Shown: one piece after another, positions 1-64,000 of the stretch
Layout: each line of letters begins with the position of its first letter
Position numbering within the stretch: the stretch's first letter is position 1
Assembly: GCA_964539385.1 (NCBI GenBank)
Contig: CAZIJC010000003.1
Span: forward strand, 1,503-65,502
Source: an uncultured Anaerolineales bacterium
GTDB taxonomy: Bacteria > Planctomycetota > Phycisphaerae > FEN-1346
Direction: 5' to 3'
Length of the DNA stretch: 64,000 bases
The notes under the pieces: generated by a model
Databases searched by the model: none
The model's input: only the letters and a program-made list of their open reading frames with translations
What the model was told of the DNA's origin: nothing
Position numbers and translations under genes: made by a program

Positions 1-494
1 ACGAGGAAGAGGCCCACATGAGTTTCAAGGGTCTGCCGTCGCCTGCCGCCGCCGGGGCGCTCGTCTCGCTTATCATCGTGCTGGCCGATTTCATGGAGGA
101 GGATGCCCACGAAGGCACCGTCGGCGTCCTGCTGTGGACCATGCCGATTATCGCCGCCCTGCTGGGGCTGCTGATGGTGTCGAGTTTCCGGTACTCGCAC
201 CTGCTGAACCAGTTTGTGCGCGGCCGCCGGCCGGTCAGCCACCTGGTGATGGTGGTTCTGGGCATTGCGCTGGCTGCGGTCCTGAAGGAAGTGGTCCTGC
301 CCCTCGGCTTCGGCGCGTACGCGCTGAGCGGGCCGGCGGCAGGACTCTATCGGCACATTCGCGGTCGGCGGCTGCCGAAGCCGTCTGAGCCGCCCTCGGA
401 CGAAGCGCGCGGGGAGACATTGGATGATGCTTCCCGGGCCGACCCGCCGCCGCACGGCACCTCCGCCTCCGGCCGCGATGCCCAAGGTTCTTGA
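1..494 (+). CDS. CDP-alcohol phosphatidyltransferase (phosphatidylserine synthase-like), C-terminal part; gene starts upstream of window
   Basis: Membrane-rich C-terminus (GLPSPAAAGALVSLIIV ... MVSSFRYSHL) typical of PssA-type CDP-OH transferases; reading frame open to position 1. Confidence 0.55.
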   Translation, partial: EEEAHMSFKGLPSPAAAGALVSLIIVLADFMEEDAHEGTVGVLLWTMPIIAALLGLLMVSSFRYSHLLNQFVRGRRPVSHLVMVVLGIALAAVLKEVVLPLGFGAYALSGPAAGLYRHIRGRRLPKPSEPPSDEARGETLDDASRADPPPHGTSASGRDAQGS

Positions 495-577
495 CACTCC
501 TTCCCCGCCGCCATACCATCCGCCAAAGCGCTGCACGGTGTGCGAGCGCCGTTTCGCAGGAACAGGCGGGCCGGCGG

Positions 578-1345
578 ATGAAAATCAACAGCCATCACAG
601 GCCACCCATCGCCGTCGCCATCGGCCTTGTTGCCTTGGCGTGCGCTCCCCTTGCGGGATGCCGGCGCCTCGCCTATGCGCGGATGTGGGCCGACACGGCG
701 CTGGCCGGCGGCAAGTTCTCGATTCAGCGGCACCAGTGGGCATACGATGGTGAGGCGGTGACGTTCGAACTCGAGGCCGACCCCGGCGGGGTCAACTTCG
801 TCGTCTTCGGCATCGACGGCGACGAGACCGTCGTCCAAAGCGGCGACGTGGCCGGCCGCTACCGATGGACACGCACGTTTCACGCCGGCCTGGAGCCGCG
901 CCAGTACGAGGTCTACGCGCAGACGTTCCTGATGCGCGGCAAGTGCGACTGGATTTACGACAAGACGAAGGACGCCTGGTTCTTCTATCCCGGCAGCACC
1001 GAACTCGCGGACATTCCGTCGGCCAAGGAACAGAGGATGCGGATCACGTGCTATCGCACGGAAATCCGCCTGCCGGTCGAACCGCGAGGCGGACCGCCCA
1101 AACGCGTTGAGATGCTGCTGATGAAGATGACCGGCGAGCGAACGAGCATCCCCCGCCGCGAGGGCGAAAAAGACGAGACCGCCGGGTTCCTCCTGATCGG
1201 CCCGGACGCCAAAGGCGCCTGCGAGGTCCTCTACACGCCAAAGCACACGGAGGTCGCCCGCGGGGGACGGACCCGCGTCGAACTCATTGTCCAACACGCC
1301 GACGAATCCCTCGAACGCATCGTGAAGGACATCGACACGCCATGA
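578..1345 (+). CDS. hypothetical lipoprotein
   Basis: ATG at 578 followed by signal peptide MKINSHHRPPIAVAIGLVALACAPLAGC with lipobox LAGC; earlier part of ORF lacks an ATG (TTG). Confidence 0.5.
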   Translation: MKINSHHRPPIAVAIGLVALACAPLAGCRRLAYARMWADTALAGGKFSIQRHQWAYDGEAVTFELEADPGGVNFVVFGIDGDETVVQSGDVAGRYRWTRTFHAGLEPRQYEVYAQTFLMRGKCDWIYDKTKDAWFFYPGSTELADIPSAKEQRMRITCYRTEIRLPVEPRGGPPKRVEMLLMKMTGERTSIPRREGEKDETAGFLLIGPDAKGACEVLYTPKHTEVARGGRTRVELIVQHADESLERIVKDIDTP

Positions 1346-2634
1346 AGAAGGCCCCGCGCATGAAGACCCAATCCGTCAGGGGAACACGCGACTTCTACCC
1401 CGACGACATGGCGCTGCGCAACTGGCTTTTCGAGCGGTGGCGTGCGGCCAGCCGCCGCGCGGGGTTCGTCGAGGTGGACGGCCCGGTCCTCGAACCGCTC
1501 GACCTGTATATCGAGAAAAGCGGTCCCGAGATCGCCGACCAACTCTACTGGCTCGAGGACAAGAGCGGCCGCCGCCTCGCACTGCGCCCCGAGTTTACGC
1601 CGACGCTCGCCCGCATGATTGCAGCGCGCCAGGCCGCGCTGCCGACGCCCATCCGATGGTTCAACATCTCGCGGTGTTTCCGCTACGAGCGTGCGCAGAA
1701 GGGCCGCCTCCGCGAGTTCTACCAATGGAACGTGGATCTGATTGGACTCGACGAGTTCCATGCCGACGCGGAATCTATTTCCGTGGCGGTCGACGCGTTG
1801 AAAGACATGGGGCTCACGCCCGACGACGTGGAAGTCCGCATCAGCGACCGCCGACTGCTTTCCGAACTTATGCAGCATCTGGACATTGCCGCGGAATCTG
1901 TCCCAGCCGTTTTCGGCGTTCTCGACAAGCGCGACAAGGTGGCCACCGAGGCGCTTCAGGCGATGTTGGCCGAAGCGGGTCTGCAAGCGACGCAGCGAGA
2001 AGGCCTGGAGCGCATCCTGTCGTGGCAAACGCTCGGCGACATCGACGCGGCGGAACTCGCAACCCCGGAGGTGGCCGAGGCGGCCGACGCCCTCAAGCAC
2101 CTCTTCGCAACGCTCGCCGACTACGGCATCGCCGACTGGTGCCGATTCGACATCGGCATCGTCCGCGGCCTGGCGTATTACACGGGGCCGGTCTGGGAGG
2201 TCTACGACCGCAAGGGCGAGTTTCGCGCCATCTTCGGGGGCGGCCGGTACGACCACCTCCTGGCCGACGTGGGCGGCCGGCCGATGCCCGCCTGCGGATT
2301 CGCCTGCGGCGACGCCGTCCTGGGTCTCCTGCTGAAGGAGCGCGGCCTGGGGCCGCCGGCGCAAAGGGCGGCTCAGTATTTCGTGGCCTCCGCCCAGGAA
2401 GGTAAACGGTCGGACGTTCTCCTGGTGGTGCGCCATCTGCGCCGGCGCAACCGGGCAACGCAGTTTGACCTCAGGGGCGGAACCCTGAAACGTCAAATGA
2501 AAAGGGCGGCCGACGCCGGCGCGCGCTTTGTCGCCATCGTGACGGCGGAATTCGCAGAGAGCCGGCGCGTTACGCTCCGCGACATGGATTCCGGCGAGCA
2601 GCGCGACGTGGCCCTGGAGGAACTGGGCGCCTAG
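1342..2634 (+). CDS. hisS: histidine--tRNA ligase
   Basis: N-terminal RGTRDFYP motif, class II aaRS motifs, GGGRYDHL; ATGA overlap with upstream gene; alternative start at 1363. Confidence 0.9.
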   Translation: MKKAPRMKTQSVRGTRDFYPDDMALRNWLFERWRAASRRAGFVEVDGPVLEPLDLYIEKSGPEIADQLYWLEDKSGRRLALRPEFTPTLARMIAARQAALPTPIRWFNISRCFRYERAQKGRLREFYQWNVDLIGLDEFHADAESISVAVDALKDMGLTPDDVEVRISDRRLLSELMQHLDIAAESVPAVFGVLDKRDKVATEALQAMLAEAGLQATQREGLERILSWQTLGDIDAAELATPEVAEAADALKHLFATLADYGIADWCRFDIGIVRGLAYYTGPVWEVYDRKGEFRAIFGGGRYDHLLADVGGRPMPACGFACGDAVLGLLLKERGLGPPAQRAAQYFVASAQEGKRSDVLLVVRHLRRRNRATQFDLRGGTLKRQMKRAADAGARFVAIVTAEFAESRRVTLRDMDSGEQRDVALEELGA

Positions 2635-2643
2635 ACCGATGCC

Positions 2644-3144
2644 ATGGCCAATCGGAAGGTTATCTACGAGGCCTCCTTCGAGGATTATCTTCGGTCGGCC
2701 GGTATCCCGTACGTGGCGGTCGACGAGGCGAAAAAAGCCATCTTTGCCGGCGTCCAACTCAAGAGTTTCGACTTCGTCGTCTACGCCAGGGCAGGGCCGA
2801 ACCTGCTCGTGGACGTGAAAGGGCGGCAATTTCCGTACCGCGGCGGCCGCCGCTGGGAGAACTGGACCACCCGCGAAGACCTCGAATGCCTCGCACGCTG
2901 GGAAGAAGTTTTCGGTTCCGGATTTGCAGGACTGCTCGTCTTTTGTTATCATCTGACCGAGGTGCAGGAGGCGGCGAAGTTCGAGGTCGTGCACCACTTT
3001 CGCGGCGAATACTACGGCCTCGTCGGCGTCTATCGCAGCGTCTACGCCGACGCCTGCCGCACGCGAAGCCCCGCGTGGGGAACCGTAAGTGTGCCGACGG
3101 CCGAGTTCCGAAGGCTTGCGAGGCCCGTCGCCTCGTTCGTCTGA
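2644..3144 (+). CDS. hypothetical protein (YExAFE-like motif)
   Basis: 166-aa ORF immediately after hisS, IYEASFEDY motif; no recognised catalytic family. Confidence 0.45.
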   Translation: MANRKVIYEASFEDYLRSAGIPYVAVDEAKKAIFAGVQLKSFDFVVYARAGPNLLVDVKGRQFPYRGGRRWENWTTREDLECLARWEEVFGSGFAGLLVFCYHLTEVQEAAKFEVVHHFRGEYYGLVGVYRSVYADACRTRSPAWGTVSVPTAEFRRLARPVASFV

Positions 3145-3441
3145 CGCAACCGGAGGAGAAAGCGCCGGTGAAACCGCCTGCCATCTGCTCGCGCCTGGCG
3201 CGGGCGGCCGTCGCGCCGGCGGCGACCGTTCTGGTCCTCGCCGTGCTCGCTGTGCCGGCTGCGAGCGCCGGGCGTTCCACAACCTCGGCGGGGAAAACTC
3301 CGCCGCTTCCGTCGTACGTTATTGGGAACATCGTCGCCGGCGGGATGTGCCTGGCGATTCTTGCAACGGCCTGCAAGCGTTTTCGCAGATCGTAACCCCA
3401 TGGGCGGTGCCGATCCGGGCACCCAGGAAAGGGAGGATTCA

Positions 3442-3732
3442 ATGGACGGCAAGAAAGTCGCAATTGGCGTACTTGTCGTGCTCACCGTGCTGTTGGGCGG
3501 CCTCGTGGCCAACGGCCTCCAGCGGGAGCACGCAGCCTACGCGCGGGGGAGCGTGTACGACACGTACCTGGCCACGGCGGTCGAGGTCCGGGATGACTTT
3601 GTCAACTTCGTCATCCTCGACACCGAGTCGCGCCGGCTCGTGTTCTACGACATGTCGCCGCCGACATTCGACCTGCGGCCGACGTCCGGCGTCCTGTTGA
3701 CCAAGGATTTCCCCATGCGCAAGACGCCCTGA
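3442..3732 (+). CDS. small membrane protein, hypothetical
   Basis: ATG at 3442 preceded by AAAGGGAGGA RBS; one TM helix VAIGVLVVLTVLLGGLVANGL. Confidence 0.4.
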   Translation: MDGKKVAIGVLVVLTVLLGGLVANGLQREHAAYARGSVYDTYLATAVEVRDDFVNFVILDTESRRLVFYDMSPPTFDLRPTSGVLLTKDFPMRKTP

Positions 3733-3769
3733 CCGCCGCACGGCGCCGGAGCGAAACGGAGAACGATTC

Positions 3770-4084
3770 ATGAAAACCAAAGACCTGATTCTGATAGCAT
3801 TGGTATGTGTGAACGTGACACTCGCGTCGGTGGCCCTGGCCCTGTACGTCGGCCGGTCCGAGCCCGCTGCCATGGCCAATACGTCCACGCGCGCCGGCGA
3901 CTACCTCATGGTCACCGGCCGGGTTGACACGCACCGCGAGGCGCTGCTGGTTATCGACATCGTCGCCAAGCGTGCCAATCTGTATGTCCCGGAGGCGGGA
4001 ACAACCACCGCCGGCACGCAGTTCAAACTCACCGGCAGCCGCAGCCTGGCGACCGACTTCGGCGGCCCCGCACGAACGCCATAG
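3770..4084 (+). CDS. hypothetical membrane-anchored protein
   Basis: N-terminal TM helix LILIALVCVNVTLASVALALYV; 104 aa. Confidence 0.4.
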   Translation: MKTKDLILIALVCVNVTLASVALALYVGRSEPAAMANTSTRAGDYLMVTGRVDTHREALLVIDIVAKRANLYVPEAGTTTAGTQFKLTGSRSLATDFGGPARTP

Positions 4085-4118
4085 CGCACGGGCGCCCGCG
4101 CGTCTTTCGGGTATCGGC

Positions 4119-5126
4119 ATGACCTGGTCCGTCGAATCGTGCGTGCGGCGCGCCGAGGCGGGCCGGCGCGTCGGCCGCGACGAAGCGCTCGATTTGCTGG
4201 CCGCCGCCCAGCGCGACCCCTGGCCCGTCTGGCGTGCCGCCGACCGGGTCCGCCGCCGCTTTCGCGGTCGAACCGTCCGCCTCTGCAGCATCGCCGCGGT
4301 CAAGGTCGGACGCTGCGGCGAGGATTGCCGCTGGTGCGCCCAGAGCGCCCATTGGGAAACGGGCGTTACCCCCCAGGGTTTCCTTTCCACCGCGGACGTG
4401 GTGCGCGCGGCGGAGTCGGCCGAGGCGGCCGGGGCAGGGCACCTCGGCCTGGTTTCGAGCGGCGACCGCCTCTCGGATGCCGAATTCGACGCCGTCCTCG
4501 CTGCCGGCCGCGCCGTCCGCAGCAGGACCGCTCTGGACGTCTGTGCGAGTCTCGGCGCCCTGACGGTTGAGCGTGGCCGGCGGCTCATCGAAGCGGGCTT
4601 CGCACGCTACAACCACAACCTGGAGACCTCGGCCCGTCACTTTCCCAGCGTCTGCACGACGCATACCTGGGAGGACCGCCGGCGAAGCGCGCGGGCGGTC
4701 GTCGAGGCGGGCCTGGAACTATGCTGCGGCGGGCTCTTCGGCATCGGCGAAACCGACGAGGACCGCGTGGACCTGGCCCTGGCCGTCCGCGACCTGGGCG
4801 CCACCGTCGTGCCGCTCAATTTCCTTCACCCGATCCCCGGCACGCCGCTCGCCGGCGCCGAACCGCTCTCGCCTGCGGAGATTCTCTCGATCGTGGCCAT
4901 GTTCCGTCTGGTCCTGCCTCGGCAGACCATCACGTTGGCCGGCGGGCGCGAGAAGAACCTGCGGGACCTGCAGTGCCTGATGTTCCTGGCCGGCGCCGAC
5001 GCCTGCCTCATCGGCAACTACCTCACGACCAAGGGCCGGCCCCCCGAGGAAGACCTGGCCATGATCCGCGACCTCGGCCTCGAACCCGCCGGGGCAGGGG
5101 CTCCTGCCGGGGGCGACCATGCCTGA
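4119..5126 (+). CDS. bioB: biotin synthase (radical SAM)
   Basis: CGEDCRWC radical-SAM cysteine triad; NHNLETS and LNFLHPIPGTPL BioB motifs; ATG at 4119 in frame with longer ORF. Confidence 0.85.
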   Translation: MTWSVESCVRRAEAGRRVGRDEALDLLAAAQRDPWPVWRAADRVRRRFRGRTVRLCSIAAVKVGRCGEDCRWCAQSAHWETGVTPQGFLSTADVVRAAESAEAAGAGHLGLVSSGDRLSDAEFDAVLAAGRAVRSRTALDVCASLGALTVERGRRLIEAGFARYNHNLETSARHFPSVCTTHTWEDRRRSARAVVEAGLELCCGGLFGIGETDEDRVDLALAVRDLGATVVPLNFLHPIPGTPLAGAEPLSPAEILSIVAMFRLVLPRQTITLAGGREKNLRDLQCLMFLAGADACLIGNYLTTKGRPPEEDLAMIRDLGLEPAGAGAPAGGDHA

Positions 5127-6330
5127 AGCGCCGGGCGTCGCCATCACAGGCCTGGGTCTGGTTCTGCCACATGGGGCCGGGCTCGCGGCGGCTGAGGATG
5201 TCTTCGCCGGCCGAAGCGCCGTCCGGTACCTGCCCGAGTTCGCCGACGTGCCCGGTGCCACCGGGGCGGCGGTTTCCGATTTCGTTCCGCCCTCCGGAAC
5301 CGCTCACTGTGACCGCGCCATACAGTTTGCCGTCGCCGCCGCCGACGAGGCATGGAACCACGCGGGCCTGGCCGACGCAGCGCCGGCGCCCGACCGTGTG
5401 GCAACCGTCTTGAGCCTGAGCAAAGGCGCGATCTTTGCGCTCGCGCACCGAACACGTTGCGGCGCCGCCGGGTCCGACGCGCTGCTGGACATCACGCCCG
5501 ACGCCGCCGCCCGGACGGTTGCCGCGCGGCTGGGTCTCACCGGCCCGATTGCAGCACCGGTCACGGCGTGCGCGTCGGGCGGACATGCGCTAGTACTGGG
5601 GGCGGGGTTGATCCGGCGTGGCGTGGTGGATGCGGCGCTGGTCGGGGCGGCGGAGGCGTCGCTGCACCCCATGATTGTGGGATCGTACCGGCGGATGGGC
5701 GTCCTGGCCGATGCCGGAGCCGACCCTGCGACGTCGGTGCGTCCGTTCTCGGCATCGCGGCGCGGGTTCGCGATCGGCGAAGGCGCGGGCGTGCTCGTTC
5801 TGGAATCGACTGCATCGGCCCGGCGGCGCGGGGCGCAGCACCTCGCGCTCGTGCGAGGGTGGGCCAGCGGATGTCAGACGGCCGGCCTGATTGACATGGA
5901 GGCGGACGGCGAGACGCTCGCACACCTGTTGCGCCTGACTCTCAAACGGGCGGCCACGCCGCCAGAGGGCGTGGACTACGTCCACGCGCACGGAACGGCA
6001 ACGGTGAATGGCGATGCGGCTGAGGCCCGGGCCATCCGCATGGCTCTGGGCGAGGAGGCCGACCGCGTCAGCGTCTCGTCCACGAAGGGGTCGCACGGCC
6101 ACCTGCTCGGGGCCGCAACCGCCGTGGAGTTGGTCCTGACGGTCCTGGCGATCCGGCGAGGCCTCGTCCCGCCTACGGCGAACCTGACGGATCCCGATCC
6201 GCAGATCGGCCTGGACTGCACGCCGCTGACGGCCCGTCGTCGGCCCATCCGCCGGGCGTTGAAGATGGCCAGCGGATTCGGCGGTCAGATGCTGGCCGTC
6301 GTGTTGGCTGCACCTGAAGCACGTCGGTGA
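5119..6330 (+). CDS. beta-ketoacyl-ACP synthase (KAS I/II family)
   Basis: Thiolase-fold KAS: active-site Cys in ACASGG, two His in HAHGTAT and GSHGHLLGAA, C-terminal GFGGQ; starts 8 nt before bioB stop. Confidence 0.85.
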   Translation: MPEAPGVAITGLGLVLPHGAGLAAAEDVFAGRSAVRYLPEFADVPGATGAAVSDFVPPSGTAHCDRAIQFAVAAADEAWNHAGLADAAPAPDRVATVLSLSKGAIFALAHRTRCGAAGSDALLDITPDAAARTVAARLGLTGPIAAPVTACASGGHALVLGAGLIRRGVVDAALVGAAEASLHPMIVGSYRRMGVLADAGADPATSVRPFSASRRGFAIGEGAGVLVLESTASARRRGAQHLALVRGWASGCQTAGLIDMEADGETLAHLLRLTLKRAATPPEGVDYVHAHGTATVNGDAAEARAIRMALGEEADRVSVSSTKGSHGHLLGAATAVELVLTVLAIRRGLVPPTANLTDPDPQIGLDCTPLTARRRPIRRALKMASGFGGQMLAVVLAAPEARR

Positions 6331-6460
6331 TGACCACGCGCGGCCGGCGTAGGCCGGGGCGCGCCCCGGCTTTATGCCGTTGGATCGCCGCGACGTTGTC
6401 GCGGCCTACATGGACCGTCCGCGCGCCGGCCACGGCTTGGGCGACGCGCCGCGGCTGCGG

Positions 6461-7572
6461 TCATTGCATCTCCGGCCGCCTCATCCGTTTGAACGTTTCG
6501 GGCAGGTTATCGTACGTGAGTTCGCTGCGGAGGGTTTCGAGTTGGCCGGTGCTGTCGGCGGCTTCGCGGCCGAACCTTCGGAAGACCTCCAACTGGAGCG
6601 CCATCACCTCTTCCTTCTCGAACCGGACCGTCTGCTCGTGCCAGTCGCGCCGCGCCCAGTTCCAGGCGTTGACGGCCTCATCGAGTTTCCCGCGTCCCGC
6701 GTCGAAGGCCTTGCGTGCCTCGGCATGGCGGCCTGCGGCTCGGGCGTTGACGCTCTCGGCGAAGGTATCGTAGGCTTCCTGCGTCAGTTCCTCGGCGTAG
6801 TAGGTGAGGTTGTGGCACGCCTGCCTGTACATGACGGGTTTGCCGAGACCGCGCCCGAGGCTGCCGTAGCGGTCGCCGAGGCGGCGTGCCAGGTCGTACC
6901 ACTCGTAGGCGATCAGGAAGACGCTCCTGCCGAATTCTACCCTGACCCGCCTGCGGTAGTACTCGGCCTCCTGCGAGCGGCCGAGTTTCTCGGAATAGAT
7001 GCGGCCCATCTCGGCGGCGATTTGCGCGCTGTGGGGGTTCTTGCGGTAGCCCTCGTCGAGAAACTCGATGGCCCGCCGAATCCATTGGTACCGCCGCTCG
7101 AGCGACTGCCACTGCACAGGCAGGTTCCACGCCAGGTTCCACGCCAGGAACGTCCACACCTGGGGGTAGTCGCTCTGGAACGTGGCGATCTTCGTGTACC
7201 GGTCGATCAGGTTGAAGTGGATCTTGTTGTGCTTATCGTCTTCAACCCTAATCCACAACCATACGACGTACGGCCCGCGGAAGCCGCCGAGCACGAGCGT
7301 GACCGCCCGAGCCGGCAGGTCGCTGATTTCAAGGACGGGGCGACCGGGCACCAGACGCATCGATGTCCCACACGCGGTGGCGAAGCCGAATTGCGACGCC
7401 AGGGCCAGCCGCCGACCGGGCGACTCCCGGCGGCCAAGCAACGCCTGCCGGCGGGGCTCGACAACCCACCGGCGAAGCGGGTGGACCACCGCCACCAGAC
7501 TTACCACGATGGCAAGGGCCAGCAACAGCGTCCCCAACCAAGGCGGCCGGTTGCCGGAATCGGTTCCGCTCA
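6461..7572 (-). CDS. hypothetical membrane-anchored protein, W/Y-rich periplasmic domain
   Basis: Start ATG overlaps stop of upstream membrane protein (ATGA at 7569-7572); N-terminal TM PWLGTLLLALAIVVSLVAVV; the antisense plus-strand ORFs have junk-like composition. Confidence 0.5.
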
Positions 7573-9471
7573 TGCCGCCACCTCCCGCTTCTTCAGAAGG
7601 TAAGCCCCCACCGACACGAGCACCACCGTGCCGAGCGCCGCCCAACCGAACGAGACCGCCATCTGCGTGAGCGGTATCACCTGGCCCATGCTGACCGTTT
7701 CGTCCGGCAGCAGGGCCCACACGTCCGGCAAGGGGACAACCACGTGTTCGGCCAGGTCGTTCCAGCCATCCCATTCCCAGTGGGCCTCGGCCCACCGCGC
7801 CGCCCGCCACGCCACGCCGCGCACCCAGGTCTCCCGGAGGAGGAAACCGCGCAGGAAATCGCGCATAAAACTCGCCAGCAGCAGAACGGCCGTACCGAGA
7901 ATGCTCGTATACCAGGTGAACCGCGTGCTCGGCAGCACACCCACTGCGGCCAGGACCGTTCCGAAAAACCACACGCACAGGATGGCCTTTGCGAAATGGA
8001 CCGCAAACGGGCCGCCGTCAAGACGCAGCCGTATGCTTCCAGGCACCAGACCGATGGCGTCGTCAGCCGTCAGGCACTCCAGCCGCACTTCCAGGGGTCC
8101 GCCGTGCCAAAACGCCCGGTCGAGATAGAGCAGTGTGGCGTGGTGCGCTTCGGGGGTGAATGTCAGGGCCTTCCGCGTGCCGGTCGCAGGATTCAAGAAC
8201 GTGGCCTTGGCGGCCGGCTGGACCGTGGCCGGGCTCCACGCCTCGAGCCGGAGGCGGATCTCGACCGCCGTGTCCGCCGAACCGAGAACGTTGCCCGGGA
8301 CGTTGTCGAATCGAAGAACCGCCATTTGGCGCGGCAGTTCGGTGCGGCCGACCAGGTAGGCCCCGCCGCGGTCCGCCGAGGGACGGTCCTGTGGTGCGGC
8401 CTGGAGGTGGAACTCCCGGCCCGCCGGGCCGATGATGCGCACGGCGCCGCCGCCGGCGCCGAGCAGGCACCCGGCCGTTTCGGCCGTGATGTCCAGGTGA
8501 AAGCCGCCCGATGGCGGCACGTTCAGCACCCCTTCGACGGGCTCGGCCAGCGGGCCCGCAACGGGGACCTCCAGGACGCCCGACGGGGGGACTTCGGCAA
8601 TCACCTGACGTACCAACTGCGCGCCGTCGTCCCGCGTCGGGGGTCGGGCGGCGGCGCCCGGGCTTTCAGATACCAGCCAGACGTTCACCTTCACGGGCGT
8701 CTTGTCGCCTTGCGAGGATGGGCGAACCTTCAGCGCGACCCGCAGCCGCACCGTCCCGGATGCAGCCCACTCGCGCAGCGGCGTCTCGCTCAGGTTCCAT
8801 CTCAGGGGCATACTGGTTTGGCCGAGAATCCAGCGGACGCCGGGCTCGGGCGGCACGTCGGGCGGGAAATGAATGTGCACGTCCGGGCCCGCGTCCACCG
8901 TCCGGTAGCGGTACGTGGTGAGCGGGCCGTCGCGGGCCGCCGCCTCGAGAGCGTTGACATCGGCCGGATGCGCTGCGCGCCGGCGCGCTTCTTCAAGGCG
9001 GCGTGCAGCCAGCGAGCGGATGCCGCCGGCGCGCGCCAGGACGTACCCATAGGCCCCGGCACCGATTAGCGCGAGCGTGGCCAGCACGAGAATCGACATG
9101 CCGACCGTCTTGCCGGCCACGATCTCCCACCGGCCGACGGGCTTGGTGGCCACGCTGTAGGACACCTTCGTCTCCATCTCGGCGGGGATCGAGTACGTGG
9201 CGAAAAACACGCCGAGCACAACCGCCACAACCGCCATGACCAGCAAACTGGTTCCGACCGCGGCCGGGACGCCCTCGAAGACGGGATCGAAACGCGGCGA
9301 CGACAGGTCTGTCAGGATGAGAACCGAGACGGCCAGCGGCGCGAGAATCCACAGACGCATCCGCATGCCCTGGCGAAACGTGACGAGGGCAACCGCCCAC
9401 GTGCGCCGCCACACGCGCAGCCGCCGCCGCGAGGAAACGGACGCCTGGCTGGTCTGGTCGCGCTTAGCCAT
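7570..9471 (-). CDS. ABC transporter-associated large membrane protein (permease-like, big extracytoplasmic domain)
   Basis: Start at 9471 overlaps ATPase gene end by 8 nt; several N-terminal TM helices then roughly 450-aa soluble region. Confidence 0.55.
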   Translation of the reverse strand: MAKRDQTSQASVSSRRRLRVWRRTWAVALVTFRQGMRMRLWILAPLAVSVLILTDLSSPRFDPVFEGVPAAVGTSLLVMAVVAVVLGVFFATYSIPAEMETKVSYSVATKPVGRWEIVAGKTVGMSILVLATLALIGAGAYGYVLARAGGIRSLAARRLEEARRRAAHPADVNALEAAARDGPLTTYRYRTVDAGPDVHIHFPPDVPPEPGVRWILGQTSMPLRWNLSETPLREWAASGTVRLRVALKVRPSSQGDKTPVKVNVWLVSESPGAAARPPTRDDGAQLVRQVIAEVPPSGVLEVPVAGPLAEPVEGVLNVPPSGGFHLDITAETAGCLLGAGGGAVRIIGPAGREFHLQAAPQDRPSADRGGAYLVGRTELPRQMAVLRFDNVPGNVLGSADTAVEIRLRLEAWSPATVQPAAKATFLNPATGTRKALTFTPEAHHATLLYLDRAFWHGGPLEVRLECLTADDAIGLVPGSIRLRLDGGPFAVHFAKAILCVWFFGTVLAAVGVLPSTRFTWYTSILGTAVLLLASFMRDFLRGFLLRETWVRGVAWRAARWAEAHWEWDGWNDLAEHVVVPLPDVWALLPDETVSMGQVIPLTQMAVSFGWAALGTVVLVSVGAYLLKKREVAA

Positions 9472-10393
9472 GGTCTTCGGCTGAGGCAGGTTTCTCCGGA
9501 GTGTCGGCGGCGTCATCGTGATGGGCGGCCGCCGGGGCGCCGGCATCGGAGCGGATCACTCGCAGGAAAAGGTCCTCAAGGGTCGTGGTCGGATGCTCGG
9601 CGGAGACGACGCGCGCTCCGGCGCCGCGTGCGGCGGCGACGATGGCCTCGCGGGCCCCGTCGCTGACACCGGTGGCCTGCATCTGGAACACGTCGCGCAG
9701 CATGAGCAGATCGTCAACGCGGCCGAGTTCCTTGAGTTGGCCTTGCACGAGGATGCCGATGCGGTCGCACACGTCGCGGACGTCGGCCAGCAGGTGGGAC
9801 GACAGGAAGACCGTCTTGCCACGGTCCTTGAGATGCAGGATGAGGTCTTTCATCTCGCGTGTGCCGATGGGGTCGAGTCCGGTGGTCGGCTCGTCCAGGA
9901 GGAGGAGTTCCGGATCGTTGACGAGGGCCTGGGCGAGGCCGATGCGCCGGCTCATGCCCTTGGAATACTCGCGGAGTTGGCGTGCCCGTGCCCGCCGGTC
10001 GAGCCCGACCATGTCGAGCAACTCCGGTGTGCGTCGGCGCCGCTGCTTGCGGTCGAGGCCGAAAAGGCGCCCGTAAAAATCGATGGTCTCCTCGCCGGTC
10101 AGGAACCGGTGCAGATAGGATTCTTCGGGCAGGTAGCCGAGGCGCTGATTGACGGCGGGGGTTCCCGGCCGCAGGCCGAGGACGCGTGCGCTGCCGGCGG
10201 TCGGGAAAATCAGCCCGAGCAGCAGTTTGATGGTGGTGCTTTTTCCGGAACCGTTCGGGCCGAGGAGCCCGAAAATCTCGCCCCGCTCGAGCGTCAGGTT
10301 GAGGCCGACCAGAGCGTGTACCTTCTGTCGGCCCCAGAAATCCTTGTAGACTTTCGTCAGACCCTGGGTGACAACAGGCTGGAACTGCTGCAT
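9464..10393 (-). CDS. ABC transporter ATP-binding protein
   Basis: Walker A GPNGSGKST, ABC signature LSGGM-like (YSKGMSRRIG), Walker B LLLLDEPTTGLD. Confidence 0.9.
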   Translation of the reverse strand: MQQFQPVVTQGLTKVYKDFWGRQKVHALVGLNLTLERGEIFGLLGPNGSGKSTTIKLLLGLIFPTAGSARVLGLRPGTPAVNQRLGYLPEESYLHRFLTGEETIDFYGRLFGLDRKQRRRRTPELLDMVGLDRRARARQLREYSKGMSRRIGLAQALVNDPELLLLDEPTTGLDPIGTREMKDLILHLKDRGKTVFLSSHLLADVRDVCDRIGILVQGQLKELGRVDDLLMLRDVFQMQATGVSDGAREAIVAAARGAGARVVSAEHPTTTLEDLFLRVIRSDAGAPAAAHHDDAADTPEKPASAEDHG

Positions 10394-10455
10394 GGGTGCC
10401 TCGCAGGTGGGCTACCCGGCGGCCCCGGCGCCGCTGCCGGCAAGGGCAGGGGGGG

Positions 10456-10653
10456 TCAACGGGAGCCGGCCCGTTGCTTCCTGAGTGTCTGCCGCTGCGC
10501 CTTCCTCAACTGCCGCCGCTTGCGCTCGCTTGGCTTCTCGTAATAACTGTTTCGCTTGATCTCCTTGGTGAGACCTTCCTTCTCGCACAGTTTCTTGAAG
10601 CGCTTCAGCATCTGCTCGACGGTTTCGTTACCTCTGGACCGGATCTTAAGCAT
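10456..10653 (-). CDS. rpsU: 30S ribosomal protein S21
   Basis: MLKIRSRGNETVEQMLKRFKKLCEKEGL...KRRQLRKAQRQ matches bS21; start at internal ATG 10653. Confidence 0.85.
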   Translation of the reverse strand: MLKIRSRGNETVEQMLKRFKKLCEKEGLTKEIKRNSYYEKPSERKRRQLRKAQRQTLRKQRAGSR

Positions 10654-10760
10654 GTTCCTGCCGACACTCCTTTCCGCGACCTTCTGCCGCACGTATCATC
10701 ACCCAGTATACACACACCCGGCGACAAAGCAAGGGTTTTATGCGCGCCGTGAATGCAACC

Positions 10761-10877
10761 TAGCCGCTGGCGCATCCAGGGCCTTGCGCCACATCTGTGC
10801 GGGCCGCGGCCAAGGCCGCGAGCGCGAGCACGAGAACCGCGCCCGCAAGCACAAGATTCCGCCTGCTATCGCTCATG
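10761..10877 (-). CDS. small hypothetical secreted/membrane peptide (38 aa)
   Basis: Strong RBS GGAGGCAAACC before ATG; hydrophobic NLVLAGAVLVLALAALAAA; very short, unverified. Confidence 0.25.
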
Positions 10878-11126
10878 GTTTGCCTCCAGCCGAGACCCAC
10901 AGTTCCCCTCGATCAACCTAACGGACGCGAAAGCGCGAGTGGCGCACCTTGGGCGTATGATAGCCTCGGCCGCAGGAGTTGGCGTCATCCGAGACTGCGA
11001 CAATTGCAGGGCCGTGTTCGTCTGCTTCAGGGGCCAAGGTTGCCCTCAGTGTTGGGCTCCTCCAGCGGCCCCCAGGTAGCCCCATGAAACCAACCCCAAA
11101 ATCACCGTTCTGGCTTCCCAAACCCT

Positions 11127-11143
11127 ACGTCCGATAATGAGTG
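11127..11143. repeat. prophage left attachment core: 17-bp direct repeat (XerC-arm + central region of a dif-like site)
   Basis: ACGTCCGATAATGAGTG identical to 55231-55247; sits at the left edge of the phage gene block. Confidence 0.6.
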
Positions 11144-11189
11144 CGGGGAGGTGCCGAAAAACGGACCTATGGCGGGGAGTCGATAGGTG

Positions 11190-11400
11190 GGTGGCGGGCC
11201 TTGCGCGCGCAGGCAGGGAAGGGCGGGAGTATCGAACCCCCACGCCGAGTTGGAGTCTGACCCCGACCGGCCAATGGTGATGACGGTGGGAATCTGACAA
11301 ACGCGGGGGTTCGATTTCGCCGAAATCTGGTGCATGGTTTCAGACTCCAACTCTATGCGACACCCCCAGGTTAGGCGGCTCCCAAAAGCCGCGTCAAGAA
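11190..11400. other. structured non-coding region with interleaved inverted repeats and a tRNA T-arm-like motif
   Basis: ATCGAACCCCC (11231) / GGGGGTTCGAT (11314) and GAGTTGGAGTCTGA (11247) / TCAGACTCCAACTC (11340); minus strand carries GGGGGTTCGATACTCCC; no ORF with coding character. Confidence 0.3.
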
Positions 11401-11402
11401 AA

Positions 11403-11445
11403 AAACGAAAAAAAATCCGCCGGCCTTGCTTTCGCCGGGTTTTTC
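11403..11445. terminator. bidirectional intrinsic terminator
   Basis: A8-CCGGC-(loop)-GCCGG-GTTTTT hairpin flanked by T-runs on both strands. Confidence 0.4.
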
Positions 11446-11475
11446 AGCCATAATGACATAGAAATCCTGGCATTC

Positions 11476-11898
11476 GTGGGAGTCGGAATCATGGGTAACT
11501 TGCGCATGCGTTTGCCGATGTTGTTGTCTCTGGCGGCCCTGGTGTCCGCGGTCGTGGCCCTGATCCTGGCGATTGGTGCCTGCCGGCAGCCGGCGGCCGA
11601 GGTGGTGGTTGTTGACGAGGCCGGCCGTGTTCGCGTGCGGCTCGGCGTCCTTGGCGACAACACCATTGGTCTCGGCCTGTATGACGCCAACGGGCGCCGG
11701 CGCGGTGCCTTTCATTTTGTTGAGGCCCTTGACGCGGCCAGTCTCGAGGTAAAAGGCACCGGCGCCCCGTACTCGCCTACCGTCACGGTGGCCACGGTGG
11801 GGACGGCCATGGTTTCCCTGGGCGACGAGGATGGCCGGTTCTTCGGTTTGACTCCCAACGGCCCGCAGACCTTTCTCAATCCCTTCCCGCCCCCTTAG
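11476..11898 (+). CDS. hypothetical secreted protein (prophage, attL-proximal)
   Basis: Signal-peptide-like N-terminus MRLPMLLSLAALVSAVVALILAIGAC; 140 aa. Confidence 0.45.
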   Translation: MGVGIMGNLRMRLPMLLSLAALVSAVVALILAIGACRQPAAEVVVVDEAGRVRVRLGVLGDNTIGLGLYDANGRRRGAFHFVEALDAASLEVKGTGAPYSPTVTVATVGTAMVSLGDEDGRFFGLTPNGPQTFLNPFPPP

Positions 11899-12115
11899 AC
11901 GGCGGGCGCCCTCTGGTCAGGGCGATCCCCCGTGCCGCTGCCGCGGCTCGCACGGCCTTCGCCGAGACCGACCGCCCAAATCGACGGCTGAGGTTGGCCG
12001 CGATCGCCGGGGCCTGGTAGCCGGCCGAGGCCATTCGCTTGAGCACACTGCGCGGCCGACCGCGCCGGCCAGTTGCCGTAAATTGAATCGCATCCCACCA
12101 GTTGACTGCCACCAT
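11876..12115 (-). CDS. small basic protein, paralog A of 12389-12607
   Basis: MVAVNWWDAIQFTATGRRGRP...AVRAAAAARGI is about 50% identical to the neighbouring 72-aa gene; internal ATG at 12115. Confidence 0.5.
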   Translation of the reverse strand: MVAVNWWDAIQFTATGRRGRPRSVLKRMASAGYQAPAIAANLSRRFGRSVSAKAVRAAAAARGIALTRGRPPSKGAGRD

Positions 12116-12301
12116 AGGTTCCCATTCGGCCAGGCCGTTGGCACAAATCAAGGAAAAAGGGCCAGGATGGCGCAGGACGGCCGCGAGCCCCTGGGGGATG
12201 GCCCACCATAGCCTCGCTTCACTCCGCGTGGCGTGGCGCAAGCCTGGTGGCCCAGGGCAGGGCGTGGCGCGGGGGTCACGGCCATCCTGGCGGGAGCGCG
12301 C

Positions 12302-12343
12302 AAAAAAAGGGCCGGCCCCAGGGGTGGTGGCCTGGGGCCGGCG
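12302..12343 (-). terminator. intrinsic terminator (minus strand)
   Basis: GGGCCGGCCCCA / TGGGGCCGGC stem followed on minus strand by T7. Confidence 0.5.
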
Positions 12344-12388
12344 GTTACCGTGCCGCGACAAGCGGCATCGGCCATGGTGGTCTGACGG

Positions 12389-12607
12389 TTAGGTGTGGGG
12401 CCGGCCGCGCTTCAGCGTGATCTTCGCGCGGGCGGCGGCCTTGCGCACGGCCAGGGCCGTGACCGTTCGGCCAAAGTGCTCCGTTAGGATGGCCGCTATC
12501 TCCGGCGCCTGCCGGCCGGCCTTGGCCATTTGCCGCAGCATGGTGACCGGCCGCCCCGGTCGGCCCTTTGTCAATTGTATGGTATTCCACCAGTTGATTG
12601 CTGCCAT
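12389..12607 (-). CDS. small basic protein, paralog B
   Basis: MAAINWWNTIQLTKGRPGRP...AVRKAAARAKI; tandem paralog of 11876-12115. Confidence 0.5.
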   Translation of the reverse strand: MAAINWWNTIQLTKGRPGRPVTMLRQMAKAGRQAPEIAAILTEHFGRTVTALAVRKAAARAKITLKRGRPHT

Positions 12608-12619
12608 GGGATTGCCCTT

Positions 12620-12889
12620 TCACGTGGTGACCACGTCGGCGTGGTCACGGATAAACCTGGCCGAGTCGCCCAGGTAGGCGGCCATGCCCTTGCCGTCGAG
12701 TGGGGTGAGGGCCTTGAGCACCGCTTTCCAGGGGCCGGCCAGGCCCTTGCGTTTGCCGACCGGGCGTACCGTGATGCCGCTGCCATTGACCTTGACCAGC
12801 ACGTTATACCGCTCGCCCTCAAGGTACATCGACAGGTGTAGCACGGCCGTGCCGTCTGGTTTGTTGGTGACCTCAATGGCCATGGTCAT
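12620..12889 (-). CDS. hypothetical phage protein
   Basis: 89-aa ORF; ATGA overlap with upstream gene stop. Confidence 0.45.
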   Translation of the reverse strand: MTMAIEVTNKPDGTAVLHLSMYLEGERYNVLVKVNGSGITVRPVGKRKGLAGPWKAVLKALTPLDGKGMAAYLGDSARFIRDHADVVTT

Positions 12890-13326
12890 TCCCCCCCGGC
12901 CGCGTGTGCATCCTGGGCCTTGATGATTTGCTGCACGTGCTCCCGCACGGTATCGACCTTGACCACGAAACCCTGCCCCGACTCCGGGGCCAGGCGCTCG
13001 GCCTTATACGTCCTGTAGGCGCACTCCGCGGCCTTACCGCAGCACGCCCAACATATCGACAAGGCCAAATCCGCCGGGCCACTGCCGGCGTAGCCGAATT
13101 GAAACCCGGTGGGACTGTGCCGCACCACGTGGGGCAGGGGGACCTTTTTGCCCACGGCGTCCATCACCTCGGCCTTGACCGTCCCGTCGGTCTGCCGCTG
13201 CACGATGATGAGATTGTTGCCTGCCAGGCCAAGGCCGGCCGCGCAGCACGTCGAGCAAAAACCCGTATCGCTGTATACCAGGCTCAAGCGCCGGGTGTGC
13301 TTTCTGCATAGGCTGCATTGTGCCAT
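12886..13326 (-). CDS. hypothetical phage protein with N-terminal Cys cluster
   Basis: CSLCRK...CSTCC zinc-ribbon-like N-terminus, conserved-looking HSPTGFQFGYAGSGPADLALSI core. Confidence 0.5.
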   Translation of the reverse strand: MAQCSLCRKHTRRLSLVYSDTGFCSTCCAAGLGLAGNNLIIVQRQTDGTVKAEVMDAVGKKVPLPHVVRHSPTGFQFGYAGSGPADLALSICWACCGKAAECAYRTYKAERLAPESGQGFVVKVDTVREHVQQIIKAQDAHAAGGE

Positions 13327-13422
13327 TGTGCACCACCTTTTTGTTGAGGGTTTCCCCTAGCACCGGCAGGGCGCCCATGACCGCCACGAGCCATCCCGCC
13401 GGCACCAGGTGAGAGGCTGTGT

Positions 13423-13833
13423 TTACGCTTCCGCTGTCGGCCCCGGCAAATGCTTGAAGTGTTCGACCACCGTTTCGACGTAATCCGCACACCGGGCGGC
13501 GCCGGCGATCTCATCGCCCCGCATTCGCAACGGTTGTGTGTGCCGCAGCAACACGGTGGCCTCTTGTAGTGCTTTGTCGATGCGTTCTAACTGTGCCATG
13601 ATGCGCTGGCCGCCCTTGATCCCCCTGGCCGCTGCTGTTTCGCGCTCGACAAAGGCAGACACGGCCGCCTCGGCGCCCCAGGGCGACGAATCGACCAGCG
13701 TGTGCGCGGGCACCGTCGATTCGGTGCCTGGCAGGAGTTGCGCATCATCCCGGTTTGCCCGCCATCCCTTGCCTTTCGCGTCCAGCGCGACGGTCCACTC
13801 TTGCCCCCACACTTTTATGCGGAGCGTGCTCAT
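13423..13833 (-). CDS. hypothetical phage protein
   Basis: Start at internal ATG 13833 directly preceded by the repeated leader element (RBS AAAGGTGG). Confidence 0.45.
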   Translation of the reverse strand: MSTLRIKVWGQEWTVALDAKGKGWRANRDDAQLLPGTESTVPAHTLVDSSPWGAEAAVSAFVERETAAARGIKGGQRIMAQLERIDKALQEATVLLRHTQPLRMRGDEIAGAARCADYVETVVEHFKHLPGPTAEA

Positions 13834-13906
13834 AAGACACCACCTTTCTACATGGCCACCATTGGCCGGCCGGCAGGTCCGGCCCCAGGGCCAGGCCCGC
13901 CGAGGC
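13834..13906 (-). repeat. repeated intergenic leader element R1, copy 1 (truncated)
   Basis: CCACCACCTTTC..GGCCACCATTGGCCGGCCGGCAGGTCCGG...CCAGGCCCGCC shared with copies at 14815 and 15273. Confidence 0.7.
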
Positions 13907-14814
13907 TCATTCCTCAAGGTTATCTACCAGGTCGGACACGGCCGCCCAATTGTCGGCCACGCCTTGCAGGTGCTTGCGGGCCTCGGCTTCGCGGTCGAGC
14001 CCTTGCTCCCATAGGGTCTTATCGCGCTCGGCCTTGACCGCTTTGGTGATAAGGTCATCGAGCGTGGCCGGCTCAAGGGCGTCCAACTCCCAGGAATCCT
14101 CACCGTACTCGACCACGTAGCCCTCATATCGAGAATCGGTCACCTTTGCGGGGTTGGGCGGCGGTTGGTACTCGTCAACCTGGTCCATGTTCAAGGCCAG
14201 GCGGGTGAGGCGCACCGGCTCATCGAGAAATAGGTCGAGCCGGTCGCGTATATCCCTGGTCATGTCGATGCCGCTTGGGTCATGGTCGCCCAGGTGCAGC
14301 AACAAGATGCCCTGCCCCCGGCCCTGGTGCTGCTGAAACCGCCGGATGGCGGCGTCCCACATTTCGCTTTGACTCATGTAGCCGCGGCACGCCATGTAAT
14401 CGACGCGGAGACGCTTGGCAATGGTGTCCAGCACGCCGGCCAGGGCTTCCTTTTCGATCCAGACCTCGTTGGCTGCGCGGCCCACAGGTCGAGCCGGAAC
14501 TGGTCGGCCACCGCCTCGATCATGCTTTCGGGCGACCGCCAGGTCGGATAGGCTTCAAGGTTGCGCGTGCGGTCCTCAATCGCATCCCAATCCACCAGGC
14601 CGGCCAGGCGGGCGTCGGACAGGATGGCCCCCAGGCGCTTGTAGTTCCGCTGCACGTTCGGCATGAGACCGCGGGCCACGAATTGGTAATAGAGTTGCCG
14701 CAAGGTGAGGCGGTAACCCTGCCCGCGGTATTCCTCGATGATGGCGTTTGCCCGATTGATGGTCTCGAGTGTCGCCGGCTTGAAATCCTTGTCCACGTAT
14801 CGGATGCGCGGCAT
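13907..14814 (-). pseudogene. Topo VI-A/Spo11-like (mini-A type) protein: 5Y-CAP (LRQLYYQF) + Toprim (GDHDPSG), split by a frameshift near 14470-14485
   Basis: N-part ORF 14374-14814 (real ATG at 14814) and C-part ORF 13907-14485 are consecutive halves in frames offset by one nucleotide; no slippery heptamer. Confidence 0.5.
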
Positions 14815-14903
14815 ATCCCACCACCTTTCCTGGCCACCATTGGCCTGCCGGCAGGTCTGGCCCCCACGGCCAGGCCCGCCGGCGGGCCAATGGCCCGCCT
14901 GAA
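14815..14903 (-). repeat. repeated intergenic leader element R1, copy 2
   Basis: Full copy including GGGCCAATGGCCCGCC inverted half. Confidence 0.7.
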
Positions 14904-15272
14904 TCATTCGCCCATGGCCGCCCGGTTGCCCGCCTCTTGCAGTATGGCCGCTTGGGTGATTTCTTCGCAGGTAAGAACGTAGTGCGGCGCCGGCCCCCAC
15001 ACCAGGTCACCCCAATAGAGCGCCTCATGCAGCCGGACCTCGGCTTTGCGCTGGCCCGTCGGCTCATAGACGTAGACCACCCGGTCACGCCTTGGTTCGA
15101 TGCCGGCGTCACGGATGGCCGCCAGCGCCTGCCAAAGCGCTTCTGTGAGTGACCGGCCTTCGCCCGGCTCGCCGTCGCCAAGCCACTGGCCATTGACCAC
15201 CTGGGCCAACCACCCGGCGGCCTGCATTGTGCCGTACATGCAGACCTCTGCAACCACCTTGGCCTTTCGCAT
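14904..15272 (-). CDS. hypothetical phage early protein (first gene of leftward operon)
   Basis: Internal ATG at 15272 preceded by R1 copy 3; 123 aa. Confidence 0.45.
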   Translation of the reverse strand: MRKAKVVAEVCMYGTMQAAGWLAQVVNGQWLGDGEPGEGRSLTEALWQALAAIRDAGIEPRRDRVVYVYEPTGQRKAEVRLHEALYWGDLVWGPAPHYVLTCEEITQAAILQEAGNRAAMGE

Positions 15273-15360
15273 AACCCACCACCTTTCCTGGCCACCATTG
15301 GCCGGCCGGCAGGTCCGGTGATCCCCAGGCCCGCCGGCGGGCCAATGCCCGCCTGCCTCT
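15273..15360 (-). repeat. repeated intergenic leader element R1, copy 3
   Basis: Near-identical to copy 2. Confidence 0.7.
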
Positions 15361-15459
15361 GCCGCATCGGTCGGGCGCCCCAAGGGCCGGGCCTACCGCC
15401 CTGCGCCGGTTGTCATTTACGCCCGACTATTCACTTGCCAAAGCACTACTGCATTATAC

Positions 15460-15511
15460 CCCATTTGGGGCATTTGTCAAGCGCCCGGCCAGAAAAAATG
15501 TCCCAAATGGG
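15460..15511. promoter_or_regulatory. 16-bp inverted repeat (candidate operator) in divergent early promoter region
   Basis: CCCATTTGGGGCATTT ... AAAATGTCCCAAATGGG, 15/16 complementary, 20-bp spacer; lies in the AT-richer 500-bp gap between leftward and rightward operons. Confidence 0.45.
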
Positions 15512-15873
15512 TTGTTTATTTTTGCCCTTTGCGGCGCGGAATCAGTCTTTTTGCGAGATTTCTTGCTTGACCGCAGAATAAGAACGCGGTAGGTGTCGTG
15601 TCGATGACGCGGATGGCCGAACCGGCGGCGTGACAAGGCCAACACGTGGTGCAGGACCCCAGGCCCTACCCTACGCCCACGCCACCCCCCGATGCTGCCT
15701 TGGCACAAGTCCTTAGTATACCTCTACTTAGCGTGTGCGGGTCCTTGGGAGGCTCTTTCGAGCAATCGGGTGCAGAGTACCCGCTAAAAAAGCGCACCAT
15801 TGTTTTAGTCGCTGCTGCGTCAATTCCTTTGCCCCCAGGTGAACGGCTATAGTTATCGAAACGAGGCAATGTC

Positions 15874-16557
15874 ATGGCCAATCGCAAGCGCTTCAAACCG
15901 CCACGCCCCACCGCCAGGCCGCCGCGGGCGCCCTACATTGAGGCCGGTATCCGGTGGATGGCCGTGCCCGTCGAAACCGTGCATCCGGACCCCGAAAACG
16001 CGCGGCACCATACGCCGGCCAATCTGGCCGCGATACGCGGCAGCCTCACCGGCGCCCGGCAGCAAACCCCCATTGTGGTTGACCGGGACGGGATGATTCT
16101 CAAGGGCAACGGCACCTGGCACGCGGCCAAGGCCCTGGGGTGGGATTACATCGCCGTAAGCCTGACCACTCTCGAGGGCGCCGATGCGCGGGCCTACAGC
16201 CTGGCCGACAATCGCACGGCCGAGTTGGCCGAGTGGGATGAGACGCGCTTGGCCGTGCAACTGGCCGAGTTGCGGGCCGAGGGCAGCATCGACCTGACCA
16301 CCCTGGGATGGTCCGACGAGGAAACCCAAGAGGTGCTCAACCTGGCCGCCGGCCTGGGGCATGATACCAACCGGGGACCCGATATGCTTATCGACCGGCG
16401 CGACGCCGGCCCCTTGGTCAAGGCGGTGTTTGCGCCGTCGGCCCTGGCCCTGGTCGAGCAAGCCCTGGGCATGACCGGCCTGGTTAACCGGGGCAAGGCC
16501 CTTGAGGCCATTGCCCGGTTTTACATCGAGGCGGTGACCGATGCCGGGACAGACTAA
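15874..16557 (+). CDS. ParB-like nuclease domain protein
   Basis: ParB N-domain motifs (ENARHHTP, KGNGTWHAAKALG). Confidence 0.75.
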   Translation: MANRKRFKPPRPTARPPRAPYIEAGIRWMAVPVETVHPDPENARHHTPANLAAIRGSLTGARQQTPIVVDRDGMILKGNGTWHAAKALGWDYIAVSLTTLEGADARAYSLADNRTAELAEWDETRLAVQLAELRAEGSIDLTTLGWSDEETQEVLNLAAGLGHDTNRGPDMLIDRRDAGPLVKAVFAPSALALVEQALGMTGLVNRGKALEAIARFYIEAVTDAGTD

Positions 16558-17164
16558 AAAACAACATACCACCTTCGCCCGCAAGATGGCCCTGCGCCGC
16601 CGGATACTGGCCGAGGTCCGCTCTCGCGGCGAGCCGGTCATCATCGAAACGCACGGCGGGTGGGGCCGGCTCTGGCAGGCCCTCTATGCCGACGTGCCCG
16701 CCGGCGTGGTCTTTGAGCACAACCGCTTGCGGGCCGAGCACCTTGCCAGGCAGCGGCCCACGTGGGCGGTCTATGAAACCGATTGCGTGCGCGCCCTGGC
16801 CGCGGGGGTGGGCAGCCACCTGGTGCCCAACCTCATCGACCTTGATCCGCACGGTAGCCCTTGGGAAGCGCTTGAGGCCGCCCTGGTCGGCCTCGCCGAC
16901 CTGGCCGACCCTCTGTGGGTGGTGGCCACCGACGGCCTCCGCGAGAAACTGCGCATCACCGGGGCGTGGCCCCTGCATGCGCTCAAGGAGTTTGTCGGGG
17001 AGTTTGGGAACCGCCTGGCCGACGTGTATCTTGATGTTTGCAAGGTCAAGGTCGGACGCCTGGCGGCGCTGCGCCGGTATACCCTCGATGAGTGGCGGGG
17101 GTACTACTGTGGGGCGGGCGGGGCCATGACGCATTGGGCCGCACGCCTGGTCAAAACAGGGTAG
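16541..17164 (+). CDS. class-I SAM methyltransferase-fold protein, divergent (motif IV DPHG instead of DPPY/F)
   Basis: ETHGGWG (motif I-like), VVFEHN, LIDLDPHGSP laid out as in RsmD/N6-MTase-like enzymes; resembles the TcmP partner family. Confidence 0.4.
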   Translation: MPGQTKKQHTTFARKMALRRRILAEVRSRGEPVIIETHGGWGRLWQALYADVPAGVVFEHNRLRAEHLARQRPTWAVYETDCVRALAAGVGSHLVPNLIDLDPHGSPWEALEAALVGLADLADPLWVVATDGLREKLRITGAWPLHALKEFVGEFGNRLADVYLDVCKVKVGRLAALRRYTLDEWRGYYCGAGGAMTHWAARLVKTG

Positions 17165-17954
17165 GCGCGGGGGCCGGAAACGGAAGGGCGGGGAACTCTT
17201 GCACCACCTCACCATCGAGCAAGTGACCGGCGCTGTCGTGCCTGGGGCCGCCCCATTGCTTGAAGAAAAACGGCACGCCCGCGGCCCTGCAAAGCGCCCG
17301 GATTTCGGTCACCCAATGCTGGCGGTCCTGCCGGCAACCCCAATGCCCGCCGCGATCCCCCAGGGGCACGGCCATGCCGCGGGCGTCCCTGATGGCCGGG
17401 TCTTTGAGGTGGGGGCCGGACTCCCCGGCCACTATCACCCACCCGATGCCCTCAAGCGGCAGGTCGGGCATGGCCGACAGCATCGGCTCGGCCGACACAA
17501 ACCGCAGGCCGCACTCGACGTTGCGCAGGGCGGTGATCCGCTTGTAGTATTGGGGATTTTCGACCGTGACGCCGAGCATCACGTTAGCCGGCACGTCGCG
17601 CCGCTGCCAGTAGGCCAGCATTCCCGCGTGGCGTTTGGTGAGTATCTGAAAGACGTGGCGCGGGCAGGCCCGGATAACCTCAAGCACTTGGTCGCGCATG
17701 CCGTCGCCCGCCTGGTCAAGAAAGAAATCACTCATGGAGCAAATAAAAAACATGCCCGGCTTTTTGACCGTCCGAGGCACGTTCATCTTGTGCAACTTGG
17801 GGGTGAATCCGAAGCCATTGGGAAATGCCGGCGTGCCGGCCATGCTCTCGGCCTGCCTCTTGGCGTAGCAGTACCGGCAGCCCTCACTCACCGGGGCGCC
17901 GCCGGTCCAGGGGTTCCACGTGTGATTGGTCCAAGAGATTTTGGTATTCAGCAT
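17151..17954 (-). CDS. phage Gp37/Gp68 family protein (DUF5131)
   Basis: CSMSDFF, QILTKR, FFKQWGG family motifs; convergent to and overlapping the methyltransferase-fold gene by 14 nt. Confidence 0.6.
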   Translation of the reverse strand: MLNTKISWTNHTWNPWTGGAPVSEGCRYCYAKRQAESMAGTPAFPNGFGFTPKLHKMNVPRTVKKPGMFFICSMSDFFLDQAGDGMRDQVLEVIRACPRHVFQILTKRHAGMLAYWQRRDVPANVMLGVTVENPQYYKRITALRNVECGLRFVSAEPMLSAMPDLPLEGIGWVIVAGESGPHLKDPAIRDARGMAVPLGDRGGHWGCRQDRQHWVTEIRALCRAAGVPFFFKQWGGPRHDSAGHLLDGEVVQEFPALPFPAPAPTLF

Positions 17955-18023
17955 CGGACACCCGTTTGCCGCCACGGATTCATTTGCGGGCAGGGATAAT
18001 ACCGCGGACCGCGCAGTTGACAA

Positions 18024-18688
18024 AGACAAAAACCAAAAAATCCGCCCCGCGCAAACGCAAGCCCAAGACCAAGGCCGCGGCCAAAGCCAAGGGCAAAAAA
18101 CAAACCGGGCCGGCCAAGGCCGAGGCCGGCGGGCGGCCGGTGGGGCATCCCCGGTCCGAAGCGCCCGGACCTACGCTTGTCAAGGGCACGGCCGCCCTGG
18201 CTCAATTGCTCGGCGTGCACCAGACCACCATCAACAGGTGGGTGGCCAAAGGGTTGCCGGTCGCCGGGGCCGACACCTTCGACGTGGCCGAGGTGCTGGC
18301 CTGGCGTGAAGGCCAGGACGGCAAGGGGGGCGGCCAGGGCGGCACCGCCGATGTCGAATTGAAACAATGGCGGGCCAGGCACCTGCAACTCAAGGTGCTA
18401 AAGGACCTCAAGAAACTCATCCCCAGGGGCGAGGCCGAAGCCATTTGGATCCAAACCATCGTCAACGTGCGCACCCGCATGATGGCCCTGCCCGACCGGG
18501 TGGTCTTGCTCGTGCCGGCCAGGCTGCGGGCCGACCTGCGCGTCGAGGTGCAGCACGAGGTTGACCGTATCCTGGGCGAATTGCAAAACGGTTTTCTTAT
18601 GCCGGAGATAGAGGAACAAGTCAATGCGTTCATCGAAACCCTTATCCCCCGCGACGAGGATGCCCATGTTGCCGGGGCGGGTGCGTAG
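18024..18688 (+). CDS. terminase small subunit (start uncertain, possibly TTG at 18024)
   Basis: Lys-rich N-terminus then HTH LLGVHQTTINRWVAKGLP typical of TerS; directly upstream of TerL. Confidence 0.55.
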
Positions 18689-20642
18689 ACTCTGGCAGCC
18701 GCCCGAGCGCATGACGGCCGCCGAGTGGGTACCGCGGTGGGTGCGTCTGCCCGCGACCGTGGCGGCGATTCCCGGCCGGTGGTCGGCCGACCTTTTCCCA
18801 TACTGCACAGGGGTGCTCGATGCCTGGTGTGACCCGTACATCGAGCAGATTGTATTGGAGTGGGGGTCACAGTTGGGCAAGACCACCCTGATCGCCTGCC
18901 TCGCGCTGTACGTGGCCGACCAGGACCCCGGCCCCATGCTCTTGGCCTCAAGCGTGCAGTCGAGCGTCAAGGAACTGGTGAGCCTGCGCCTGTATCCCAT
19001 GCTTGAGGCGTGTGACCGCACCAGGGAACTCTTGCCGCCCAAGCACCTGCAAGATGATTACCTGGTCTCCCTAACGACCATGCTCATCTACACCGGATGG
19101 TCCGGCAGCGCCACGCGGATGGGCGAGAAAAGCATCCGGTACGTGATGATGACGGAATTAGATAAGTGGGCCATCCGCACGAGTCTTGAGGCCGACCCCG
19201 AACATCTGGCCGGCGAGCGCCGCAAGGCGTTTCCCAACTTCAAGATACTCAAAGAGTCCACGCCGACCATTGAGGGCCTGTCACGCATTCACTCGGCCTA
19301 CCAGGCCAGCGACCGGCGCCGCTTCCACGTGCCATGTTCCAAATGCGGCGCCTATCAGGTACTGGACCGGGCCAACGTATGGTGGCCCCACACCCAGGAG
19401 GGCAAGAGCGTGGCGCCCGCCGAGGTGCGCGACGTGGCCCTTTACGTCTGCCCCCATTGCAACGGGCGCCTTGAGGACTATCAGAAACCCCGCCAATTGC
19501 GCGCGGGCCTCTGGCTCCCCGAAGGCGTGACGGCCACCGTGATCCGCCACCGGAAAAAGGCGCGGCGGCGCGACGTGGTTTGGGGCCGCCCGCCCAAGTG
19601 GCCGGCCAGGCCGTGGCTCACCAAAGGCGTCAAGTGGAAATGGGACCTCTTTGAGTACCGGCTGGCCGGCGAGCCGGCCAAGACCACGCGCACGGCCGGC
19701 TACCACCTCGGCAGCCTCTACTCGCCGCTACTGACCTATGGCCATTATGCAGAAAAGTGGCTTGACTCCCAGGACGACCCGGCGGCCTTGCAGAACTTTA
19801 TCAACGGGTGGGATGCCAAGCCCTGGCGGCTGTCGGTCTCGATGCCAGCGGCCGAGGAACTGGGCGAGCAACTCAAGACCGGCCACGAACCGGGCACAGT
19901 GCCCAAGGGGGCCGTGATGTTGACCGCCGGCGTGGACCCCGCCGAGCATGTGATAAACTACGTCGTGCGCGCCTGGGCCAAGGATGGCACCAGTTGGCTC
20001 ATCGAGCACGGTGTGGTCGAATGGTCCAGAGACCTGCATACCGTCTACAACGCCATCATCGAACCGGCGTGGACGGTCGAGGGCGGCGGCACGATGGCCG
20101 TCCATTGCTGCGGCATCGACACCGGGTGGCAAGCCGGCGTGTGCTATGAGTTTTGCGTCCGGCAGGGCGATCGGGTGCGCGGTCTCAAGGGCCATGGGAC
20201 GGTCGGCAGCGTGTGGAAACCCCTGCGCGTGGACGTGAATCCGGAAAGCGGCAAGGTCTACAAGCGCGGTCTGGTGGTGTGGGTGATTGATTCGGGATAT
20301 TGGAAAGACCAGATACATCATCGCTGGGGTCTCGACTCCGAAAGCCCAGGCAGTTGGAACCTGCACGCCGAACCGAGCCGGCCGTACCTTCGACAGTTGG
20401 TGGCCGAGGTCAAGAGCAAGGTGACCGACAGGACCGGCCACGAAAAATTGCAATGGGTGGTGGTGGACCGCGGGGCCGGCTCGCACTATCTCGACGCCGA
20501 GGTCTACGCCATGGCCGTAGCCTACATGAAAGGGATTGGCCGCGTGGCCAGGACCCGGCGCCGGCCCGGCCGGGGCAAGGGCGGGGCGGCCCATACGATG
20601 CGCCGGTTGCGGATGCACCGGGGGCATGGACGGAAAGGGTGA
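18664..20642 (+). CDS. terminase large subunit (GpA family)
   Basis: Lambda GpA-like N-terminus (EWVPRW, LEWGSQLGKTTL Walker A), 660 aa. Confidence 0.85.
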
Positions 20643-20646
20643 GCGA

Positions 20647-20859
20647 ATGGTCAAGGTTTCTCCACGTGACGATGACAAGGCCAAGACCCGGCCGTGGATG
20701 GTCTGCCCGGAATGCGGCAGCACCGACACCGAGGTCTACAGCAGCGGCCCCAAGTGTTGGGGCCGGCGGGACGGGCAGCCGTTCCGGTACCGCCTGCAAT
20801 ACCGCCGGTGCCTGGTGCTCAAGTGCCGCGCCCGGTTCAAGGCGGTCATGCCCCTTTGA
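20647..20859 (+). CDS. small zinc-ribbon protein
   Basis: CPECGSTD...CWGRRDG...C...C; 70 aa between terminase and portal. Confidence 0.4.
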   Translation: MVKVSPRDDDKAKTRPWMVCPECGSTDTEVYSSGPKCWGRRDGQPFRYRLQYRRCLVLKCRARFKAVMPL

Positions 20860-21067
20860 TCCGCCTGCCGGCCGGCCGGAAATGGCGCCTGCGGGCCGCG
20901 CGCCGGCAAATCCGGCCTGGGATAGCCGCGCTACCGCCGCGAGGCGCCATGGCCCGCCTGGCGGCCCCCAGGGGGCAATAGACGGGAGTTGCAGGAGAAA
21001 AAGATTGTTACCAAATTGGTAATCATCCTCTTGCGGCCATGCCCGCCATCGGCTTTATCCTGAATGA

Positions 21068-21331
21068 ATGGCCACCGTAGATGACATCGAGACCCTCGCG
21101 GATGCGTGCTCGACCGCCCTGGCCGCCGGCGACTACGCCACGGCCAAACTCAAGTGGACACAACTTTCTGTGATGATAGGCGCAAAGCCGGACGTGACCA
21201 CCCCCGAATTGTCCACCCGGTGGGACCGCGCCGCGCTCGATGGCCTGGGAAAGCAAATCGCCGCGCTTGAACAAGAGACGGGACGGCGCCGGCGGCGGGT
21301 GTTGGCCGGTTTTCGCAACCGGGGCAGATAA
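21068..21331 (+). CDS. small head-tail joining (gpW-like position) protein, hypothetical
   Basis: 87-aa gene between terminase and portal; TAATG overlap with portal. Confidence 0.35.
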   Translation: MATVDDIETLADACSTALAAGDYATAKLKWTQLSVMIGAKPDVTTPELSTRWDRAALDGLGKQIAALEQETGRRRRRVLAGFRNRGR

Positions 21332-22887
21332 TGCCAAGGCCGAGTGATGGGAGTCTGGGCAATCTTCACGTGCAGTTGCGTCGCGCTTCTGAGCGCACGG
21401 TGCTCGACCGTGCCATCGGCTTCGTCTCCCCGCGCGCCGAACTCGCCCGCCTCAAGGGCCGCGTCAGCCGTACCATGCTCGGATTCCGGGCGGCCAACAT
21501 CAGCCGCCTGCGCCGCCGCCGCGACCGGACCAGCGGGTCGGCCGACCGGCATCTTACGCACGCCCAACTTCACGTGTTGCGCGAGAACGCGCGCGAGTTG
21601 GACCGCGACAATTGCATCGCCGGCGGTCTGCTCAATCGCATGGTCGATAACATCGTCGGCGAGGGCGGGCGCTTTGAGGCCCTTACCGATGACGAGCAAT
21701 GGAACACGCGGGCCGAGGGCCTGTTTGACGAGTGGGCCTTTGATGCCGACACGGTGGACGTTGCCGGGCGGTTTGCCTTTTGGGAAATGTCCCGGTCCGC
21801 GCTCCGGGCCGTGCTGGTGGACGGTGACCATCTCATGCTCAAGATTCGCAACGGCACCTTGCAGCAAGTCGAAGGTCACCAGTTGGGCACGCCGACCCGG
21901 CGCAGCATCCCGGCCGGCACGCCGTCGGGCACGCGCATCATCCACGGCGTCGAGATTACCAAAACCAACAAGCCGGTGGCCTACCATTTCGGGCCGAGCC
22001 ACCGCGGCATCGAGCATATCTTCAAGACCACCCGCGTCGAGGCCAGCAAACTCTTTTGGCTCTGGAACTGGAAACGGTGCAGCCAGACGCGCGGACAGTC
22101 GAGCCTGGCCGACACCGATATTTACTTCGAGCACCTTGACCGATATATCGAGTTTGCGATTGTGGCATCCCAGGTTGCGAGCGCCCACGTCATCGGCGTC
22201 GAAACCGAATATGGCGAAGCGTCGGGCGAGCCGGAAGGCACCACGGAACTCGATGAGTTGGGTAACGAGCAATTTGTTGAGGAGAACCAAGCGGGCACCA
22301 TGCTCTACATGGAGCCGGGGGAGAAAGTCAAGCCTCTCACGCCCGCCCACCCGATGCCGGAGTTTGAGCCTTTCTTGCGGGCCTTCGGCCGCATCATCGG
22401 CCTGCCCTATGGCCTGCCGATCGAGGTGGTCCTGCTCGACTGGTCGCAGGGCAACTACGCCAGCGCCCGCGGGGCCATGCAGCAGGCCAAAAAAGCCTGG
22501 CGAAACTGGCAGAAATACATCTACACCCACCTTATGTGGCCGGTATGGGTTTGGAAGATTCGCCAGTTTATCGCCGAGGGAAAACTGGCCAACCGTGATG
22601 ACCACGCCAAGATGCTGTGGGTGGGGCCTGGGTGGGATTGGATTGACGTTTACAAAGAGGTCGTGGCCGCCGAACGGGGTATCGGGTGCGGCATCGAAAG
22701 CCGGGCCAGGGTGCTCATGCAGCGCGGCCTGGACCTGGGGAACCTCATGCGCGAGCGGGCCAAGGCCATCGTGATGGCCAAGGCCATCGCCAAGGAGTTT
22801 GAGATTGAGAATTACAAAGACGTGCTCGGCAAGGTGAAAAAGCCGGCCGGCCGCGCGACGAAGCGCGGCGGTACGCAAGGGGAGTGA
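21331..22887 (+). CDS. portal protein, lambda (gpB) family
   Basis: Collinear similarity to lambda gpB including GNYASARGAMQQAKKAW and WVGPGWDWID blocks. Confidence 0.85.
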   Translation: MPRPSDGSLGNLHVQLRRASERTVLDRAIGFVSPRAELARLKGRVSRTMLGFRAANISRLRRRRDRTSGSADRHLTHAQLHVLRENARELDRDNCIAGGLLNRMVDNIVGEGGRFEALTDDEQWNTRAEGLFDEWAFDADTVDVAGRFAFWEMSRSALRAVLVDGDHLMLKIRNGTLQQVEGHQLGTPTRRSIPAGTPSGTRIIHGVEITKTNKPVAYHFGPSHRGIEHIFKTTRVEASKLFWLWNWKRCSQTRGQSSLADTDIYFEHLDRYIEFAIVASQVASAHVIGVETEYGEASGEPEGTTELDELGNEQFVEENQAGTMLYMEPGEKVKPLTPAHPMPEFEPFLRAFGRIIGLPYGLPIEVVLLDWSQGNYASARGAMQQAKKAWRNWQKYIYTHLMWPVWVWKIRQFIAEGKLANRDDHAKMLWVGPGWDWIDVYKEVVAAERGIGCGIESRARVLMQRGLDLGNLMRERAKAIVMAKAIAKEFEIENYKDVLGKVKKPAGRATKRGGTQGE

Positions 22888-22889
22888 CC

Positions 22890-24497
22890 ATGCCGTTTGT
22901 CAACTACCACAACTGCCGGCTGAAAGACCCCGGCAAGTTCAAGGACGGCAAAGACAATTGGGCCACGGTCGGGCGAAAATCGGCCAGCAAGGGGGGCCGC
23001 GCTTACCTGGCGGTCCGGGGCGTGCTCAAGGCCACGGGCAAGTGGGCCGACCAGGCCCTGCGCTATGCCAAGGGCAGGTGGCCCAAGGCCGTGGCCCAAA
23101 GCCATTGCAAGGCCCACAAGGGGATACTCTTTGAGCCGGCCAAGGGTACCAGCGCGCCGGCCGATCCCGATGACGTGGCCGAGGTCCTGGCGGTCGGATG
23201 GTATGGGCCGACAGACGTAAGCGCGGCCGAGCCGTGCCCGACCGGCATGGACGATGAGGCCATCGACGCCCACGACCTGGGCGTCGGCCTTGAGGATGGT
23301 GCCACCCCGGCCATCGGCCAGGTCGCCGCGGGGGGCACGGTGGAATTGCCGACCGAAGCGCTGTGCCTGGCGGCCGGCGAGGAGTCAATCGAACTGGCTG
23401 CCGATGACGGCGACGGCGGCAGCACACAGTTCAAGATGGTGGCCTACAGCGGCCACCCCATTGTGGGGCACTGGTATTACGGCACCCTGGTCCTGGACTG
23501 TGCCGGCATGGTCTTTGACGGCGCCAAGATGGCCGTGCTGCGCGAGCACGAGCGCGACCGCATCGTCGGCCTGGCCCCCACCAAGGATATTGAGCATAAC
23601 ACCGCGCTGGTGGTTTCCGGGAAGGTGCTCGACACCGGGGATGGCCGCGAGGTCGTGAGCCTGTCGAAGCAAGGTTTTCCGTGGCAGGCCAGCATGTATT
23701 TCCGGCCCCTGGGTGACGTGACCCAGTTGGCCAAGGGCGAGACCATGACGGTCAACGGCCACCCGGTACGGGGACCGGCGTATGTATTCACCAAGACCCG
23801 GATACGCGAGGTGAGTTTCTGCACGCTGGGTGCAGACCATAGGACCCGCGCACGCGCGTGGGCCGCTGCCGATGATGGCCCGGCGGCCATCACCGTCCAA
23901 TCGAGCAAACCTGATGAGGAGCATGAGCCCATGGCAGAAACACCAACCCCAGGCGCCGAAGCGCCCCCGGCCGCAGACCTGTCGAAAGTCACGGCCGAGC
24001 AATTGCGGAGTGCCAACCCGGACCTGGCCGCGGAACTGGCCAAGGCGCCGGCGGGCACCGTCGAGGAACTGAAAGCGGCCATGCCCGATGCGCCGGCCGA
24101 CTTTCTCTTGGAGCAAGTCCAGGCCGGGGCCAGCGTGGCCGACGCCCGCGGGAACTGGGCGAATAAGGTGCTCAAGGAAAAGGCCGCGGCGGCCGAGGCC
24201 GATGCCACGACCACCGCGCCGGTCGAGACGGCCGGCGACGGGACGGGCGCCGAGGACGTGCCCAAGACGTTTCGCCAGGCCGTGGCCGTGGTCCAAAAAG
24301 AGCGGGCCGAGGAAGGGCGGCCGGTGAGCCGGTCCAAGGCCATGAGCCTGGTGGACGGGCGGTGGCCCGACTTGCGCAAGAAGATGGTGGCCGCGGCCAA
24401 TCCCACCAAGACGGCTGCCGTGGACGGCCACTTTGCCGCGGCCGAGGCCAGCGAATTGCCGCACGCCCGCAAGGCCGCCAACACACCGGGCGGTTAA
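22890..24497 (+). CDS. prohead protease (HK97/S78-like) fused to Ala/Glu-rich scaffold-like C-terminal region
   Basis: Central GHPI..GTLVLDCAGMVFDGAKMAVLREHE..IVGLAP..VVSGKVLDT..LSKQG..ASMYF resembles S78 proteases; C-terminal third low-complexity A/E/K. Confidence 0.6.
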   Translation: MPFVNYHNCRLKDPGKFKDGKDNWATVGRKSASKGGRAYLAVRGVLKATGKWADQALRYAKGRWPKAVAQSHCKAHKGILFEPAKGTSAPADPDDVAEVLAVGWYGPTDVSAAEPCPTGMDDEAIDAHDLGVGLEDGATPAIGQVAAGGTVELPTEALCLAAGEESIELAADDGDGGSTQFKMVAYSGHPIVGHWYYGTLVLDCAGMVFDGAKMAVLREHERDRIVGLAPTKDIEHNTALVVSGKVLDTGDGREVVSLSKQGFPWQASMYFRPLGDVTQLAKGETMTVNGHPVRGPAYVFTKTRIREVSFCTLGADHRTRARAWAAADDGPAAITVQSSKPDEEHEPMAETPTPGAEAPPAADLSKVTAEQLRSANPDLAAELAKAPAGTVEELKAAMPDAPADFLLEQVQAGASVADARGNWANKVLKEKAAAAEADATTTAPVETAGDGTGAEDVPKTFRQAVAVVQKERAEEGRPVSRSKAMSLVDGRWPDLRKKMVAAANPTKTAAVDGHFAAAEASELPHARKAANTPGG

Positions 24498-24559
24498 TGG
24501 CCGGCCGCCGATTGTAGAGGGGTTGACCGGGTGAGGGGTAAAATCGAAAGGTACTGGCC

Positions 24560-25069
24560 ATGAGCACCCAATCGCACTCAGCCGCGGCTAAAGCCAAAGC
24601 CAAGGCCGACGCCGAAGCCAAGAGGGCGGCCGACGCCGACGCCGATGCCGAAGCCAAGAGGGTAGCCGAAGCCGAAGCGGACGTCGAAGCCGAAGCGGAC
24701 GCCGAAGCCAAGAGGGCGGCCGACGCCGAAGCGGACGCCGATAGAGACGAACATGCCGGGGCCGACGGGAAGCGCAGGTCGGACGATGTACCGGGGACCA
24801 CACGCGAGCCTGATGCCCCCAAGCCGGGGAGTGACGCCCCCCGGCCGGGGGCCGAGCGTGGTCAACCTGCCACCGGGGTTGCCGCCGCGACCGCCGCGGC
24901 CGGCCAACCCGCGACGTTGGAGGAGGCCGTTGAAAGCCACCTCAAACGTCACCCGACCTGCCACCGTTGGCTTGCCGTGGACATCTGCCGCCAGGCTTAC
25001 CCGGAACTCGCCGGCCTGCCGCCCACGCGGTTAAGCCGGCAGCGCGCCAAGCAACGGCAAGGCGGGTAG
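24560..25069 (+). CDS. Ala/Asp/Glu-repeat protein (scaffold-like), hypothetical
   Basis: Tandem (ADAEAKRAAD)-like repeats encoded by DNA tandem repeat 24590-24750. Confidence 0.45.
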   Translation: MSTQSHSAAAKAKAKADAEAKRAADADADAEAKRVAEAEADVEAEADAEAKRAADAEADADRDEHAGADGKRRSDDVPGTTREPDAPKPGSDAPRPGAERGQPATGVAAATAAAGQPATLEEAVESHLKRHPTCHRWLAVDICRQAYPELAGLPPTRLSRQRAKQRQGG

Positions 25070-25156
25070 CCGCCAAATGAGGGAGACGTGAGCGACGTGG
25101 CTGGCCGGCCACGTGATGCCGGCCAAGCATGAACCCAAACACAGGGAGTTACGCAA

Positions 25157-25555
25157 ATGGCTCGACAAATCGAAAACGGGCACGTGACCTTGCAGGTCAA
25201 TGCCACGGTGGCCGTGACGCGGTTCGCCCTGGTCAAACTGACCAGCGGCCTCATCGTCCTTAACACGGTGACCGAGACCGACGTGCCGGTCGGCGTCGTG
25301 CAGAACGCGGGCGCCGTCAACACCCGCCAGGACGTGCGATTGCTGTCCGATCCTGGGACGTTCAAGATGGTCGCGTCCGGCGTCATCGCCCTCGGCGCCG
25401 ACGTTTACGCCGCGGCCATCGGAAAAATCTCTGCGCTGCCGGTCGGCGCCGGCGATTACCGGCGCGTCGGCCAAGCCCTTGAGGCCGCCGCCGCCGACGA
25501 AGACATCATCGAGGTGCTGCCGTCCCATGACCATCACATCGAGACCGTGACCTGA
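25157..25555 (+). CDS. head decoration protein (gpD-like position, DUF2190-like)
   Basis: 132-aa gene between protease and major capsid, strong RBS AGGGAG. Confidence 0.5.
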   Translation: MARQIENGHVTLQVNATVAVTRFALVKLTSGLIVLNTVTETDVPVGVVQNAGAVNTRQDVRLLSDPGTFKMVASGVIALGADVYAAAIGKISALPVGAGDYRRVGQALEAAAADEDIIEVLPSHDHHIETVT

Positions 25556-25664
25556 TAGACGGTCACGAGTCTCGCAAGGGTTGTAACCGCCCGGTCGGGG
25601 CGTCTCGGCCTGGGAGACAAAACGACGGCGTGGCCGTTGCCACGCGCGGAAAGGAGTAAGTGCC

Positions 25665-26642
25665 ATGGCCGTTAGCGCAGCCGCTACCCTGCAACGCCCG
25701 GACCTGGGCGTTACCATCGAGGAATACCGGCTTGAGGCGCTCAGCCGGTCCCTCATCGCCGACCAGGCGCTGCCGCTGTTTGAGGTGGCCCTGCAATCCG
25801 CCGAGTTCGGCGTGATCCCGGTCGAGACTGGCCTGCGCGTCCCCGACACCAACCGGGCGCCCGGCGCCGCGTACCCGCGCGGTGACTGGCAGTTTGAGAC
25901 CGACTACTATGCTTGCTCCGAGCATGGTTGGGAGGAGGTGGTTGACGACAGCCGCGCCGCCATCTACCGGCGTTTCTTCGACGCCGAGCAAGCGACCGCG
26001 AGAAAGGCGGCCAAGGTCTTTTACACGGCCCGCGAGTACCGGGCCTCGGCCTTGCTGTTCAACACGACCACCTGGTCGGTGGCGGACACCGAAAAGCAGA
26101 CGGTTAGCGTGGAGTGGGACACGTCGGCCACCGCCGTGCCGCGCGCCGAGATTCTCAAGGCCCGCAAGCAAATCCATGCGGTGACCGGCCTCGAACCGAA
26201 CGCGCTCATCGTGACGTGGAGCACCTACCATGACTTGCTCAACTGCGCGAGCATTCTCGACGCCCTGAAATACACCGCGCCGCTTGAGGTCAGCCCGGAA
26301 GTTGCGCGGCGCCGCATCCTGGCCACCGTGCTCGGCGTTGATCGGATTCTGGTCGGGGGTGCCATCTACAACAGCGCTCTCGAGGGCGCCACGCCAACGC
26401 TCGTGCCCGTGTGGGACGACGAGTACGCCATGCTGGCCTGCGTCTGCGAGGAAAACGCGGACCTCGAAATCCCCGCCGTCGGGCGCACGTTCCTCTTTAC
26501 CGGCGACTCCCCCGACCTGGTGGTCGTGGAAAGTTACCGCCTTGAGGAAAGGCGCAGCGACGTGATCCGCCTGCGGCAGCACGTGCACGAGAAAGTGCTC
26601 CGCAAAGACGTGGCCATCCTGTTTGACAACATCACCACCTGA
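25665..26642 (+). CDS. major capsid protein (lambda gpE / phage major capsid protein E family)
   Basis: 325 aa, follows decoration gene, RBS AAAGGAG; characteristic length and position. Confidence 0.8.
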   Translation: MAVSAAATLQRPDLGVTIEEYRLEALSRSLIADQALPLFEVALQSAEFGVIPVETGLRVPDTNRAPGAAYPRGDWQFETDYYACSEHGWEEVVDDSRAAIYRRFFDAEQATARKAAKVFYTAREYRASALLFNTTTWSVADTEKQTVSVEWDTSATAVPRAEILKARKQIHAVTGLEPNALIVTWSTYHDLLNCASILDALKYTAPLEVSPEVARRRILATVLGVDRILVGGAIYNSALEGATPTLVPVWDDEYAMLACVCEENADLEIPAVGRTFLFTGDSPDLVVVESYRLEERRSDVIRLRQHVHEKVLRKDVAILFDNITT

Positions 26643-26715
26643 GTCATCTTCCGCGCAATCCACCGGCGCCGGGCCGGCCGGCCGGCCCGGCGCCCGAGCC
26701 CGTCGGGGGCCGCCA

Positions 26716-27066
26716 ATGGGAGCACCACGTCGTGCCGACCCGAATGGCTGTGGGGGCAAGCACCTGAAACTGGTGCTGGCCCTGGGCCTGCCCGTGATGG
26801 CCCTGGTGCTGGCCATCAGCGCGTGGGTGCACACCGGCGCCGCCTCGGCCCTGGCCACCCATCAAAAGGCCCAGGCCGCCGCGGCCGCGGTTTCCGAGAC
26901 CCGGCTGCGGTCCCTTGAGGGTGACCGGGCGAGCCTGGTGACCGCCACCGATAACCTGCGCAGGGAACTCGAGCGCGCCCGCCAGGACGTCCGGCAGGCC
27001 ATGGCCGACCTCAAGCGCGAAATCGACCGGCTGCAACCGCGGCCACCGACGGCCGCGGACAACTGA
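26716..27066 (+). CDS. membrane-anchored coiled-coil protein, hypothetical
   Basis: TM helix LVLALGLPVMALVLAISAWV then coiled coil; start uncertain. Confidence 0.35.
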   Translation: MGAPRRADPNGCGGKHLKLVLALGLPVMALVLAISAWVHTGAASALATHQKAQAAAAAVSETRLRSLEGDRASLVTATDNLRRELERARQDVRQAMADLKREIDRLQPRPPTAADN

Positions 27067-27079
27067 AAGGGTTTCATTC

Positions 27080-27601
27080 ATGCGGTATTTTGCCATTGCG
27101 ATTTGTCTTGCCCTGGCCGTCCTGGCTGGCTGCGCCAATCCCGCCATCGAGCAAGCCGAACGCCTGCAACTGGCGGGCCTGGAGCAATACCGGGCCGAAA
27201 TGCAAACATATCACACCAAGAGCCTGGCCACCATCCGCGCGCTCAATCTTGAAAAACTGGACGCCGCTTTCACCGATTCCGTGCGCCTGGCCGCCGTCCC
27301 CCCACCCGATCCCGCCGCCGAGGGCGCCGAGCCGATGGTCCCCCTGTCGGCCGTCTTTGAGAAAGTCGCCAAGGTCGCTGCGCTGCGCGCCGACCTTGAG
27401 ATCAAACTGACCACGCTCGACACCCAATTTGCCGAGCGTGATGCCCTGGCCGCCCGCCTGATCCGGATAGGCCAGGGCAAACTCGACCTCATCACCGCCT
27501 ACACCCGGCTGGCCGCGGCGTGGCGTGCGCTGTGGACCCGCGAGCCGGAGTTTGCCGATTTGTCCGCCGATGCCAGAAAGGTGCTCGAAGATGGCCAGTG
27601 A
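27080..27601 (+). CDS. hypothetical lipoprotein
   Basis: MRYFAIAICLALAVLAGC lipobox. Confidence 0.5.
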   Translation: MRYFAIAICLALAVLAGCANPAIEQAERLQLAGLEQYRAEMQTYHTKSLATIRALNLEKLDAAFTDSVRLAAVPPPDPAAEGAEPMVPLSAVFEKVAKVAALRADLEIKLTTLDTQFAERDALAARLIRIGQGKLDLITAYTRLAAAWRALWTREPEFADLSADARKVLEDGQ

Positions 27602-27857
27602 AGCCGACCTTACCGCCGCCGCCGCCAACTTCATGCGCGAGGCCGCCCGCTACAGCGCGGCCGCCAGGGACCCGGAGGACCCGCTTGACGGGGTATCGTT
27701 CAGGGTCCCCGACCTGGGGGGCCTTGACCCGGTGGTCACCGACGAGGACGCCAGCGCCGTCATCGCGCGGATGGGCGCTGCCAAGGCGCCGGCCGAAGCC
27801 ATCCCGGCCCTGGTGACCATGGCCCGCAGCCTGGCCACGTTCTTTGGCCTGGCGTGA
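27591..27857 (+). CDS. hypothetical phage protein
   Basis: ATG MASEADL overlapping previous gene end. Confidence 0.35.
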   Translation: MASEADLTAAAANFMREAARYSAAARDPEDPLDGVSFRVPDLGGLDPVVTDEDASAVIARMGAAKAPAEAIPALVTMARSLATFFGLA

Positions 27858-27927
27858 TCCCAGGGTCTCGGGCCAGGTGAAACCAACACAGGGGGCGAGA
27901 TAACCGCCAATCGAAAGGAGCGCACAA

Positions 27928-28140
27928 GTGTGTAACATCTTCACCAGTAAAAAGAGCGTCATGGCCTTGCTGGCCGTGGCCATGGTTTTTGCCCTGGGCA
28001 TCGTGGTGTTGGTCACCCACGTCGAATCCTTCGACCAGGCCAAAGAGGTGATGTTCTACCTGGTCGCAAGCATCACCGGCATCGCGGTGGGGCATAACGT
28101 CAGCCAGGGAATCGCCGACCACGGCAAGCCGGCCGAATGA
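27928..28140 (+). CDS. small two-TM membrane protein (holin-like)
   Basis: GTG start 8 nt after AAAGGAG; two hydrophobic helices; 70 aa. Confidence 0.4.
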   Translation: MCNIFTSKKSVMALLAVAMVFALGIVVLVTHVESFDQAKEVMFYLVASITGIAVGHNVSQGIADHGKPAE

Positions 28141-28237
28141 CCTGGCCGACGCCCTGTAAGGAATGACCCGTTTGACCAGCGGGGGTCGGCACGGGCCGCC
28201 CCGTGTCGGCCCCCATGTTTCAAGATAGGGGCAAAAC

Positions 28238-29344
28238 ATGGCATACGCATTGTGCTGTTATTACGGGGGTGGCGGGGCCGAGGCGTGTTTGCTCTGTGTG
28301 CCGGACTCGACGCCCGGCGCTGGCGGGGCCGCCCTGGTCGCCGACCTCAAGATTTTGGCCGACCGCATCGGTCCCTGCAAATACGACGCTACCGCAGCGC
28401 CCACCGCCGATGATGACGAGAATGACGGCTATCGGGTGGGTTCCCGGTGGTTCAACCTCACCACCCAGGACGAGTATATCTGCATCGACGCCACGGCCAC
28501 GGCGGCCGTGTGGATAGCAACAACCCTTGCGCCGGGCAGTGTGGGTACCTCGGACCTGGCCGACCTGGCCGTGACCACGGCCAAGTTGGCCGCCGGCGCC
28601 GTGACCGTCGCCAAGATTGCGCCCTTCGGCGAGGGTGAAACCTTGCTCTTTGGGTGCGGGTGTTGCGGCATCATCCATGGTTGCGATGATGCCGGTACGC
28701 CGTACCTGTCCATTGCCCACCCCACCCGGCTCTGCCTTGAGACCGGCTGCATCATTACGGCCGGCAGCATTTGCGCCGGCCCGATCGTCAGGGGTACCTG
28801 CCTCGTGGCGGCCGAGGCCGTGGTCGCCGGCACCTGCGCGCACGCCAAGTTGGTGTTTGCCTCGTGCTGCGGCATCGTGGGGTGTTCCGATTTCGCCGCG
28901 CTGCCGGCCGGGTGCCTTTGCACCACCAAGGCCGAGTTGGATTCGACCTATTACAATGCCGAGATGGCCTTTCTCAAATCTGAAGCCAACTGCATGTATC
29001 TGATGTGCGTCAGGGCCTGCGGGGGCCCCGCACAACTGCAAGTCAACTGGTCGGACGGTGTGGGTCTGGCCAATCTGGGCAAACTGATTGTCGGCGAGTG
29101 CTTACAGGGCGGGTGTCAGGTGGAATCGCCCTTGCTCACAGTTACATGCGGGAACGTCGATTGCAACCTGGTGGTGGGCGAAGCCATCACGGCCGGATTG
29201 CTCAGCGCCTGCGCTGTTGTGGGTGGCGAACAACTGCTGGTGCCTGGCAACCAATGCGAGGTGACCCGCAATATGTATTGGGATGGCACCGACCTGATGG
29301 TCTATACCGGCGCCGCCTGGGTGTGCTTCTGCCAGAAATCCTAA
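28238..29344 (+). CDS. tail fibre protein with cysteine-rich C-terminal domain
   Basis: N-terminal GYRVGSRWFNLTTQDEYICIDATA and DLADLAVTTAKLAAGAVTVAKIAP tail-fibre repeat; about 40 Cys in 368 aa (CGCCG, CC, CxC clusters). Confidence 0.55.
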   Translation: MAYALCCYYGGGGAEACLLCVPDSTPGAGGAALVADLKILADRIGPCKYDATAAPTADDDENDGYRVGSRWFNLTTQDEYICIDATATAAVWIATTLAPGSVGTSDLADLAVTTAKLAAGAVTVAKIAPFGEGETLLFGCGCCGIIHGCDDAGTPYLSIAHPTRLCLETGCIITAGSICAGPIVRGTCLVAAEAVVAGTCAHAKLVFASCCGIVGCSDFAALPAGCLCTTKAELDSTYYNAEMAFLKSEANCMYLMCVRACGGPAQLQVNWSDGVGLANLGKLIVGECLQGGCQVESPLLTVTCGNVDCNLVVGEAITAGLLSACAVVGGEQLLVPGNQCEVTRNMYWDGTDLMVYTGAAWVCFCQKS

Positions 29345-29369
29345 TCGCCGGGGGGCGAAAGGGTGTGAT

Positions 29370-30353
29370 ATGCGTACCGATTTCGATAGCGTTGCCCTGG
29401 TGGTCGAAGGGGGCATCGGCCGGTGTATCGCCGCCACGGCCGTGGTGCGGTGCCTGGCCGCCGCCCATCCCGGCAAGCGCCTGGTGGTGGTGACCGGGTG
29501 GCCGGACCCCTTTATCGGCAATCCCCACGTGGCCCGCATCTACCGCATCGGGGACCCGCAGCATTTCTTTGAGGACGAGGTGCTCGGCCGGCGCACCTGG
29601 GTGGCCCACGTGGAACCGTACCGCCATCCCGATTACGTCAACGCCGAGCGGCACCTGGTCGATTGCTGGTGTGATCTGTTGGGGGTCGAGTATGACGGCG
29701 GCACGCCTACCCTCTTTTTGACGCCGGGGGAACTCGATCAGGGCAAGGCCGCCATGGCCAAGGCCCGCCGGCCGGTGGTGCTCATGCAGGCCAGCGGCGG
29801 CCCGGTACCGGCCACCCAGGACCTGGACCGGCTCATCGAGGTACGCCGGCGGATGCACCGCCGCAACCTGCCCTTGAACATTGCCGGCCAGGTGGCCAAT
29901 GCCCTCATGGCCAAAGGCTACCACGTGGCTCTGGTACGGCATCAGAACCAACCGGCCTTGGCCGGCGTCGAGTCGGTGACCGGCCCCCTGCGCACCATCT
30001 TCGCCCTCGTGCCCTTCGCCAAGCACCTGGTGCTCATCGACTCATTTATGCAGGATGCAGCCGCGGCCCTGCAACGGCCGGCCGTGGTGTGTTGGGGGGG
30101 CACCAGTTACAAGCGCCTGGGTTGGGACCTGCACACCAACATCGAGCAAGATACGGGATGCCCCACTCCCAGGTGCCACCGCCCCAACAGTTATCTGTGG
30201 GACCGCGACGCCAACGGCAATCCGTGGGATTGTCCCTACGGCGATAAGTGCATGAATCAGTTTGACCCCAAGGGCATCCTCGCCGCCCTGGGGGAGAGCG
30301 AAACCCAGAAAGGGGAACCCGATGCCACTCAAAGTGGACCTGGCGGCCGGTGA
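29370..30353 (+). CDS. glycosyltransferase family 9 (heptosyltransferase-like)
   Basis: GT9-like C-terminal FALVPFAKHLVLIDSFMQDAAAALQRPAVVCWGGTS. Confidence 0.55.
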   Translation: MRTDFDSVALVVEGGIGRCIAATAVVRCLAAAHPGKRLVVVTGWPDPFIGNPHVARIYRIGDPQHFFEDEVLGRRTWVAHVEPYRHPDYVNAERHLVDCWCDLLGVEYDGGTPTLFLTPGELDQGKAAMAKARRPVVLMQASGGPVPATQDLDRLIEVRRRMHRRNLPLNIAGQVANALMAKGYHVALVRHQNQPALAGVESVTGPLRTIFALVPFAKHLVLIDSFMQDAAAALQRPAVVCWGGTSYKRLGWDLHTNIEQDTGCPTPRCHRPNSYLWDRDANGNPWDCPYGDKCMNQFDPKGILAALGESETQKGEPDATQSGPGGR

Positions 30354-30678
30354 AACCGCCCTGGCGACGGACCTGCCCGCGGCGCACCTGGTGGTTAAGA
30401 GCGTGACCATCAAGATGCCGGCGGCGGCAACGGAAACGGCCGCGGCCGAGGCTGAGGTGCAGGTGTACGCGAACGGGGCTGCAAGGGCAGCCGGCGGGCA
30501 GCCGGCGGAAAGCCTGCCCGTCCGGCTCGAAGTGCCGGCGGATGATTGGGCCGTCATCGAGGGCTTGGTATTTGATGCCCTCAAGGCGGCCGACCCGACC
30601 TTTATCCGCGCTGTGCCGGTGGAAGACACGGTGCCCGCACGCCCGGCCCCAGCGCCCGAGGTACCCGAAAGCCCATGA
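30322..30678 (+). CDS. hypothetical phage protein
   Basis: RBS GAAAGGGGAA, ATG 30322. Confidence 0.4.
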   Translation: MPLKVDLAAGETALATDLPAAHLVVKSVTIKMPAAATETAAAEAEVQVYANGAARAAGGQPAESLPVRLEVPADDWAVIEGLVFDALKAADPTFIRAVPVEDTVPARPAPAPEVPESP

Positions 30679-31139
30679 CCCTGCGCGACACCCACAAAGC
30701 CGACGTGGCCACGATACTGGCCGGCGAAGATTTCAGCCTGCCCGTGCGCTACCTGCCGGCGGGGGACCTGGGCGCGAGCCGGATGGTACGCGCCGCCGAG
30801 GTGACGGCCGAGGACCGCCTTGAGCAATCGGATGAGGGCCAGGACGTGGAGCGCACGCGGGTCCTGGTCATTGCCCGCGACGATGACAACTCCGGCATCG
30901 AGGCGCCCAGTGTGCAGGACGGGGACAAGTTTCAGTTTCCGGCCTCGTCCCTCGACTGGTCAACCATGACCCCCGGCGAATGGGCCGAGTTGACGGTTGA
31001 CGAATGGGCCGCCCTGGCCGCGGCCGACGAGGAATGGGTGCTCATCGGTATCGACCGCCAGGACGAATATACAAGCCGGCTCCGCCTGGTGCGCGTGGAC
31101 CGCCGCCAGGTCACACAACCGGACTACCGGAGATCGTAG
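30675..31139 (+). CDS. hypothetical phage structural protein (head-tail connector region)
   Basis: ATGA-coupled ORF, 154 aa. Confidence 0.45.
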   Translation: MTLRDTHKADVATILAGEDFSLPVRYLPAGDLGASRMVRAAEVTAEDRLEQSDEGQDVERTRVLVIARDDDNSGIEAPSVQDGDKFQFPASSLDWSTMTPGEWAELTVDEWAALAAADEEWVLIGIDRQDEYTSRLRLVRVDRRQVTQPDYRRS

Positions 31140-31142
31140 CCG

Positions 31143-31655
31143 ATGACCGAACCCGACGGCTGCCTGCACACGCCGATGACCACCTTGCGGACGATGCTGT
31201 CAACCGTGGCCGCCTGGCAGACCTGGTGCAACGTGCCCGACGCCGCGGCGGCCTTGCTCCGGATCCACCGCATGGTTGTGGAAATCACCGGCGGCGAGAC
31301 CGGCGACGATGCCGTACCCTTCCCGTTTGCCGTGGTGGGCATGGGTGACCGATGGGAGAGTGAAGCGGTGGCCCAGGGGGCCACGGCCGATATGTACGTT
31401 GAGACGGGTTCGGTGTTCCTGGCGTTTGAGGACGTGCTGGCCCAAGAGGAAACCGACCGCGACGGCCTGACGCGGTTTGTCAATAATGTATCTGCTGTGC
31501 TCGATGGCCTGCGCGCGATTTCCGGGCAGGGCGCCAACCTCAACATCGTCCGCATCATGCAGCGGGACCCGCCGGGCCTGTTTGCCGAAGCGAAACACCA
31601 GACGCGGCCGGCCCGCGGCGTGCAGGCCGCCTACCTGATTGAGTGGGGACCGTGA
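31143..31655 (+). CDS. hypothetical phage structural protein
   Basis: 170 aa, position in head-tail joining block. Confidence 0.45.
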   Translation: MTEPDGCLHTPMTTLRTMLSTVAAWQTWCNVPDAAAALLRIHRMVVEITGGETGDDAVPFPFAVVGMGDRWESEAVAQGATADMYVETGSVFLAFEDVLAQEETDRDGLTRFVNNVSAVLDGLRAISGQGANLNIVRIMQRDPPGLFAEAKHQTRPARGVQAAYLIEWGP

Positions 31656-32140
31656 TGCCGGTTGTGATCCGAACGCGCATCGACTACGTGGCGCCCGCCG
31701 GCATCACCGCCCGCCGCCTGCCGCGGCACGTCAAGCAAAGCCTGCAAGCGGCCGGCATCCTCTGGCATGACAAGATGCTGCCGCGTCACTTTCAGAGTTA
31801 CGCCTCGGCCAAATACGGCTACAAGCACCGGGCCGCGTGGTACAGGGAGCAAAAGCAAGCCGGCATGGGTCCGGCCGCCACCGACCGGCCCCTGGTGTGG
31901 TCGGGGGACACCGAACGGCAGGCCACCAGCAGCGCCCGCATCGGCGGCACGAGCAAGCGCCTGCGGGTGACCATGGACGTGCCGTTTTATTTCGGCATTC
32001 AGTCGGCCAGCCGGCCGGACCTGGTGGCCGAGTTGATTGCCTGGACCGCGGCCGAGGGCCTGCACCTGGCACGGTTTGTTTCAGCCGACCTGGCGGCGCG
32101 CCTTGCGGCCGAGAGCACCCGCACAAGTGTGACCGTTTAG
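31655..32140 (+). CDS. hypothetical phage structural protein
   Basis: GTGATG overlap with previous gene. Confidence 0.45.
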   Translation: MPVVIRTRIDYVAPAGITARRLPRHVKQSLQAAGILWHDKMLPRHFQSYASAKYGYKHRAAWYREQKQAGMGPAATDRPLVWSGDTERQATSSARIGGTSKRLRVTMDVPFYFGIQSASRPDLVAELIAWTAAEGLHLARFVSADLAARLAAESTRTSVTV

Positions 32141-32156
32141 CCGAAAGGGCGAATCC

Positions 32157-33071
32157 ATGAATCTCTACACCCTCTATCTCTTGCAGCACAGCACCGATGA
32201 CCTGGGCGGTGTGACCGACTTCGGCCTGCCCCCCGGCATCCGCGAAATCATGCTCGGCGCCGACGGGCAGGTGGACCCGACCTTTGCCGCCGTCATCGAC
32301 CAGGCGCCTACCCTGCGGTGGACCTCGCGGGCCATTCAGGCGCATCTCGACCTGATTGGGCAGGACGGCCTGGCCGTCAGCGCCACCCCGCTGACCGCGT
32401 GGCTGCGCCGCAACACCGCGCAGGGGGTCCGGGCCACCGGCTCGGTGCACACCAAAATGGAAATCAACCTCGGCCTGGCCGTGCCCCGGCAAATCCGGGC
32501 GGCCCACAACGACCCCAACGGGGCGACCATCGACTATGAGTGTATCATTCTGCATGACGGCACGAATGACCCGGTGGTCATCACCGAAGCCCAGGCACTG
32601 CCGGCCTCGGATGACGAAGGCGTGCAGCAGGTGTTCACGTGCGGCCAGGTGTCGCTCAACGGCACCGAGGTCAACGGCGTGCAGGAAATCATCGTGGACT
32701 TTGGCATACAGGTGAGCACCCAGGGCGAAAAGGGCCTGGTGTGGCCGACCTACGCCGGCATCATCAGCCGGCAGCCGCGCATCACCATCCGGGTGCTCGA
32801 CCCCGACGTGTGGGCCGACCTCGGCATCAGCGGCCAGGTGCAGGCCGCGACCGACAGCGAAATCTATCTCCGCAAGGTCTCCGCCGGCGGCACGCGCGTG
32901 ATCGAGGCCACCTCCGAGCATATCAAACTGTCGATGAATGCGGGCCGGCACTTTGTCGATGACGTGTCGGGCCGGCACGCGGATTGGGTGACCGGCAGCC
33001 TGGTGCTTACGCCCCTTGAGGAAGCCACCACGGCGCCCCTGGTCATTGACACCGCCTGCGCGATTACATAG
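32157..33071 (+). CDS. putative major tail protein
   Basis: 304 aa, RBS AAAGGG, located before tape-measure-like gene; no sheath gene found. Confidence 0.4.
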   Translation: MNLYTLYLLQHSTDDLGGVTDFGLPPGIREIMLGADGQVDPTFAAVIDQAPTLRWTSRAIQAHLDLIGQDGLAVSATPLTAWLRRNTAQGVRATGSVHTKMEINLGLAVPRQIRAAHNDPNGATIDYECIILHDGTNDPVVITEAQALPASDDEGVQQVFTCGQVSLNGTEVNGVQEIIVDFGIQVSTQGEKGLVWPTYAGIISRQPRITIRVLDPDVWADLGISGQVQAATDSEIYLRKVSAGGTRVIEATSEHIKLSMNAGRHFVDDVSGRHADWVTGSLVLTPLEEATTAPLVIDTACAIT

Positions 33072-33100
33072 CCGGGGGGCCACCGAAAAGAGGGAATCCC

Positions 33101-33835
33101 ATGAGCGCCTTTCTGTATTGGGTACCGGGTGAATCGACCGGCGGCCCCAAGATGGTCGAGGCCGCCGGCCTCTCCCACGTCTTTGACAGGAGCGCCGGCG
33201 TGGCCGTATGCAGCAAAGGGCCGGACGGGGTCGGCGGGGCCATTCTGGCGCGCGGCAACCTGGGCGGCAAACACGGTTACTATCCGGACGTCCAAGAATG
33301 GCAAAAGGTGGCCGGCCAGTGGCTTGGGTGGCCCAAGGATAATCCGCCCGGCCCCGATGACCTGGTGCGCGATACCCTGGTCGATGGGTGGGACACGGAA
33401 CTGGCCGACGGCAATGCGTGGGTGGTGCCCGTGGTCCGGGTCTTTCCCAAGGGTACGCGCCTGCCGCAGACCATGGTGCTCGGCCCCGCCGGCCAATGGG
33501 TTGGCCAGGTGCGCGAGGAGTTTGTTGACTTGTGCCAGGCGGTGGGCGTGGCGTGGGATTTCTTTTTCGCGGCCCCCCACGTCGCCGACCCGGCGGCCGG
33601 ATTCGAGGGCAGGGTCATCACCCTGCCCGACGCGGCCGACCTGGCGGTCCGGGGATTGACCCTCAACTACCGCGTCGGCCGGCGCGAGGTGTCGGCCCTG
33701 CGCCTGTTAGATGACAAGATGGTCGGGCGGGTCATCGGCGCCATGTTCGACCTGCCGGCCGTGATCCGCGCGGCCGAGGCCGTGGCCGCCGCCCAGGCCG
33801 ATGGAAAAAAAGGGGGTGCCCCGACTACCGCATGA
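33101..33835 (+). CDS. hypothetical tail-assembly region protein
   Basis: 244 aa, RBS AAAGAGGGAA. Confidence 0.4.
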   Translation: MSAFLYWVPGESTGGPKMVEAAGLSHVFDRSAGVAVCSKGPDGVGGAILARGNLGGKHGYYPDVQEWQKVAGQWLGWPKDNPPGPDDLVRDTLVDGWDTELADGNAWVVPVVRVFPKGTRLPQTMVLGPAGQWVGQVREEFVDLCQAVGVAWDFFFAAPHVADPAAGFEGRVITLPDAADLAVRGLTLNYRVGRREVSALRLLDDKMVGRVIGAMFDLPAVIRAAEAVAAAQADGKKGGAPTTA

Positions 33836-33924
33836 TGGTTCACACCATGTGGCGGTCGGGGCTGCTGCCCGACTACGTACCAACCTTTGCCGATGTTTAT
33901 TGGCTTGCGTTGTAGGGGCCTGTC

Positions 33925-35412
33925 ATGGCCAAGGTGATTTTTGAGATGGACGCGAAGGCCGAGCGTGTGGTGCGCGCGTACATGGCCGTCCATGAGGCGC
34001 AGAAAAAGACCGAGACCGGCGCCCGCCGCCTCGGCCAGACCACCAAAGAGACCGGCAGGCAATCACGCGAAGCAACCCGCGGCATGGGCAGCGACCTTGG
34101 GGGCCTGGCCCTGCGCTACGTGTCTTTGAGCGCCATCGCCACGACCGGCATCATGGCCATTCGGAAAGCCTGGCAGGATGTTGAACAGGCGGCGCGTGAG
34201 GCCCTTGAGGCCCAGGTACCGGCCGGGCAAGCCTGGTCGCGGTTCCTCTTGAACATGCCGGCCGGGTGGGACGCCCAGGGCATGGAGCAATGGGCCGAAC
34301 GGATGCAGGCCACCACCGGCATGACCAAGGCCCGCCTGGCCGACCTGATGCAAGGTGTTAGCGCCAAGGGCGCCCTTGCCCAGCGCCCCACCCTGGCCGC
34401 CGCCGAGGTGGCCGCCACCATCGAACGCCTGGCCGGCGAGGGCTACCTGTCACCGGAAGCCCTCTCCGGCTTCTTTGCCGTTGCCAACCTGGCCGGGGCC
34501 AAGACCAAAGAGGACGTGATGAACACCGTGGGGTGGTCCCTGGCCTTGCAGCGCCGGGCCAAGGTCATCGAGCCGACCGCCATGCTGGCCACGATGCCGC
34601 GGGCCGTGACCGCCATGCAGCAAGCCGGCTTTGCCCCGGAAGAAGGCGGCCGCCTTTGGGCCACCATCACCCAGGTGGTCGAGGATTACGAGGGCCGGCG
34701 AAGCGCCATGGCGGTGGCCGAGTTTGCCAAGACCATCCGCACCAAGGCGATCCTGCCCGAGCGCCGCGGCCGGTGGGGCATGATACCGGAGACGATGACC
34801 GACGTTGCGGACGTGCTCGATTTGATGGGAGAGCGCTACCAGGCGGCCGCCCCGACCGTCCGGGGCCAGATGTTGCGGCGCGTCGGCGGCGGCGCCCGGT
34901 TGCAGCAATTCCTGATGGGATGGTGGCAGGGACCGGAAGGCCGGGCGCAGGCCGAGTGGCAGGCCACCGGCGGGTTGCCGGCGCCGCTTGCGCCCGAGGC
35001 CGGCCGTTTCTTCACCGATTGGTTGGGCCGGGCCAAGGCCGGCCGCGAGGCCCCGCTGGTCGAAGCGCAGGCATTCGCCACGGGCGCCGTGGACCTGGCC
35101 AGGCGCGCCAACGTACCGGCCGCCCAATATGCCCTGGTCACCAAGACCCTTGAGGAAATGGACCGGGCGGCCGGCGTCAACTGGATCGACCGCACGGGCC
35201 GGGCCTTGACCCGCGCGGTGGACTATCATATCTTCGGAGTGGAACCGCAAGATATTGCGATGCGCGAAGCCGGCGGCCGCCTGCGCCGAGGATGGACTCC
35301 GGGAGCGGAATCGTCTTGGGCCGCGCTGATTAAAGCCCTGCAAGACAACACCGAGGTCGTGCGCGAGACTCTGGCCGGCGTGCCGGCCAGACCGATAACC
35401 GAGAGCGACTAA
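33925..35412 (+). CDS. tape measure-like protein
   Basis: 495 aa, mostly helical, Ala/Gly/Trp-rich repeats. Confidence 0.45.
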   Translation: MAKVIFEMDAKAERVVRAYMAVHEAQKKTETGARRLGQTTKETGRQSREATRGMGSDLGGLALRYVSLSAIATTGIMAIRKAWQDVEQAAREALEAQVPAGQAWSRFLLNMPAGWDAQGMEQWAERMQATTGMTKARLADLMQGVSAKGALAQRPTLAAAEVAATIERLAGEGYLSPEALSGFFAVANLAGAKTKEDVMNTVGWSLALQRRAKVIEPTAMLATMPRAVTAMQQAGFAPEEGGRLWATITQVVEDYEGRRSAMAVAEFAKTIRTKAILPERRGRWGMIPETMTDVADVLDLMGERYQAAAPTVRGQMLRRVGGGARLQQFLMGWWQGPEGRAQAEWQATGGLPAPLAPEAGRFFTDWLGRAKAGREAPLVEAQAFATGAVDLARRANVPAAQYALVTKTLEEMDRAAGVNWIDRTGRALTRAVDYHIFGVEPQDIAMREAGGRLRRGWTPGAESSWAALIKALQDNTEVVRETLAGVPARPITESD

Positions 35413-35416
35413 GACC

Positions 35417-35809
35417 ATGGCAATCAACATAGGTGGCACCAATCTTATTAGCCTGCGCATGACGCCCGACCGGCCGGGCACTCAGGTCGAGACCATCGTG
35501 CGGCCGGGCGTGGACGGCGTGGCCTTCCGCGACCTGGGCAGCCGCGGCGAACCTTTCGACGCGCTGGCCGTTGTCGATTGTGACGACGCCGCGGCGGCCA
35601 CGGCCGTTACCGAAACCCTCAAGGCCCTGCAAGGCCACCTCGTGGATGCCGAAGATGACCACGGCGAGACGTATACCGATTTGATGCTCTTGCAGGTGCG
35701 CATCCTGGCCCGGAAGGCCATCAAGAGCGCCGCCGGCGGGGTGAGCGAAACCAAAGGGGTGCTGATGCGCGTGGGCTTCCGGCTGCAATGGTCCGCGGCC
35801 GAGTCGTAG
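35417..35809 (+). CDS. hypothetical tail protein
   Basis: 130 aa downstream of tape measure. Confidence 0.4.
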   Translation: MAINIGGTNLISLRMTPDRPGTQVETIVRPGVDGVAFRDLGSRGEPFDALAVVDCDDAAAATAVTETLKALQGHLVDAEDDHGETYTDLMLLQVRILARKAIKSAAGGVSETKGVLMRVGFRLQWSAAES

Positions 35810-35820
35810 GGGGCAGACAA

Positions 35821-36348
35821 GTGACGGTTTCCGACCTGGCCGCTCAACGCCTGGCCCCCAACACGTGGCGCCTGTCCTGGTCGAGCGACCTGGGCGCCCC
35901 CCTCTTTTACGTCTACCGCGACGGCATCCTCGTGGTGGGACCGATCACCCCGACTTACCTGGTGGTGCGCGTCCCGGACGGCGAAAGCCCGGTCTTTGAC
36001 GTGATAGACCAGGACGGCGTTGCCCCCGACGCCGCCTATCCGGGCCGGGTTACGGTTGCCTGGTGGGGTGTGGACGGGGCCGATCATTACGTGGTGCGCG
36101 AATACGTCGGCGCCGCGTGGGTGGACCGCAAGACGTTCTGGCCGACGCAGGCCGACTATTACAAATGGCTTTCCGCCCGCCTGGCCGACTCGACGCTGCA
36201 CACGTTTCGGGTGGTGGCGGTAGGAGCGGATGGAAACGAAAGCACGGCGGCCGAGCGCGAGGTGTATATGGTGCGCCACCCCGACGAGCCTGCCGTTACA
36301 TTCACCTATGACGATCAGACTGGCAATGTCACCGTAGCCGAGGCGTGA
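35821..36348 (+). CDS. hypothetical tail protein (beta-sandwich/FN3-like)
   Basis: GTG start after AGGGGG RBS. Confidence 0.4.
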   Translation: MTVSDLAAQRLAPNTWRLSWSSDLGAPLFYVYRDGILVVGPITPTYLVVRVPDGESPVFDVIDQDGVAPDAAYPGRVTVAWWGVDGADHYVVREYVGAAWVDRKTFWPTQADYYKWLSARLADSTLHTFRVVAVGADGNESTAAEREVYMVRHPDEPAVTFTYDDQTGNVTVAEA

Positions 36349-36352
36349 TCCG

Positions 36353-38812
36353 ATGGCCGACCAGAACACCGGCGCCGATGCCCTGGGGCAGTACCTCACC
36401 GGCGCGGGGTCCGACGGCGCAAGCCAACCTGATCCCGATGCAAGTTTGGGGAACTACCGGGCGGCCGAGCGGCTTGACCCCCTGGGGGTGCTGATGGCCC
36501 AGGGACCGCCCGGCCTGCGCATCGAGCGTGTGAGCGGCTACAACGGTGTGGGCGCCGCAAGCCTGGTGGCCGCCGGCGCCGACGCGGTGGCCTGGCGGCC
36601 GCCGGATGACACCGAGGGTGAGGCCATTGCGATCGCCGACGGCGAAACCCGCCAGGTGGCCGGTGCCGACGAACCCTACTGGGCCAACATGAGCGTGGCC
36701 AGGTGGGCCGAGTTGACGGTTGCCGAATGGGCCGCCATGGGCATCGGCGGCAGCGGCCTCGACGGGTTTGCCATCGTGACCCGGCGCAGCACCGAACCCC
36801 TGGCCGGCGAGTTTGTGGCCCACCTCGACCGGGTGGTCGGCAACGTGGTGGGCGGCAGCCGGCAGACCGCCAGCGGCGAAGCGTACCGATGCGTTTGCCT
36901 CAAGAACACCACCGGCGACGGCAAGACCCTCGGCTTGTGGCACCTGGCCGACACCGCGGCGGATGGCCTGGCCGACGTGGCCACCACCACCCGTGACTTT
37001 ACCAATCATGGCGCCGAGCACGTGCCCGGCCAGGGGTACCGCTTCGTCAAGGCTGAGAACGATTACATGCAGGCTACGGTCGGCGCTCTCGACGCAATTG
37101 CGGCGGTGACAATGGAGTGTTGGGTCCGCGATTGGCAGACCCCGATTGATTCCTATGGGCAGATAGCCCGTTTCTGGACGGACAGCAGCAACCGCCTTAT
37201 GCTGGATGCCAAAATCACTACCGACCCTGCCTCGTCCTACATCTGCGCGTCCCTGAAAATCGGAGGAGACTGGTCGCCCACTGCCTCTTGGACGGGCGTC
37301 GATGCCAACGCACTGCTCGTCGGAAGCGATCCCTGGCATGTCGCCGTCGTGCTCGATGCCCCGAACACCCTTCGCCTCTTTGTGAATGGTATTCTCCGCG
37401 CCGAGGTCGTGCCGCTTGGCAATGAACTACCTATCGGCACGTATTATCTCATACTTGGCTACGGCTCGACTGCGGCCGCTCTCTCGGCCATCGTGGACGA
37501 ACCCCGACTGTCAAGCGCCGCGCGTTACTCCGCCACGTTCACCCCGGACACCCTCTTGCCCGAGCGCGCCATGACCGGCGTGACCGCGTGGCTCGCGCCC
37601 GACCGCACGCCCAAGACCGTGGCCGGCAACTACGGCACCGCGGGCGCCACCATCACGGTGGACGGGGACCTTGACGACTGGCCGCCCACCGGGTGGATGG
37701 TCAACAAGACCACCGACGAGGTTCTGTGGTACATCGTGCGTACCAGCACCCAATTGACCGTAGACCCGGACGGCCGCGACGTGTGGGACGAAACCGGCGG
37801 CGGCGCCGGCGTCGGCATGGCCGGCTCGGCCGGCGACGTGCTGGCCCTGGTGGGGCCGGCGCGCATCGGCAAAGAGACTCCGAGCGCACAGCCGGACGGA
37901 TACTTTACCACCGTGAGCCCGGAAACCTCGGCCCCCGGCGGCGTGACCTTCGAGCACCCGTGGGGGAGCCTGGACCCGACCGCCCTTGACCTGGGGACCG
38001 TGGCGGCCGGCGAAATCGTTGGCCTCTGGATCGAGCGCATGGCCCTGGCCAAAACCGGCGGCGGCCGGCACGCCGAACCCCGGCGCCATACGGCCGTGGC
38101 CGTCCAGTGGACGGAATACCTGGTGCACACCCACAACGCGGCCCTGCCCGGCCTCGGGCGCGTCGGAGATACCAGCGTGCTCCGTTACGGTTTGTGGCAT
38201 GGTGTGGACGCCGAGCCGGACTTGACCGCCGATCCCGACGAAACGTCCGACACGTTGCCTTTTGTCTATACCGCCATGACCCCGGATGCCGTCAACTACC
38301 TGGTCGTGCGGCAGCGGAATGATTGGGGCCTCTGGTCTCAGAATACCATGGCCTGGCAAATCGAACTCGACGCCCAGGGGCCGCCGGGCGTGGTGGCGGT
38401 CAAACCGTCGGCGCCCAAGCCCTACGCCGTCGAGCCGGCGGCCGGCGGGGATTTCCGGGTGGTGGCCGATTACTTTTACCTGCTCGACGGCCAGTGGGCC
38501 GCGGGCACGTGGGTGATCTGGTATCAGCACGGCGCCTCGCCGCCCGACCCGGACCCCGACGTGGATACCCCCGACGCCACGGTCACCATGGCCAAGAGCG
38601 ACGGCGTTGCCTGTCTGGACTGGACCGCCGGGCTCACCCTCACCGACGGGCATACCGTCAAGGTGGTGGTGCGTACCCGGCGCGTCGATGCCGGCCCCGT
38701 CAACGTGGACAGCGCCAACACCGGCGTGGTGCAGGCCACCATCAACACCGACGGCCCCCCCACCCCGCCGGCCCAGGCCCATTACGGCGTGGTCGCCAAA
38801 GAGGTCGAGTGA
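36353..38812 (+). CDS. tail/baseplate protein with concanavalin A-like (LamG) domain
   Basis: 819 aa; central region with LamG-like pattern (DAIAAVTMECWVR...LILGYGS). Confidence 0.5.
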   Translation: MADQNTGADALGQYLTGAGSDGASQPDPDASLGNYRAAERLDPLGVLMAQGPPGLRIERVSGYNGVGAASLVAAGADAVAWRPPDDTEGEAIAIADGETRQVAGADEPYWANMSVARWAELTVAEWAAMGIGGSGLDGFAIVTRRSTEPLAGEFVAHLDRVVGNVVGGSRQTASGEAYRCVCLKNTTGDGKTLGLWHLADTAADGLADVATTTRDFTNHGAEHVPGQGYRFVKAENDYMQATVGALDAIAAVTMECWVRDWQTPIDSYGQIARFWTDSSNRLMLDAKITTDPASSYICASLKIGGDWSPTASWTGVDANALLVGSDPWHVAVVLDAPNTLRLFVNGILRAEVVPLGNELPIGTYYLILGYGSTAAALSAIVDEPRLSSAARYSATFTPDTLLPERAMTGVTAWLAPDRTPKTVAGNYGTAGATITVDGDLDDWPPTGWMVNKTTDEVLWYIVRTSTQLTVDPDGRDVWDETGGGAGVGMAGSAGDVLALVGPARIGKETPSAQPDGYFTTVSPETSAPGGVTFEHPWGSLDPTALDLGTVAAGEIVGLWIERMALAKTGGGRHAEPRRHTAVAVQWTEYLVHTHNAALPGLGRVGDTSVLRYGLWHGVDAEPDLTADPDETSDTLPFVYTAMTPDAVNYLVVRQRNDWGLWSQNTMAWQIELDAQGPPGVVAVKPSAPKPYAVEPAAGGDFRVVADYFYLLDGQWAAGTWVIWYQHGASPPDPDPDVDTPDATVTMAKSDGVACLDWTAGLTLTDGHTVKVVVRTRRVDAGPVNVDSANTGVVQATINTDGPPTPPAQAHYGVVAKEVE

Positions 38813-41800
38813 TGGCAACCATACAGATAAACGAGACCGGCGCCGCGGGCACTATTGAGGATATGGCCCGCGTAGTGGTTTATACCAAGGCCAAGTGGTC
38901 TGACGACTGGACCCGCGCGCGCTATCTCTGGCCCCTGCGCATCGTGGACGTGGGCGGCCCCGGCGTCGGCTACGCCTCTTTGGTGTTTGAGGCCGGGCGC
39001 ATCACGCAACCGGACCTGACCACGTGGCACGAGTATCCGAAACTGGCCGACCTGTCCGGGGCGTTTGTCAAGATTTGCCGCCTGGCCGGCGAGCGGCCTG
39101 ACCTCGGTTGGGAGTGGGCCACGGAGTTCGAGACCCTTTGGATCGGCGTTATCGACATTCAGAATCTTGCCTATCACGGCGCCGACGCGAGCGACGAGGC
39201 GTGCAATCAGACCGTGACCGCCTTCGACCTGAAATACCTCTTGGCCGGCCGCCGGCTCGACCACGCTTGGGTATGCCCCAAGACCGGCGCCGAGCCGGTT
39301 CGCGTCGAGTGGGCGCCGCCGTTCAATCAGCGGATGCGCCGGGCCTTGCCCGTCCAGGGCAATGCGGTGAACCTGGGGGGCACGGTCGGCCACGTTTTCG
39401 GCCGCGAGACCGATGATGAAACCGAGGCCCTGCGGCGGTGGACGAATGCCGACGTGTTGCAATACGTACTGTATCGGTTCGCGCCCCGGATGGACCCGGA
39501 CGATGATGCCAGCGACCTCTTGTTTTATCCCGGCGGCCAGTGCGCGTTGCTTGACAACATCGTCGAGCCCCACGACTTTTCCGGCCGCAGCGTCCTGCAA
39601 ATCGTGCAGCGCCTCATCGATCCCCGGCGCGGCCTGGGGTGGCGCGTGGTCACCGACGGGGATGCCGGCAGCACCATCACCATCGAGGTCTACAGTATGC
39701 TGCCGGAAACCCTCACCGCCGGCGGTATCACCCTGGAGCGCAATATCCGGCCCGTCTCTCTGGACGTCCGGCAGGACCCCTTCGCCGGACACGCGGCGGT
39801 CACCTACAGCCGGAGCAATGCCTTTCAGACCGTGCGCGTGCAGGGGAACCGCGTCCTGGTTTGTTGCAGCCTGTCGATTGCCGACGGGACCCTTGAGGCC
39901 GGTTGGACGGGGACGCTTGAGGCGGCGTACAAGACCGCGGCCGGCAGCAGTGATGAGGCCGAAAATGACCGCTACCGCGGCCGCGACCAGTTTGAGCACG
40001 TCTACTCGCGTCTGGCCGTACCGGCCGGGTGGGATTGGCAGGCCGGCGACGGCGTGGGCGGGGACAAAATCAACGTCAATATCTACACCGATGATGCCGG
40101 CGATGCCATCACGCTTGTGCCCCTGCCCGCATTCGATGAGTTTACGGCCTTCGAGCGCGGCCTGCCCTTGTGGGAAGGGTACGACTACACCGAATGGCCG
40201 GCCGTCAATGAGAACCCCGCCGGCGCCGAGCCGTATCTGCGCCGCCCCCTGGTCGTGGTCAAGGCGCCCAATGCCGACGGTGATGACGTGTGGCACCTGG
40301 CCGACCGCCTCAGCGCTTCGGTCGATGAACTGGGAAAGCGCTATCCCAATGCGGGCGTGACGATGCTCGACGGGCGCCTGTGCCTGTCGGTGCGCTTCAC
40401 GCCCCGCCACGTCGCGGCGCTGAACCATTGGACGATCGAGGGCGAGGATGACCCGGCCTACACCCGGTGGCCGCCGATGGTGGATTACGCCGACTTTATC
40501 GCCACCGTGGCCCTGCGCGGCAACGCCCGCCTGGCCGTGGTGGTGGAGACCGGATTCTACTGCCGCGGACGGGTCTTGACCATCGACGTGCCCGACGCCG
40601 ACTTGTGGTGGGTGGTCGCGGGCACGGTGATCGACGTGGACTCAGGGGGCGACCTGGTGCGGATGGATGCTTCGCGCGTCCTGCATACCGACGCCGACCG
40701 CCTCAAACGTATTGCCATGTTGGCCAAGGCGTACTACCGGCGGCCGCGGTACACGGCGAGCCTGGTCTTGCGGCGTATCGACCAGGGCCTTGCGGTGGGC
40801 CACCTGCTTCACACTCTCGAGGGTGAGGACGGCGCCGGCCTCGATTCGGTCATCACCCGGCGGGTGTTCGACTTTATCGAGGGCACGACCACCATTGAGA
40901 CCGCCAACGCCGAACTGGACTGGCGTAGCCTGGTGGCCGACCAGGCCGGCGCAGGGCTGGCCGGCGTGACCCTGGCCAGGACGGTGGGCGTGCAGGGCCA
41001 CCGGCTCGATGCCCTTGAGCGCCGCACGGCCAACCTGCCCGACCGCATCCCGCCGCAGACCCCCAGGGACCCGCCCGGTCTTGAGTTTGGCACGGTACAG
41101 ACCCGGCACACCAACACCGGCACTCCGTGGGGGTCCTTCGAGGGCGACGGCTTTATCGAATGGATAAGCGTCTATCCATGCTCAAGCAATGGCGATGGCG
41201 TGGACGAGGACACCACCCTTACCATCAAGTGCACCCAAAAGGCTGAGGATACGACCGAGGCCAAGGTCGGGTTTGCCCATATCCTGGGTGGTCACGTGAT
41301 TGGGTTTGTGCGGATGGACGAACACGAGACCGCACCGGGGGGTGGTCCCTATGACGGCCAGGTCGTGGCCAATGCCGGCATCAACGGCGCCGTCCTGTCC
41401 GGGGTTGAGCCGAGCCATACCGAAATCCCGCCGTGCGAGTTTGGCACGGTCCTGGCCATCAAAAATCATGCCGACGGCGGGTGGGCGAGTTGGGAAGCGG
41501 ATGGCTGGATCAGCCACGTGCAGGTGGACACCACCTACAGCACCGGGGCGCCGGTTGACGACAGCGAAACCGTTTGGCTCAAGGCCGCCGAGGACGTGCA
41601 GGCCCAAATCGGTTACGACACCATCGAGGTGGGCGACGTGATTGGTTTCGTGCGGGGCGACGGGTGGGAGCCCAAGCCGGGCGGCGGCACGTTCCACGGA
41701 TACGTGATCCCCAACGCGGGCATCGACGGGGCGGTGCTGACCACCTACAAGGTCCGGGGACCCATCCTTTACGACCCATGGAAATACCCCCAGGTATTCC

Positions 41801-42561
41801 CGGCCCTGGTGGTCACCGCCGGTGACCCTATCGAGGCGCGGGTCTGGATGCCGACCATCGGGGCCTTTCCGGTTGACCCATCGACAAATCACTATTTTCT
41901 CACGCCCGCCGGCGTGACGGCTGCCGTTTCCTTTGACCAGATAGGCGACAGCGGGGACTTTACGGCCGACCCGGCAACTCTTATCCCGGCTTTGCGCGAC
42001 TACGACGCCGGCAACAATATCGCAGACTGGATTACCGTCCGGGTGGTGCCAGGCAATTGGTCCACCGAGGTGGCCGTCCCCCAGGGCGACGGCCACCTGG
42101 TGGACTGGTCGGGGACTCTGATCGACTATCCCCTGCCTTACGTGGCGTTTGTCGAAGTGGTGGACCCGCATGATACCGGCCTCTGGCAGCGGGCCTATAC
42201 CGGGGACCTCTACAGCGTGACGGCCGCACAGTATCGGTGCTACCTCATCGGGGATATCGGAGCCGGCGCCACCAGTTTCATCGACTACCGCAGCCGACAA
42301 TGGTTTGTCCGTTTTGACCGGCCGCCGCGGGCCGGCGCTATCATCCGGGTGCGCTACGTGGCAGTAAGCGCCTGCAAGTGGCGGTGGGTGGAAATCGCGC
42401 AGGCCATCGAGGGCGGAGATTTGGAGTATGTCCGACCCGAGGGCGGGGAAGATGACGGCTGGCTCCTGATCGACGACGATCCGGAGAGTGACTTTTATGG
42501 TTGTACGGTGCACGGTGACCCTCAAACCACAAAACTCGATACGACAACCCTCGGAGCGTAG
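38812..42561 (+). CDS. large tail fibre/host-specificity protein (1249 aa) with internal duplicated modules
   Basis: ATG at 38812 overlaps previous stop (TGATG); internal repeats IGFVR(M/G)D...PGGG...NAGI(N/D)GAVL. Confidence 0.55.
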   Translation: MATIQINETGAAGTIEDMARVVVYTKAKWSDDWTRARYLWPLRIVDVGGPGVGYASLVFEAGRITQPDLTTWHEYPKLADLSGAFVKICRLAGERPDLGWEWATEFETLWIGVIDIQNLAYHGADASDEACNQTVTAFDLKYLLAGRRLDHAWVCPKTGAEPVRVEWAPPFNQRMRRALPVQGNAVNLGGTVGHVFGRETDDETEALRRWTNADVLQYVLYRFAPRMDPDDDASDLLFYPGGQCALLDNIVEPHDFSGRSVLQIVQRLIDPRRGLGWRVVTDGDAGSTITIEVYSMLPETLTAGGITLERNIRPVSLDVRQDPFAGHAAVTYSRSNAFQTVRVQGNRVLVCCSLSIADGTLEAGWTGTLEAAYKTAAGSSDEAENDRYRGRDQFEHVYSRLAVPAGWDWQAGDGVGGDKINVNIYTDDAGDAITLVPLPAFDEFTAFERGLPLWEGYDYTEWPAVNENPAGAEPYLRRPLVVVKAPNADGDDVWHLADRLSASVDELGKRYPNAGVTMLDGRLCLSVRFTPRHVAALNHWTIEGEDDPAYTRWPPMVDYADFIATVALRGNARLAVVVETGFYCRGRVLTIDVPDADLWWVVAGTVIDVDSGGDLVRMDASRVLHTDADRLKRIAMLAKAYYRRPRYTASLVLRRIDQGLAVGHLLHTLEGEDGAGLDSVITRRVFDFIEGTTTIETANAELDWRSLVADQAGAGLAGVTLARTVGVQGHRLDALERRTANLPDRIPPQTPRDPPGLEFGTVQTRHTNTGTPWGSFEGDGFIEWISVYPCSSNGDGVDEDTTLTIKCTQKAEDTTEAKVGFAHILGGHVIGFVRMDEHETAPGGGPYDGQVVANAGINGAVLSGVEPSHTEIPPCEFGTVLAIKNHADGGWASWEADGWISHVQVDTTYSTGAPVDDSETVWLKAAEDVQAQIGYDTIEVGDVIGFVRGDGWEPKPGGGTFHGYVIPNAGIDGAVLTTYKVRGPILYDPWKYPQVFPALVVTAGDPIEARVWMPTIGAFPVDPSTNHYFLTPAGVTAAVSFDQIGDSGDFTADPATLIPALRDYDAGNNIADWITVRVVPGNWSTEVAVPQGDGHLVDWSGTLIDYPLPYVAFVEVVDPHDTGLWQRAYTGDLYSVTAAQYRCYLIGDIGAGATSFIDYRSRQWFVRFDRPPRAGAIIRVRYVAVSACKWRWVEIAQAIEGGDLEYVRPEGGEDDGWLLIDDDPESDFYGCTVHGDPQTTKLDTTTLGA

Positions 42562-42563
42562 CA

Positions 42564-43004
42564 ATGGCGGGGCCGTGGCACGTTACTAATTTCCGCTTCG
42601 ATAAGGGCGGTCATGCTATTGCGATTCAACTGCGGCGCTGGATTTCCAGTCAGCCCGATGTAGATGAGTGGCAATGGTACGATCTCGACGGCAACCCCAT
42701 AGAGGGGGAATCCGGGTCTGAGCCTGTCTTTCCGCATGTCTGCCTGGGTCTGCGATTAGACGCCCGCGGCCATGCCGTCGCCACTCTTGCATGGCTTGTA
42801 TCTTCTTCTGAATCCGGTCCATTGACGGTACAGTGGTATGACCTTGGCGGCGACCCCGTGGGCGACCCCATACTGTGGGTCGAAGCGGGGCCGGGCGCTG
42901 GTGACCTTGAGCACGTGCGACTCGACGCCCGCGGCCACTTTGTTGCCGTTGCCATGACTTATGAGCACATCTGGTATGATTTGGCTGGACAACTGGCGGC
43001 GTGA
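42564..43004 (+). CDS. repeat-containing hypothetical tail-associated protein
   Basis: Triple WYDL(D/G/A)G and double LDARGH(A/F)VA repeats; RBS GGAGCG. Confidence 0.45.
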   Translation: MAGPWHVTNFRFDKGGHAIAIQLRRWISSQPDVDEWQWYDLDGNPIEGESGSEPVFPHVCLGLRLDARGHAVATLAWLVSSSESGPLTVQWYDLGGDPVGDPILWVEAGPGAGDLEHVRLDARGHFVAVAMTYEHIWYDLAGQLAA

Positions 43005-43279
43005 AAGGCGGTTGCGTGTGCCGTCCCCTGCACGTCTTTGTGCATCAGACTCCCATGGCCGTATCGGGCCACTCCCCGCCCTGATGATGAGGCCATGCGG
43101 CCGCCGAGGCCCAGGCCCCCCCTTGGCAGGACCCTTCCGGGGGGTTCTCTGGCAGGCTGCCGGGTGCCAGGGATTGCGCAGGACGGCCGCAAACCTGCAA
43201 AGGTGGCCCTGGGTAGCCGCGCTTGCCCCCGCGTGCAGCCTGCGCGGCCCTGTGACCGCGTGGGATGCCTGGCGCGGGG

Positions 43280-43495
43280 TTAGGGGTGGGTTAGGGACCG
43301 GGTCGGCGGGGCCAGAGTGGCCGCACACCTGATGATGGCCCTTCTGGCCTTTTTTATGGCGGCCTCAACCGCCTGTCGATCGTCGGGCCGGTTCAGGCCA
43401 TGCTTGACTGTCCGGTCGAGTTGGTCGAGACCCGCCTTGACCCGAAAGAGCGGCCGGAGTTGGCCGGCGTACAGGTTGAACAGTTCGACGGTCAT
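43280..43495 (-). CDS. small hypothetical protein (71 aa)
   Basis: MTVELFNLYAGQLRPLFRVKAGLDQLDRTVKHGL... coding-like; ATGA overlap with upstream gene. Confidence 0.4.
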   Translation of the reverse strand: MTVELFNLYAGQLRPLFRVKAGLDQLDRTVKHGLNRPDDRQAVEAAIKKARRAIIRCAATLAPPTRSLTHP

Positions 43496-43812
43496 GCGCA
43501 ACCTCGTTGCGGTCCACCACGGTGCGGGCGCACCACGCGCAGCCGCGGCCCCGCGGGAGTGGTCCTCTTGGGCCGGTGCCACCTGGCCAGGCGCCGCACG
43601 TGTCCGATACTTACGGCCGCCGTATCGGCCGCCGGCGCCGGGGACTCGCCGCGGCTTAAGCGCTGGATGCGGCTGCGCCTGGTGGCCACGTGCTCCCCCC
43701 GCCACCGCACGGCAGCCGAGCGGCTTGAGCCCAGCGCCACCAGGCGCTGCCTCTCGTCGGGGCCTTGGCCCTTGACCATGAACACGCCCCACAACAAGGT
43801 TGCCTGACTCAT
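43492..43812 (-). CDS. Arg-rich basic hypothetical protein
   Basis: Both ends overlap neighbours by ATGA (43809-43812 and 43492-43495), arguing for a real coupled gene despite low complexity. Confidence 0.35.
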   Translation of the reverse strand: MSQATLLWGVFMVKGQGPDERQRLVALGSSRSAAVRWRGEHVATRRSRIQRLSRGESPAPAADTAAVSIGHVRRLARWHRPKRTTPAGPRLRVVRPHRGGPQRGCA

Positions 43813-44327
43813 CGGTCTCCCTTTCTTGCCGCCAGGTCGGTGATGCCGGCCTGCCGACAGGCATCATCGAGTCGGGCATCGGTCTCGGCAAAACCGAGCA
43901 CGGTCTGGCCGGCCGCCAAGTCACGCCCCAGGGCGCTGAGCCGGTCGGCCCGGCGCCGCAGCGGGTCGATACGCACGGTGAGCCAATGGGCCGCGTCAAA
44001 GCACTCCTGGGGTGTCGTGCAGATATAGAAACCATCCGGGCCGCTGCCGACCGGCTGCCGGCGCTCGACCACCAGGTCGGCCGCCCACTCGCGCACCTGG
44101 GTGCCGCGGCCGTCGGTCTTGACGCCGAGCCTGGCCAGAGCGCCCTTGAGTCTGGTGACCGTCCACGCCGAGCCGACCCCCTGGCAGTAGCGGTGCAGGA
44201 TGCCCAACAAAAGGAACTTGCCGAGGGGATTTTGGGCGGCGGCCCGGCCGGCCTCGGTACTCGAGTCCGGGTGCTCTTGGCCGGCGTCGGCCGCCGCGTC
44301 CCATAACCTGGGACCGTCATCCCCCAT
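43809..44327 (-). CDS. hypothetical protein with repeat-encoded N-terminus MGDDGPRLWD
   Basis: Start codon and RBS AAAGGTGA provided by partial copy of leader repeat R2. Confidence 0.45.
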   Translation of the reverse strand: MGDDGPRLWDAAADAGQEHPDSSTEAGRAAAQNPLGKFLLLGILHRYCQGVGSAWTVTRLKGALARLGVKTDGRGTQVREWAADLVVERRQPVGSGPDGFYICTTPQECFDAAHWLTVRIDPLRRRADRLSALGRDLAAGQTVLGFAETDARLDDACRQAGITDLAARKGDR

Positions 44328-44871
44328 GGTGGGTCACCTTTCTCTTTTTTGCGCGGCGCGCGTACGTATCCCAAATGGCGTAGTCGAGCGCGGCCGGGTC
44401 AAGGTCCAACGTATCTGCAATGCTCAAAAAGAGTACCTCGACCGCCCGGTACCTTGGGCCGGTGGGTGTCGATAAGGGCACGTCGTGGCCCTGCCGGCGC
44501 AACCAGGCCAGGACGTGCCTGTCCAGCGCCGCGTACCGTGCCCCCGGCCGTGTCTTTAACAGAAACATGTGGGCCGTTTTCGGGCCGACGCCGGGTACCG
44601 CTTCCAGATCCGCCACCGTGCACGTGGCCAGGTCGGCAATGGCGCCGGCGAGCAGTCGATTGACCGCCGCTTCGATGACGGCGTAGCGCCCGGTTCCGCA
44701 GGCTTTCAACCACGCCGCCAACCCGCCGCGGTCCGTGCGCCGGTCGCGCAGAGAATCGAAGGGCCGGCCCCAGTCCACAAGACGGCTTAGAACTTTGGTG
44801 GCGAATGCCTCGCTCTTGCCGGCCACAAGGAGACTAAAGAGTATCCATAATTCAAGGTCGGCGGTGCTCAT
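44317..44871 (-). CDS. HhH-GPD family DNA glycosylase
   Basis: Helix-hairpin-helix AVPGVGPKTAHMFLL followed by ALDRHV catalytic Asp block; start could instead be the repeat-encoded ATG at 44938. Confidence 0.65.
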   Translation of the reverse strand: MSTADLELWILFSLLVAGKSEAFATKVLSRLVDWGRPFDSLRDRRTDRGGLAAWLKACGTGRYAVIEAAVNRLLAGAIADLATCTVADLEAVPGVGPKTAHMFLLKTRPGARYAALDRHVLAWLRRQGHDVPLSTPTGPRYRAVEVLFLSIADTLDLDPAALDYAIWDTYARRAKKRKVTHHGG

Positions 44872-44875
44872 GGCC

Positions 44876-44940
44876 GCTTGCCTTTCCTGCTCACCAGCGG
44901 GCGCGCCGTCCCACAATCTGGGACCGTCATCCCCCATCAT
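44876..44940 (-). repeat. leader repeat R2 copy (RBS-containing)
   Basis: GGACGGCGCGCCCGCTGGTGAGCAGGAAAGGCAAG in mRNA sense, shared with 45519-45573; extra MGDDGPRLWD-encoding segment shared with 44297-44340. Confidence 0.6.
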
Positions 44941-45316
44941 GGGGCTTTCTGCATGTGTCATCCACTACGTCGATCTCCACCCGCGGATTGGCGCGGTCAA
45001 TGCCGACCTCGACTTCCTGGTGGACCATGCCGACATCGTCGGCCACCACGCCGGCGTCGGCCAGGCCATCGAACGCCGCCTTCATTGAGGCAAGCAAGTT
45101 GTCCCGATCGCGGCGGCGCGATCGGGCGAAGTAGAATCGGCACGTGACTCGTGCTTGCGTCCATTGCGGCCTGGCACGCGAGAGAGCCACCAGGGCCATG
45201 AGCCGGGCGCACTCGCGGTACCGTTTGACGGTGGCCGCCCGGATGAGTGGGTGCACTCGCGCGTTCGGTGAGAGTTCGCGCGGCGGCGGGCGCAGGATCA
45301 CAGTCACGCCATTCAT
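44927..45316 (-). CDS. rusA: RusA-family Holliday junction resolvase
   Basis: RDRDNLLASMKAAFDGL matches RusA catalytic Asp/Lys region; 129 aa. Confidence 0.7.
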   Translation of the reverse strand: MNGVTVILRPPPRELSPNARVHPLIRAATVKRYRECARLMALVALSRARPQWTQARVTCRFYFARSRRRDRDNLLASMKAAFDGLADAGVVADDVGMVHQEVEVGIDRANPRVEIDVVDDTCRKPHDGG

Positions 45317-45517
45317 GGCGCCTTGGCCTTTCTGCACGCCCTGACGTGGCGCTCAAAGTTGCGCAATGCGTAGATAAGCATGAGTTGCCGCCTACCGGCC
45401 ACCTTCGGCCGGCCGTCCTTGCGCCGGCTGCCGCGCGGATGCTTCACCTGGTAGCGCCCCGGAAACTCTCGACCGCAAACCGGGCAGGTCAACGGCTCAT
45501 CGCGGGCGGTGCTCACG
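45313..45517 (-). CDS. small zinc-finger protein
   Basis: GTG start after AGGAAAGG (in R2 copy); CPVCG...H...C; ATGA overlap with rusA. Confidence 0.4.
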
Positions 45518-46109
45518 GTCTCTTGCCTTTCCTGCTCACCAGCGGGCGCGCCGTCCAATACACCTGGCCGCACACGCTGCATCGGCCCACCCACAGCCGC
45601 ACGTTTTTGCCGCTGCTCGACTGGTAGAAATGATGGGGGTCCATGTTGACCGTCTCGGCCGTGACGTTCTTTTCTCTGGCCCGGTCGTGGGTCTCATCGT
45701 CGGTCGGACAAATGAAAGCAAATGGACCTTCCGGCTCGCGCATGGCCACAAAGCGCCACGTGTCCGGCGCCGGCCAGTCATCGGGCACAGACCCGCCCTT
45801 GCGCATCTGCTGATCGAAGGCCAGAAGCAAGGCCAGGCGCATGGGGATGCGCAGGTCGAGCAAGGTGTGCGGCAGCCAATAGACCTGCCAGTGGCGGCGG
45901 TGGCGGTATCCTTCCGGCCGGCTGCACGCGCCGGGGCGGTCGATGAGGGCGACCACCGCCTCGGCAATTGTGATCCGGCCCTGCCGGAACTCCATCACGT
46001 CGCCGGCAGCCGTCCGCGGGTTTTGGGGGAAGCACCAATGCGGCCATGCCCCGGCGCGGGTGGCGGTAAAGAGCGCGCGGTCGCCGCCGGGCGGCACGCG
46101 GACCCTCAT
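45513..46109 (-). CDS. hypothetical phage protein
   Basis: 198 aa from internal ATG; coupled overlaps on both sides. Confidence 0.45.
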   Translation of the reverse strand: MRVRVPPGGDRALFTATRAGAWPHWCFPQNPRTAAGDVMEFRQGRITIAEAVVALIDRPGACSRPEGYRHRRHWQVYWLPHTLLDLRIPMRLALLLAFDQQMRKGGSVPDDWPAPDTWRFVAMREPEGPFAFICPTDDETHDRAREKNVTAETVNMDPHHFYQSSSGKNVRLWVGRCSVCGQVYWTARPLVSRKGKRP

Positions 46110-46774
46110 GGTGCACCGCCTTCCGTGGCCTTGGCCCTGGCCTGCCATGCGGCTTGCTGCGCCTGGTCGGCCTTGAGGGCATTGGCCCACAGGTCGCCGG
46201 CGGCCGGACACAAGAGGAACCCCAGGGCGGCCTTGACCAGCGTGACGGGAATGGCATCGACCCCCTCGGCCTGCGCGCGCACCAAGGATACAAACTCGTC
46301 GCTCAGGCCGGCCATCGGCTCGGCCTCGGCCTTCACCCCTTCGGCCAGCAGGCGCGCAGCGGCCAGGGCCGCCATGCTCTCAAACCCGATGCACACCTGG
46401 ACCATCCCGGTGCTCGCAAGGTGCAGGACCACCGCGGCCCCATACTCGCCGGCCAGGGCGCGCACCTGTTTGAGCGTGCCGAAGCGGCCACACGGATTCG
46501 GGATGCTGTAGTTGATGCCCCAGGCGGCGCCGGGCGGGCACAGCATCGGCCGGCAACGGTCCTGGGGAATGACCTGCCCCTCGGCCTCAAGCGGCATGGG
46601 CAGCATCCGGTAGCCGGAGACCATCACGGCAAAAAGCCCATTGAGCGTGTCGGTGTCGGCGGCGTCGATTGCGGCCGGCGATAGGCCGGCCAGGACGGCG
46701 CCGCGCACACTGAGCGGAATGTACGGCGGCCGGGCGGGCACGCCGTCGCCCGCGAGCGTTGGTATTTCTATCAT
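46106..46774 (-). CDS. hypothetical phage protein
   Basis: 222 aa, ATGA overlap. Confidence 0.45.
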   Translation of the reverse strand: MIEIPTLAGDGVPARPPYIPLSVRGAVLAGLSPAAIDAADTDTLNGLFAVMVSGYRMLPMPLEAEGQVIPQDRCRPMLCPPGAAWGINYSIPNPCGRFGTLKQVRALAGEYGAAVVLHLASTGMVQVCIGFESMAALAAARLLAEGVKAEAEPMAGLSDEFVSLVRAQAEGVDAIPVTLVKAALGFLLCPAAGDLWANALKADQAQQAAWQARAKATEGGAP

Positions 46775-46825
46775 GGGATTCCCCTTTCTCGATAGGTTTC
46801 TGTGCCCGCCGATCGACGGACGCTT

Positions 46826-47107
46826 TCAGTTTTCTGCAGCCTCTACCTCGGTGACCTTGAAGCGGCCGCGGCCGGGCCGGTCGTACAGCACGGCCACAAA
46901 GTCAAGGCCGTCGGAGCGTGACGCCGTATCCGGCCATGACCACCGCATGTATCGGTGGCGCACGCGCTGGCCGGCGGCCTCAAAATCCACTTCCGCGGCC
47001 GCAACGGTTTTGCGGGCCTGGCCGGCGGGCACGTGTCCCCGAACGTAAAAATACGGCGGGCAATCCTCCCACCACAGTGCCATATATGTACCATCCGGTG
47101 TGGTCAT
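46826..47107 (-). CDS. hypothetical phage protein
   Basis: 93 aa. Confidence 0.4.
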   Translation of the reverse strand: MTTPDGTYMALWWEDCPPYFYVRGHVPAGQARKTVAAAEVDFEAAGQRVRHRYMRWSWPDTASRSDGLDFVAVLYDRPGRGRFKVTEVEAAEN

Positions 47108-47325
47108 TCCTCGGCCCCTTCCGAAATCAGCCCCTCAACATCGGCCTCGTGCCCCGCGATTTGAGCAATCAGGTCGCGGCATTGGCAGGCGGCCTCGTCC
47201 ACGTCGATCTGGCCGTTGGCGGCCGCCAGGCTGATGGCCCACCCGGCCAGGCCGTTCGCGTGGTCCTCAAGCGTTCTTGCGAGCCTTGACCTTTCCGCCG
47301 CGTCTTGCCCGTTTGGGTTTCCCAT
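47104..47325 (-). CDS. hypothetical phage protein
   Basis: 73 aa, acidic. Confidence 0.35.
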   Translation of the reverse strand: MGNPNGQDAAERSRLARTLEDHANGLAGWAISLAAANGQIDVDEAACQCRDLIAQIAGHEADVEGLISEGAEE

Positions 47326-49291
47326 CGGTCTTGCCCTTTCGCTTGGCCTTGGTCCTGGCCGGCTTGGCCGGTTTTACCGGGACCGGCTTTTTCTCGAAAT
47401 CCGACTGCCTCGGCCGGGCCGGCAATTTGATGCCGAGCCGGTCGGCCAGGGCCATCTTGACCAGGCCGTGCATGTTTCCGACCAGGCGTTTGTAGCCTTT
47501 CTCATGGAGTAGGGCGGCCAGGCCGCCAAGGCCCTGTGCTCCGCAGGTCCCCACGGCCACCGCGTCGAGAAAGCCGAGGAACTTTCCAATGGTGCGCCTG
47601 ACTGTGCTGTCGGTGGTGGCCACGCCCCACAACTTGGCGCCCTGGGCGGTCTCGCGTGCCAGGTAGAGGGCGGCCAGGGTCATGGGGTCTCGCGGCAGTT
47701 TGGCCAGCACCGCTTTGGTGGCCTGCTCTTTCCACCGCAAATTGGCCATGTAGAACTTGCCGGCCGGCGTCTTTTCCCAGGCGCCCCCCCCGGCCTCGGT
47801 CTTGGCCTTCGCCTTGGCCGCCGGCTGCAACTGTCTCACCACCGGCCCGACCTTGACCCCGGCCGGCACGTGGACGGCCACGCCTTTGGCGGTCGGCTCG
47901 GCCTTGGCCGCCCGCGCCGCCTTGACCGCCGCCTCGACGGCCTGGTCGGCAAACGTGCTCTTGCGTTTGTAGCACTTGGGGTCAAGGCACTTGCCGCGGG
48001 CCAGGGTTTCGGTGTCCATGGTTGCAAAGAGGGCTGCCGCGTTCTCGGAGTTGTGCGGGCATTCGATGCAGGGCGGGCGGCCGGCAAAGGGTGCATCGAG
48101 GCGCCACCGCACGCCGTACAGGCTGCGGAGCATGTTGGCCACAAGGCGCCGGAGCCGGTCGATGGCCATGCCGCCGGTGCCGTCCTCACGCCTGGCCGCC
48201 GTCGTGGCCACGCTGCCTTGCTCGCGGGCGTCAACCAGTTTGGCGACCTCGTGGGCGTGGGCCAGCGGCAGCCGGCCGTCGATGACCAGGTTGGCCGCCT
48301 TGACGCCCAGGCGCATGAGCACGGTGCGGCCGCGCATCCACGCCACGGACTGGCCGAGCAAAGAGGCCACCTCGCGGATGGCTTCGCGCGGTATCTCGAC
48401 CGCGGCCGCGGCGGTGATCCGCCGGCCGAACTTGGCCTGGCCGGTGATGGCCTTGAGCATATTGCAGACGGCCAGCGCTTCCTCGACCGGGTTCAACTCG
48501 CCGCGGTGCAGATTCTCGATGGCCGCCAGTTGCGCTTGCCAGCCTTCCGAGCCGCCGTCAAAGACCACCGCCGGCACGGTCGTGAGGCCGGCCAGAGCGG
48601 CGGCCAGCACCCGGCGCCGGCCGTAGATGACCCGGTAAGGCGTCGGGTCACCCGCTGGCTTGGTGCGCATCAGGCCCACCGGCTCAAGCACGCCGACTTG
48701 GCGGATGCTCTCGGCCAGGGCCGTCAAGCCCTCGGTCTTGCCGGTCGGCTCAAGCCGGTGGTCCTGGGTGGGGCGTTCGATTTCTCCCAGGTCCACCAGC
48801 ATGAGACCCTCGCGGTGCAGCGTTTCGACGGCCGCCAGGACCGGGGCCGGCCGGAACTTGGGGACCCCCGCCGGCCGCCTGGCCCGAAACTTGGCCCGGT
48901 ACCTGTCGGGGTGCTTGGCCGAGCCGAACACCGTTGCCAATTCATCGAGGCCCCAGGCCAGCGCCTCTTGCTCCGTCTCGGCCGTCTCGGCGCGAATGAC
49001 GCCCGCCGCGCACGTGCTCCCGACGTCCGGGCCGGCGGCCTCGATACCCCAATGCCACCGGCCGGCCGGGGCCTCGGCCAGAAACACCTTGGCCACGACC
49101 TTGCCCCAGGACTTGGGCAGGGCGACCTTGACCGTCTTGAACTTGTCGAATACGCCGGCCGCGGTGAGGTGGTGTGCTTTCTGGCAGTCCGCGCACACCA
49201 CAAACCCGCTGTCGCGCTCTATCATTGCATGTATATCGCCGCATACCCGGCAGGCCGGACGCGGCGCCGCTGATGGTTTGGGCTTGCTCAT
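47267..49291 (-). CDS. ParB/Srx-domain DNA-binding protein with N-terminal zinc ribbon (674 aa)
   Basis: CRVCGD...CADC N-terminus; ParB N-domain (FRPAPVLAAVETLH...EPVGLMR...YRVIYGRRRVLAA); second CIECPH..C cluster; Lys-rich tail. Confidence 0.65.
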   Translation of the reverse strand: MSKPKPSAAPRPACRVCGDIHAMIERDSGFVVCADCQKAHHLTAAGVFDKFKTVKVALPKSWGKVVAKVFLAEAPAGRWHWGIEAAGPDVGSTCAAGVIRAETAETEQEALAWGLDELATVFGSAKHPDRYRAKFRARRPAGVPKFRPAPVLAAVETLHREGLMLVDLGEIERPTQDHRLEPTGKTEGLTALAESIRQVGVLEPVGLMRTKPAGDPTPYRVIYGRRRVLAAALAGLTTVPAVVFDGGSEGWQAQLAAIENLHRGELNPVEEALAVCNMLKAITGQAKFGRRITAAAAVEIPREAIREVASLLGQSVAWMRGRTVLMRLGVKAANLVIDGRLPLAHAHEVAKLVDAREQGSVATTAARREDGTGGMAIDRLRRLVANMLRSLYGVRWRLDAPFAGRPPCIECPHNSENAAALFATMDTETLARGKCLDPKCYKRKSTFADQAVEAAVKAARAAKAEPTAKGVAVHVPAGVKVGPVVRQLQPAAKAKAKTEAGGGAWEKTPAGKFYMANLRWKEQATKAVLAKLPRDPMTLAALYLARETAQGAKLWGVATTDSTVRRTIGKFLGFLDAVAVGTCGAQGLGGLAALLHEKGYKRLVGNMHGLVKMALADRLGIKLPARPRQSDFEKKPVPVKPAKPARTKAKRKGKTDGKPKRARRGGKVKARKNA

Positions 49292-49335
49292 CGTGGAACC
49301 CTTTCAGTTGGGGACCGACCTGGTGGCCGGCCCGG

Positions 49336-49602
49336 CTATGCCTTTGGCTTGCTGGCCGGGATGACCGGCATGTCATAGCCGGCGCCGCGCAGCATGGCCA
49401 GTTGCTCTTTGGTGGCATCGACCACCCCCAGGTTGTCCTTGTACGCCTGGGACGGGGTAATCCACCGGCGGGCGTTGGCCTGGTCGAAATCCACCACCAG
49501 CATGGCCCGGCCGCCGCCGGCCGCCGGCACCACCTCGGCCGATTCGATGACCTCACCTGTCTCAAACAGTACCGCCTTGGGGTCCTGCGCCATCAGTTTC
49601 AT
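49336..49602 (-). CDS. hypothetical phage protein
   Basis: Internal ATG 49602 overlaps Dam stop (ATGA). Confidence 0.4.
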   Translation of the reverse strand: MKLMAQDPKAVLFETGEVIESAEVVPAAGGGRAMLVVDFDQANARRWITPSQAYKDNLGVVDATKEQLAMLRGAGYDMPVIPASKPKA

Positions 49603-50780
49603 GCCTCGCCCTTTCCGGAATCGCCGGCGGCATTGCCGGCGGGTGTATCTTCGGTGGGAAACAAGGGGCCGGCCGTGGCCGACAGGCAATGCGGTGAAAA
49701 GTAGATGCGTTCCCGGTTACGATTGGTCCGGGCGGCCCCGTCGCCCTTGCAGCCGTATCCCCCTTGTGCCGTCCACTTGTACAGCGTCCAATTCGTCGGC
49801 ATCGCGTGCTCTCCCTCGTAGCCGCAAAGCGCAATCCGCATCCGGGGGTCGTCGCCGTGCTCGACCGCCCACGCGCGCGCGGCATCGGCGAGGGCCTGGT
49901 CGTCGCATCGGTACAGGCTGGTGCGTCGTGTTGCCTCTTTGCCATAGGGCGGGTCCAAAAACACCCCGGTCAACCCGGTGCACGTGGTCTGCGCCCGGCC
50001 GAGAATCGAATCCCATTGACCGCAATGCACCCGGACCATGCGCAGCCGGTCACAGAGCGTCCCCATCCATGCACACAAGGCAGCCAGGTGGCCCACCGAT
50101 GCCCCCAGGCCCGCGGGCGCGCCGGCTCCGAGTCCGCGCCGGCGGTTGACCCCCCGGCCACCGTCCCCGCAGTGCAGGCGCTGCCGATTGACCCCGCGGT
50201 GTGCCCGGCCGGTCTGCGGTACCTGTCTGCTGACACCGCGGCCGCCCCGCGTTTTCTTTTTCGTGACACCTTTCGGGCCCTTGCCTGTCTTGCGAAGCGT
50301 GGACGTGCCCCCCTCATTCACCACGTGCCACGGCCCCACCCCGGAGCAAAAGCCGGAACCAATCCAACAACTCATACCCCAGGCCCAGGCACCGGCTATC
50401 TCCGCATCGTAATAGGTACGGTCTGCCTCGATGCGCGCCTGCAATCCGCCAGAGACCTCGACCAACCACAAATGAATGGCGGTGAGGTCGGCGGTGCTTG
50501 GCGGCCGGTCGGCCGCCGCGGCCACTCCGTCCGGATCCGCCCGGACGGCCCGCCAGAAATTGACCACCAGGCCATCGAGGTCGTTCACGGTCTCGATGCC
50601 CGGTGCACCGGGCCGGGCGAGCAACACCGCGCCGGATCCAAAGAACGGTTCGACGTAATTGGGCACGTCGCCGAAGCGCCGCCAGACCTCGGCCGCCGCC
50701 CTGCGCTTGCTCCCGAAATACGGGAAGGGCGCTTGCAGGGCAGGGGGCGCCGCGGGCCGCTTGTGTGAACGCTTGGCCAT
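49599..50780 (-). CDS. DNA adenine methyltransferase (Dam/D12 class) with large internal insertion
   Basis: FPYFGSKRR...EPFFGSGAV (motif I) and VFLDPPY (motif IV); roughly 150-aa Gly/Arg-rich insertion between them. Confidence 0.75.
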   Translation of the reverse strand: MAKRSHKRPAAPPALQAPFPYFGSKRRAAAEVWRRFGDVPNYVEPFFGSGAVLLARPGAPGIETVNDLDGLVVNFWRAVRADPDGVAAAADRPPSTADLTAIHLWLVEVSGGLQARIEADRTYYDAEIAGAWAWGMSCWIGSGFCSGVGPWHVVNEGGTSTLRKTGKGPKGVTKKKTRGGRGVSRQVPQTGRAHRGVNRQRLHCGDGGRGVNRRRGLGAGAPAGLGASVGHLAALCAWMGTLCDRLRMVRVHCGQWDSILGRAQTTCTGLTGVFLDPPYGKEATRRTSLYRCDDQALADAARAWAVEHGDDPRMRIALCGYEGEHAMPTNWTLYKWTAQGGYGCKGDGAARTNRNRERIYFSPHCLSATAGPLFPTEDTPAGNAAGDSGKGEA

Positions 50781-50786
50781 TGGTCC

Positions 50787-51374
50787 TCATTCCCCTTGGG
50801 TGTCGCCGGCGCCGCCATCCTCTTGGCCGTCTGGTGCCGGGTCCGCTGCCAGCGGGGCCAGGGCAAACCATCCCACGTGCGTCGGCTCGGCCAGGTTGCG
50901 GTCGGCCAGGACCCCCAGGCTTTCCCTGGCCGCATTCATGGTGATGCCCAGGGCCGCCGCCACGTCGCCCGGCCCAAGGCCGCCCAGGTGTTTGCTGCGT
51001 TTGGCGTCCAACAGCATCCACGTAAGTTTGTCGATATTTGGAAGGTCTCTGCTGTGGAGCACCGCCGCCTGGACGGCGGCCCATTTGAGATTGGCGTCGT
51101 GCAGTTTCTGGCTCAAACCCACCAGGCGGCCGAATCGCTGGCGCGCGTTGTGGACCTGGTTAGCCAGGCGAATCAGCGCCGTGGCATCCCACCACCTGGT
51201 GGTCCGGGTAACTTTCACCGCGTCGGCCATGGCGTCGTATTCGGCCGGGAGTCCGGATGCCGTTACAATGGTCTGGTGCTCGACCCCGCAACCGATTACC
51301 ATCGTCTGGTCATCCACCGGGAAGGTTTCCGCCGGCCTGTCGATGACGTCCGCGTTCTGCGTGTCGTGCGTCAT
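50787..51374 (-). CDS. hypothetical phage protein
   Basis: 195 aa, ATGA-coupled to initiator gene. Confidence 0.45.
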   Translation of the reverse strand: MTHDTQNADVIDRPAETFPVDDQTMVIGCGVEHQTIVTASGLPAEYDAMADAVKVTRTTRWWDATALIRLANQVHNARQRFGRLVGLSQKLHDANLKWAAVQAAVLHSRDLPNIDKLTWMLLDAKRSKHLGGLGPGDVAAALGITMNAARESLGVLADRNLAEPTHVGWFALAPLAADPAPDGQEDGGAGDTQGE

Positions 51375-52276
51375 TTTTGTCCACCGCCTTTCGTACTGAA
51401 TGACCAGGCATCGAGTTGGTGGGCCTCACGCAACTCAAGAAACCCCCGGTCACCCAGGTCGATGACCAGGCAGTCGTTTTTGTAAACCATCGTGCCGAGG
51501 AGGCCGTCGGCCTTGCGCCGGGCAGAGACCAAGCCATGGGCCTTGAGGTCGGCGAGTCTGCGGTACAGGGCCTCTTGCTGCTGAAGATGCCAGGTGGCGG
51601 CAAACCGGAGCACGTCGGCCGTAAGGTTTTGGTGGCCCACGTCGTGCAGCGGTTTGGCGTCGATGTAGGCTGCCAGGACGTGCTCGGCGTAGGTACCGCG
51701 TGATAGGTCGCCGATGATCCGGGCCACCACGTTTTCACGGCCTTGGCGTGGGCGTTGCCTTTCGTGGAAAAGAAGCGCGAGCGACTGCCACCGCTGCATG
51801 GTGGGAGTTGTCGGGCGGGCAGGGGCACTCTTCCCTGTTGATATTCCGTGTTCTGATTCCGGTGTGTTTTCCACACCGTTTGGGGGTATGGTTTTCATAC
51901 CGTTTGCCCCATGATTTTCATACCGTTTCGGCGGATTAAAGGGTCCGCTTTCCACACCCTTTGCACCGGCCGGCTCGACGGTGGTTTCCTGGGGATAAGC
52001 CACCCAATAGTGGTGCGTGCGCCGCCGGCCGCCGCGCGACCACTCGACCACCAACAGGCCAAGGCCGACCAGGCGGTCGATGGCCTGCCGCGCCGCCTGT
52101 TTGCCGATGCCCAGGTCGGCCGCCATCGACTCGACGCCGGGCCATGCCGCCTCACCCTCGGCGCCCTGGCGATAGGCCACCAAGGCCCACACCAACTTGG
52201 CCGAGGCCGGCAGGTCACGGCGCCGGGCGAGCCACAAGGGCACCGCGAGCCAGTTGGTCGGGTCGTCTCGGCTCAT
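51371..52276 (-). CDS. replication initiator (lambda O-like) with N-terminal winged-helix and internal iterons
   Basis: N-terminal HTH-like LPASAKLVWALVAY...IGKQAARQAIDRLVGLGLL; four direct repeats inside the ORF. Confidence 0.55.
   Translation of the reverse strand: MSRDDPTNWLAVPLWLARRRDLPASAKLVWALVAYRQGAEGEAAWPGVESMAADLGIGKQAARQAIDRLVGLGLLVVEWSRGGRRRTHHYWVAYPQETTVEPAGAKGVESGPFNPPKRYENHGANGMKTIPPNGVENTPESEHGISTGKSAPARPTTPTMQRWQSLALLFHERQRPRQGRENVVARIIGDLSRGTYAEHVLAAYIDAKPLHDVGHQNLTADVLRFAATWHLQQQEALYRRLADLKAHGLVSARRKADGLLGTMVYKNDCLVIDLGDRGFLELREAHQLDAWSFSTKGGGQK
51867..51963. repeat. iteron array (candidate phage origin of replication)
   Basis: Four copies of TTT(T/C)CA(C/T)ACC(G/C)TTTG at 51867, 51891, 51914, 51948. 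Confidence 0.6.
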
Positions 52277-52665
52277 TGAGAAAACCTGGGCTGTTCACGC
52301 TTGCGCCCGGTCCGGCAGTAATCACAAATCAGGCCCCCAAGGATTTTCTTTTGCTCGGCCGGGTCTCGCAGGGCCTTTACGCTGACCACGCGGGGAGGTT
52401 GAACCGGCCTGGTGCGCGGGAATAGTGGCGCCCAACAGGTGCCAACGGTGCCATCCTGCAATGTCCGCATGGCCTGGCAGCAGTGGGTGACCGGGAGTAA
52501 CAGGCCCTTGCCGTCCACCCGCACCCAATACTGCTCGTCGGTGGTGAGCATCCACCACACGCCCCGCCATTTCTTCAACCATTGTGACCTGTGATAGCGG
52601 GTCACCTGGGGCAGCGGCCACGCCTCTTGCTGCGCGTCCTGCCCACACGCCGCAGATTCCGCCAA
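52273..52665 (-). CDS. hypothetical phage protein (Cys-containing)
   Basis: 130 aa, ATGA-coupled to initiator. Confidence 0.4.
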   Translation of the reverse strand: MAESAACGQDAQQEAWPLPQVTRYHRSQWLKKWRGVWWMLTTDEQYWVRVDGKGLLLPVTHCCQAMRTLQDGTVGTCWAPLFPRTRPVQPPRVVSVKALRDPAEQKKILGGLICDYCRTGRKREQPRFSQ

Positions 52666-52850
52666 GGAACCACCACCTTTGCGCCGCCGTCGAGTTGCAC
52701 CGTGCAGTTGCGGGGACCCGGCCCACGGCCGCGCACCAGGACCGTCCCCGTCTCGCCGTGATGAGGAAAGGCATCAGGGAGCCGCGCCACCTTGGCCATG
52801 CTGTATCGCAAGACCACCTTGGTACCAGGCTTGAACATGAGGGGCCTCAA
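52602..52850 (-). CDS. hypothetical small protein
   Basis: 82 aa. Confidence 0.3.
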   Translation of the reverse strand: MRPLMFKPGTKVVLRYSMAKVARLPDAFPHHGETGTVLVRGRGPGPRNCTVQLDGGAKVVVPWRNLRRVGRTRSKRRGRCPR

Positions 52851-53107
52851 TTCCGCCGCGGGTCCGGGGCATCGGGCAGCCGGCGCACTTCCTGCCCGGC
52901 CGCAAGGCGGTCGGCCGCCTTGCGCATGGCGGAGATCGTATCGTCCCGGTGGCAGGTCGAGATATATTGGGTGGCTGCCGGGTCATTGAACACCAGCAAG
53001 ACAAAGAGCGCGGTCTCATCGAGCACGGCCAGTTGGGCCTTGACGGCCTCGGCGCAGCACGTCATCAAAGCGGCCAGTTGTGGTTCGGTCATATCCTGTA
53101 TTCGCAT
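52847..53107 (-). CDS. hypothetical small protein
   Basis: Internal ATG MRIQDMTEPQ..., 86 aa. Confidence 0.35.
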   Translation of the reverse strand: MRIQDMTEPQLAALMTCCAEAVKAQLAVLDETALFVLLVFNDPAATQYISTCHRDDTISAMRKAADRLAAGQEVRRLPDAPDPRRN

Positions 53108-53123
53108 GGGGGGACCTTTCCGG

Positions 53124-53546
53124 TTAGAGGCCCTGCACAATCCGGCCCTCGATGGTCGGCGTGAGGGGGACCTTGACGGAGAAGATGCCGAGCCGCCCCT
53201 TGACGCGGTGTTGCTCCGACGCGGGCAAGAGCGTGGCATCGGCACACAACCATGCTTGCGCCCTGGGATAGACGGTGCAGCACGCGGCGGTCTCATCGTG
53301 CTCCGTCATGGGCCGGCAGCCGGTGACCTTGACCATGCCGACCAGGCGGCCGCGTGGGCCGCGGCCGAAACCGGCGTGCGGCCGCAAGCCCATGGCCGCC
53401 TCATCGACCTTGAGACTGGCCGCGATGAGCAACCATCCGCGGTGCCTCGTGGGCCAGGTCCGGGTTTCAATCGTCTTGATCCCGGACACCAGCATGTTGG
53501 CCCACGGTTGTTTCATGGACAGGCAGGGCAGGGTGATTAGTTCCAT
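53124..53546 (-). CDS. ASCH domain protein
   Basis: MELITLPCLSMKQPWANMLVSGIKTIETRTW typical ASCH/PUA-like start. Confidence 0.6.
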   Translation of the reverse strand: MELITLPCLSMKQPWANMLVSGIKTIETRTWPTRHRGWLLIAASLKVDEAAMGLRPHAGFGRGPRGRLVGMVKVTGCRPMTEHDETAACCTVYPRAQAWLCADATLLPASEQHRVKGRLGIFSVKVPLTPTIEGRIVQGL

Positions 53547-53654
53547 AGCGGGACCCTTCCAGTTGGGCGGGGGCGGGACGGCCGGACAACCGCCCGCGCT
53601 GGGGGCAAGGAGCATCAACCCCGGAGCGCGTTTGACCGCCCCCATATTCAGTTG

Positions 53655-53903
53655 TCAACACAAGCCAGGGTCCTGGGCGGCCGGCCTGGCGTCGGCCGGC
53701 TTGCCGTCGGCCAAGGCCAGGTAGCGGTCGGTCTTGAGCAACACCTGCCTTGGGCCGGGTTGCACCTCGGCCTCGCTGATACTCGCGCTGCCGCGCGCGA
53801 CCGCCGGCCCTGGGACCGCGATGACCTTGGGGCCGGTTCGGACTTTGACCTCGTAGTTGCCCGGCGCTTCACGCATGGCCTGCATCAATTCGTCAACCGT
53901 CAT
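53655..53903 (-). CDS. hypothetical small protein
   Basis: 82 aa, ATGA-coupled. Confidence 0.35.
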   Translation of the reverse strand: MTVDELMQAMREAPGNYEVKVRTGPKVIAVPGPAVARGSASISEAEVQPGPRQVLLKTDRYLALADGKPADARPAAQDPGLC

Positions 53904-54431
53904 GGCGGCCCTTTCCCCGGCACGATACCCTCAAAAAGTGTGGGGGTTTCGGCCGGCATTGGTTTTGCCCTGCGCCGCGGCTTTGTGCGCGCCTCAAGCA
54001 ACGCATCGACCTGTCTGTCGGTGAGGCCGGTGATGACACGGTCCGTAAGGGCCTCGATGCGATTCTCCGTCCTGGGACCGGGGGGCAGGCCCACCGCGAT
54101 GACCGCGGCGCCGAGGGCATTGTCGGCCAAGGCCGTGCCGATGGCTTTGGCCAGGGGCAGGCCGCACAGATCCACGTGCTGCCATTGCCCCCGGCCCTCG
54201 TGGTGCAGGAATACCTGGCGGATGCCGAGCCGGCGGGCCGTCGCGCGCAGGCGGTCGGCGTCGGTGTCCAACAGGTGTGCCCATGGTCCAGGCCAGGCCC
54301 GCCGGAAACAATCGGGGGCAGTTGAGGGGATATGATTGGCGCGCCACACGTGCAACGCCTGCCGCCCGCGGCGTGCCGCCTCGAGCGCCGCCGTCATGGC
54401 CGTGCAGTCAAAGCGCTGGTCATACAGGTCC
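53900..54431 (-). CDS. hypothetical protein (DUF4031-like)
   Basis: Internal ATG MDLYDQRF...; weak resemblance to DUF4031. Confidence 0.35.
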
Positions 54432-54538
54432 ATGCCGGACCTCGGCCAAACTGGTGCGGGCGCCGGATGGAGGGCACCAACCCGACGCCCGCTATTCCGA
54501 CTCCGGTGCAGGGACCGCCCCCGCAACCGGGATGCCGG

Positions 54539-54580
54539 CAAAAAAGGACGGGCGGGGCGGCGACGGCTCCCCGCCCGCTC
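54539..54580 (-). terminator. intrinsic terminator (minus strand)
   Basis: GGGCGGGG / CCCCGCCC stem then T7 on minus strand. Confidence 0.5.
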
Positions 54581-54637
54581 GTACCGATGACGAGTACCGC
54601 CAGGACCGCCCTGGCCGCCGTACCCGTTGCGGTGGGC

Positions 54638-54686
54638 AAAAAAGAGACGGAAGACCCGCGACTGGTTTCGCAGGGCCTTCCGTCTC
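54638..54686 (-). terminator. intrinsic terminator (minus strand)
   Basis: GAGACGGAAG / CTTCCGTCTC 10-bp stem then T6 on minus strand, 9 nt after stop of 54695 gene. Confidence 0.55.
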
Positions 54687-54694
54687 AACATCTG

Positions 54695-54967
54695 TTAGGC
54701 TGCCGGTTTGAGCGGATGTCGGAAAGGCCGGCTGGCCGGCGGCCGGCTCGGCGCGAGCCGCACCGGCGCCGGTTGCCTGCTGCAAAGTTCTCGGTGATAG
54801 TCGCCAACCGTGTCGCGGGCCTGATCCAGGGCCGTCTCGCGGGCCATACACCGTGGACAGACCAGGGCTACCAGCGCAGTTCCGTATGGCGCCGAGGTAC
54901 GCCAAGTGCCGGGCAGGACGTGTTCGTGCCAGTGGCCGCAGACGTGTTTGAGATTTTTTGCCACCAT
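54695..54967 (-). CDS. small Cys/His-rich protein, own transcription unit next to attR
   Basis: CGHWHEH...CPRC; followed by two terminators; last prophage gene. Confidence 0.4.
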   Translation of the reverse strand: MVAKNLKHVCGHWHEHVLPGTWRTSAPYGTALVALVCPRCMARETALDQARDTVGDYHRELCSRQPAPVRLAPSRPPASRPFRHPLKPAA

Positions 54968-55230
54968 CGTTGCTCCTCCTATGATGCGGCGAAGGCGCTT
55001 GGAGGGGCTGTGGGTCGTGGCATGGCGTGGTAGGCGCGCACGGCCTACCGGCAAGCACGAGAAACCGCAAACTTGAAACGGCCTGACATGACAGCCAGCG
55101 CGTGGGGCGTGAATGTAAAAGAAATGAGTTTGCTGCGCGGCGTACTACTTTAAGTCTACGGATATTCGCGCGACAGTCAAGCCGAACGGTCGATTTGGTT
55201 GCGAGGCCCAGGGCCGGCGTGGCCCCGCAA

Positions 55231-55258
55231 ACGTCCGATAATGAGTGTTATGTTGCGC
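55231..55258. other. dif-like site / prophage right attachment site
   Basis: ACGTCCGATAA-TGAGTG-TTATGTTGCGC: 11-6-11 layout with ATAA and TTATG inner arms as in dif sites; first 17 bp repeated at 11127. Confidence 0.5.
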
Positions 55259-55531
55259 GGAGGCTACGTGCAGGGCCAGCGGGAGGCGATTGCTCGCGCA
55301 TGTCCGCACGTCATCGAGCATGCCCATCCTGCGCTATGGCCTGGGTGCGCAAACTGGCGGCGCTCGGAGACCATTGCAGCCTGGCTACTTGAGCACCATC
55401 GTCGCGGGGTTCTGGGAAGGTTGCTTGCGCTACTGCCGGCCGAGAGAGATGAAGGATACCGGCGTACGGTAAATGGCAGGCGACCAACCGTAGGCGCGCT
55501 GCGGGCCTGGTGACGGGCGCGGTGCGTGTGC

Positions 55532-56079
55532 CTACTCGGAGTCGATGAGGTCGTCGTCGGAGATCTCGAGGACGTCGTCTTTGTGTGGCCCGCCGCCGGC
55601 GAGGCGTTCGAGACTGGCAAGGATGTCATCCTTGCCGCCTTTCTTCCCGCTCGCAGGCACGGGCCCTTTGGGTTTGGGTGCCTTGGGTTTGGGTGCCTTG
55701 GGTTTGGGTGCCTTGGGCTTGGGTGCCTTGGGTTTGGGTGCGGGCGCCGGCTTCGCGGGAGCGGCCGCCTGGGCGGGCTTTTTGCGGACGCCGTCGATCT
55801 CGACGACAAACGTCAGTGGCCCGATGCGCACCTCGTCGCCGGCTTCAAGGGTCTCTTCCTGTATCTTGGCGCCGTTGACGCATGTGCCGTTGCCGCTTCC
55901 CTTGTCGCGGATGGCGAGGTGGGCCTCACCGTTGACGATCTCGCAGTGGTGGCGTGAGACGCGTGTTGACGCGATGATTAGATCGCTGTCCTCGGCGCGC
56001 CCAACTGTGAGCGTGCCGGAAGGAATCTCCACCTGCTTCCCTTTAGGATTCCCTTTTATGAGGTGGAGTTTGGCTTCCA
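55532..56079 (-). CDS. FHA domain protein with C-terminal (KAPKP)n repeat
   Basis: FHA core TLTVGRAEDSDLII...VSRHHCEI...IRDKGSGNGTCVNG; 15-bp tandem DNA repeat x5 at 55665-55745. Confidence 0.7.
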
Positions 56080-56741
56080 TGAGCACGGTCCTCCGAAAAG
56101 GCAGTGACGTTCTCTGACAATTACGGCGAACTATAGCACAACGGCTTCGGGCAATCAACACAAATCCGCCGTTTCCTGACAAGTTGCGAAACGGCCCGGC
56201 AGGCACCTGCCGGGCTGCCTCCTATCCCTGCATGGTCGTATGTGTCCAGCAACGTTCCATACCGGCCGGAGGCCTGCGGAAACGGGCCCGACACGCCTCA
56301 AGAAAGGCGGGCCTGGCAGGCCCCGCCCCCATCGGGACGATGTGAATCATTGAAGGCAACGGGTGTTCTGTGCCGATGAAAGGCACGGTAAACGCCGCTG
56401 ACAGTGCTCATTGCGTGGCCGTTTACCCTCGTGGCCCCGCACCCGGCCGACGATGCGAGCGGCCCAGGCTGGCCGTTCGGAAGAAAATCACGCATATTCC
56501 GGCGGTGCCGCGCATCTTTCTACAGTGCGGACGCAGTATATCCCCTACGCGAGACAGAAGGCCGTGCGTGTAACGTCTTGCAAGGCAATGACTTACGGCC
56601 GGTTTTCCGTGGCGACAGGCGTTCTCTCGCCGCGGCCCCCTGGACGGGTTGACGCACCGCACGGTAGCAGTACCCTTTAAGAAGAAACGGTTCCCCCCAT
56701 GTTGGGGGAGAACCACTGCTTCTCACAGCAAGGAATCGGGC

Positions 56742-57884
56742 ATGGCGCAGGCTAAACGCAATCTGTTGCCGATAGGCATCCACCTGACCCCGGATGCCGT
56801 CCACATGGCCCAGTTAGAGCAGAACGGCCATGACGTCAAGGTGGTCTCCAAAGCCAGTTGCCACCTGTCCACCTCGGCGGCGACGATTGCCCGCATCGTG
56901 GCAGCCGGTGATGGTGTCGGCGACGCGCTCGGCAGTGATGGCGCCCCAGTACAGGCCCGTATGGACGAGACGACCTACGGCCGGGCCCAGCAGTTCGTCC
57001 GCCGGACGGTTGCGTCAGACGGCTTCCGCAACAAGGAAGTGGTCATCAATCTGCCGCAGGAACATCTGGTGATCCAGCACGTCCGGATGCCGCCCATGCA
57101 GCCGGAAGAACTGAAAGCCGCCCTGCCCTACGAACTCCAAGGCAAACTGCCGTTTGATCCGCAGGCCGCGGTTGTCCGTCACATCGTGGCCGGCACGGTC
57201 TCGGAGAACAACGAAACCAAGCACGACGTTCTCGTTCTGGCCGTGCCGCGTCATATCGTAGAGAAGCGTGTATCGGGAATGACGCGGATGGGGCTCACCG
57301 TTAGCGGCGTGGGCGTGGAGCCGTGCGCTATGTGCTACTGCTACGCGTTCGCAGCGAGTCACTCGGAAGCCAGCCAGGCCGGGCCTGTTTGCGCGATGGT
57401 TGTTTACCTGGGCACCCGGGCCACGCACGTGGCCATTTTGCGCGGCCAGGAGACGGCGTTCGTCAAGGGGATCGGGCAAGGAACAGATCGCCTGATAGAA
57501 GCCGTGGCAAAGGTCAAGGGGAGTTCCCTCGAGGAAGCCGCGGCGCTGGTCGAGACATGGCGGCAATCGGCGGAACCCGCAACACTCGACGAAGCGGTCG
57601 AAACCTACAAGCGCAGCTGCCGGAGTCTGGATTACCTCGCCGACGAGATCGAGTCGTGCATTCGGTACCATGCGTCGCTGGCCCGCGGGGCCGCGGTTGA
57701 CCGGTTGTATTTCGTGGGCCCCGGGGCCGCGGACCGAGCGCTGGTCTGTGTCCTGCGTGGCCGGCTGCGTATTCCCTGCGAGGTCGGCGATCCGTTCGGC
57801 ACCGTGATGGACAAGGTCAACCCGGAAACGGCCGAGCCGGAGATGGCCGTCGCCGTCGGCCTCAGTCTGTTTGGGGCACAATGA
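56742..57884 (+). CDS. pilM: type IV pilus assembly protein PilM
   Basis: Actin-like ATPase fold pattern, position before pilN/O; ATG 56742 after AAGGAATCGGG. Confidence 0.75.
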   Translation: MAQAKRNLLPIGIHLTPDAVHMAQLEQNGHDVKVVSKASCHLSTSAATIARIVAAGDGVGDALGSDGAPVQARMDETTYGRAQQFVRRTVASDGFRNKEVVINLPQEHLVIQHVRMPPMQPEELKAALPYELQGKLPFDPQAAVVRHIVAGTVSENNETKHDVLVLAVPRHIVEKRVSGMTRMGLTVSGVGVEPCAMCYCYAFAASHSEASQAGPVCAMVVYLGTRATHVAILRGQETAFVKGIGQGTDRLIEAVAKVKGSSLEEAAALVETWRQSAEPATLDEAVETYKRSCRSLDYLADEIESCIRYHASLARGAAVDRLYFVGPGAADRALVCVLRGRLRIPCEVGDPFGTVMDKVNPETAEPEMAVAVGLSLFGAQ

Positions 57885-57903
57885 GCCGAGGAAGGACCGC
57901 CTG

Positions 57904-58641
57904 ATGCGAGTCACGAATTTCTTGCCGGACGGCTACCTCCGGCGGCGCGATATCCGCCGGGCCAACTGGACGTGCCTTGGGATTGCCGCCGTCACACTGC
58001 TGCTCCTCGGTGCGGTGGTAGCCTTTGTGCTCATTCGGTCGTGGAGCATGGCCGGGATGCGTGCTCTCGAAGAACTCCAGTACCGGGTGGCCAGCCGCCA
58101 GATTGACGACCTGAAGCAACTCGAACAGCGCAAGACCAGCCTCCTTCACAAGGTGGAGTTGAGCACGGCCCTTCTTGAACGCGTTCCCCGAAGTCACCTG
58201 CTGGCTCGACTGACCAACCACCTCCCGGAGCACACGAGCCTGACGTCCATCACCATGCAACTCGAAGTAATGAAAATGAACCCGAAGAAAGCCGACGCGG
58301 GCGACACCCCGCCGGCGGGCGGCAAGCCGGCGACCGGCGCCGCAGGCAAGAACCAGCCCCGCGCCGTCACGGCGAAACGGCTGCGCTTTCGGCTGGATGG
58401 CTTGGCTGAGACCGACGTCGAAGTGGCCGAGTACATCTCTCGGCTTCACGCCGATCCCCTCTTTGAGAACGTGGACCTGCAGTTCTCAGAGGCGTTTCCG
58501 TATCAGGAAGATGTGACCATGCGGCGGTTTCAGATGTCGCTGCTGTTGAGCGAGGATGCCGGAAAGGTGTTGGGATCGCCGGCGGCCGAGGCGCCGTCCG
58601 TCGCCGAGTCGGCTCCGGCTGACGCGAAAGGTAAATCATGA
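57904..58641 (+). CDS. pilN: PilN-like pilus assembly protein
   Basis: Single TM then coiled coil; RBS GGAAGGA. Confidence 0.65.
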   Translation: MRVTNFLPDGYLRRRDIRRANWTCLGIAAVTLLLLGAVVAFVLIRSWSMAGMRALEELQYRVASRQIDDLKQLEQRKTSLLHKVELSTALLERVPRSHLLARLTNHLPEHTSLTSITMQLEVMKMNPKKADAGDTPPAGGKPATGAAGKNQPRAVTAKRLRFRLDGLAETDVEVAEYISRLHADPLFENVDLQFSEAFPYQEDVTMRRFQMSLLLSEDAGKVLGSPAAEAPSVAESAPADAKGKS

Positions 58642-59165
58642 AAGGTCCGACCCGGATCCTTATAACCGCCTTGGGCATGGTTGTCGTCGCGGCCGTGGTG
58701 GCGGTCCTGCTCATTGTGCCGGCGCTTCGCCGCACGGAGGCCGACCGCGCGGCGATTCAGGACCGACGGGCAGAACTGCTGAAACTTCAGCGTGTGGCCA
58801 CCCTAATCAATGATCTCAAGAAAGAGATCGGACGGCTCCAAGAGGCGCTGACCTTCTTCGAGGACCGGTTGCCCGAGGAACACGAGATCGACGTAATCCT
58901 GCGGGAAGTGTGGCTGATCGCCGATTCGAAATCTCTGACCCCACGCAGCATCCGGACCAATGAACCGGAAACCTTGCCGCGATACAACTCTCAGCCGATC
59001 ACCCTTTCCCTCCAAGGGCCGTTCGAGAGTTTTTACGAGTTTCTGTTGGGCTTGGAACGCCTGCCACGCCTGACCAAGGTCCGGCAGATGCAGGTCACCA
59101 AATTGCCGCTGGCCGAGGGCGTCGTTCAGGTTGATCTTCTCATGGACATTTTCTTCGAGAAATAA
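58638..59165 (+). CDS. pilO: PilO-like pilus assembly protein
   Basis: TM + coiled coil + C-terminal domain; ATGA-coupled. Confidence 0.65.
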   Translation: MKGPTRILITALGMVVVAAVVAVLLIVPALRRTEADRAAIQDRRAELLKLQRVATLINDLKKEIGRLQEALTFFEDRLPEEHEIDVILREVWLIADSKSLTPRSIRTNEPETLPRYNSQPITLSLQGPFESFYEFLLGLERLPRLTKVRQMQVTKLPLAEGVVQVDLLMDIFFEK

Positions 59166-59167
59166 AC

Positions 59168-59866
59168 ATGCTACAGCCACCCGAACAAGAAGAGCAGATC
59201 CGCGTAGGAAAAAAGGGCATCGAGACCGTGCCCCAAGAAGGCTCTGCCGTCAAGACGGGCTTCGGCGACAGGAAGAAGGTCCTTATCCTCGCGGTTCTGC
59301 TCACGGTCGGGGCCGGTGTCGCCGCATACCAGTTCCTGGGTGGATCCGGCCCGAAAGAGGCGGCTGCGGTCTCCGCGGCGGTGCCGGCCCCAGGCAGCCG
59401 GGCGGCTGGCGCGACGAATGTCGACAGTGTGCTGGAGCATCTCGACGCCCGCCCGCAGAACGAGGCCGAGCAAGACCTTTCCGTAGACCGGGTCGAGGAG
59501 ATCGTCAACACGTTCGACACCTACGTTCAGACACGGCAGGTGCCGCTCGAAGGGCTTCGTGTCAATCCGTTCGCCGTCGTGCGAATCGAGGCTCAGCGGG
59601 ACGCGCAGGAGCAGGCCCAAGCCGACGAAGAGGCGGAAGCCGAAGCACGCCGACGCCGGGTGGTCGACGCCGCCCGCGCGCTTAAGGTCGGCTCGATCCT
59701 CATCGTCGGCGACGAGCGAAAAGCCATCGTGGGTGGAAGACTGTGTCAGGTCGGAGACACGCTTGAGGGCTTTCGCGTCGAGGCGATTGACACCGATTGC
59801 GTGAGGCTCTCCGTCGAAGGCGAAACCGTGAAACTCCGGCTGAGGCCGGAAACCGACGGACGCTGA
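59168..59866 (+). CDS. PilP/GspC-like pilus assembly protein
   Basis: TM, low-complexity linker, C-terminal beta domain ILIVGDERKAIVGG...GDTLEGFRVEAID. Confidence 0.5.
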   Translation: MLQPPEQEEQIRVGKKGIETVPQEGSAVKTGFGDRKKVLILAVLLTVGAGVAAYQFLGGSGPKEAAAVSAAVPAPGSRAAGATNVDSVLEHLDARPQNEAEQDLSVDRVEEIVNTFDTYVQTRQVPLEGLRVNPFAVVRIEAQRDAQEQAQADEEAEAEARRRRVVDAARALKVGSILIVGDERKAIVGGRLCQVGDTLEGFRVEAIDTDCVRLSVEGETVKLRLRPETDGR

Positions 59867-59870
59867 GGAC

Positions 59871-61718
59871 ATGCCAATGGCGAACGACCAGGTAACATCC
59901 GATTCGGTCGTGGCCTTGGAGCCGGCCCCGGAGCACCCCGACCAGGTCGAGAATCCCCAGGCGGAGAACGCCCCGGAACGGGTCCAGACTTTGCAAAAGC
60001 ATCCCCGAATGGGCGACAATCTGGTTGAACGCGGCGTGTTGACGCGACCGCAACTCGAAGAGTGCCTGGCCCTCCAGAAGTCGAGCCCCGACGAGCGGCT
60101 GGGTCAGATCCTTATCCGAAAAGGCTACGCCACAGACAACGACGTGATGGCGTGCCTGGCGGCGGAATACGGCCTCGACTTCGTCCACGTCGGTCAACTG
60201 GAAACCCCCGCGCAATTCCAGAATCTGTTGCCTACGGACTTCTGCCGCTATCGCAAGGTACTGGTCATCGAGGCCGACGACGACACCGTGACCGTGGCCA
60301 CCTCGGACCCGGCAAACGTGTTCCTGCTGGACGAGATCCGCCGCCGGGTTGACCGTCGCGTCATACTCGCCGTGGCGACCGTCTCGGAACTCACCAAGGC
60401 CATTGATGATCGTCTGGGCGGCACCGAGGAGTTTCATCTCGATGACCTGATTCGCGACATCGCCGACGACGCCGTTGAGGTTATCGAGAATGACGACGAC
60501 GAGGCGACGGACCTGGCAAAGGTGGCGGGCGAATCGCCTGTCGTGCGGTTGGCCAACTACCTCATCTGCAACGCCGTCACGGAAGGCGCCAGCGATATTC
60601 ACATTGAACCGGGCGAGAAGAAGATGCGCGTCCGGTACCGGATCGACGGTGTCCTGTTCGAGGTCATGTCTCCGCCGCAGACCATGCACGCCGCCCTGAT
60701 CTCGCGTCTGAAGATCATGGCCAACCTCGACATCTCCGAACGCCGTCTGCCACAGGACGGCCGCATCAGGGCCATCGTCCGGAACCGGTACGTGGACTTC
60801 CGCGTCAACACCCTGCCGACCACGCAGGGCGAGAAAACGGTCATCCGCATTCTCGACAACCGTTCCATCCTGATCGGTCTGGAGCGGCTGGGGTTCGAGC
60901 CGGATCACCTCGCCATGTTCAAGGAGCACATCACTCGCCCGCACGGGGTCATTCTGGTGACCGGGCCGACCGGCTCCGGCAAGACGACCACGCTGTATTC
61001 GGCCCTCATGACGATGAACGGCGCGGAGATGAACATCTCGACGACCGAAGACCCGGTCGAATACTTCCTGAGTTTCGCCAACCAGGTCCAGATCAACGAC
61101 CGAATCGGCTTCACGTTCGCCAGCGCCCTGCGTGCCCTGCTCCGACAGGACCCCGACGTCATTATGGTCGGCGAGATCCGAGATGAGGAGACCGCCCGTA
61201 TTTCTGTCCAGGCCGCCCTCACCGGCCACCTCGTGCTTTCGACGCTCCATACGAACGACGCGCCGTCAAGCATTACGCGGCTGATCAATATCGGCATCGA
61301 ACCGTACCTGATCAGCGCGTCGGTCAACGCGGTCATGGCCCAGCGTCTGGTCCGCCGCATCTGTGAGAAATGCAAAGAGACCTACGAGCCGAACGATGAA
61401 GTCAGGCTGGCCCTCCAAAAAGCCAACCTGCAGGTGGATACGCTATACCGCGGAGCGGGCTGTGACAACTGCCGCAACACCGGCTACAGCGGACGATGCG
61501 GCATCTACGAAATGCTCGAACTCGACGACGGCTTCCGAGACCTCGTGGCAACTCGGCCCAGTGTGACCAAACTGCGCCGCTACGCCCAGAAGCGCGGCAT
61601 GGTCGGCCTGCGAGAGGACGGCCTCCGAAAACTTCGCAGGGGCGTCACCACCCTCGAAGAGGTGTTGCGTACCACCGAAGACGCCACCATGCCAACGGTT
61701 GGAGGAGACAAAACGTGA
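59871..61718 (+). CDS. pilB: type II/IV secretion system ATPase (PilB/GspE family)
   Basis: N-terminal T2SSE_N domain, Walker A GPTGSGKTTTLYS, Asp/His boxes. Confidence 0.9.
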   Translation: MPMANDQVTSDSVVALEPAPEHPDQVENPQAENAPERVQTLQKHPRMGDNLVERGVLTRPQLEECLALQKSSPDERLGQILIRKGYATDNDVMACLAAEYGLDFVHVGQLETPAQFQNLLPTDFCRYRKVLVIEADDDTVTVATSDPANVFLLDEIRRRVDRRVILAVATVSELTKAIDDRLGGTEEFHLDDLIRDIADDAVEVIENDDDEATDLAKVAGESPVVRLANYLICNAVTEGASDIHIEPGEKKMRVRYRIDGVLFEVMSPPQTMHAALISRLKIMANLDISERRLPQDGRIRAIVRNRYVDFRVNTLPTTQGEKTVIRILDNRSILIGLERLGFEPDHLAMFKEHITRPHGVILVTGPTGSGKTTTLYSALMTMNGAEMNISTTEDPVEYFLSFANQVQINDRIGFTFASALRALLRQDPDVIMVGEIRDEETARISVQAALTGHLVLSTLHTNDAPSSITRLINIGIEPYLISASVNAVMAQRLVRRICEKCKETYEPNDEVRLALQKANLQVDTLYRGAGCDNCRNTGYSGRCGIYEMLELDDGFRDLVATRPSVTKLRRYAQKRGMVGLREDGLRKLRRGVTTLEEVLRTTEDATMPTVGGDKT

Positions 61719-62779
61719 GCCGCATTTGGGAACTCCTCGAGCGGACGGTTGCCGGCGGGGCCAGCGACCTGCACATTATTGTCGGTCTGCCGCCGCTTCT
61801 GCGCATCCATACGGTCCTGGCCGAAATAGAAGGTGAACCCGTCATCAGCACCGAGGAGGCCAAAGCCGCCGTTCAGGACATCCTCGAAGACGATCAGTAC
61901 AAGCGGTTCATCGCACAGCGCGACCTGGACTTCTCCGCCACCCTGCCCGCCGGTTCAAGGTTTCGCGTCAACGCCCACTTTCAACGCGGAGCGCCCGCCC
62001 TGGCGTGTCGCGCCATTCCGCTCAAGGTTCCCCAACTGGCGACGCTGAACCTTCCCGAGGCGGCCCATGCCTTCGCCGACACGCCGCACGAGGGAATCGT
62101 TCTTGTGACAGGCGAAACCGGAAGCGGAAAATCCACCACCCTCGCCTCCATGATCGACTACATCAACCACAGATACCCGTATCACATCATCACGCTTGAG
62201 GATCCGATCGAGTATTTCATCGAGTCGGACAAGTCCGCCGTGGAGCAACGCGAGGTCGGCCCCGACGTGCCGGATTTCAAGTCCGGACTCCGCCACGTGC
62301 TCCGCCAGGACCCCGACATCATCCTCATCGGCGAAATGCGAGACCTCGAAACCATCTCGACGGCGCTGACGGCCGCCGAAACCGGGCACCTTGTCCTCTC
62401 CACCCTGCACACGAACGACGCCGCCTCCACCGTTGAACGGATCGTCGACGTGTTCCCCGCCGCCCAGCAAAACCAGATCCGCTCCATGCTCGCCAACACG
62501 CTCAAAGGCGTCATCTGCCAGCGGCTGCTGCCGCGAATCGACGAACCCGGGATGGTTCCGGCCACGGAGGTGCTCATCTCGACGCCCGCCGTCCGCAACT
62601 GCATTCGCGAGAACCGCGTCTTCGAAATCTTCAACATCATCGAAACCAACCGCGCCGCCGGCATGCACTTGTTCGACACGTCCCTGAAGCAACTCTTCTT
62701 CGCCAGCATGATCAGCCGCGACGTCGCACTGCACTACGCACGGACCCCCGACGAATTGGCCCGCGCGATCTCGGCCTAG
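61715..62779 (+). CDS. pilT: twitching motility ATPase PilT
   Basis: GTG start overlapping pilB stop; Walker A GETGSGKSTTL; about 354 aa. Confidence 0.85.
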   Translation: MSRIWELLERTVAGGASDLHIIVGLPPLLRIHTVLAEIEGEPVISTEEAKAAVQDILEDDQYKRFIAQRDLDFSATLPAGSRFRVNAHFQRGAPALACRAIPLKVPQLATLNLPEAAHAFADTPHEGIVLVTGETGSGKSTTLASMIDYINHRYPYHIITLEDPIEYFIESDKSAVEQREVGPDVPDFKSGLRHVLRQDPDIILIGEMRDLETISTALTAAETGHLVLSTLHTNDAASTVERIVDVFPAAQQNQIRSMLANTLKGVICQRLLPRIDEPGMVPATEVLISTPAVRNCIRENRVFEIFNIIETNRAAGMHLFDTSLKQLFFASMISRDVALHYARTPDELARAISA

Positions 62780-62783
62780 GTGA

Positions 62784-64000
62784 ATGATGCCTACGTATCG
62801 GTATCAGATGAAGAAGCCCGACGGCCAGGTGGTTGTCGGAACCCTCAGCGCCGACAACCAGACCCTCGCGGCGCAGCAGATCCGTGAACTCGGCGGCGTT
62901 GTCCTGGACCTCACGCGGACCGGGACCGATGGCAACAAGGCGGCAAAGACGGGCGGTCTCGTTGTTTTCAACCGCATCGGCGCCAAGGACCTTCTCGCTT
63001 TCACAAGCCAGTTGAGCGTCATGTCAAAAGCCGGCATCGGCCTGACCACCGCCCTGGAGAGCATCGGCGACCAGATCGTCAACCCCCGCATGAACACCGT
63101 GGTCCGAACACTCAAACGCGACGTCGAGGCCGGACAACAGTTCTCGGAAGCCATTCAGCGGTTTCCCAAGGTCTTCTCGGTGCTCTACGTCAACATGGTC
63201 CGGGCCAGCGAGTTGGCCGGCACCTTCGGCCACATGCTCAGTCGCGTCAAAGACTACCTGACCCAGCAGGCCCAGACCAAGCGGCAGGTTGTCGGGGCCA
63301 TGATTTATCCGTTCATCATCGTCCTCCTCGCCGTCGCGACCACCGTCTTCATGCTCACGTTTATCCTGCCCCAGTTCATGGTCCTTTTCGCGGGCAAAGA
63401 GGAGATTCTGCCCATGCCCACGAAGATGCTCATGGCCATGAGCACGTCGCTGCGGCACTACTGGTACCTCTACATCGTGGTTATGGGGGGCGCCACGGGA
63501 GGCCTGTTCTACTTCATCCGTACCGACGCCGGCCGCGCGTGGTGGGACATGGTAAAACTCAAAGCGCCGCTCCTCAAAAAACTGTGCCACGCCCTCTACC
63601 TGTCGAGGGGCCTCAGAACGATGGGCGAACTCGTCAACGCCGGCGTGCCGATGCTCGACACCATTGTCATCACGGCCGAGGTCAGCGGCAACGTCCACTA
63701 CGCCAAGGTCTGGCATCGGGTCCACGCGGCCGTCCGGAAAGGCCAACGCCTGGCCCCCATACTGGCCAAGAGCCCTCTCATTCCCAACAGCGTCGCCCAG
63801 ATGATCGCCGCCGGCGAGGAAACCGGAACCCTCGCCGACATCCTCACCGACGTCAGCGAGTTCTACGACGACCAGTTAACGGCCACCATCAAGGCGGTCA
63901 CCAGCGCCATCGAGCCCATCATGATCATGCTCATGGGCGGCATCGTCGCGTTCATCGCCGCATCGATCCTGTTGCCCATCTTCAAGATGTCCCAGTTGGT
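62784..64000 (+). CDS. pilC: type IV pilus/T2SS platform protein PilC/GspF (3' end beyond window)
   Basis: GspF-domain duplication, three TM helices; frame open to window end. Confidence 0.8.
   Translation, partial: MMPTYRYQMKKPDGQVVVGTLSADNQTLAAQQIRELGGVVLDLTRTGTDGNKAAKTGGLVVFNRIGAKDLLAFTSQLSVMSKAGIGLTTALESIGDQIVNPRMNTVVRTLKRDVEAGQQFSEAIQRFPKVFSVLYVNMVRASELAGTFGHMLSRVKDYLTQQAQTKRQVVGAMIYPFIIVLLAVATTVFMLTFILPQFMVLFAGKEEILPMPTKMLMAMSTSLRHYWYLYIVVMGGATGGLFYFIRTDAGRAWWDMVKLKAPLLKKLCHALYLSRGLRTMGELVNAGVPMLDTIVITAEVSGNVHYAKVWHRVHAAVRKGQRLAPILAKSPLIPNSVAQMIAAGEETGTLADILTDVSEFYDDQLTATIKAVTSAIEPIMIMLMGGIVAFIAASILLPIFKMSQL

What the first reader, a model, noticed from the sequence alone, without database searches (positions are those of the whole stretch)
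28238..30353. Cysteine-rich tail-fibre protein followed by a GT9 (heptosyltransferase-like) glycosyltransferase inside the structural module
The 368-aa protein has tail-fibre N-terminal motifs but a C-terminal two-thirds with about 40 cysteines in CC/CxC/CGCCG clusters, which is unusual for a fibre tip. The next gene is a GT9-family glycosyltransferase, a family normally acting on LPS cores. The pair could mean virion-protein glycosylation, host LPS modification (lysogenic conversion or superinfection exclusion), or a metal/disulfide-stabilised receptor-binding domain.
Basis: partly seen in the sequence, partly recalled or inferred. Interest (0 to 1): 0.6.

Follow-up and report, generated by a model that had tools for sequence, protein, structure and literature searches.

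The report
Cysteine-rich phage fibre with dedicated glycosyltransferase
A prophage encodes a fibre-like protein with a very cysteine-rich tip, followed directly by a distant relative of heptose-transferring enzymes; the same pairing recurs in many unrelated uncultured phages, so the enzyme probably acts on the fibre, although no experiment has tested this.

Summary
Both genes are real and lie at the stated coordinates. ORF A (28238-29344, 368 aa) has 31 cysteines, not about 40. That is 8.4% against 1.4% in the window's other genes. Fibre motifs occur only at aa 49-128. ORF B (29370-30353, 327 aa) has no Pfam hit of its own. Its family does match GT9 (19 of 34 members hit PF01075). Its confident AlphaFold model is closest to WaaF, a Veillonella GT9 enzyme, TibC and WaaC.

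The main result is a conserved two-gene module. In 11 of 15 viral contigs whose ORF B homologue has a four-cysteine finger, a cysteine-dense protein lies directly upstream. The figure is 13-14 of 15 within 3.5 kb. In the reverse direction, all 15 evaluable loci with the large cysteine-rich fibre-tip domain have the enzyme immediately downstream. The cysteine-rich partners fall into at least five sequence-unrelated types, and their cysteine positions turn over.

My best reading (about 0.45) is that ORF B is a fibre-specific protein glycosyltransferase, working like TibC/Aah on adhesins. It is not a member of that family. It also lacks the canonical GT9 catalytic Asp. Receptor or LPS modification and a chaperone role remain possible. 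Neither partner has a close relative in cultured phages: the enzyme has three distant matches and the cysteine-rich domains none. No paper on the module was found. I score it as a new variant of a known kind.

The parts
28181..28214 (+). 15-bp G+C-rich stem-loop just upstream of ORF A's ribosome-binding site, between the 70-aa two-TM gene and ORF A. It may be an attenuator or weak terminator; its role was not established.
   Evidence: a perfect 15-pair stem; the 96-nt context folds at -45.6 kcal/mol, z = -3.1 against shuffles. One search shows the sequence, with AGGGG six nt before the ATG. The consensus terminator scan did not call it.
28238..29344 (+). ORF A: a 368-aa fibre-like protein with a cysteine-rich C-terminal two-thirds (31 Cys).
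   Evidence: Gene callers predicted it as 368 aa in four independent assemblies and as 348 aa in one.
28382..28621 (+). ORF A aa 49-128: an N-terminal fibre anchor motif plus the 'LADLAVTTAKLAAGAVTVAKIA' fibre repeat.
   Evidence: phrog_33012, phrog_892, phrog_28766; dozens of fibre and surface proteins share only this stretch.
28625..29341 (+). ORF A aa 130-368: a cysteine-rich domain with 25 Cys and five Cx4C motifs. It is almost an orphan and its fold is unknown.
   Evidence: among 1.84 billion representative proteins, only the protein itself and P0002 match over the whole length. AF2 pLDDT 33.7; motif positions; no match in 50,697 phage records.
29370..30353 (+). ORF B: a 327-aa GT-B fold enzyme, a remote GT9 relative. 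It starts 25 nt after ORF A's stop, and its 3' end overlaps the next gene by 32 nt.
   Evidence: gene layout.
29406..29438 (+). ORF B aa 13-23: the N-lobe glycine loop EGGIGRCIAAT (G14, G15, G17 and T23 invariant). Arg18 sits where GT9 enzymes have the catalytic Asp.
   Evidence: invariant columns; family 'GkniaaT' aligns to WaaF 'GDMMMSQ'. TibC Asp-110 and the equivalent WaaC residue act as catalytic base.
30039..30056 (+). ORF B aa 224-229: the C-lobe donor-site motif D-S-F-M-Q-D. D224 and S225 are invariant. Position 229 is His in at least 90% of the family but Asp here.
   Evidence: One search aligns it to WaaF 'NDSGLMHVAAAL'.
30159..30251 (+). ORF B aa 264-294: the four-cysteine finger CPTPRC-x18-CPYGDKC (C264, C269, C288, C294).
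   Evidence: all four are invariant in the close clade; the distant clade lacks the first pair. TibC has an analogous Cys4 iron finger (C339, C342, C358, C370) inserted in the C-lobe, used for dimerisation and for recognising its beta-helical substrate.
30322..30678 (+). Next gene of the operon (118 aa), overlapping the end of ORF B. Listed for context only.
   Evidence: gene calls in L001-L004; weak phrog_9849 match, unknown function.

Best explanation
**Proposal.** ORF A and ORF B form a substrate-enzyme pair.
- ORF A is an accessory virion fibre. Its N-terminal third anchors and extends it. Its cysteine-rich C-terminal domain is the exposed, fast-evolving tip.
- ORF B is a soluble cytoplasmic glycosyltransferase of the GT-B fold, a remote GT9 relative.
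- ORF B is made from the same late transcript as ORF A. It would attach sugar from a nucleotide-sugar donor to many sites on the tip before the fibre is assembled.
- Its four-cysteine finger would help it dock on the substrate.

This is how TibC and Aah treat the adhesins TibA and AIDA-I. Neither the donor sugar nor the acceptor residue is known.

**Shown here:** the genes, the fold, and the conserved gene linkage in both directions.

**Inferred:** catalytic activity, the fibre as acceptor, and incorporation of ORF A into the virion.
For: **Fold and active-site conservation**
- The ORF B model is confident (pLDDT 88.9). Its best structural matches are GT9 enzymes, including the protein heptosyltransferase TibC.
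- The invariant residues sit at strand-to-helix loops of both Rossmann lobes, where GT-B enzymes bind donor and acceptor. These are G14/G15/G17/T23, E82/Y84, G143/G144, R165, D224/S225 and W242.
- ORF B is under purifying selection (dN/dS 0.15).

**The wider family behaves like enzymes**
- More distant members sit among sulfotransferases, a GT2-methyltransferase and NodU-like carbamoyltransferases.

**Linkage from enzyme to cysteine-rich protein**
- Of 15 viral loci with a Cys4-finger enzyme, 11 have a cysteine-dense ORF (at least 10 Cys per 150 aa) directly upstream. The count is 13-14 within 3.5 kb.
- The comparison figures are 9 of 65 for enzymes without the finger and 8.9% of background ORFs.
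- The same holds in L006, L007, L011, L013 and L014 and in all three bacterial-genome loci.

**Linkage from cysteine-rich domain to enzyme**
- All 15 of 15 loci with the ~550-aa cysteine-rich domain and DNA beyond its stop have the enzyme next, on the same strand.

**The link follows cysteine richness, not one fold or one anchor**
- The cysteine-rich domain is a module on different anchors, GpJ-like or fibre-like.
- At least five sequence-unrelated cysteine-rich types pair with the enzyme.

**Gene layout**
- Gaps between the two genes are 18-48 nt, or the genes overlap. No promoter or terminator lies between them.

**A cultured-phage relative shows the same layout**
- Pelagibacter phage HTVC112P gp49 lies directly after tail fibre gp48, a repetitive NTAxG/NTT beta-roll-type fibre.

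**ORF A evolves like a receptor-binding tip**
- dN/dS is 0.40, which is 2.4 times ORF B's nonsynonymous rate at equal dS.
Against: - There is no direct evidence of any glycan on any of these proteins.
- ORF B itself fails Pfam GT9.
- The family has Lys/Arg where GT9 and TibC have the catalytic Asp.
- The window's enzyme has Asp at the near-invariant His229. Its activity and donor are therefore uncertain.
- ORF A is not in the tail-fibre slot. It follows a set of small membrane-protein genes, so its presence in the virion is an assumption.
- Gene adjacency would also arise for a chaperone, or for a receptor-masking enzyme matched to the fibre.
- Two Cys4-finger enzymes (L010, L094) have no cysteine-dense neighbour.
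- The loci are phylogenetically related, so the Fisher P values overstate independence.
Confidence: 0.45

Rival explanations
1. **Receptor masking.** ORF B modifies the host envelope (LPS core or another surface glycan) that the cysteine-rich fibre tip recognises. This would protect the lysogen from superinfection, or stop progeny virions sticking to cell debris. Enzyme and fibre tip would travel together because both are specific for the same receptor.
For: - The closest solved structures include the LPS heptosyltransferases WaaF and WaaC.
- The window is a prophage flanked by host genes (HisRS, a radical-SAM/BATS enzyme, a T2SS/T4P ATPase), so lysogenic conversion is possible.
- A receptor-specific enzyme would be expected to co-segregate with a receptor-binding domain.
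- From my own knowledge: in P22 the gtr O-antigen modification genes lie next to the tailspike gene.
Against: - ORF B is embedded in the late structural operon, with no promoter or terminator of its own. It overlaps the next structural gene.
- The canonical GT9 catalytic Asp is missing.
- Family members occur on contigs binned to Saccharibacteria and Anaerolineales. From my own knowledge these are monoderm lineages without LPS; binning of phage contigs is unreliable.
- This reading does not explain why the partner domain is cysteine-rich across unrelated folds.
- No match to known defence or exclusion models.
Confidence: 0.17
2. **Assembly factor.** ORF B is a dedicated folding or assembly chaperone for cysteine-rich fibre tips that has kept a glycosyltransferase fold but no longer transfers sugar. 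It might, for example, hold thiols reduced or deliver metal through its Cys4 finger. Tail-fibre chaperones are typically encoded just downstream of their fibre.
For: - The enzyme gene always lies immediately downstream of the fibre gene and is co-oriented with it, as with known fibre chaperones (own knowledge: T4 gp38, lambda Tfa).
- The canonical catalytic Asp is lost.
- The Cys4 finger occurs only in the clade paired with cysteine-rich partners.
Against: - Residues at both GT-B binding loops are invariant across a family with 38% mean identity, including the D-S donor motif and R165. A pure chaperone would not need them.
- Distant clade members sit in glycan-tailoring clusters.
- I know of no chaperone with a GT-B fold.
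Confidence: 0.13
3. **No direct tie to the cysteines.** The cysteine-rich domain is a self-sufficient metal- or disulfide-stabilised receptor-binding tip. ORF B glycosylates other residues (Ser/Thr/Tyr/Asn) on it, or other virion proteins, or another target. Cysteine richness and the enzyme would co-occur only through shared ancestry or habitat.
For: - ORF A has five Cx4C motifs, plus CC and CxC pairs.
- About 14 cysteine columns are kept in at least 8 of 11 type I sequences.
- A short stretch of ORF A resembles an Ig-like repeat with a cysteine pair.
- Hosts appear to be uncultured lineages that are often anaerobic, where free thiols are stable.
Against: - Most cysteine positions are not conserved. 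105 of 220 cysteine columns are singletons, and cysteine identity (0.41) is below W, G, P and Y. ORF A against L006 keeps 19 cysteines and loses or gains 7, no better than the overall 70% identity.
- A habitat effect is unlikely, because the N-terminal 500-1100 aa of the same proteins and the neighbouring genes have almost no cysteine.
- Five or more unrelated cysteine-rich types share the same enzyme clade.
Confidence: 0.15

Closest known systems
Bacterial autotransporter heptosyltransferases (BAHT: TibC, Aah) with their adhesins TibA and AIDA-I
   Same: - GT-B enzyme related to GT9. TibC chains are among the top structural matches.
- A four-cysteine metal finger is inserted near the end of the C-lobe (PMC4358343).
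- The enzyme is encoded next to a long repetitive surface-adhesion protein that it modifies at many sites in the cytoplasm.
   Different: - No N-terminal beta-barrel domain: ORF B starts with the first Rossmann strand at residue 7.
- The catalytic Asp-110 equivalent is Lys/Arg.
- Cysteine spacing differs: Cx4C-x18-Cx5C against Cx2C-x15-C-x11-C.
- The partner is a phage fibre tip rich in cysteine, not a Ser-rich beta-helix.
- Oligomeric state, metal, donor and acceptor are all untested.
LPS core heptosyltransferases WaaC and WaaF (CAZy GT9, Pfam PF01075)
   Same: - Best overall structural matches (1psw at E=9e-12).
- The C-lobe motif IDSxxxHAAAA aligns to WaaF NDSGLMHVAAAL.
- 19 of 34 family members hit PF01075.
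   Different: - ORF B itself has no Pfam hit, and sequence identity is only 10-15%.
- The G-D catalytic motif reads G-K/R.
- It is a phage gene in a late structural operon, obligately paired with a fibre gene.
- It occurs on contigs binned to lineages that I believe lack LPS.
Phage virion glycosylation by phage-encoded glycosyltransferases (mycobacteriophages)
   Same: Glycosyltransferase genes placed beside structural genes and thought to decorate virion proteins. Papers found, for example PMC11256854, infer capsid glycosylation from two encoded glycosyltransferases.
   Different: - As far as I know those enzymes belong to other GT families and act on capsid and tail-tube subunits.
- No cysteine-rich acceptor, no Cys4 finger and no GT9-like fold has been reported there.
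- I did not compare sequences here.
Glycocin S-/O-glycosyltransferases (SunS, ThuS, ThgS)
   Same: Enzymes encoded next to a cysteine-containing peptide substrate. They can put sugar on Cys as well as on Ser/Thr (PMC12457901 and PMC6405829, listed).
   Different: - From my own knowledge these are GT2 (GT-A fold) enzymes; ORF B is GT-B.
- Their substrates are ~40-aa peptides with one or two glycosylated residues and conserved disulfides, not 240-550-aa domains with 25-65 cysteines.
Pelagibacter phage HTVC112P gp48 (tail fibre) and gp49 (putative glycosyl transferase)
   Same: gp49 is a distant member of the ORF B family (22% identity, E=1e-12). It lies directly after the tail-fibre gene.
   Different: - gp49 lacks the Cys4 finger.
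- gp48 is an Asn/Thr-rich repeat fibre with only 14 Cys in 756 aa.
- No function has been demonstrated.

Membership tests
CAZy GT9 / Pfam PF01075 (heptosyltransferases) | GT-B fold of two Rossmann-like lobes, closest to solved GT9 structures | tested here: met
   The AF2 model has pLDDT 88.9 and pTM 0.88. The top Foldseek PDB hits are WaaF 1psw, GT9 3tov, TibC and WaaC, at E of 1e-11 to 1e-8 and TM of about 0.6.
CAZy GT9 / Pfam PF01075 (heptosyltransferases) | Significant match to the PF01075 profile | tested here: inconclusive
   ORF B has no hit even at E<=10. 19 of 34 homologues hit at E<=0.01, with a best value of 1.5e-7. The family profile against WaaF gives E=0.0048.
CAZy GT9 / Pfam PF01075 (heptosyltransferases) | Catalytic Asp in the N-lobe G-D loop (Asp13 of WaaC/WaaF, Asp-110 of TibC) | tested here: not met
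   Every family member has Lys or Arg after the invariant Gly17, and no acidic residue is conserved in that loop. The positional match to WaaF G12-D13 comes; that local alignment is not significant on its own. The role of the Asp is taken from PMC4358343.
CAZy GT9 / Pfam PF01075 (heptosyltransferases) | C-lobe donor-binding motif D-(S/T)-x-x-x-H, plus a basic residue after the first C-lobe strand | tested here: inconclusive
   D224, S225 and R165 are invariant. The His is present in at least 90% of the family but is Asp in the window and in L006.
CAZy GT9 / Pfam PF01075 (heptosyltransferases) | Uses ADP-heptose and acts on LPS core | not testable with these tools
   This needs an enzyme assay. 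No heptose-pathway gene was seen among the window genes I scanned, but the scan was partial.
BAHT family (TibC/Aah) | N-terminal beta-barrel domain (TibC residues 1-97) | tested here: not met
   ORF B is 327 aa and begins with Rossmann strand E7-12 and helix H16-32.
BAHT family (TibC/Aah) | Cys4 metal finger inserted in the C-lobe | tested here: met
   C264, C269, C288 and C294 are invariant in the close clade. They lie after the last Rossmann strand, as in TibC (C339/342/358/370). The metal and its role are untested. The model is less confident in this region (pLDDT 58-76).
BAHT family (TibC/Aah) | Beta-hairpin thumb, dodecameric ring, heptosylation of Ser on a beta-helix | not testable with these tools
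   This needs structures of the oligomer and biochemistry.
Phage tail fibre (ORF A) | Fibre-type sequence motifs | tested here: met
   The tail-fibre families phrog_892 and phrog_28766, and phrog_33012, match aa 49-128. The same repeat occurs in many fibre and surface proteins.
Phage tail fibre (ORF A) | Gene located with the distal tail genes; protein present in the virion | tested here: not met
   The gene lies between the capsid gene and the head-tail genes. The window's large distal tail genes are at 36353-42561. Presence in the virion cannot be tested here. In other phages the cysteine-rich domain is clearly part of the tail tip (phrog_31 central fibre J).
Diversity-generating retroelement target (Mtd-like) | Template/variable repeat pair near the gene | tested here: not met
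   No direct repeat involves the cysteine-rich region within 17000-46000. The only one touching ORF A is a 41-nt, 71% match at 28562-28602, in the fibre-repeat stretch. The Mtd_N Pfam label appears only on proteins that share the fibre repeat.
Glycocin S-glycosyltransferases (GT2) | GT-A fold of family GT2 | tested here: not met
   ORF B is GT-B.

The most novel reading that the evidence does not exclude
The cysteines themselves are the acceptors. The ORF B clade would be a GT-B, GT9-derived S-glycosyltransferase that coats phage receptor-binding tips with many thio-linked sugars.

This would explain three observations:
- unrelated domains share only their cysteine richness;
- cysteine number is kept while positions drift, with Ser, Thr and Tyr as frequent replacements;
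- the usual general-base Asp is replaced by a basic residue that could favour a thiolate.

One caveat: the Lys/Arg is also present in clade members that have no cysteine-rich partner.
Probability: 0.15. Interest if true: 0.85.

Novelty: new variant of a known kind. Interest (0 to 1): 0.62.

Why it matters
Receptor-binding tips decide phage host range. A dedicated enzyme that always travels with one class of tip would be a new layer of host-range determination, acting through post-translational modification of the fibre.

- The module occurs mostly in uncultured phages. Some contigs are binned to Saccharibacteria, Omnitrophota and Anaerolineales, where almost nothing is known about adsorption.
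- If the acceptor is cysteine, this would be the first large-scale protein S-glycosylation system and a new activity for the GT9 lineage.
- Even in the conservative reading, it extends the TibC/Aah principle (an adhesin-specific glycosyltransferase encoded beside its substrate) from bacterial autotransporters to viruses.
- It also gives a simple, testable two-gene system.

Tried and rejected
**Searches that found nothing**
- Pfam, NCBIfam and PADLOC on ORF A and ORF B gave nothing useful.
- Neither cysteine-rich domain type has a match in 50,697 deposited phage genomes. For ORF B there are only three distant matches.
- Literature searches found no description of the module. The term sets covered cysteine-rich with tail fibre and glycosyltransferase; heptosyltransferase with phage tail fibre; virion glycosylation; and S-glycosylation with bacteriophage.

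**Structure and homology of ORF A**
- AF2 on ORF A with a 12-sequence alignment failed (pLDDT 33.7), so nothing can be said about its fold, disulfides or cysteine exposure.
- An exhaustive HMMER search with the cysteine-rich domain (aa 130-368) against 1.84 billion representatives found only the protein itself, P0002 and two weak repeat matches. A word-index profile search added only the short type III proteins and proteins sharing the fibre repeat.
- Remote homology between the cysteine-rich types was rejected. hhalign of type II against type I gave probability 1.3%. BLASTP with composition correction found no cross-type hits. The marginal hits without correction are compositional.

**Hypotheses rejected**
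- Diversity-generating retroelement: no template/variable repeat.
- Genome-wide or habitat-driven cysteine richness: neighbouring genes and the N-terminal halves of the same proteins are almost free of cysteine.
- Non-coding or wrong-frame artefact: rejected by GC3, by conservation and by dN/dS.

**Could not be done**
A narrower alignment found only three loci.
- The window's host phylum could not be determined.
Full report
**1. What is at the coordinates**

The window is a high-G+C (about 66%) bacterial segment carrying a lambda-like prophage.
- Host-type genes flank it: HisRS and a radical-SAM/BATS enzyme upstream, and a T2SS/T4P ATPase downstream.
- Inside are a gpA-type large terminase (18624-20642), a lambda-family portal (21331-22887), a protease/scaffold gene, a decoration protein and the major capsid protein (25665-26642).

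ORF A (28238-29344, 368 aa) and ORF B (29370-30353, 327 aa) exist exactly as stated.
- They are separated by 25 nt.
- ORF B's end overlaps the next gene of the operon by 32 nt.
- No promoter-like or terminator-like site lies between or just after them.
- Both have coding-type GC3.
- Both are conserved with a diverged pair on another metagenomic contig (L006). There dN/dS is 0.40 for A and 0.15 for B, at the same dS of about 0.5.

**2. The cysteine claim**

ORF A has 31 cysteines, not about 40.
- That is 8.4% against 1.37% in the other predicted genes (P = 2e-15).
- It is the highest value of any long ORF in any frame.
- 25 of the 31 lie in aa 130-368. There are five Cx4C motifs, three CxC and three CC.
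- Fibre motifs are confined to aa 49-128, a stretch shared with very many fibre and surface proteins.

The cysteine-rich part is nearly an orphan.
- An exhaustive search of 1.84 billion representative proteins finds only the protein itself and one 68%-identical relative over the full length.
- No deposited phage genome has it.
- AlphaFold could not model it (pLDDT 33.7).

**3. The GT9 claim**

ORF B alone gives no Pfam hit even at E<=10. It does have a large family.
- 42 homologues came from the first search, and at least 583 relatives are in IMG/VR.
- 19 of 34 aligned members hit PF01075.
- The family profile finds WaaF.
- A confident model (pLDDT 88.9) is closest to WaaF, a Veillonella GT9 enzyme, the protein heptosyltransferase TibC, and WaaC.

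ORF B is therefore a GT-B enzyme remotely related to GT9, and it departs from that family in three ways.
- The family has Lys/Arg where GT9 and TibC have the catalytic Asp.
- The window's copy has Asp at the near-invariant His229.
- The close clade carries an invariant four-cysteine finger, C264/C269/C288/C294. It sits in the same place as TibC's iron finger, which serves dimerisation and recognition of the beta-helical substrate.

Residues that stay invariant across a family with 38% mean identity sit at the strand-to-helix loops of both lobes. That is what an active GT-B enzyme would need.

**4. The key finding: a conserved module**

In diverged, mostly low-G+C phage contigs, the ORF B homologue lies directly after a 750-1800-aa tail protein.
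- The first 500-1100 residues of that protein contain no cysteine.
- Its last ~550 residues contain 26-65 cysteines.

Counts from enzyme to cysteine-rich protein:
- Among the 80 best IMG/VR loci, 15 enzymes have the Cys4 finger.
- 11 of those 15 have a cysteine-dense ORF directly upstream, and 13-14 have one within 3.5 kb.
- In one locus an HNH endonuclease gene is inserted between the two. In others a small ORF or an unrelated gene intervenes.
- The comparison figures are 9 of 65 for finger-less enzymes and 8.9% for background ORFs.
- All three loci found in bacterial genome bins show the same arrangement.

Counts from cysteine-rich domain to enzyme:
- Searching with the large cysteine-rich domain returned 20 loci.
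- In all 15 that extend beyond the ORF, the enzyme gene is next on the same strand.

The large domain is a movable module. It sits on a GpJ-like central fibre in some phages and on a different fibre body in others. The two exceptions are L010 and L094.

**5. Why the cysteines themselves seem to matter**

The partners of the finger-bearing enzyme clade fall into at least five groups:
- type I, the ~550-aa domain ending LDPxGxxNWLAIAYS;
- type II, ORF A and L006;
- type III, 166-186-aa proteins such as P0046-48, L026 and L118;
- singletons in L016, L022 and L024.

These groups have no detectable sequence relationship to one another. What they share is cysteine density.

Individual cysteines are not strongly conserved.
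- ORF A and its 70%-identical relative share 19 cysteines and differ at 7.
- In type I, 105 of 220 cysteine-containing columns are singletons.
- In type I, cysteine is less conserved than W, G, P or Y, and is replaced mostly by S, T, A, Y and G.

A disulfide or metal scaffold does not behave like this. Composition kept while positions drift is typical of modification sites. This is inference, not proof.

**6. Mechanism**

The best-supported model (confidence about 0.45) is that ORF B is a fibre-specific protein glycosyltransferase. It would be co-translated with its substrate and decorate the tip in the cytoplasm before assembly. This is functionally like TibC/Aah acting on TibA/AIDA-I.

Two further observations support enzymatic sugar chemistry in the family.
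- The distant clade is embedded among sulfotransferases, a GT2-methyltransferase and carbamoyltransferases.
- In the cultured Pelagibacter phage HTVC112P a distant member follows the tail-fibre gene.

The rivals are:
- receptor or LPS masking matched to the fibre (0.17);
- a chaperone that retains a glycosyltransferase fold (0.13);
- an unrelated glycosylation role beside a self-sufficient cysteine-stabilised tip (0.15).

The most novel reading not excluded is multi-site S-glycosylation of cysteine by a GT9-derived enzyme (about 0.15).

**7. Membership against resemblance**

- ORF B works like a BAHT enzyme but is not one. It has no N-terminal beta-barrel, a different catalytic loop and different cysteine spacing.
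- It is GT9-like by fold but fails the profile test on its own and lacks the catalytic Asp. 'Heptosyltransferase' should not be asserted.
- ORF A has fibre motifs but lies between the head genes and the head-tail genes, after a group of small membrane or lipoprotein genes. Whether it is a head fibre, a neck fibre or a side fibre is unknown.

**8. Novelty**

- Neither cysteine-rich domain type occurs in 50,697 deposited phage genomes.
- Only three distant enzyme relatives do.
- Viral structure databases list the family as uncharacterised.
- Four literature searches found no description of it.

I rate it a new variant of a known kind (an adhesin- or virion-specific glycosyltransferase encoded beside its substrate), with a real chance of new chemistry.

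Noticed in passing
window 28181-28214: A perfect 15-bp G+C-rich stem-loop lies just before ORF A's ribosome-binding site. The 96-nt context folds at -45.6 kcal/mol, z = -3.1. It has only a weak U tail, so it may be an attenuator between the upstream membrane-protein genes and the ORF A-ORF B pair.
   Followed up: partly
window 26716-28140: Between the capsid gene and ORF A lie small genes that look like lysis or envelope proteins. One has a TM segment plus coiled coil (26716-27066). One is a lipoprotein with an LAGC lipobox (27080-27601). One is a 70-aa two-TM protein (27928-28140). This is an unusual place for a spanin/holin-like set. None matched any family.
   Followed up: partly
window 24560-25069: An acidic Ala/Asp/Glu-rich 169-aa protein is built from 18-nt tandem repeats (seven copies at 24580-24759). 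It sits between the protease/scaffold gene and the decoration gene.
   Followed up: no
window 30955-31017 and 36678-36740: A 63-nt direct repeat (79% identical) encodes a shared EWAELTVxEWAA peptide. One copy is in the 154-aa gene after ORF B and the other in the 819-aa Laminin_G_3 tail protein.
   Followed up: no
window 44288-45556: Two pairs of near-identical 46-52-nt direct repeats (85-94%) are spaced about 610-645 nt apart, in the minus-strand region beyond the tail genes. They may be repeated regulatory sites (D4 and D5).
   Followed up: no
window 30054-30056 (ORF B residue 229): The window's enzyme and its L006 relative have Asp where at least 90% of the family has His, in the donor-site motif IDSxxQH. 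This may mean a different donor or altered activity.
   Followed up: partly
L036, L041, L046 and similar loci (about 5600-9600): The finger-less distant clade of the enzyme family sits in low-G+C marine phage contigs. Its neighbours are sulfotransferases (PF13469), a GT2-methyltransferase fusion and a NodU-like carbamoyltransferase. That looks like a phage-encoded glycan-tailoring cluster.
   Followed up: partly
window 29090-29221 (ORF A aa 285-328): This stretch weakly resembles a repeated GGCxIxxGxVTxxSGxxDCxLT unit found up to nine times in very large bacterial surface proteins (P0097 at E=2.5e-9, and P0098). It hints at one Ig-like unit with a cysteine pair inside the cysteine-rich domain.
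   Followed up: partly
L023 6330-6953: An HNH-type endonuclease gene is inserted between the cysteine-rich tail gene and its glycosyltransferase. This is the only place where a selfish element splits the pair.
   Followed up: no
ends of the cysteine-rich ORFs: window 29318-29341; L022 3313-5472; L024 2-793; L016 5448-6536: The small cysteine-rich partners that are otherwise unrelated end in a similar C-terminal CxC motif: WVCFCQKS, CGICFCNG.., CNFCFCNG.. and WHCTCCG... This could be a shared recognition or assembly tag.
   Followed up: no

Follow-up and report, generated by a model that had tools for sequence, protein, structure and literature searches.

A tailed-phage prophage without a recognizable integrase lies at a dif-type site in Planctomycetota and is a candidate Xer-exploiting element

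Results

Gene content of the prophage and its chromosomal flanks

The window, meaning the whole stretch of 64,000 nucleotides (64 kb) analyzed here, has a G+C content of about 66% and is identical to contig Ga0309839_1000176 of JGI metagenome 3300028837. Genes were called with a codon-usage model trained on the window. Both flanks are chromosomal: the left one carries genes for HisRS, biotin synthase, ketoacyl synthase, an ABC transporter, and ribosomal protein S21, and the right one carries a gene for an FHA protein together with pilMNO-pilB-pilC. Homologues of the FHA protein are labeled Phycisphaerae by their sources. Between the S21 and FHA genes lies a prophage (Table 1), which encodes TerS, a lambda gpA-type TerL, a lambda-family portal protein, tail and fiber proteins (with downstream fiber-like proteins of 819 aa and 1250 aa), methyltransferases, an O-like replication initiator, RusA, and two ParB-like proteins. 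Because genes for a terminase large subunit, a portal protein, and a tail are present, we assigned the element to the tailed phages (Caudoviricetes). Its packaging, head, tail, and replication genes are intact, and about 40 of its ORFs received no function from Pfam or PHROGs. The left-end module contains a gene homologous to phrog_6247, "DNA topoisomerase," with a Toprim motif; this gene is split by a frameshift near position 14465.

The phage has no near kin among the sequences searched. Megablast returned no similar annotated phage, and IMG/VR contained no close TerL relative; the nearest TerL relatives are 35-43% identical, and these homologues are located at contig ends. The same lysogen was found with 100% identical DNA in four further samples, and the prophage is integrated in all five contigs sampled.

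Table 1. Features of the prophage and its junctions (positions in the window; arm names are predicted)
Feature	Position	Strand	Basis
attL core: XerC-type arm ACGTCCGATAA (11127-11137) and central region TGAGTG (11138-11143)	11127..11143	+	Exact repeat; left flank is host DNA and aligns with the L001 empty site
Degenerate "XerD-arm" position of attL/attP, phage-derived, CGGGGAGGTGC	11144..11154	+	4/11 positions match the host arm TTATGTTGCGC
Prophage body, 44,104 bp counting one core	11144..55230	.	Gene calls, Pfam, PHROGs
Terminase large subunit (GpA_ATPase and GpA_nuclease)	18660..20642	+	Pfam, E=2e-57 and 2e-47
Portal protein, lambda family	21370..22887	+	Pfam Phage_portal_2, E=1e-59
RusA-like Holliday-junction resolvase	44927..45337	-	phrog_34, E=1e-18
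90-aa C-x-H...C-x-x-C protein, first gene beside attP/attR	54695..54967	-	tblastn of the junction-proximal ORF of L003; AGGAGG ribosome-binding site
attR left flank, phage-derived, GGCCCCGCAA	55221..55230	+	Direct reading and logo
Full 28-bp dif forming attR, with the XerC arm at 55231-55241, the central region at 55242-55247, and the XerD arm TTATGTTGCGC at 55248-55258	55231..55258	+	

The prophage is bordered by a complete and a partial dif-like site

Direct reading of the right junction revealed a 28-mer with an 11-6-11 layout, ACGTCCGATAA TGAGTG TTATGTTGCGC, at 55231-55258, and the surrounding positions 55221-55263 read ...GGCCCCGCAA ACGTCCGATAA TGAGTG TTATGTTGCGC GGAGG.... A previous sequence-only reading had claimed such a 28-bp sequence within 55225-55262. 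The first 17 bases of the 28-mer form an exact direct repeat, ACGTCCGATAATGAGTG, with two copies in the 64 kb (11127-11143 and 55231-55247); two matches to it were obtained in none of 100 dinucleotide-preserving shuffles. After the left copy, the sequence continues with CGGGGAGGTGC. This bears out the asymmetry proposed in the same reading, according to which the left copy keeps only the XerC arm and the central part. The 28-mer has the architecture of dif, with two partially palindromic 11-bp arms, a 6-bp spacer, and the inner motifs ATAA and TTAT, in agreement with a logo of 121 sites. A dif-like core, CCGATAA-N6-TTATGTT, occurs once in the window (0.06 expected). Which arm would bind XerC and which XerD is predicted from the sequence, and the arms are named here according to this prediction.

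We rebuilt attP by joining the sequence left of attR to that right of attL, which gave GGCCCCGCAA-ACGTCCGATAA-TGAGTG-CGGGGAGGTGC. The rebuilt site has a perfect XerC arm, a consensus left flank, and a 6-bp central region, and it is devoid of an XerD arm. The left flank GGCCCCGCAA follows the consensus found left of dif throughout the phylum, namely a C-rich block and an A at position 0. Accordingly, attL is a hybrid with an XerC arm only, and in attR the phage supplies the XerC arm of a full dif. The attP junction matched nothing in IMG/VR; it also matched nothing in metagenome contigs, a search that missed the control junction of the source contig as well. Searches for tRNA and tmRNA genes and for Rfam families in the window and in both att regions gave no match. 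T-arm-like fragments at 11213-11345 were considered as an RNA gene and dismissed, as no RNA gene was detectable there and folding was no better than that of shuffled sequences.

Prophage-free relatives show precise insertion

The contig L001/L142 of a relative encodes flanking proteins 98-99% identical to those of the window, and in it the FHA and S21 genes adjoin without a prophage. Between these genes, the empty site reads ...CCCAAACCCT ACGTCCGATAA TGTATG TTATGTTGCGC GGAGGCTACG.... When positions 11144-55247 were removed in silico from the window, the remaining sequence was 95.8% identical to prophage-free L001 over 828 nt. The 28-mers of the window and L001 differ only in the two middle bases of the central region (TGAGTG vs. 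TGTATG). The site is found at this position in eight further prophage-free contigs of related lineages, where the central region is TGTATG or TGCATG; four more prophage-free contigs have TACATG or TGTATC. Insertion was precise, and it took place in a conserved dif-type site.

Evidence that the target site is dif

The arms of the site were compared with published predictions. Kono et al. (PMC3025954) predicted ACGTCTGATAA-TATGTA-TTATGTTGAAT and TGGTCTGATAA-TATGTA-TTATGTTGCAT as dif in Chlamydiae and a sequence starting with ACGTCTGATAA in Acidobacterium; their prediction failed for the single planctomycete, which they list among the XerCD-bearing genomes to which their analysis was confined. 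The window arms match the Chlamydiae predictions at 10/11 and 9/11 positions. The claim that the attachment site resembles a chromosomal dif was thus strengthened: it is a conserved dif-type site of Planctomycetota, and its match to the PVC group is far better than that to Escherichia coli or Bacillus subtilis.

Conservation was assessed with the pattern CGTCCGATAA-N6-TTATGTTGC, which has 19 specified bases, in one genome per species, corresponding to 1.2e12 positions. The scan yielded at least 120 loci, with about 4 expected by chance. Among the matches listed, 100 are labeled Planctomycetota and cover Phycisphaerae, Planctomycetia, Pirellulaceae, Gemmatales, and Brocadiaceae; the others listed are mostly Armatimonadota, Chlamydiota, or mislabeled bins. 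Nearly every locus among these matches has one site, and every complete genome listed has one. Bases that were free in the search are conserved too: A occupies position 1 in 90% of the sites and position 0 in 80%, T occupies positions 28 and 29 in 73%, and positions -11 to -8 form a C-rich block. The central region follows the consensus T-R-T-A-T-G but is variable. From these sites we derived the Planctomycetota consensus (C)A-ACGTCCGATAA-TRTATG-TTATGTTGC-RT-T, which is undescribed as far as the searched literature shows. Alignment of the dif sites of relatives, suggested earlier as a check, therefore showed both arms to be conserved across the phylum.

In two complete genomes, the site maps to 51.6% (CP054190.1) and 47% (Kolteria novifilia NZ_CP036279.1) of the sequence, positions that are informative if these records start near oriC. 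The two sides of the site were compared in an orientation-invariant test of 44 loci that extend at least 1.5 kb each way. The left side had the higher GC skew at 31 of them (Wilcoxon p=0.007) and the higher AT skew at 33 (p=0.0002). Such a flip from left to right is the polarity of a terminus and not that of a random locus or an origin. GC skew, which had been proposed as a means of locating the terminus, thus fits one across these loci of relatives; in the window's own flanks, terminus polarity was not demonstrable from GC skew. No xer gene is present in the 64-kb window. In another member of the Planctomycetota (L096), a gene scoring above the NCBI XerD equivalog cutoff lies 54 nt from the site, and in a second (L042), an XerC-type gene lies about 1 kb from it.

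The resemblance to dif could in principle be a coincidence, with the att core being an AT-rich, palindrome-like sequence in an intergenic region; the match to E. coli dif is limited to ATAA/TTATGTT, and the arms agree at only 5/11 and 7/11 positions. Arm conservation throughout the phylum, terminus-type skew, the midchromosome position, and adjacent xer genes make this extremely improbable. We conclude from the published predictions, the conservation, the bias at unspecified positions, the midchromosome position, the skew polarity, and the neighboring xer genes that attB is the dif of this lineage.

No integrase of a known family was found in any frame

We searched the prophage for a recombinase gene with Pfam and PHROGs, which recognize known families only. 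Among the 55 called prophage ORFs, Pfam detected no Phage_integrase, Resolvase/Recombinase, DDE, IS110, or excisionase family, and PHROGs detected no integrase, resolvase, or transposase in the 30 ORFs of both end modules. The sole match to the PHROGs category "integration and excision" was a weak HTH match within TerS. As gene calling in high-GC DNA is error-prone, we added all stop-to-stop ORFs of at least 80 aa in the six frames of 11049-55812. Pfam found no recombinase in these 262 alternative-frame ORFs, and the single match was an irrelevant zinc finger. No noncoding gap in the prophage is large enough for a recombinase gene. Proteins were concatenated for the first Pfam pass, at a sensitivity cost of about 3 bits, and the ParB domain of g19, found by PHROGs, escaped it. 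DUF3653/XafT was matched by Pfam neither in called nor in alternative-frame ORFs. The proposal that the 44 kb contain no integrase, transposase, or excisionase gene thus withstood an HMM profile search in all frames, for known families.

A conventional integrase gene may once have stood beside attP and been lost, leaving a locked-in, decaying remnant with dif as the specificity of the former enzyme. The frameshifted topoisomerase-like gene, the 100% identity and integrated state of all five sampled contigs, and about 1.1 kb of noncoding DNA around attP are compatible with decay. Nevertheless, no integrase remnant is present in any frame, the attP-proximal noncoding DNA included; the genes for packaging, head, tail, and replication are intact; and three other prophages at the same dif (see below) have no integrase at their readable ends. 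We regard such a loss as quite improbable.

A small protein is encoded beside attP in two dif prophages

The gene closest to attP/attR encodes a 90-aa protein and is 73% identical to positions 11154-11435 of L003, a contig with a different prophage at dif. It is the only gene common to the two prophages and is the first beside attP in both. The mismatches between the two genes are distributed over the three codon positions as 16/13/35, and this excess at the third position indicates a coding sequence under selection. The same pattern showed that a 189-aa gene call at the L003 junction is in the wrong frame and that the real gene encodes a 93-aa homologue. The family is rare, with 17 clusters among 1.84 billion representatives. 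Residues C10, C37, and C40 are invariant and H12 nearly so. The predicted structure (pLDDT 88) consists of a beta-hairpin and two helices, and sequence and fold searches with the protein returned no informative or significant structural neighbor. In two short contigs (L162 and L163), the homologues follow an HNH-like gene and not an att site, and they have a conserved upstream motif. The putative Zn-binding protein is our best candidate for an accessory factor of Xer recombination; it may also be merely an early regulator.

These data bear on the idea that the phage encodes a recombinase of an unrecognized family that targets dif independently of host Xer, with the approximately 40 unassigned ORFs, the 90-aa protein, and the Toprim gene as candidates. 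Most prophage ORFs indeed match no family, a Zn-binding protein lacking structural neighbors lies beside attP in two otherwise unrelated dif prophages, and the left-end module encodes the topoisomerase homologue with a Toprim motif. However, a beta-hairpin with two helices is unlikely to be a strand-transferase, the homologues in L162 and L163 are not adjacent to an att site, and the topoisomerase-like gene is frameshifted. Furthermore, attP and the ancestral dif have 13 bases in common, and the limits of the crossover (see below) fit the geometry of Xer cleavage. On balance, we consider a recombinase of the phage's own unlikely, although it is the strongest of the alternatives considered here.

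Further prophages are present at this dif in relatives

At least three other prophages are integrated at the same site in relatives, and dif is therefore a prophage hot spot. In L003 (GCA_030602705.1), a different prophage, encoding ERF and a LexA-like repressor, abuts a full dif beside the FHA gene; the contig apparently ends within this prophage. A third prophage, in L064/L128, lies on the XerD side of a full dif (right-sided) and encodes a ParB-like protein 40% identical to that of the window. The fourth, in L153 (GCA_040960625.1), has an attL with the XerC arm only beside S21, as in the window. The readable parts of the three prophages contained no detectable integrase. A "transposase" of L003 (Transposase_20, phrog_4285) was considered as a dif-targeting recombinase and rejected: it matches Tas-type proteins, its matches among PDB entries being an IS110-C-terminal-domain protein and TasH, and is followed by a TIGR-like tandem array of 36-nt units. 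We take the gene and its array to be a TIGR-Tas RNA-guided system, not a recombinase.

The full site is also present in 14 IMG/VR contigs, and among the matches listed, no strong integrase match lies within 6 kb of these sites. On one tailed-phage contig (L133/L125), a full dif-like site is located between an SSB-like gene and an SU10-type portal module.

The central region differs between lysogens and prophage-free relatives

Both junctions of the window have TGAGTG as the central region, and nine prophage-free relatives have TGTATG. The L003 lysogen has TCATTG at attR; the L153 lysogen has TATATG at attL, and its nearest empty relatives have TACATG. The central region is thus unusually variable between close relatives, which suggests that it is imprinted by resident phages. 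The difference between a lysogen and prophage-free relatives is a natural record of the position of strand exchange. In the window, the crossover at attL must lie to the left of the AG dinucleotide, in the preceding 13 bases, and that at attR must fall within TG or at the border right of TG. These limits are consistent with the two cleavage positions expected for Xer recombinases, as judged from the sequence.

If a single exchange by XerC alone had joined the phage to a TGTATG site, attR would still read TGTATG. It follows that either the dif of this strain was already TGAGTG or the central region was converted. Three options remain. The strain's dif may have been TGAGTG before integration; a full two-strand exchange may have taken place, with the heteroduplex repaired toward the phage sequence at both junctions; or the phage central region may have reached the chromosome through repeated rounds in which integration used one border and excision the other.

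Discussion

We propose that the tailed phage probably integrated at the host dif by means of host XerC/XerD, with an attP that mimics the XerC half of the site. Host XerC/XerD would bring attP and dif together in a synapse and carry out strand exchange where the central region meets the arms. The exchange could be XerC-first, in which case the Holliday junction would be resolved by replication or by the phage RusA, or it could be a complete two-step exchange. Either way, the products would be a hybrid attL without an XerD arm and a regenerated full dif (attR), and the latter would still serve chromosome dimer resolution and be open to further elements. The roles of XerC/XerD as catalysts, the order of strand exchange, and reversibility are predictions from sequence comparison, and the RusA-like resolvase could resolve a junction arising from a single Xer strand exchange. 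Three points weigh against the proposal: attP has no XerD arm, Pfam found no XafT-like factor in the prophage that could activate XerD, and the central region at attR is not the one that a single XerC-only exchange into TGTATG would give.

Asymmetric sites of this kind have precedents. In TLCphi, 8/11 bases of the XerD arm of attP deviate from the canonical arm, and integration is XerD-first and driven by XafT; CTXphi and VGJphi use an XerC-only exchange, and the Holliday junction is resolved by replication (PMC9226527). Tailless Vibrio phages have 17-bp "left-armed" dif-like attP sites, and Vibrio double-jelly-roll prophages and inoviruses have 28-bp, 17-bp left-armed, or right-armed attP sites and form hot spots and arrays at dif (PMC12715192). 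The asymmetry of the attP described here, with an XerC arm and a central region only, matches the left-armed 17-bp class of Xer-exploiting phages.

Like the window prophage, the Vibrio cholerae satellite TLCphi, an IMEX (Xer-exploiting integrative element), is inserted at dif, has no integrase, and carries a good XerC arm and central region. In both, the XerD arm is degenerate (8/11 deviations in TLCphi, 7/11 in the window attP), and one junction regenerates dif, which is functional in TLCphi. In contrast to TLCphi, which is a filamentous satellite of about 5 kb with rolling-circle replication and in which XafT (DUF3653) activates XerD, the window element is a 44-kb tailed dsDNA phage of a Planctomycetota host in which no DUF3653 protein was found. 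Dif-like attP sites of several classes are likewise present in tailless Vibrio prophages and CTX/VGJ-type inoviruses, and the left-armed (window, L153) and right-sided (L064) types occur here too. However, the Vibrio elements are smaller than 16 kb, nontailed, and have rstR/xafT terminal genes; in the window prophage, a full tail module accompanies the lambda-type terminase and portal.

Compared with lambda-like phages, the window prophage has the same gpA-type terminase, lambda-family portal, O-like initiator, and RusA, and it is likewise present in single copy with short direct repeats. It differs from those with tyrosine integrases in having no int or xis gene and in using the host dif instead of a tRNA gene or another intergenic site. 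The Planctomycetota site, in turn, resembles dif/XerCD of Chlamydiae and Acidobacteria (Kono et al. 2011) in its 11-6-11 layout, its near-identical arms, its location across from the origin, and, in some genomes, the proximity of xer genes.

The element was found inserted at dif, contains no recombinase gene of a known family, and has an attP that partially mimics dif, with a full dif at one junction; these are among the features by which IMEX are defined. On this basis, it is best read as belonging with the Xer-exploiting elements, as a tailed-phage member. The original suggestion of a candidate Xer-dependent integrative element gains support at that candidate strength from the dif target, the absence of an integrase, and an attP class with precedents. 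The accompanying remark that a tailed phage using XerCD would be unusual also agrees with what we found. The searched literature, of which coverage was incomplete, describes Xer-exploiting inoviruses, satellite phages, tailless double-jelly-roll phages, and islands, and no tailed phage; in the same literature there is nothing on Planctomycetota prophages at dif, and a prior description elsewhere is possible.

A different lifestyle could also be considered, in which the phage is a plasmid-like episome whose dif-like site is a cer-type site for multimer resolution by host XerCD and integration into dif an occasional by-product. Two ParB-like proteins and the O-like replication initiator would suit an episome, and ColE1 is a precedent for Xer-resolved plasmids (cited in PMC9226527). 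On the other hand, no ParA or other partition ATPase was found in the prophage, the lysogen is integrated in all five samples, and a site without an XerD arm would be a poor resolution site. We therefore judge an episome very unlikely; it would still need XerCD and would differ from integration by host XerC/XerD in lifestyle only.

Extending the proposal of Xer-mediated integration to the other prophages, we tentatively envisage a guild of integrase-less tailed phages, in Planctomycetota and perhaps in other phyla with this dif, that use XerC/XerD and compete for the single chromosomal dif, overwriting its central region, with the 90-aa protein as a new kind of activation or directionality factor of Xer. 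This wider scenario is possible but doubtful. If true, phages of the guild would carry left-armed, right-armed, or full dif mimics and would drive central-region diversity between close relatives (TGTATG in empty sites; TGAGTG, TCATTG, and TATATG in lysogens).

Exploitation of Xer is seen as a way for very small elements, namely inoviruses, tailless double-jelly-roll phages, microviruses, and islands, to save genome space. If integration by host XerC/XerD is confirmed, large temperate phages too would be able to do without an integrase, and prophage detection that relies on integrase genes would miss them. Our analysis also provides a testable dif consensus for Planctomycetota, in which the published genome-wide prediction failed. 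It suggests that dif is a hot spot for which prophages compete in this phylum, a group with atypical cell division and chromosome segregation, the phages of which are almost unknown.

Conserved flanks of dif sites

Flank conservation was read at positions -11 to 0 and 28-45 of 121 genome sites (L005-L124). The dif sites of the phylum carry a conserved extension on both sides. On the left, positions -11 to -8 are C-rich, position -1 is C, and position 0 is A; on the right, positions 28 and 29 are T and the flank is G-rich. Replication skew or KOPS-like motifs would predict the reverse of the polarity seen in these directly adjoining flanks. The left part of the extension is copied in the attP of the window phage. 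Genes of the xerD and xerC types were found near dif-type sites in Planctomycetota MAGs (see the table).

Coordinates of the features described in this part
Feature	Location	Strand	Remark
xerD-type gene	L096 1092-2189		54 nt from dif-type site, Planctomycetota MAG
xerC-type gene	L042 5305-7234		~1 kb from dif-type site, Planctomycetota MAG
T-arm-like motifs (GGGGGTTCGAT)	window 11200-11440		inside prophage, beside attL
14-bp inverted repeat (GAGTTGGAGTCTGA ... TCAGACTCCAACTC)	window 11200-11440		inside prophage, beside attL
Intrinsic-terminator-like hairpin with T-run	window 11200-11440	-	
90-aa C-x-H...C-x-x-C protein gene	window 54695-54967	-	first gene adjoining attP/attR
Its homologue	L003 11154-11435	+	in L003 prophage
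Gene annotated transposase (Transposase_20, phrog_4285)	L003 11548-12366		
Tandem array, 36-nt units (GTGCGAGCCA-N8-CTGAAACCCA-N8)	L003 12505-12893		after Transposase_20/phrog_4285 gene
phrog_6247 "DNA topoisomerase"-like gene	window 13907-14814	-	Toprim motif GDHDPSG
~50-nt repeat, three copies	window 13833-13882, 14811-14860, 15269-15318		at the 5' ends of three successive genes, all on the minus strand
Repeated 46-52-nt segments	window 44288-44333/44898-44943 and 44860-44911/45505-45556		starts of neighbouring minus-strand genes
HhH, DNA-glycosylase-like protein gene	window 44317-44961	-	one of the genes with repeated start segment
Coding tandem repeat, 18-nt period	window 24580-24759		prophage gene 24560-25069
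Coding tandem repeat, 15-nt period	window 55661-55741		C-terminal part of host FHA gene
Inverted XerC-arm copy	L064 3632-3700; L153 9255-9296; L069 245-521; L101 3159-3210		
Two complete dif-type sites, inverted	L120 2373 (-) and 2421 (+)	-/+	Kuenenia stuttgartiensis MAG; 48 bp apart
Complete dif-like site	L133 1105-1129 (= L125)		tailed-phage IMG/VR contigs, 24 and 50 kb

Genes and DNA adjoining the attachment sites

The 90-aa protein gene was absent from the initial gene calls on the window. Its product is 73% identical to that of L003, another prophage at the same dif; the two prophages are otherwise unrelated. The family is rare (17 clusters), and the protein gave a confident AF2 model, for which no known fold neighbour was found. 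The product of the L003 Transposase_20/phrog_4285 gene matches Tas-type proteins in the PDB (9mty, TasH). Together with the 36-nt array, this gene looks like a phage-borne TIGR-Tas RNA-guided system. The prophage DNA beside attL that holds the T-arm-like motifs, the inverted repeat, and the hairpin gave no ARAGORN or Rfam match to an RNA gene and folded no better than shuffled sequences.

Repeated gene starts in the window prophage

A frameshift near 14465 divides the topoisomerase-like gene; positions 4-117 of the phrog_6247 profile are matched by ORF 14377-14814, and positions 119-301 by ORF 13907-14485. The split could mean that the gene is a pseudogene, that the frameshift is programmed, or that the assembly is wrong here. 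The three ~50-nt copies are 74-94% identical, and each spans a GC-rich palindrome (TGGCCACCATTGGCCGGCCGG) as well as the RBS and start codon of its gene. A repeated promoter/operator or a leader is a possible role for them. The 46-52-nt segments are 85-94% identical, and because they lie at the gene starts, the neighbouring genes share the N-terminus MGDDGPRLWD.... The 18-nt-period repeat encodes an Ala/Asp/Glu/Lys-rich stretch.

Variant dif-type sites

The central regions of the paired L120 sites differ (TCATCA vs TGTCTC). The L133/L125 site has an unusual central region, CGGGGG, and is flanked on one side by an SSB-like gene and on the other by a structural module that includes an SU10-type portal. 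In L129/L136, an RBS and ATG lie directly downstream of the dif-like site. Several loci have an inverted XerC-arm copy (TTATCGGACCT or TTATCGGACGT) 3-17 nt past the site, in the direction of the phage or the XerD arm. The order in L153, a locus with another prophage, is XerC arm, 6-bp central region, 14 further nt, and then the inverted copy. In some attP sites, this copy may offer XerC a second element to bind.
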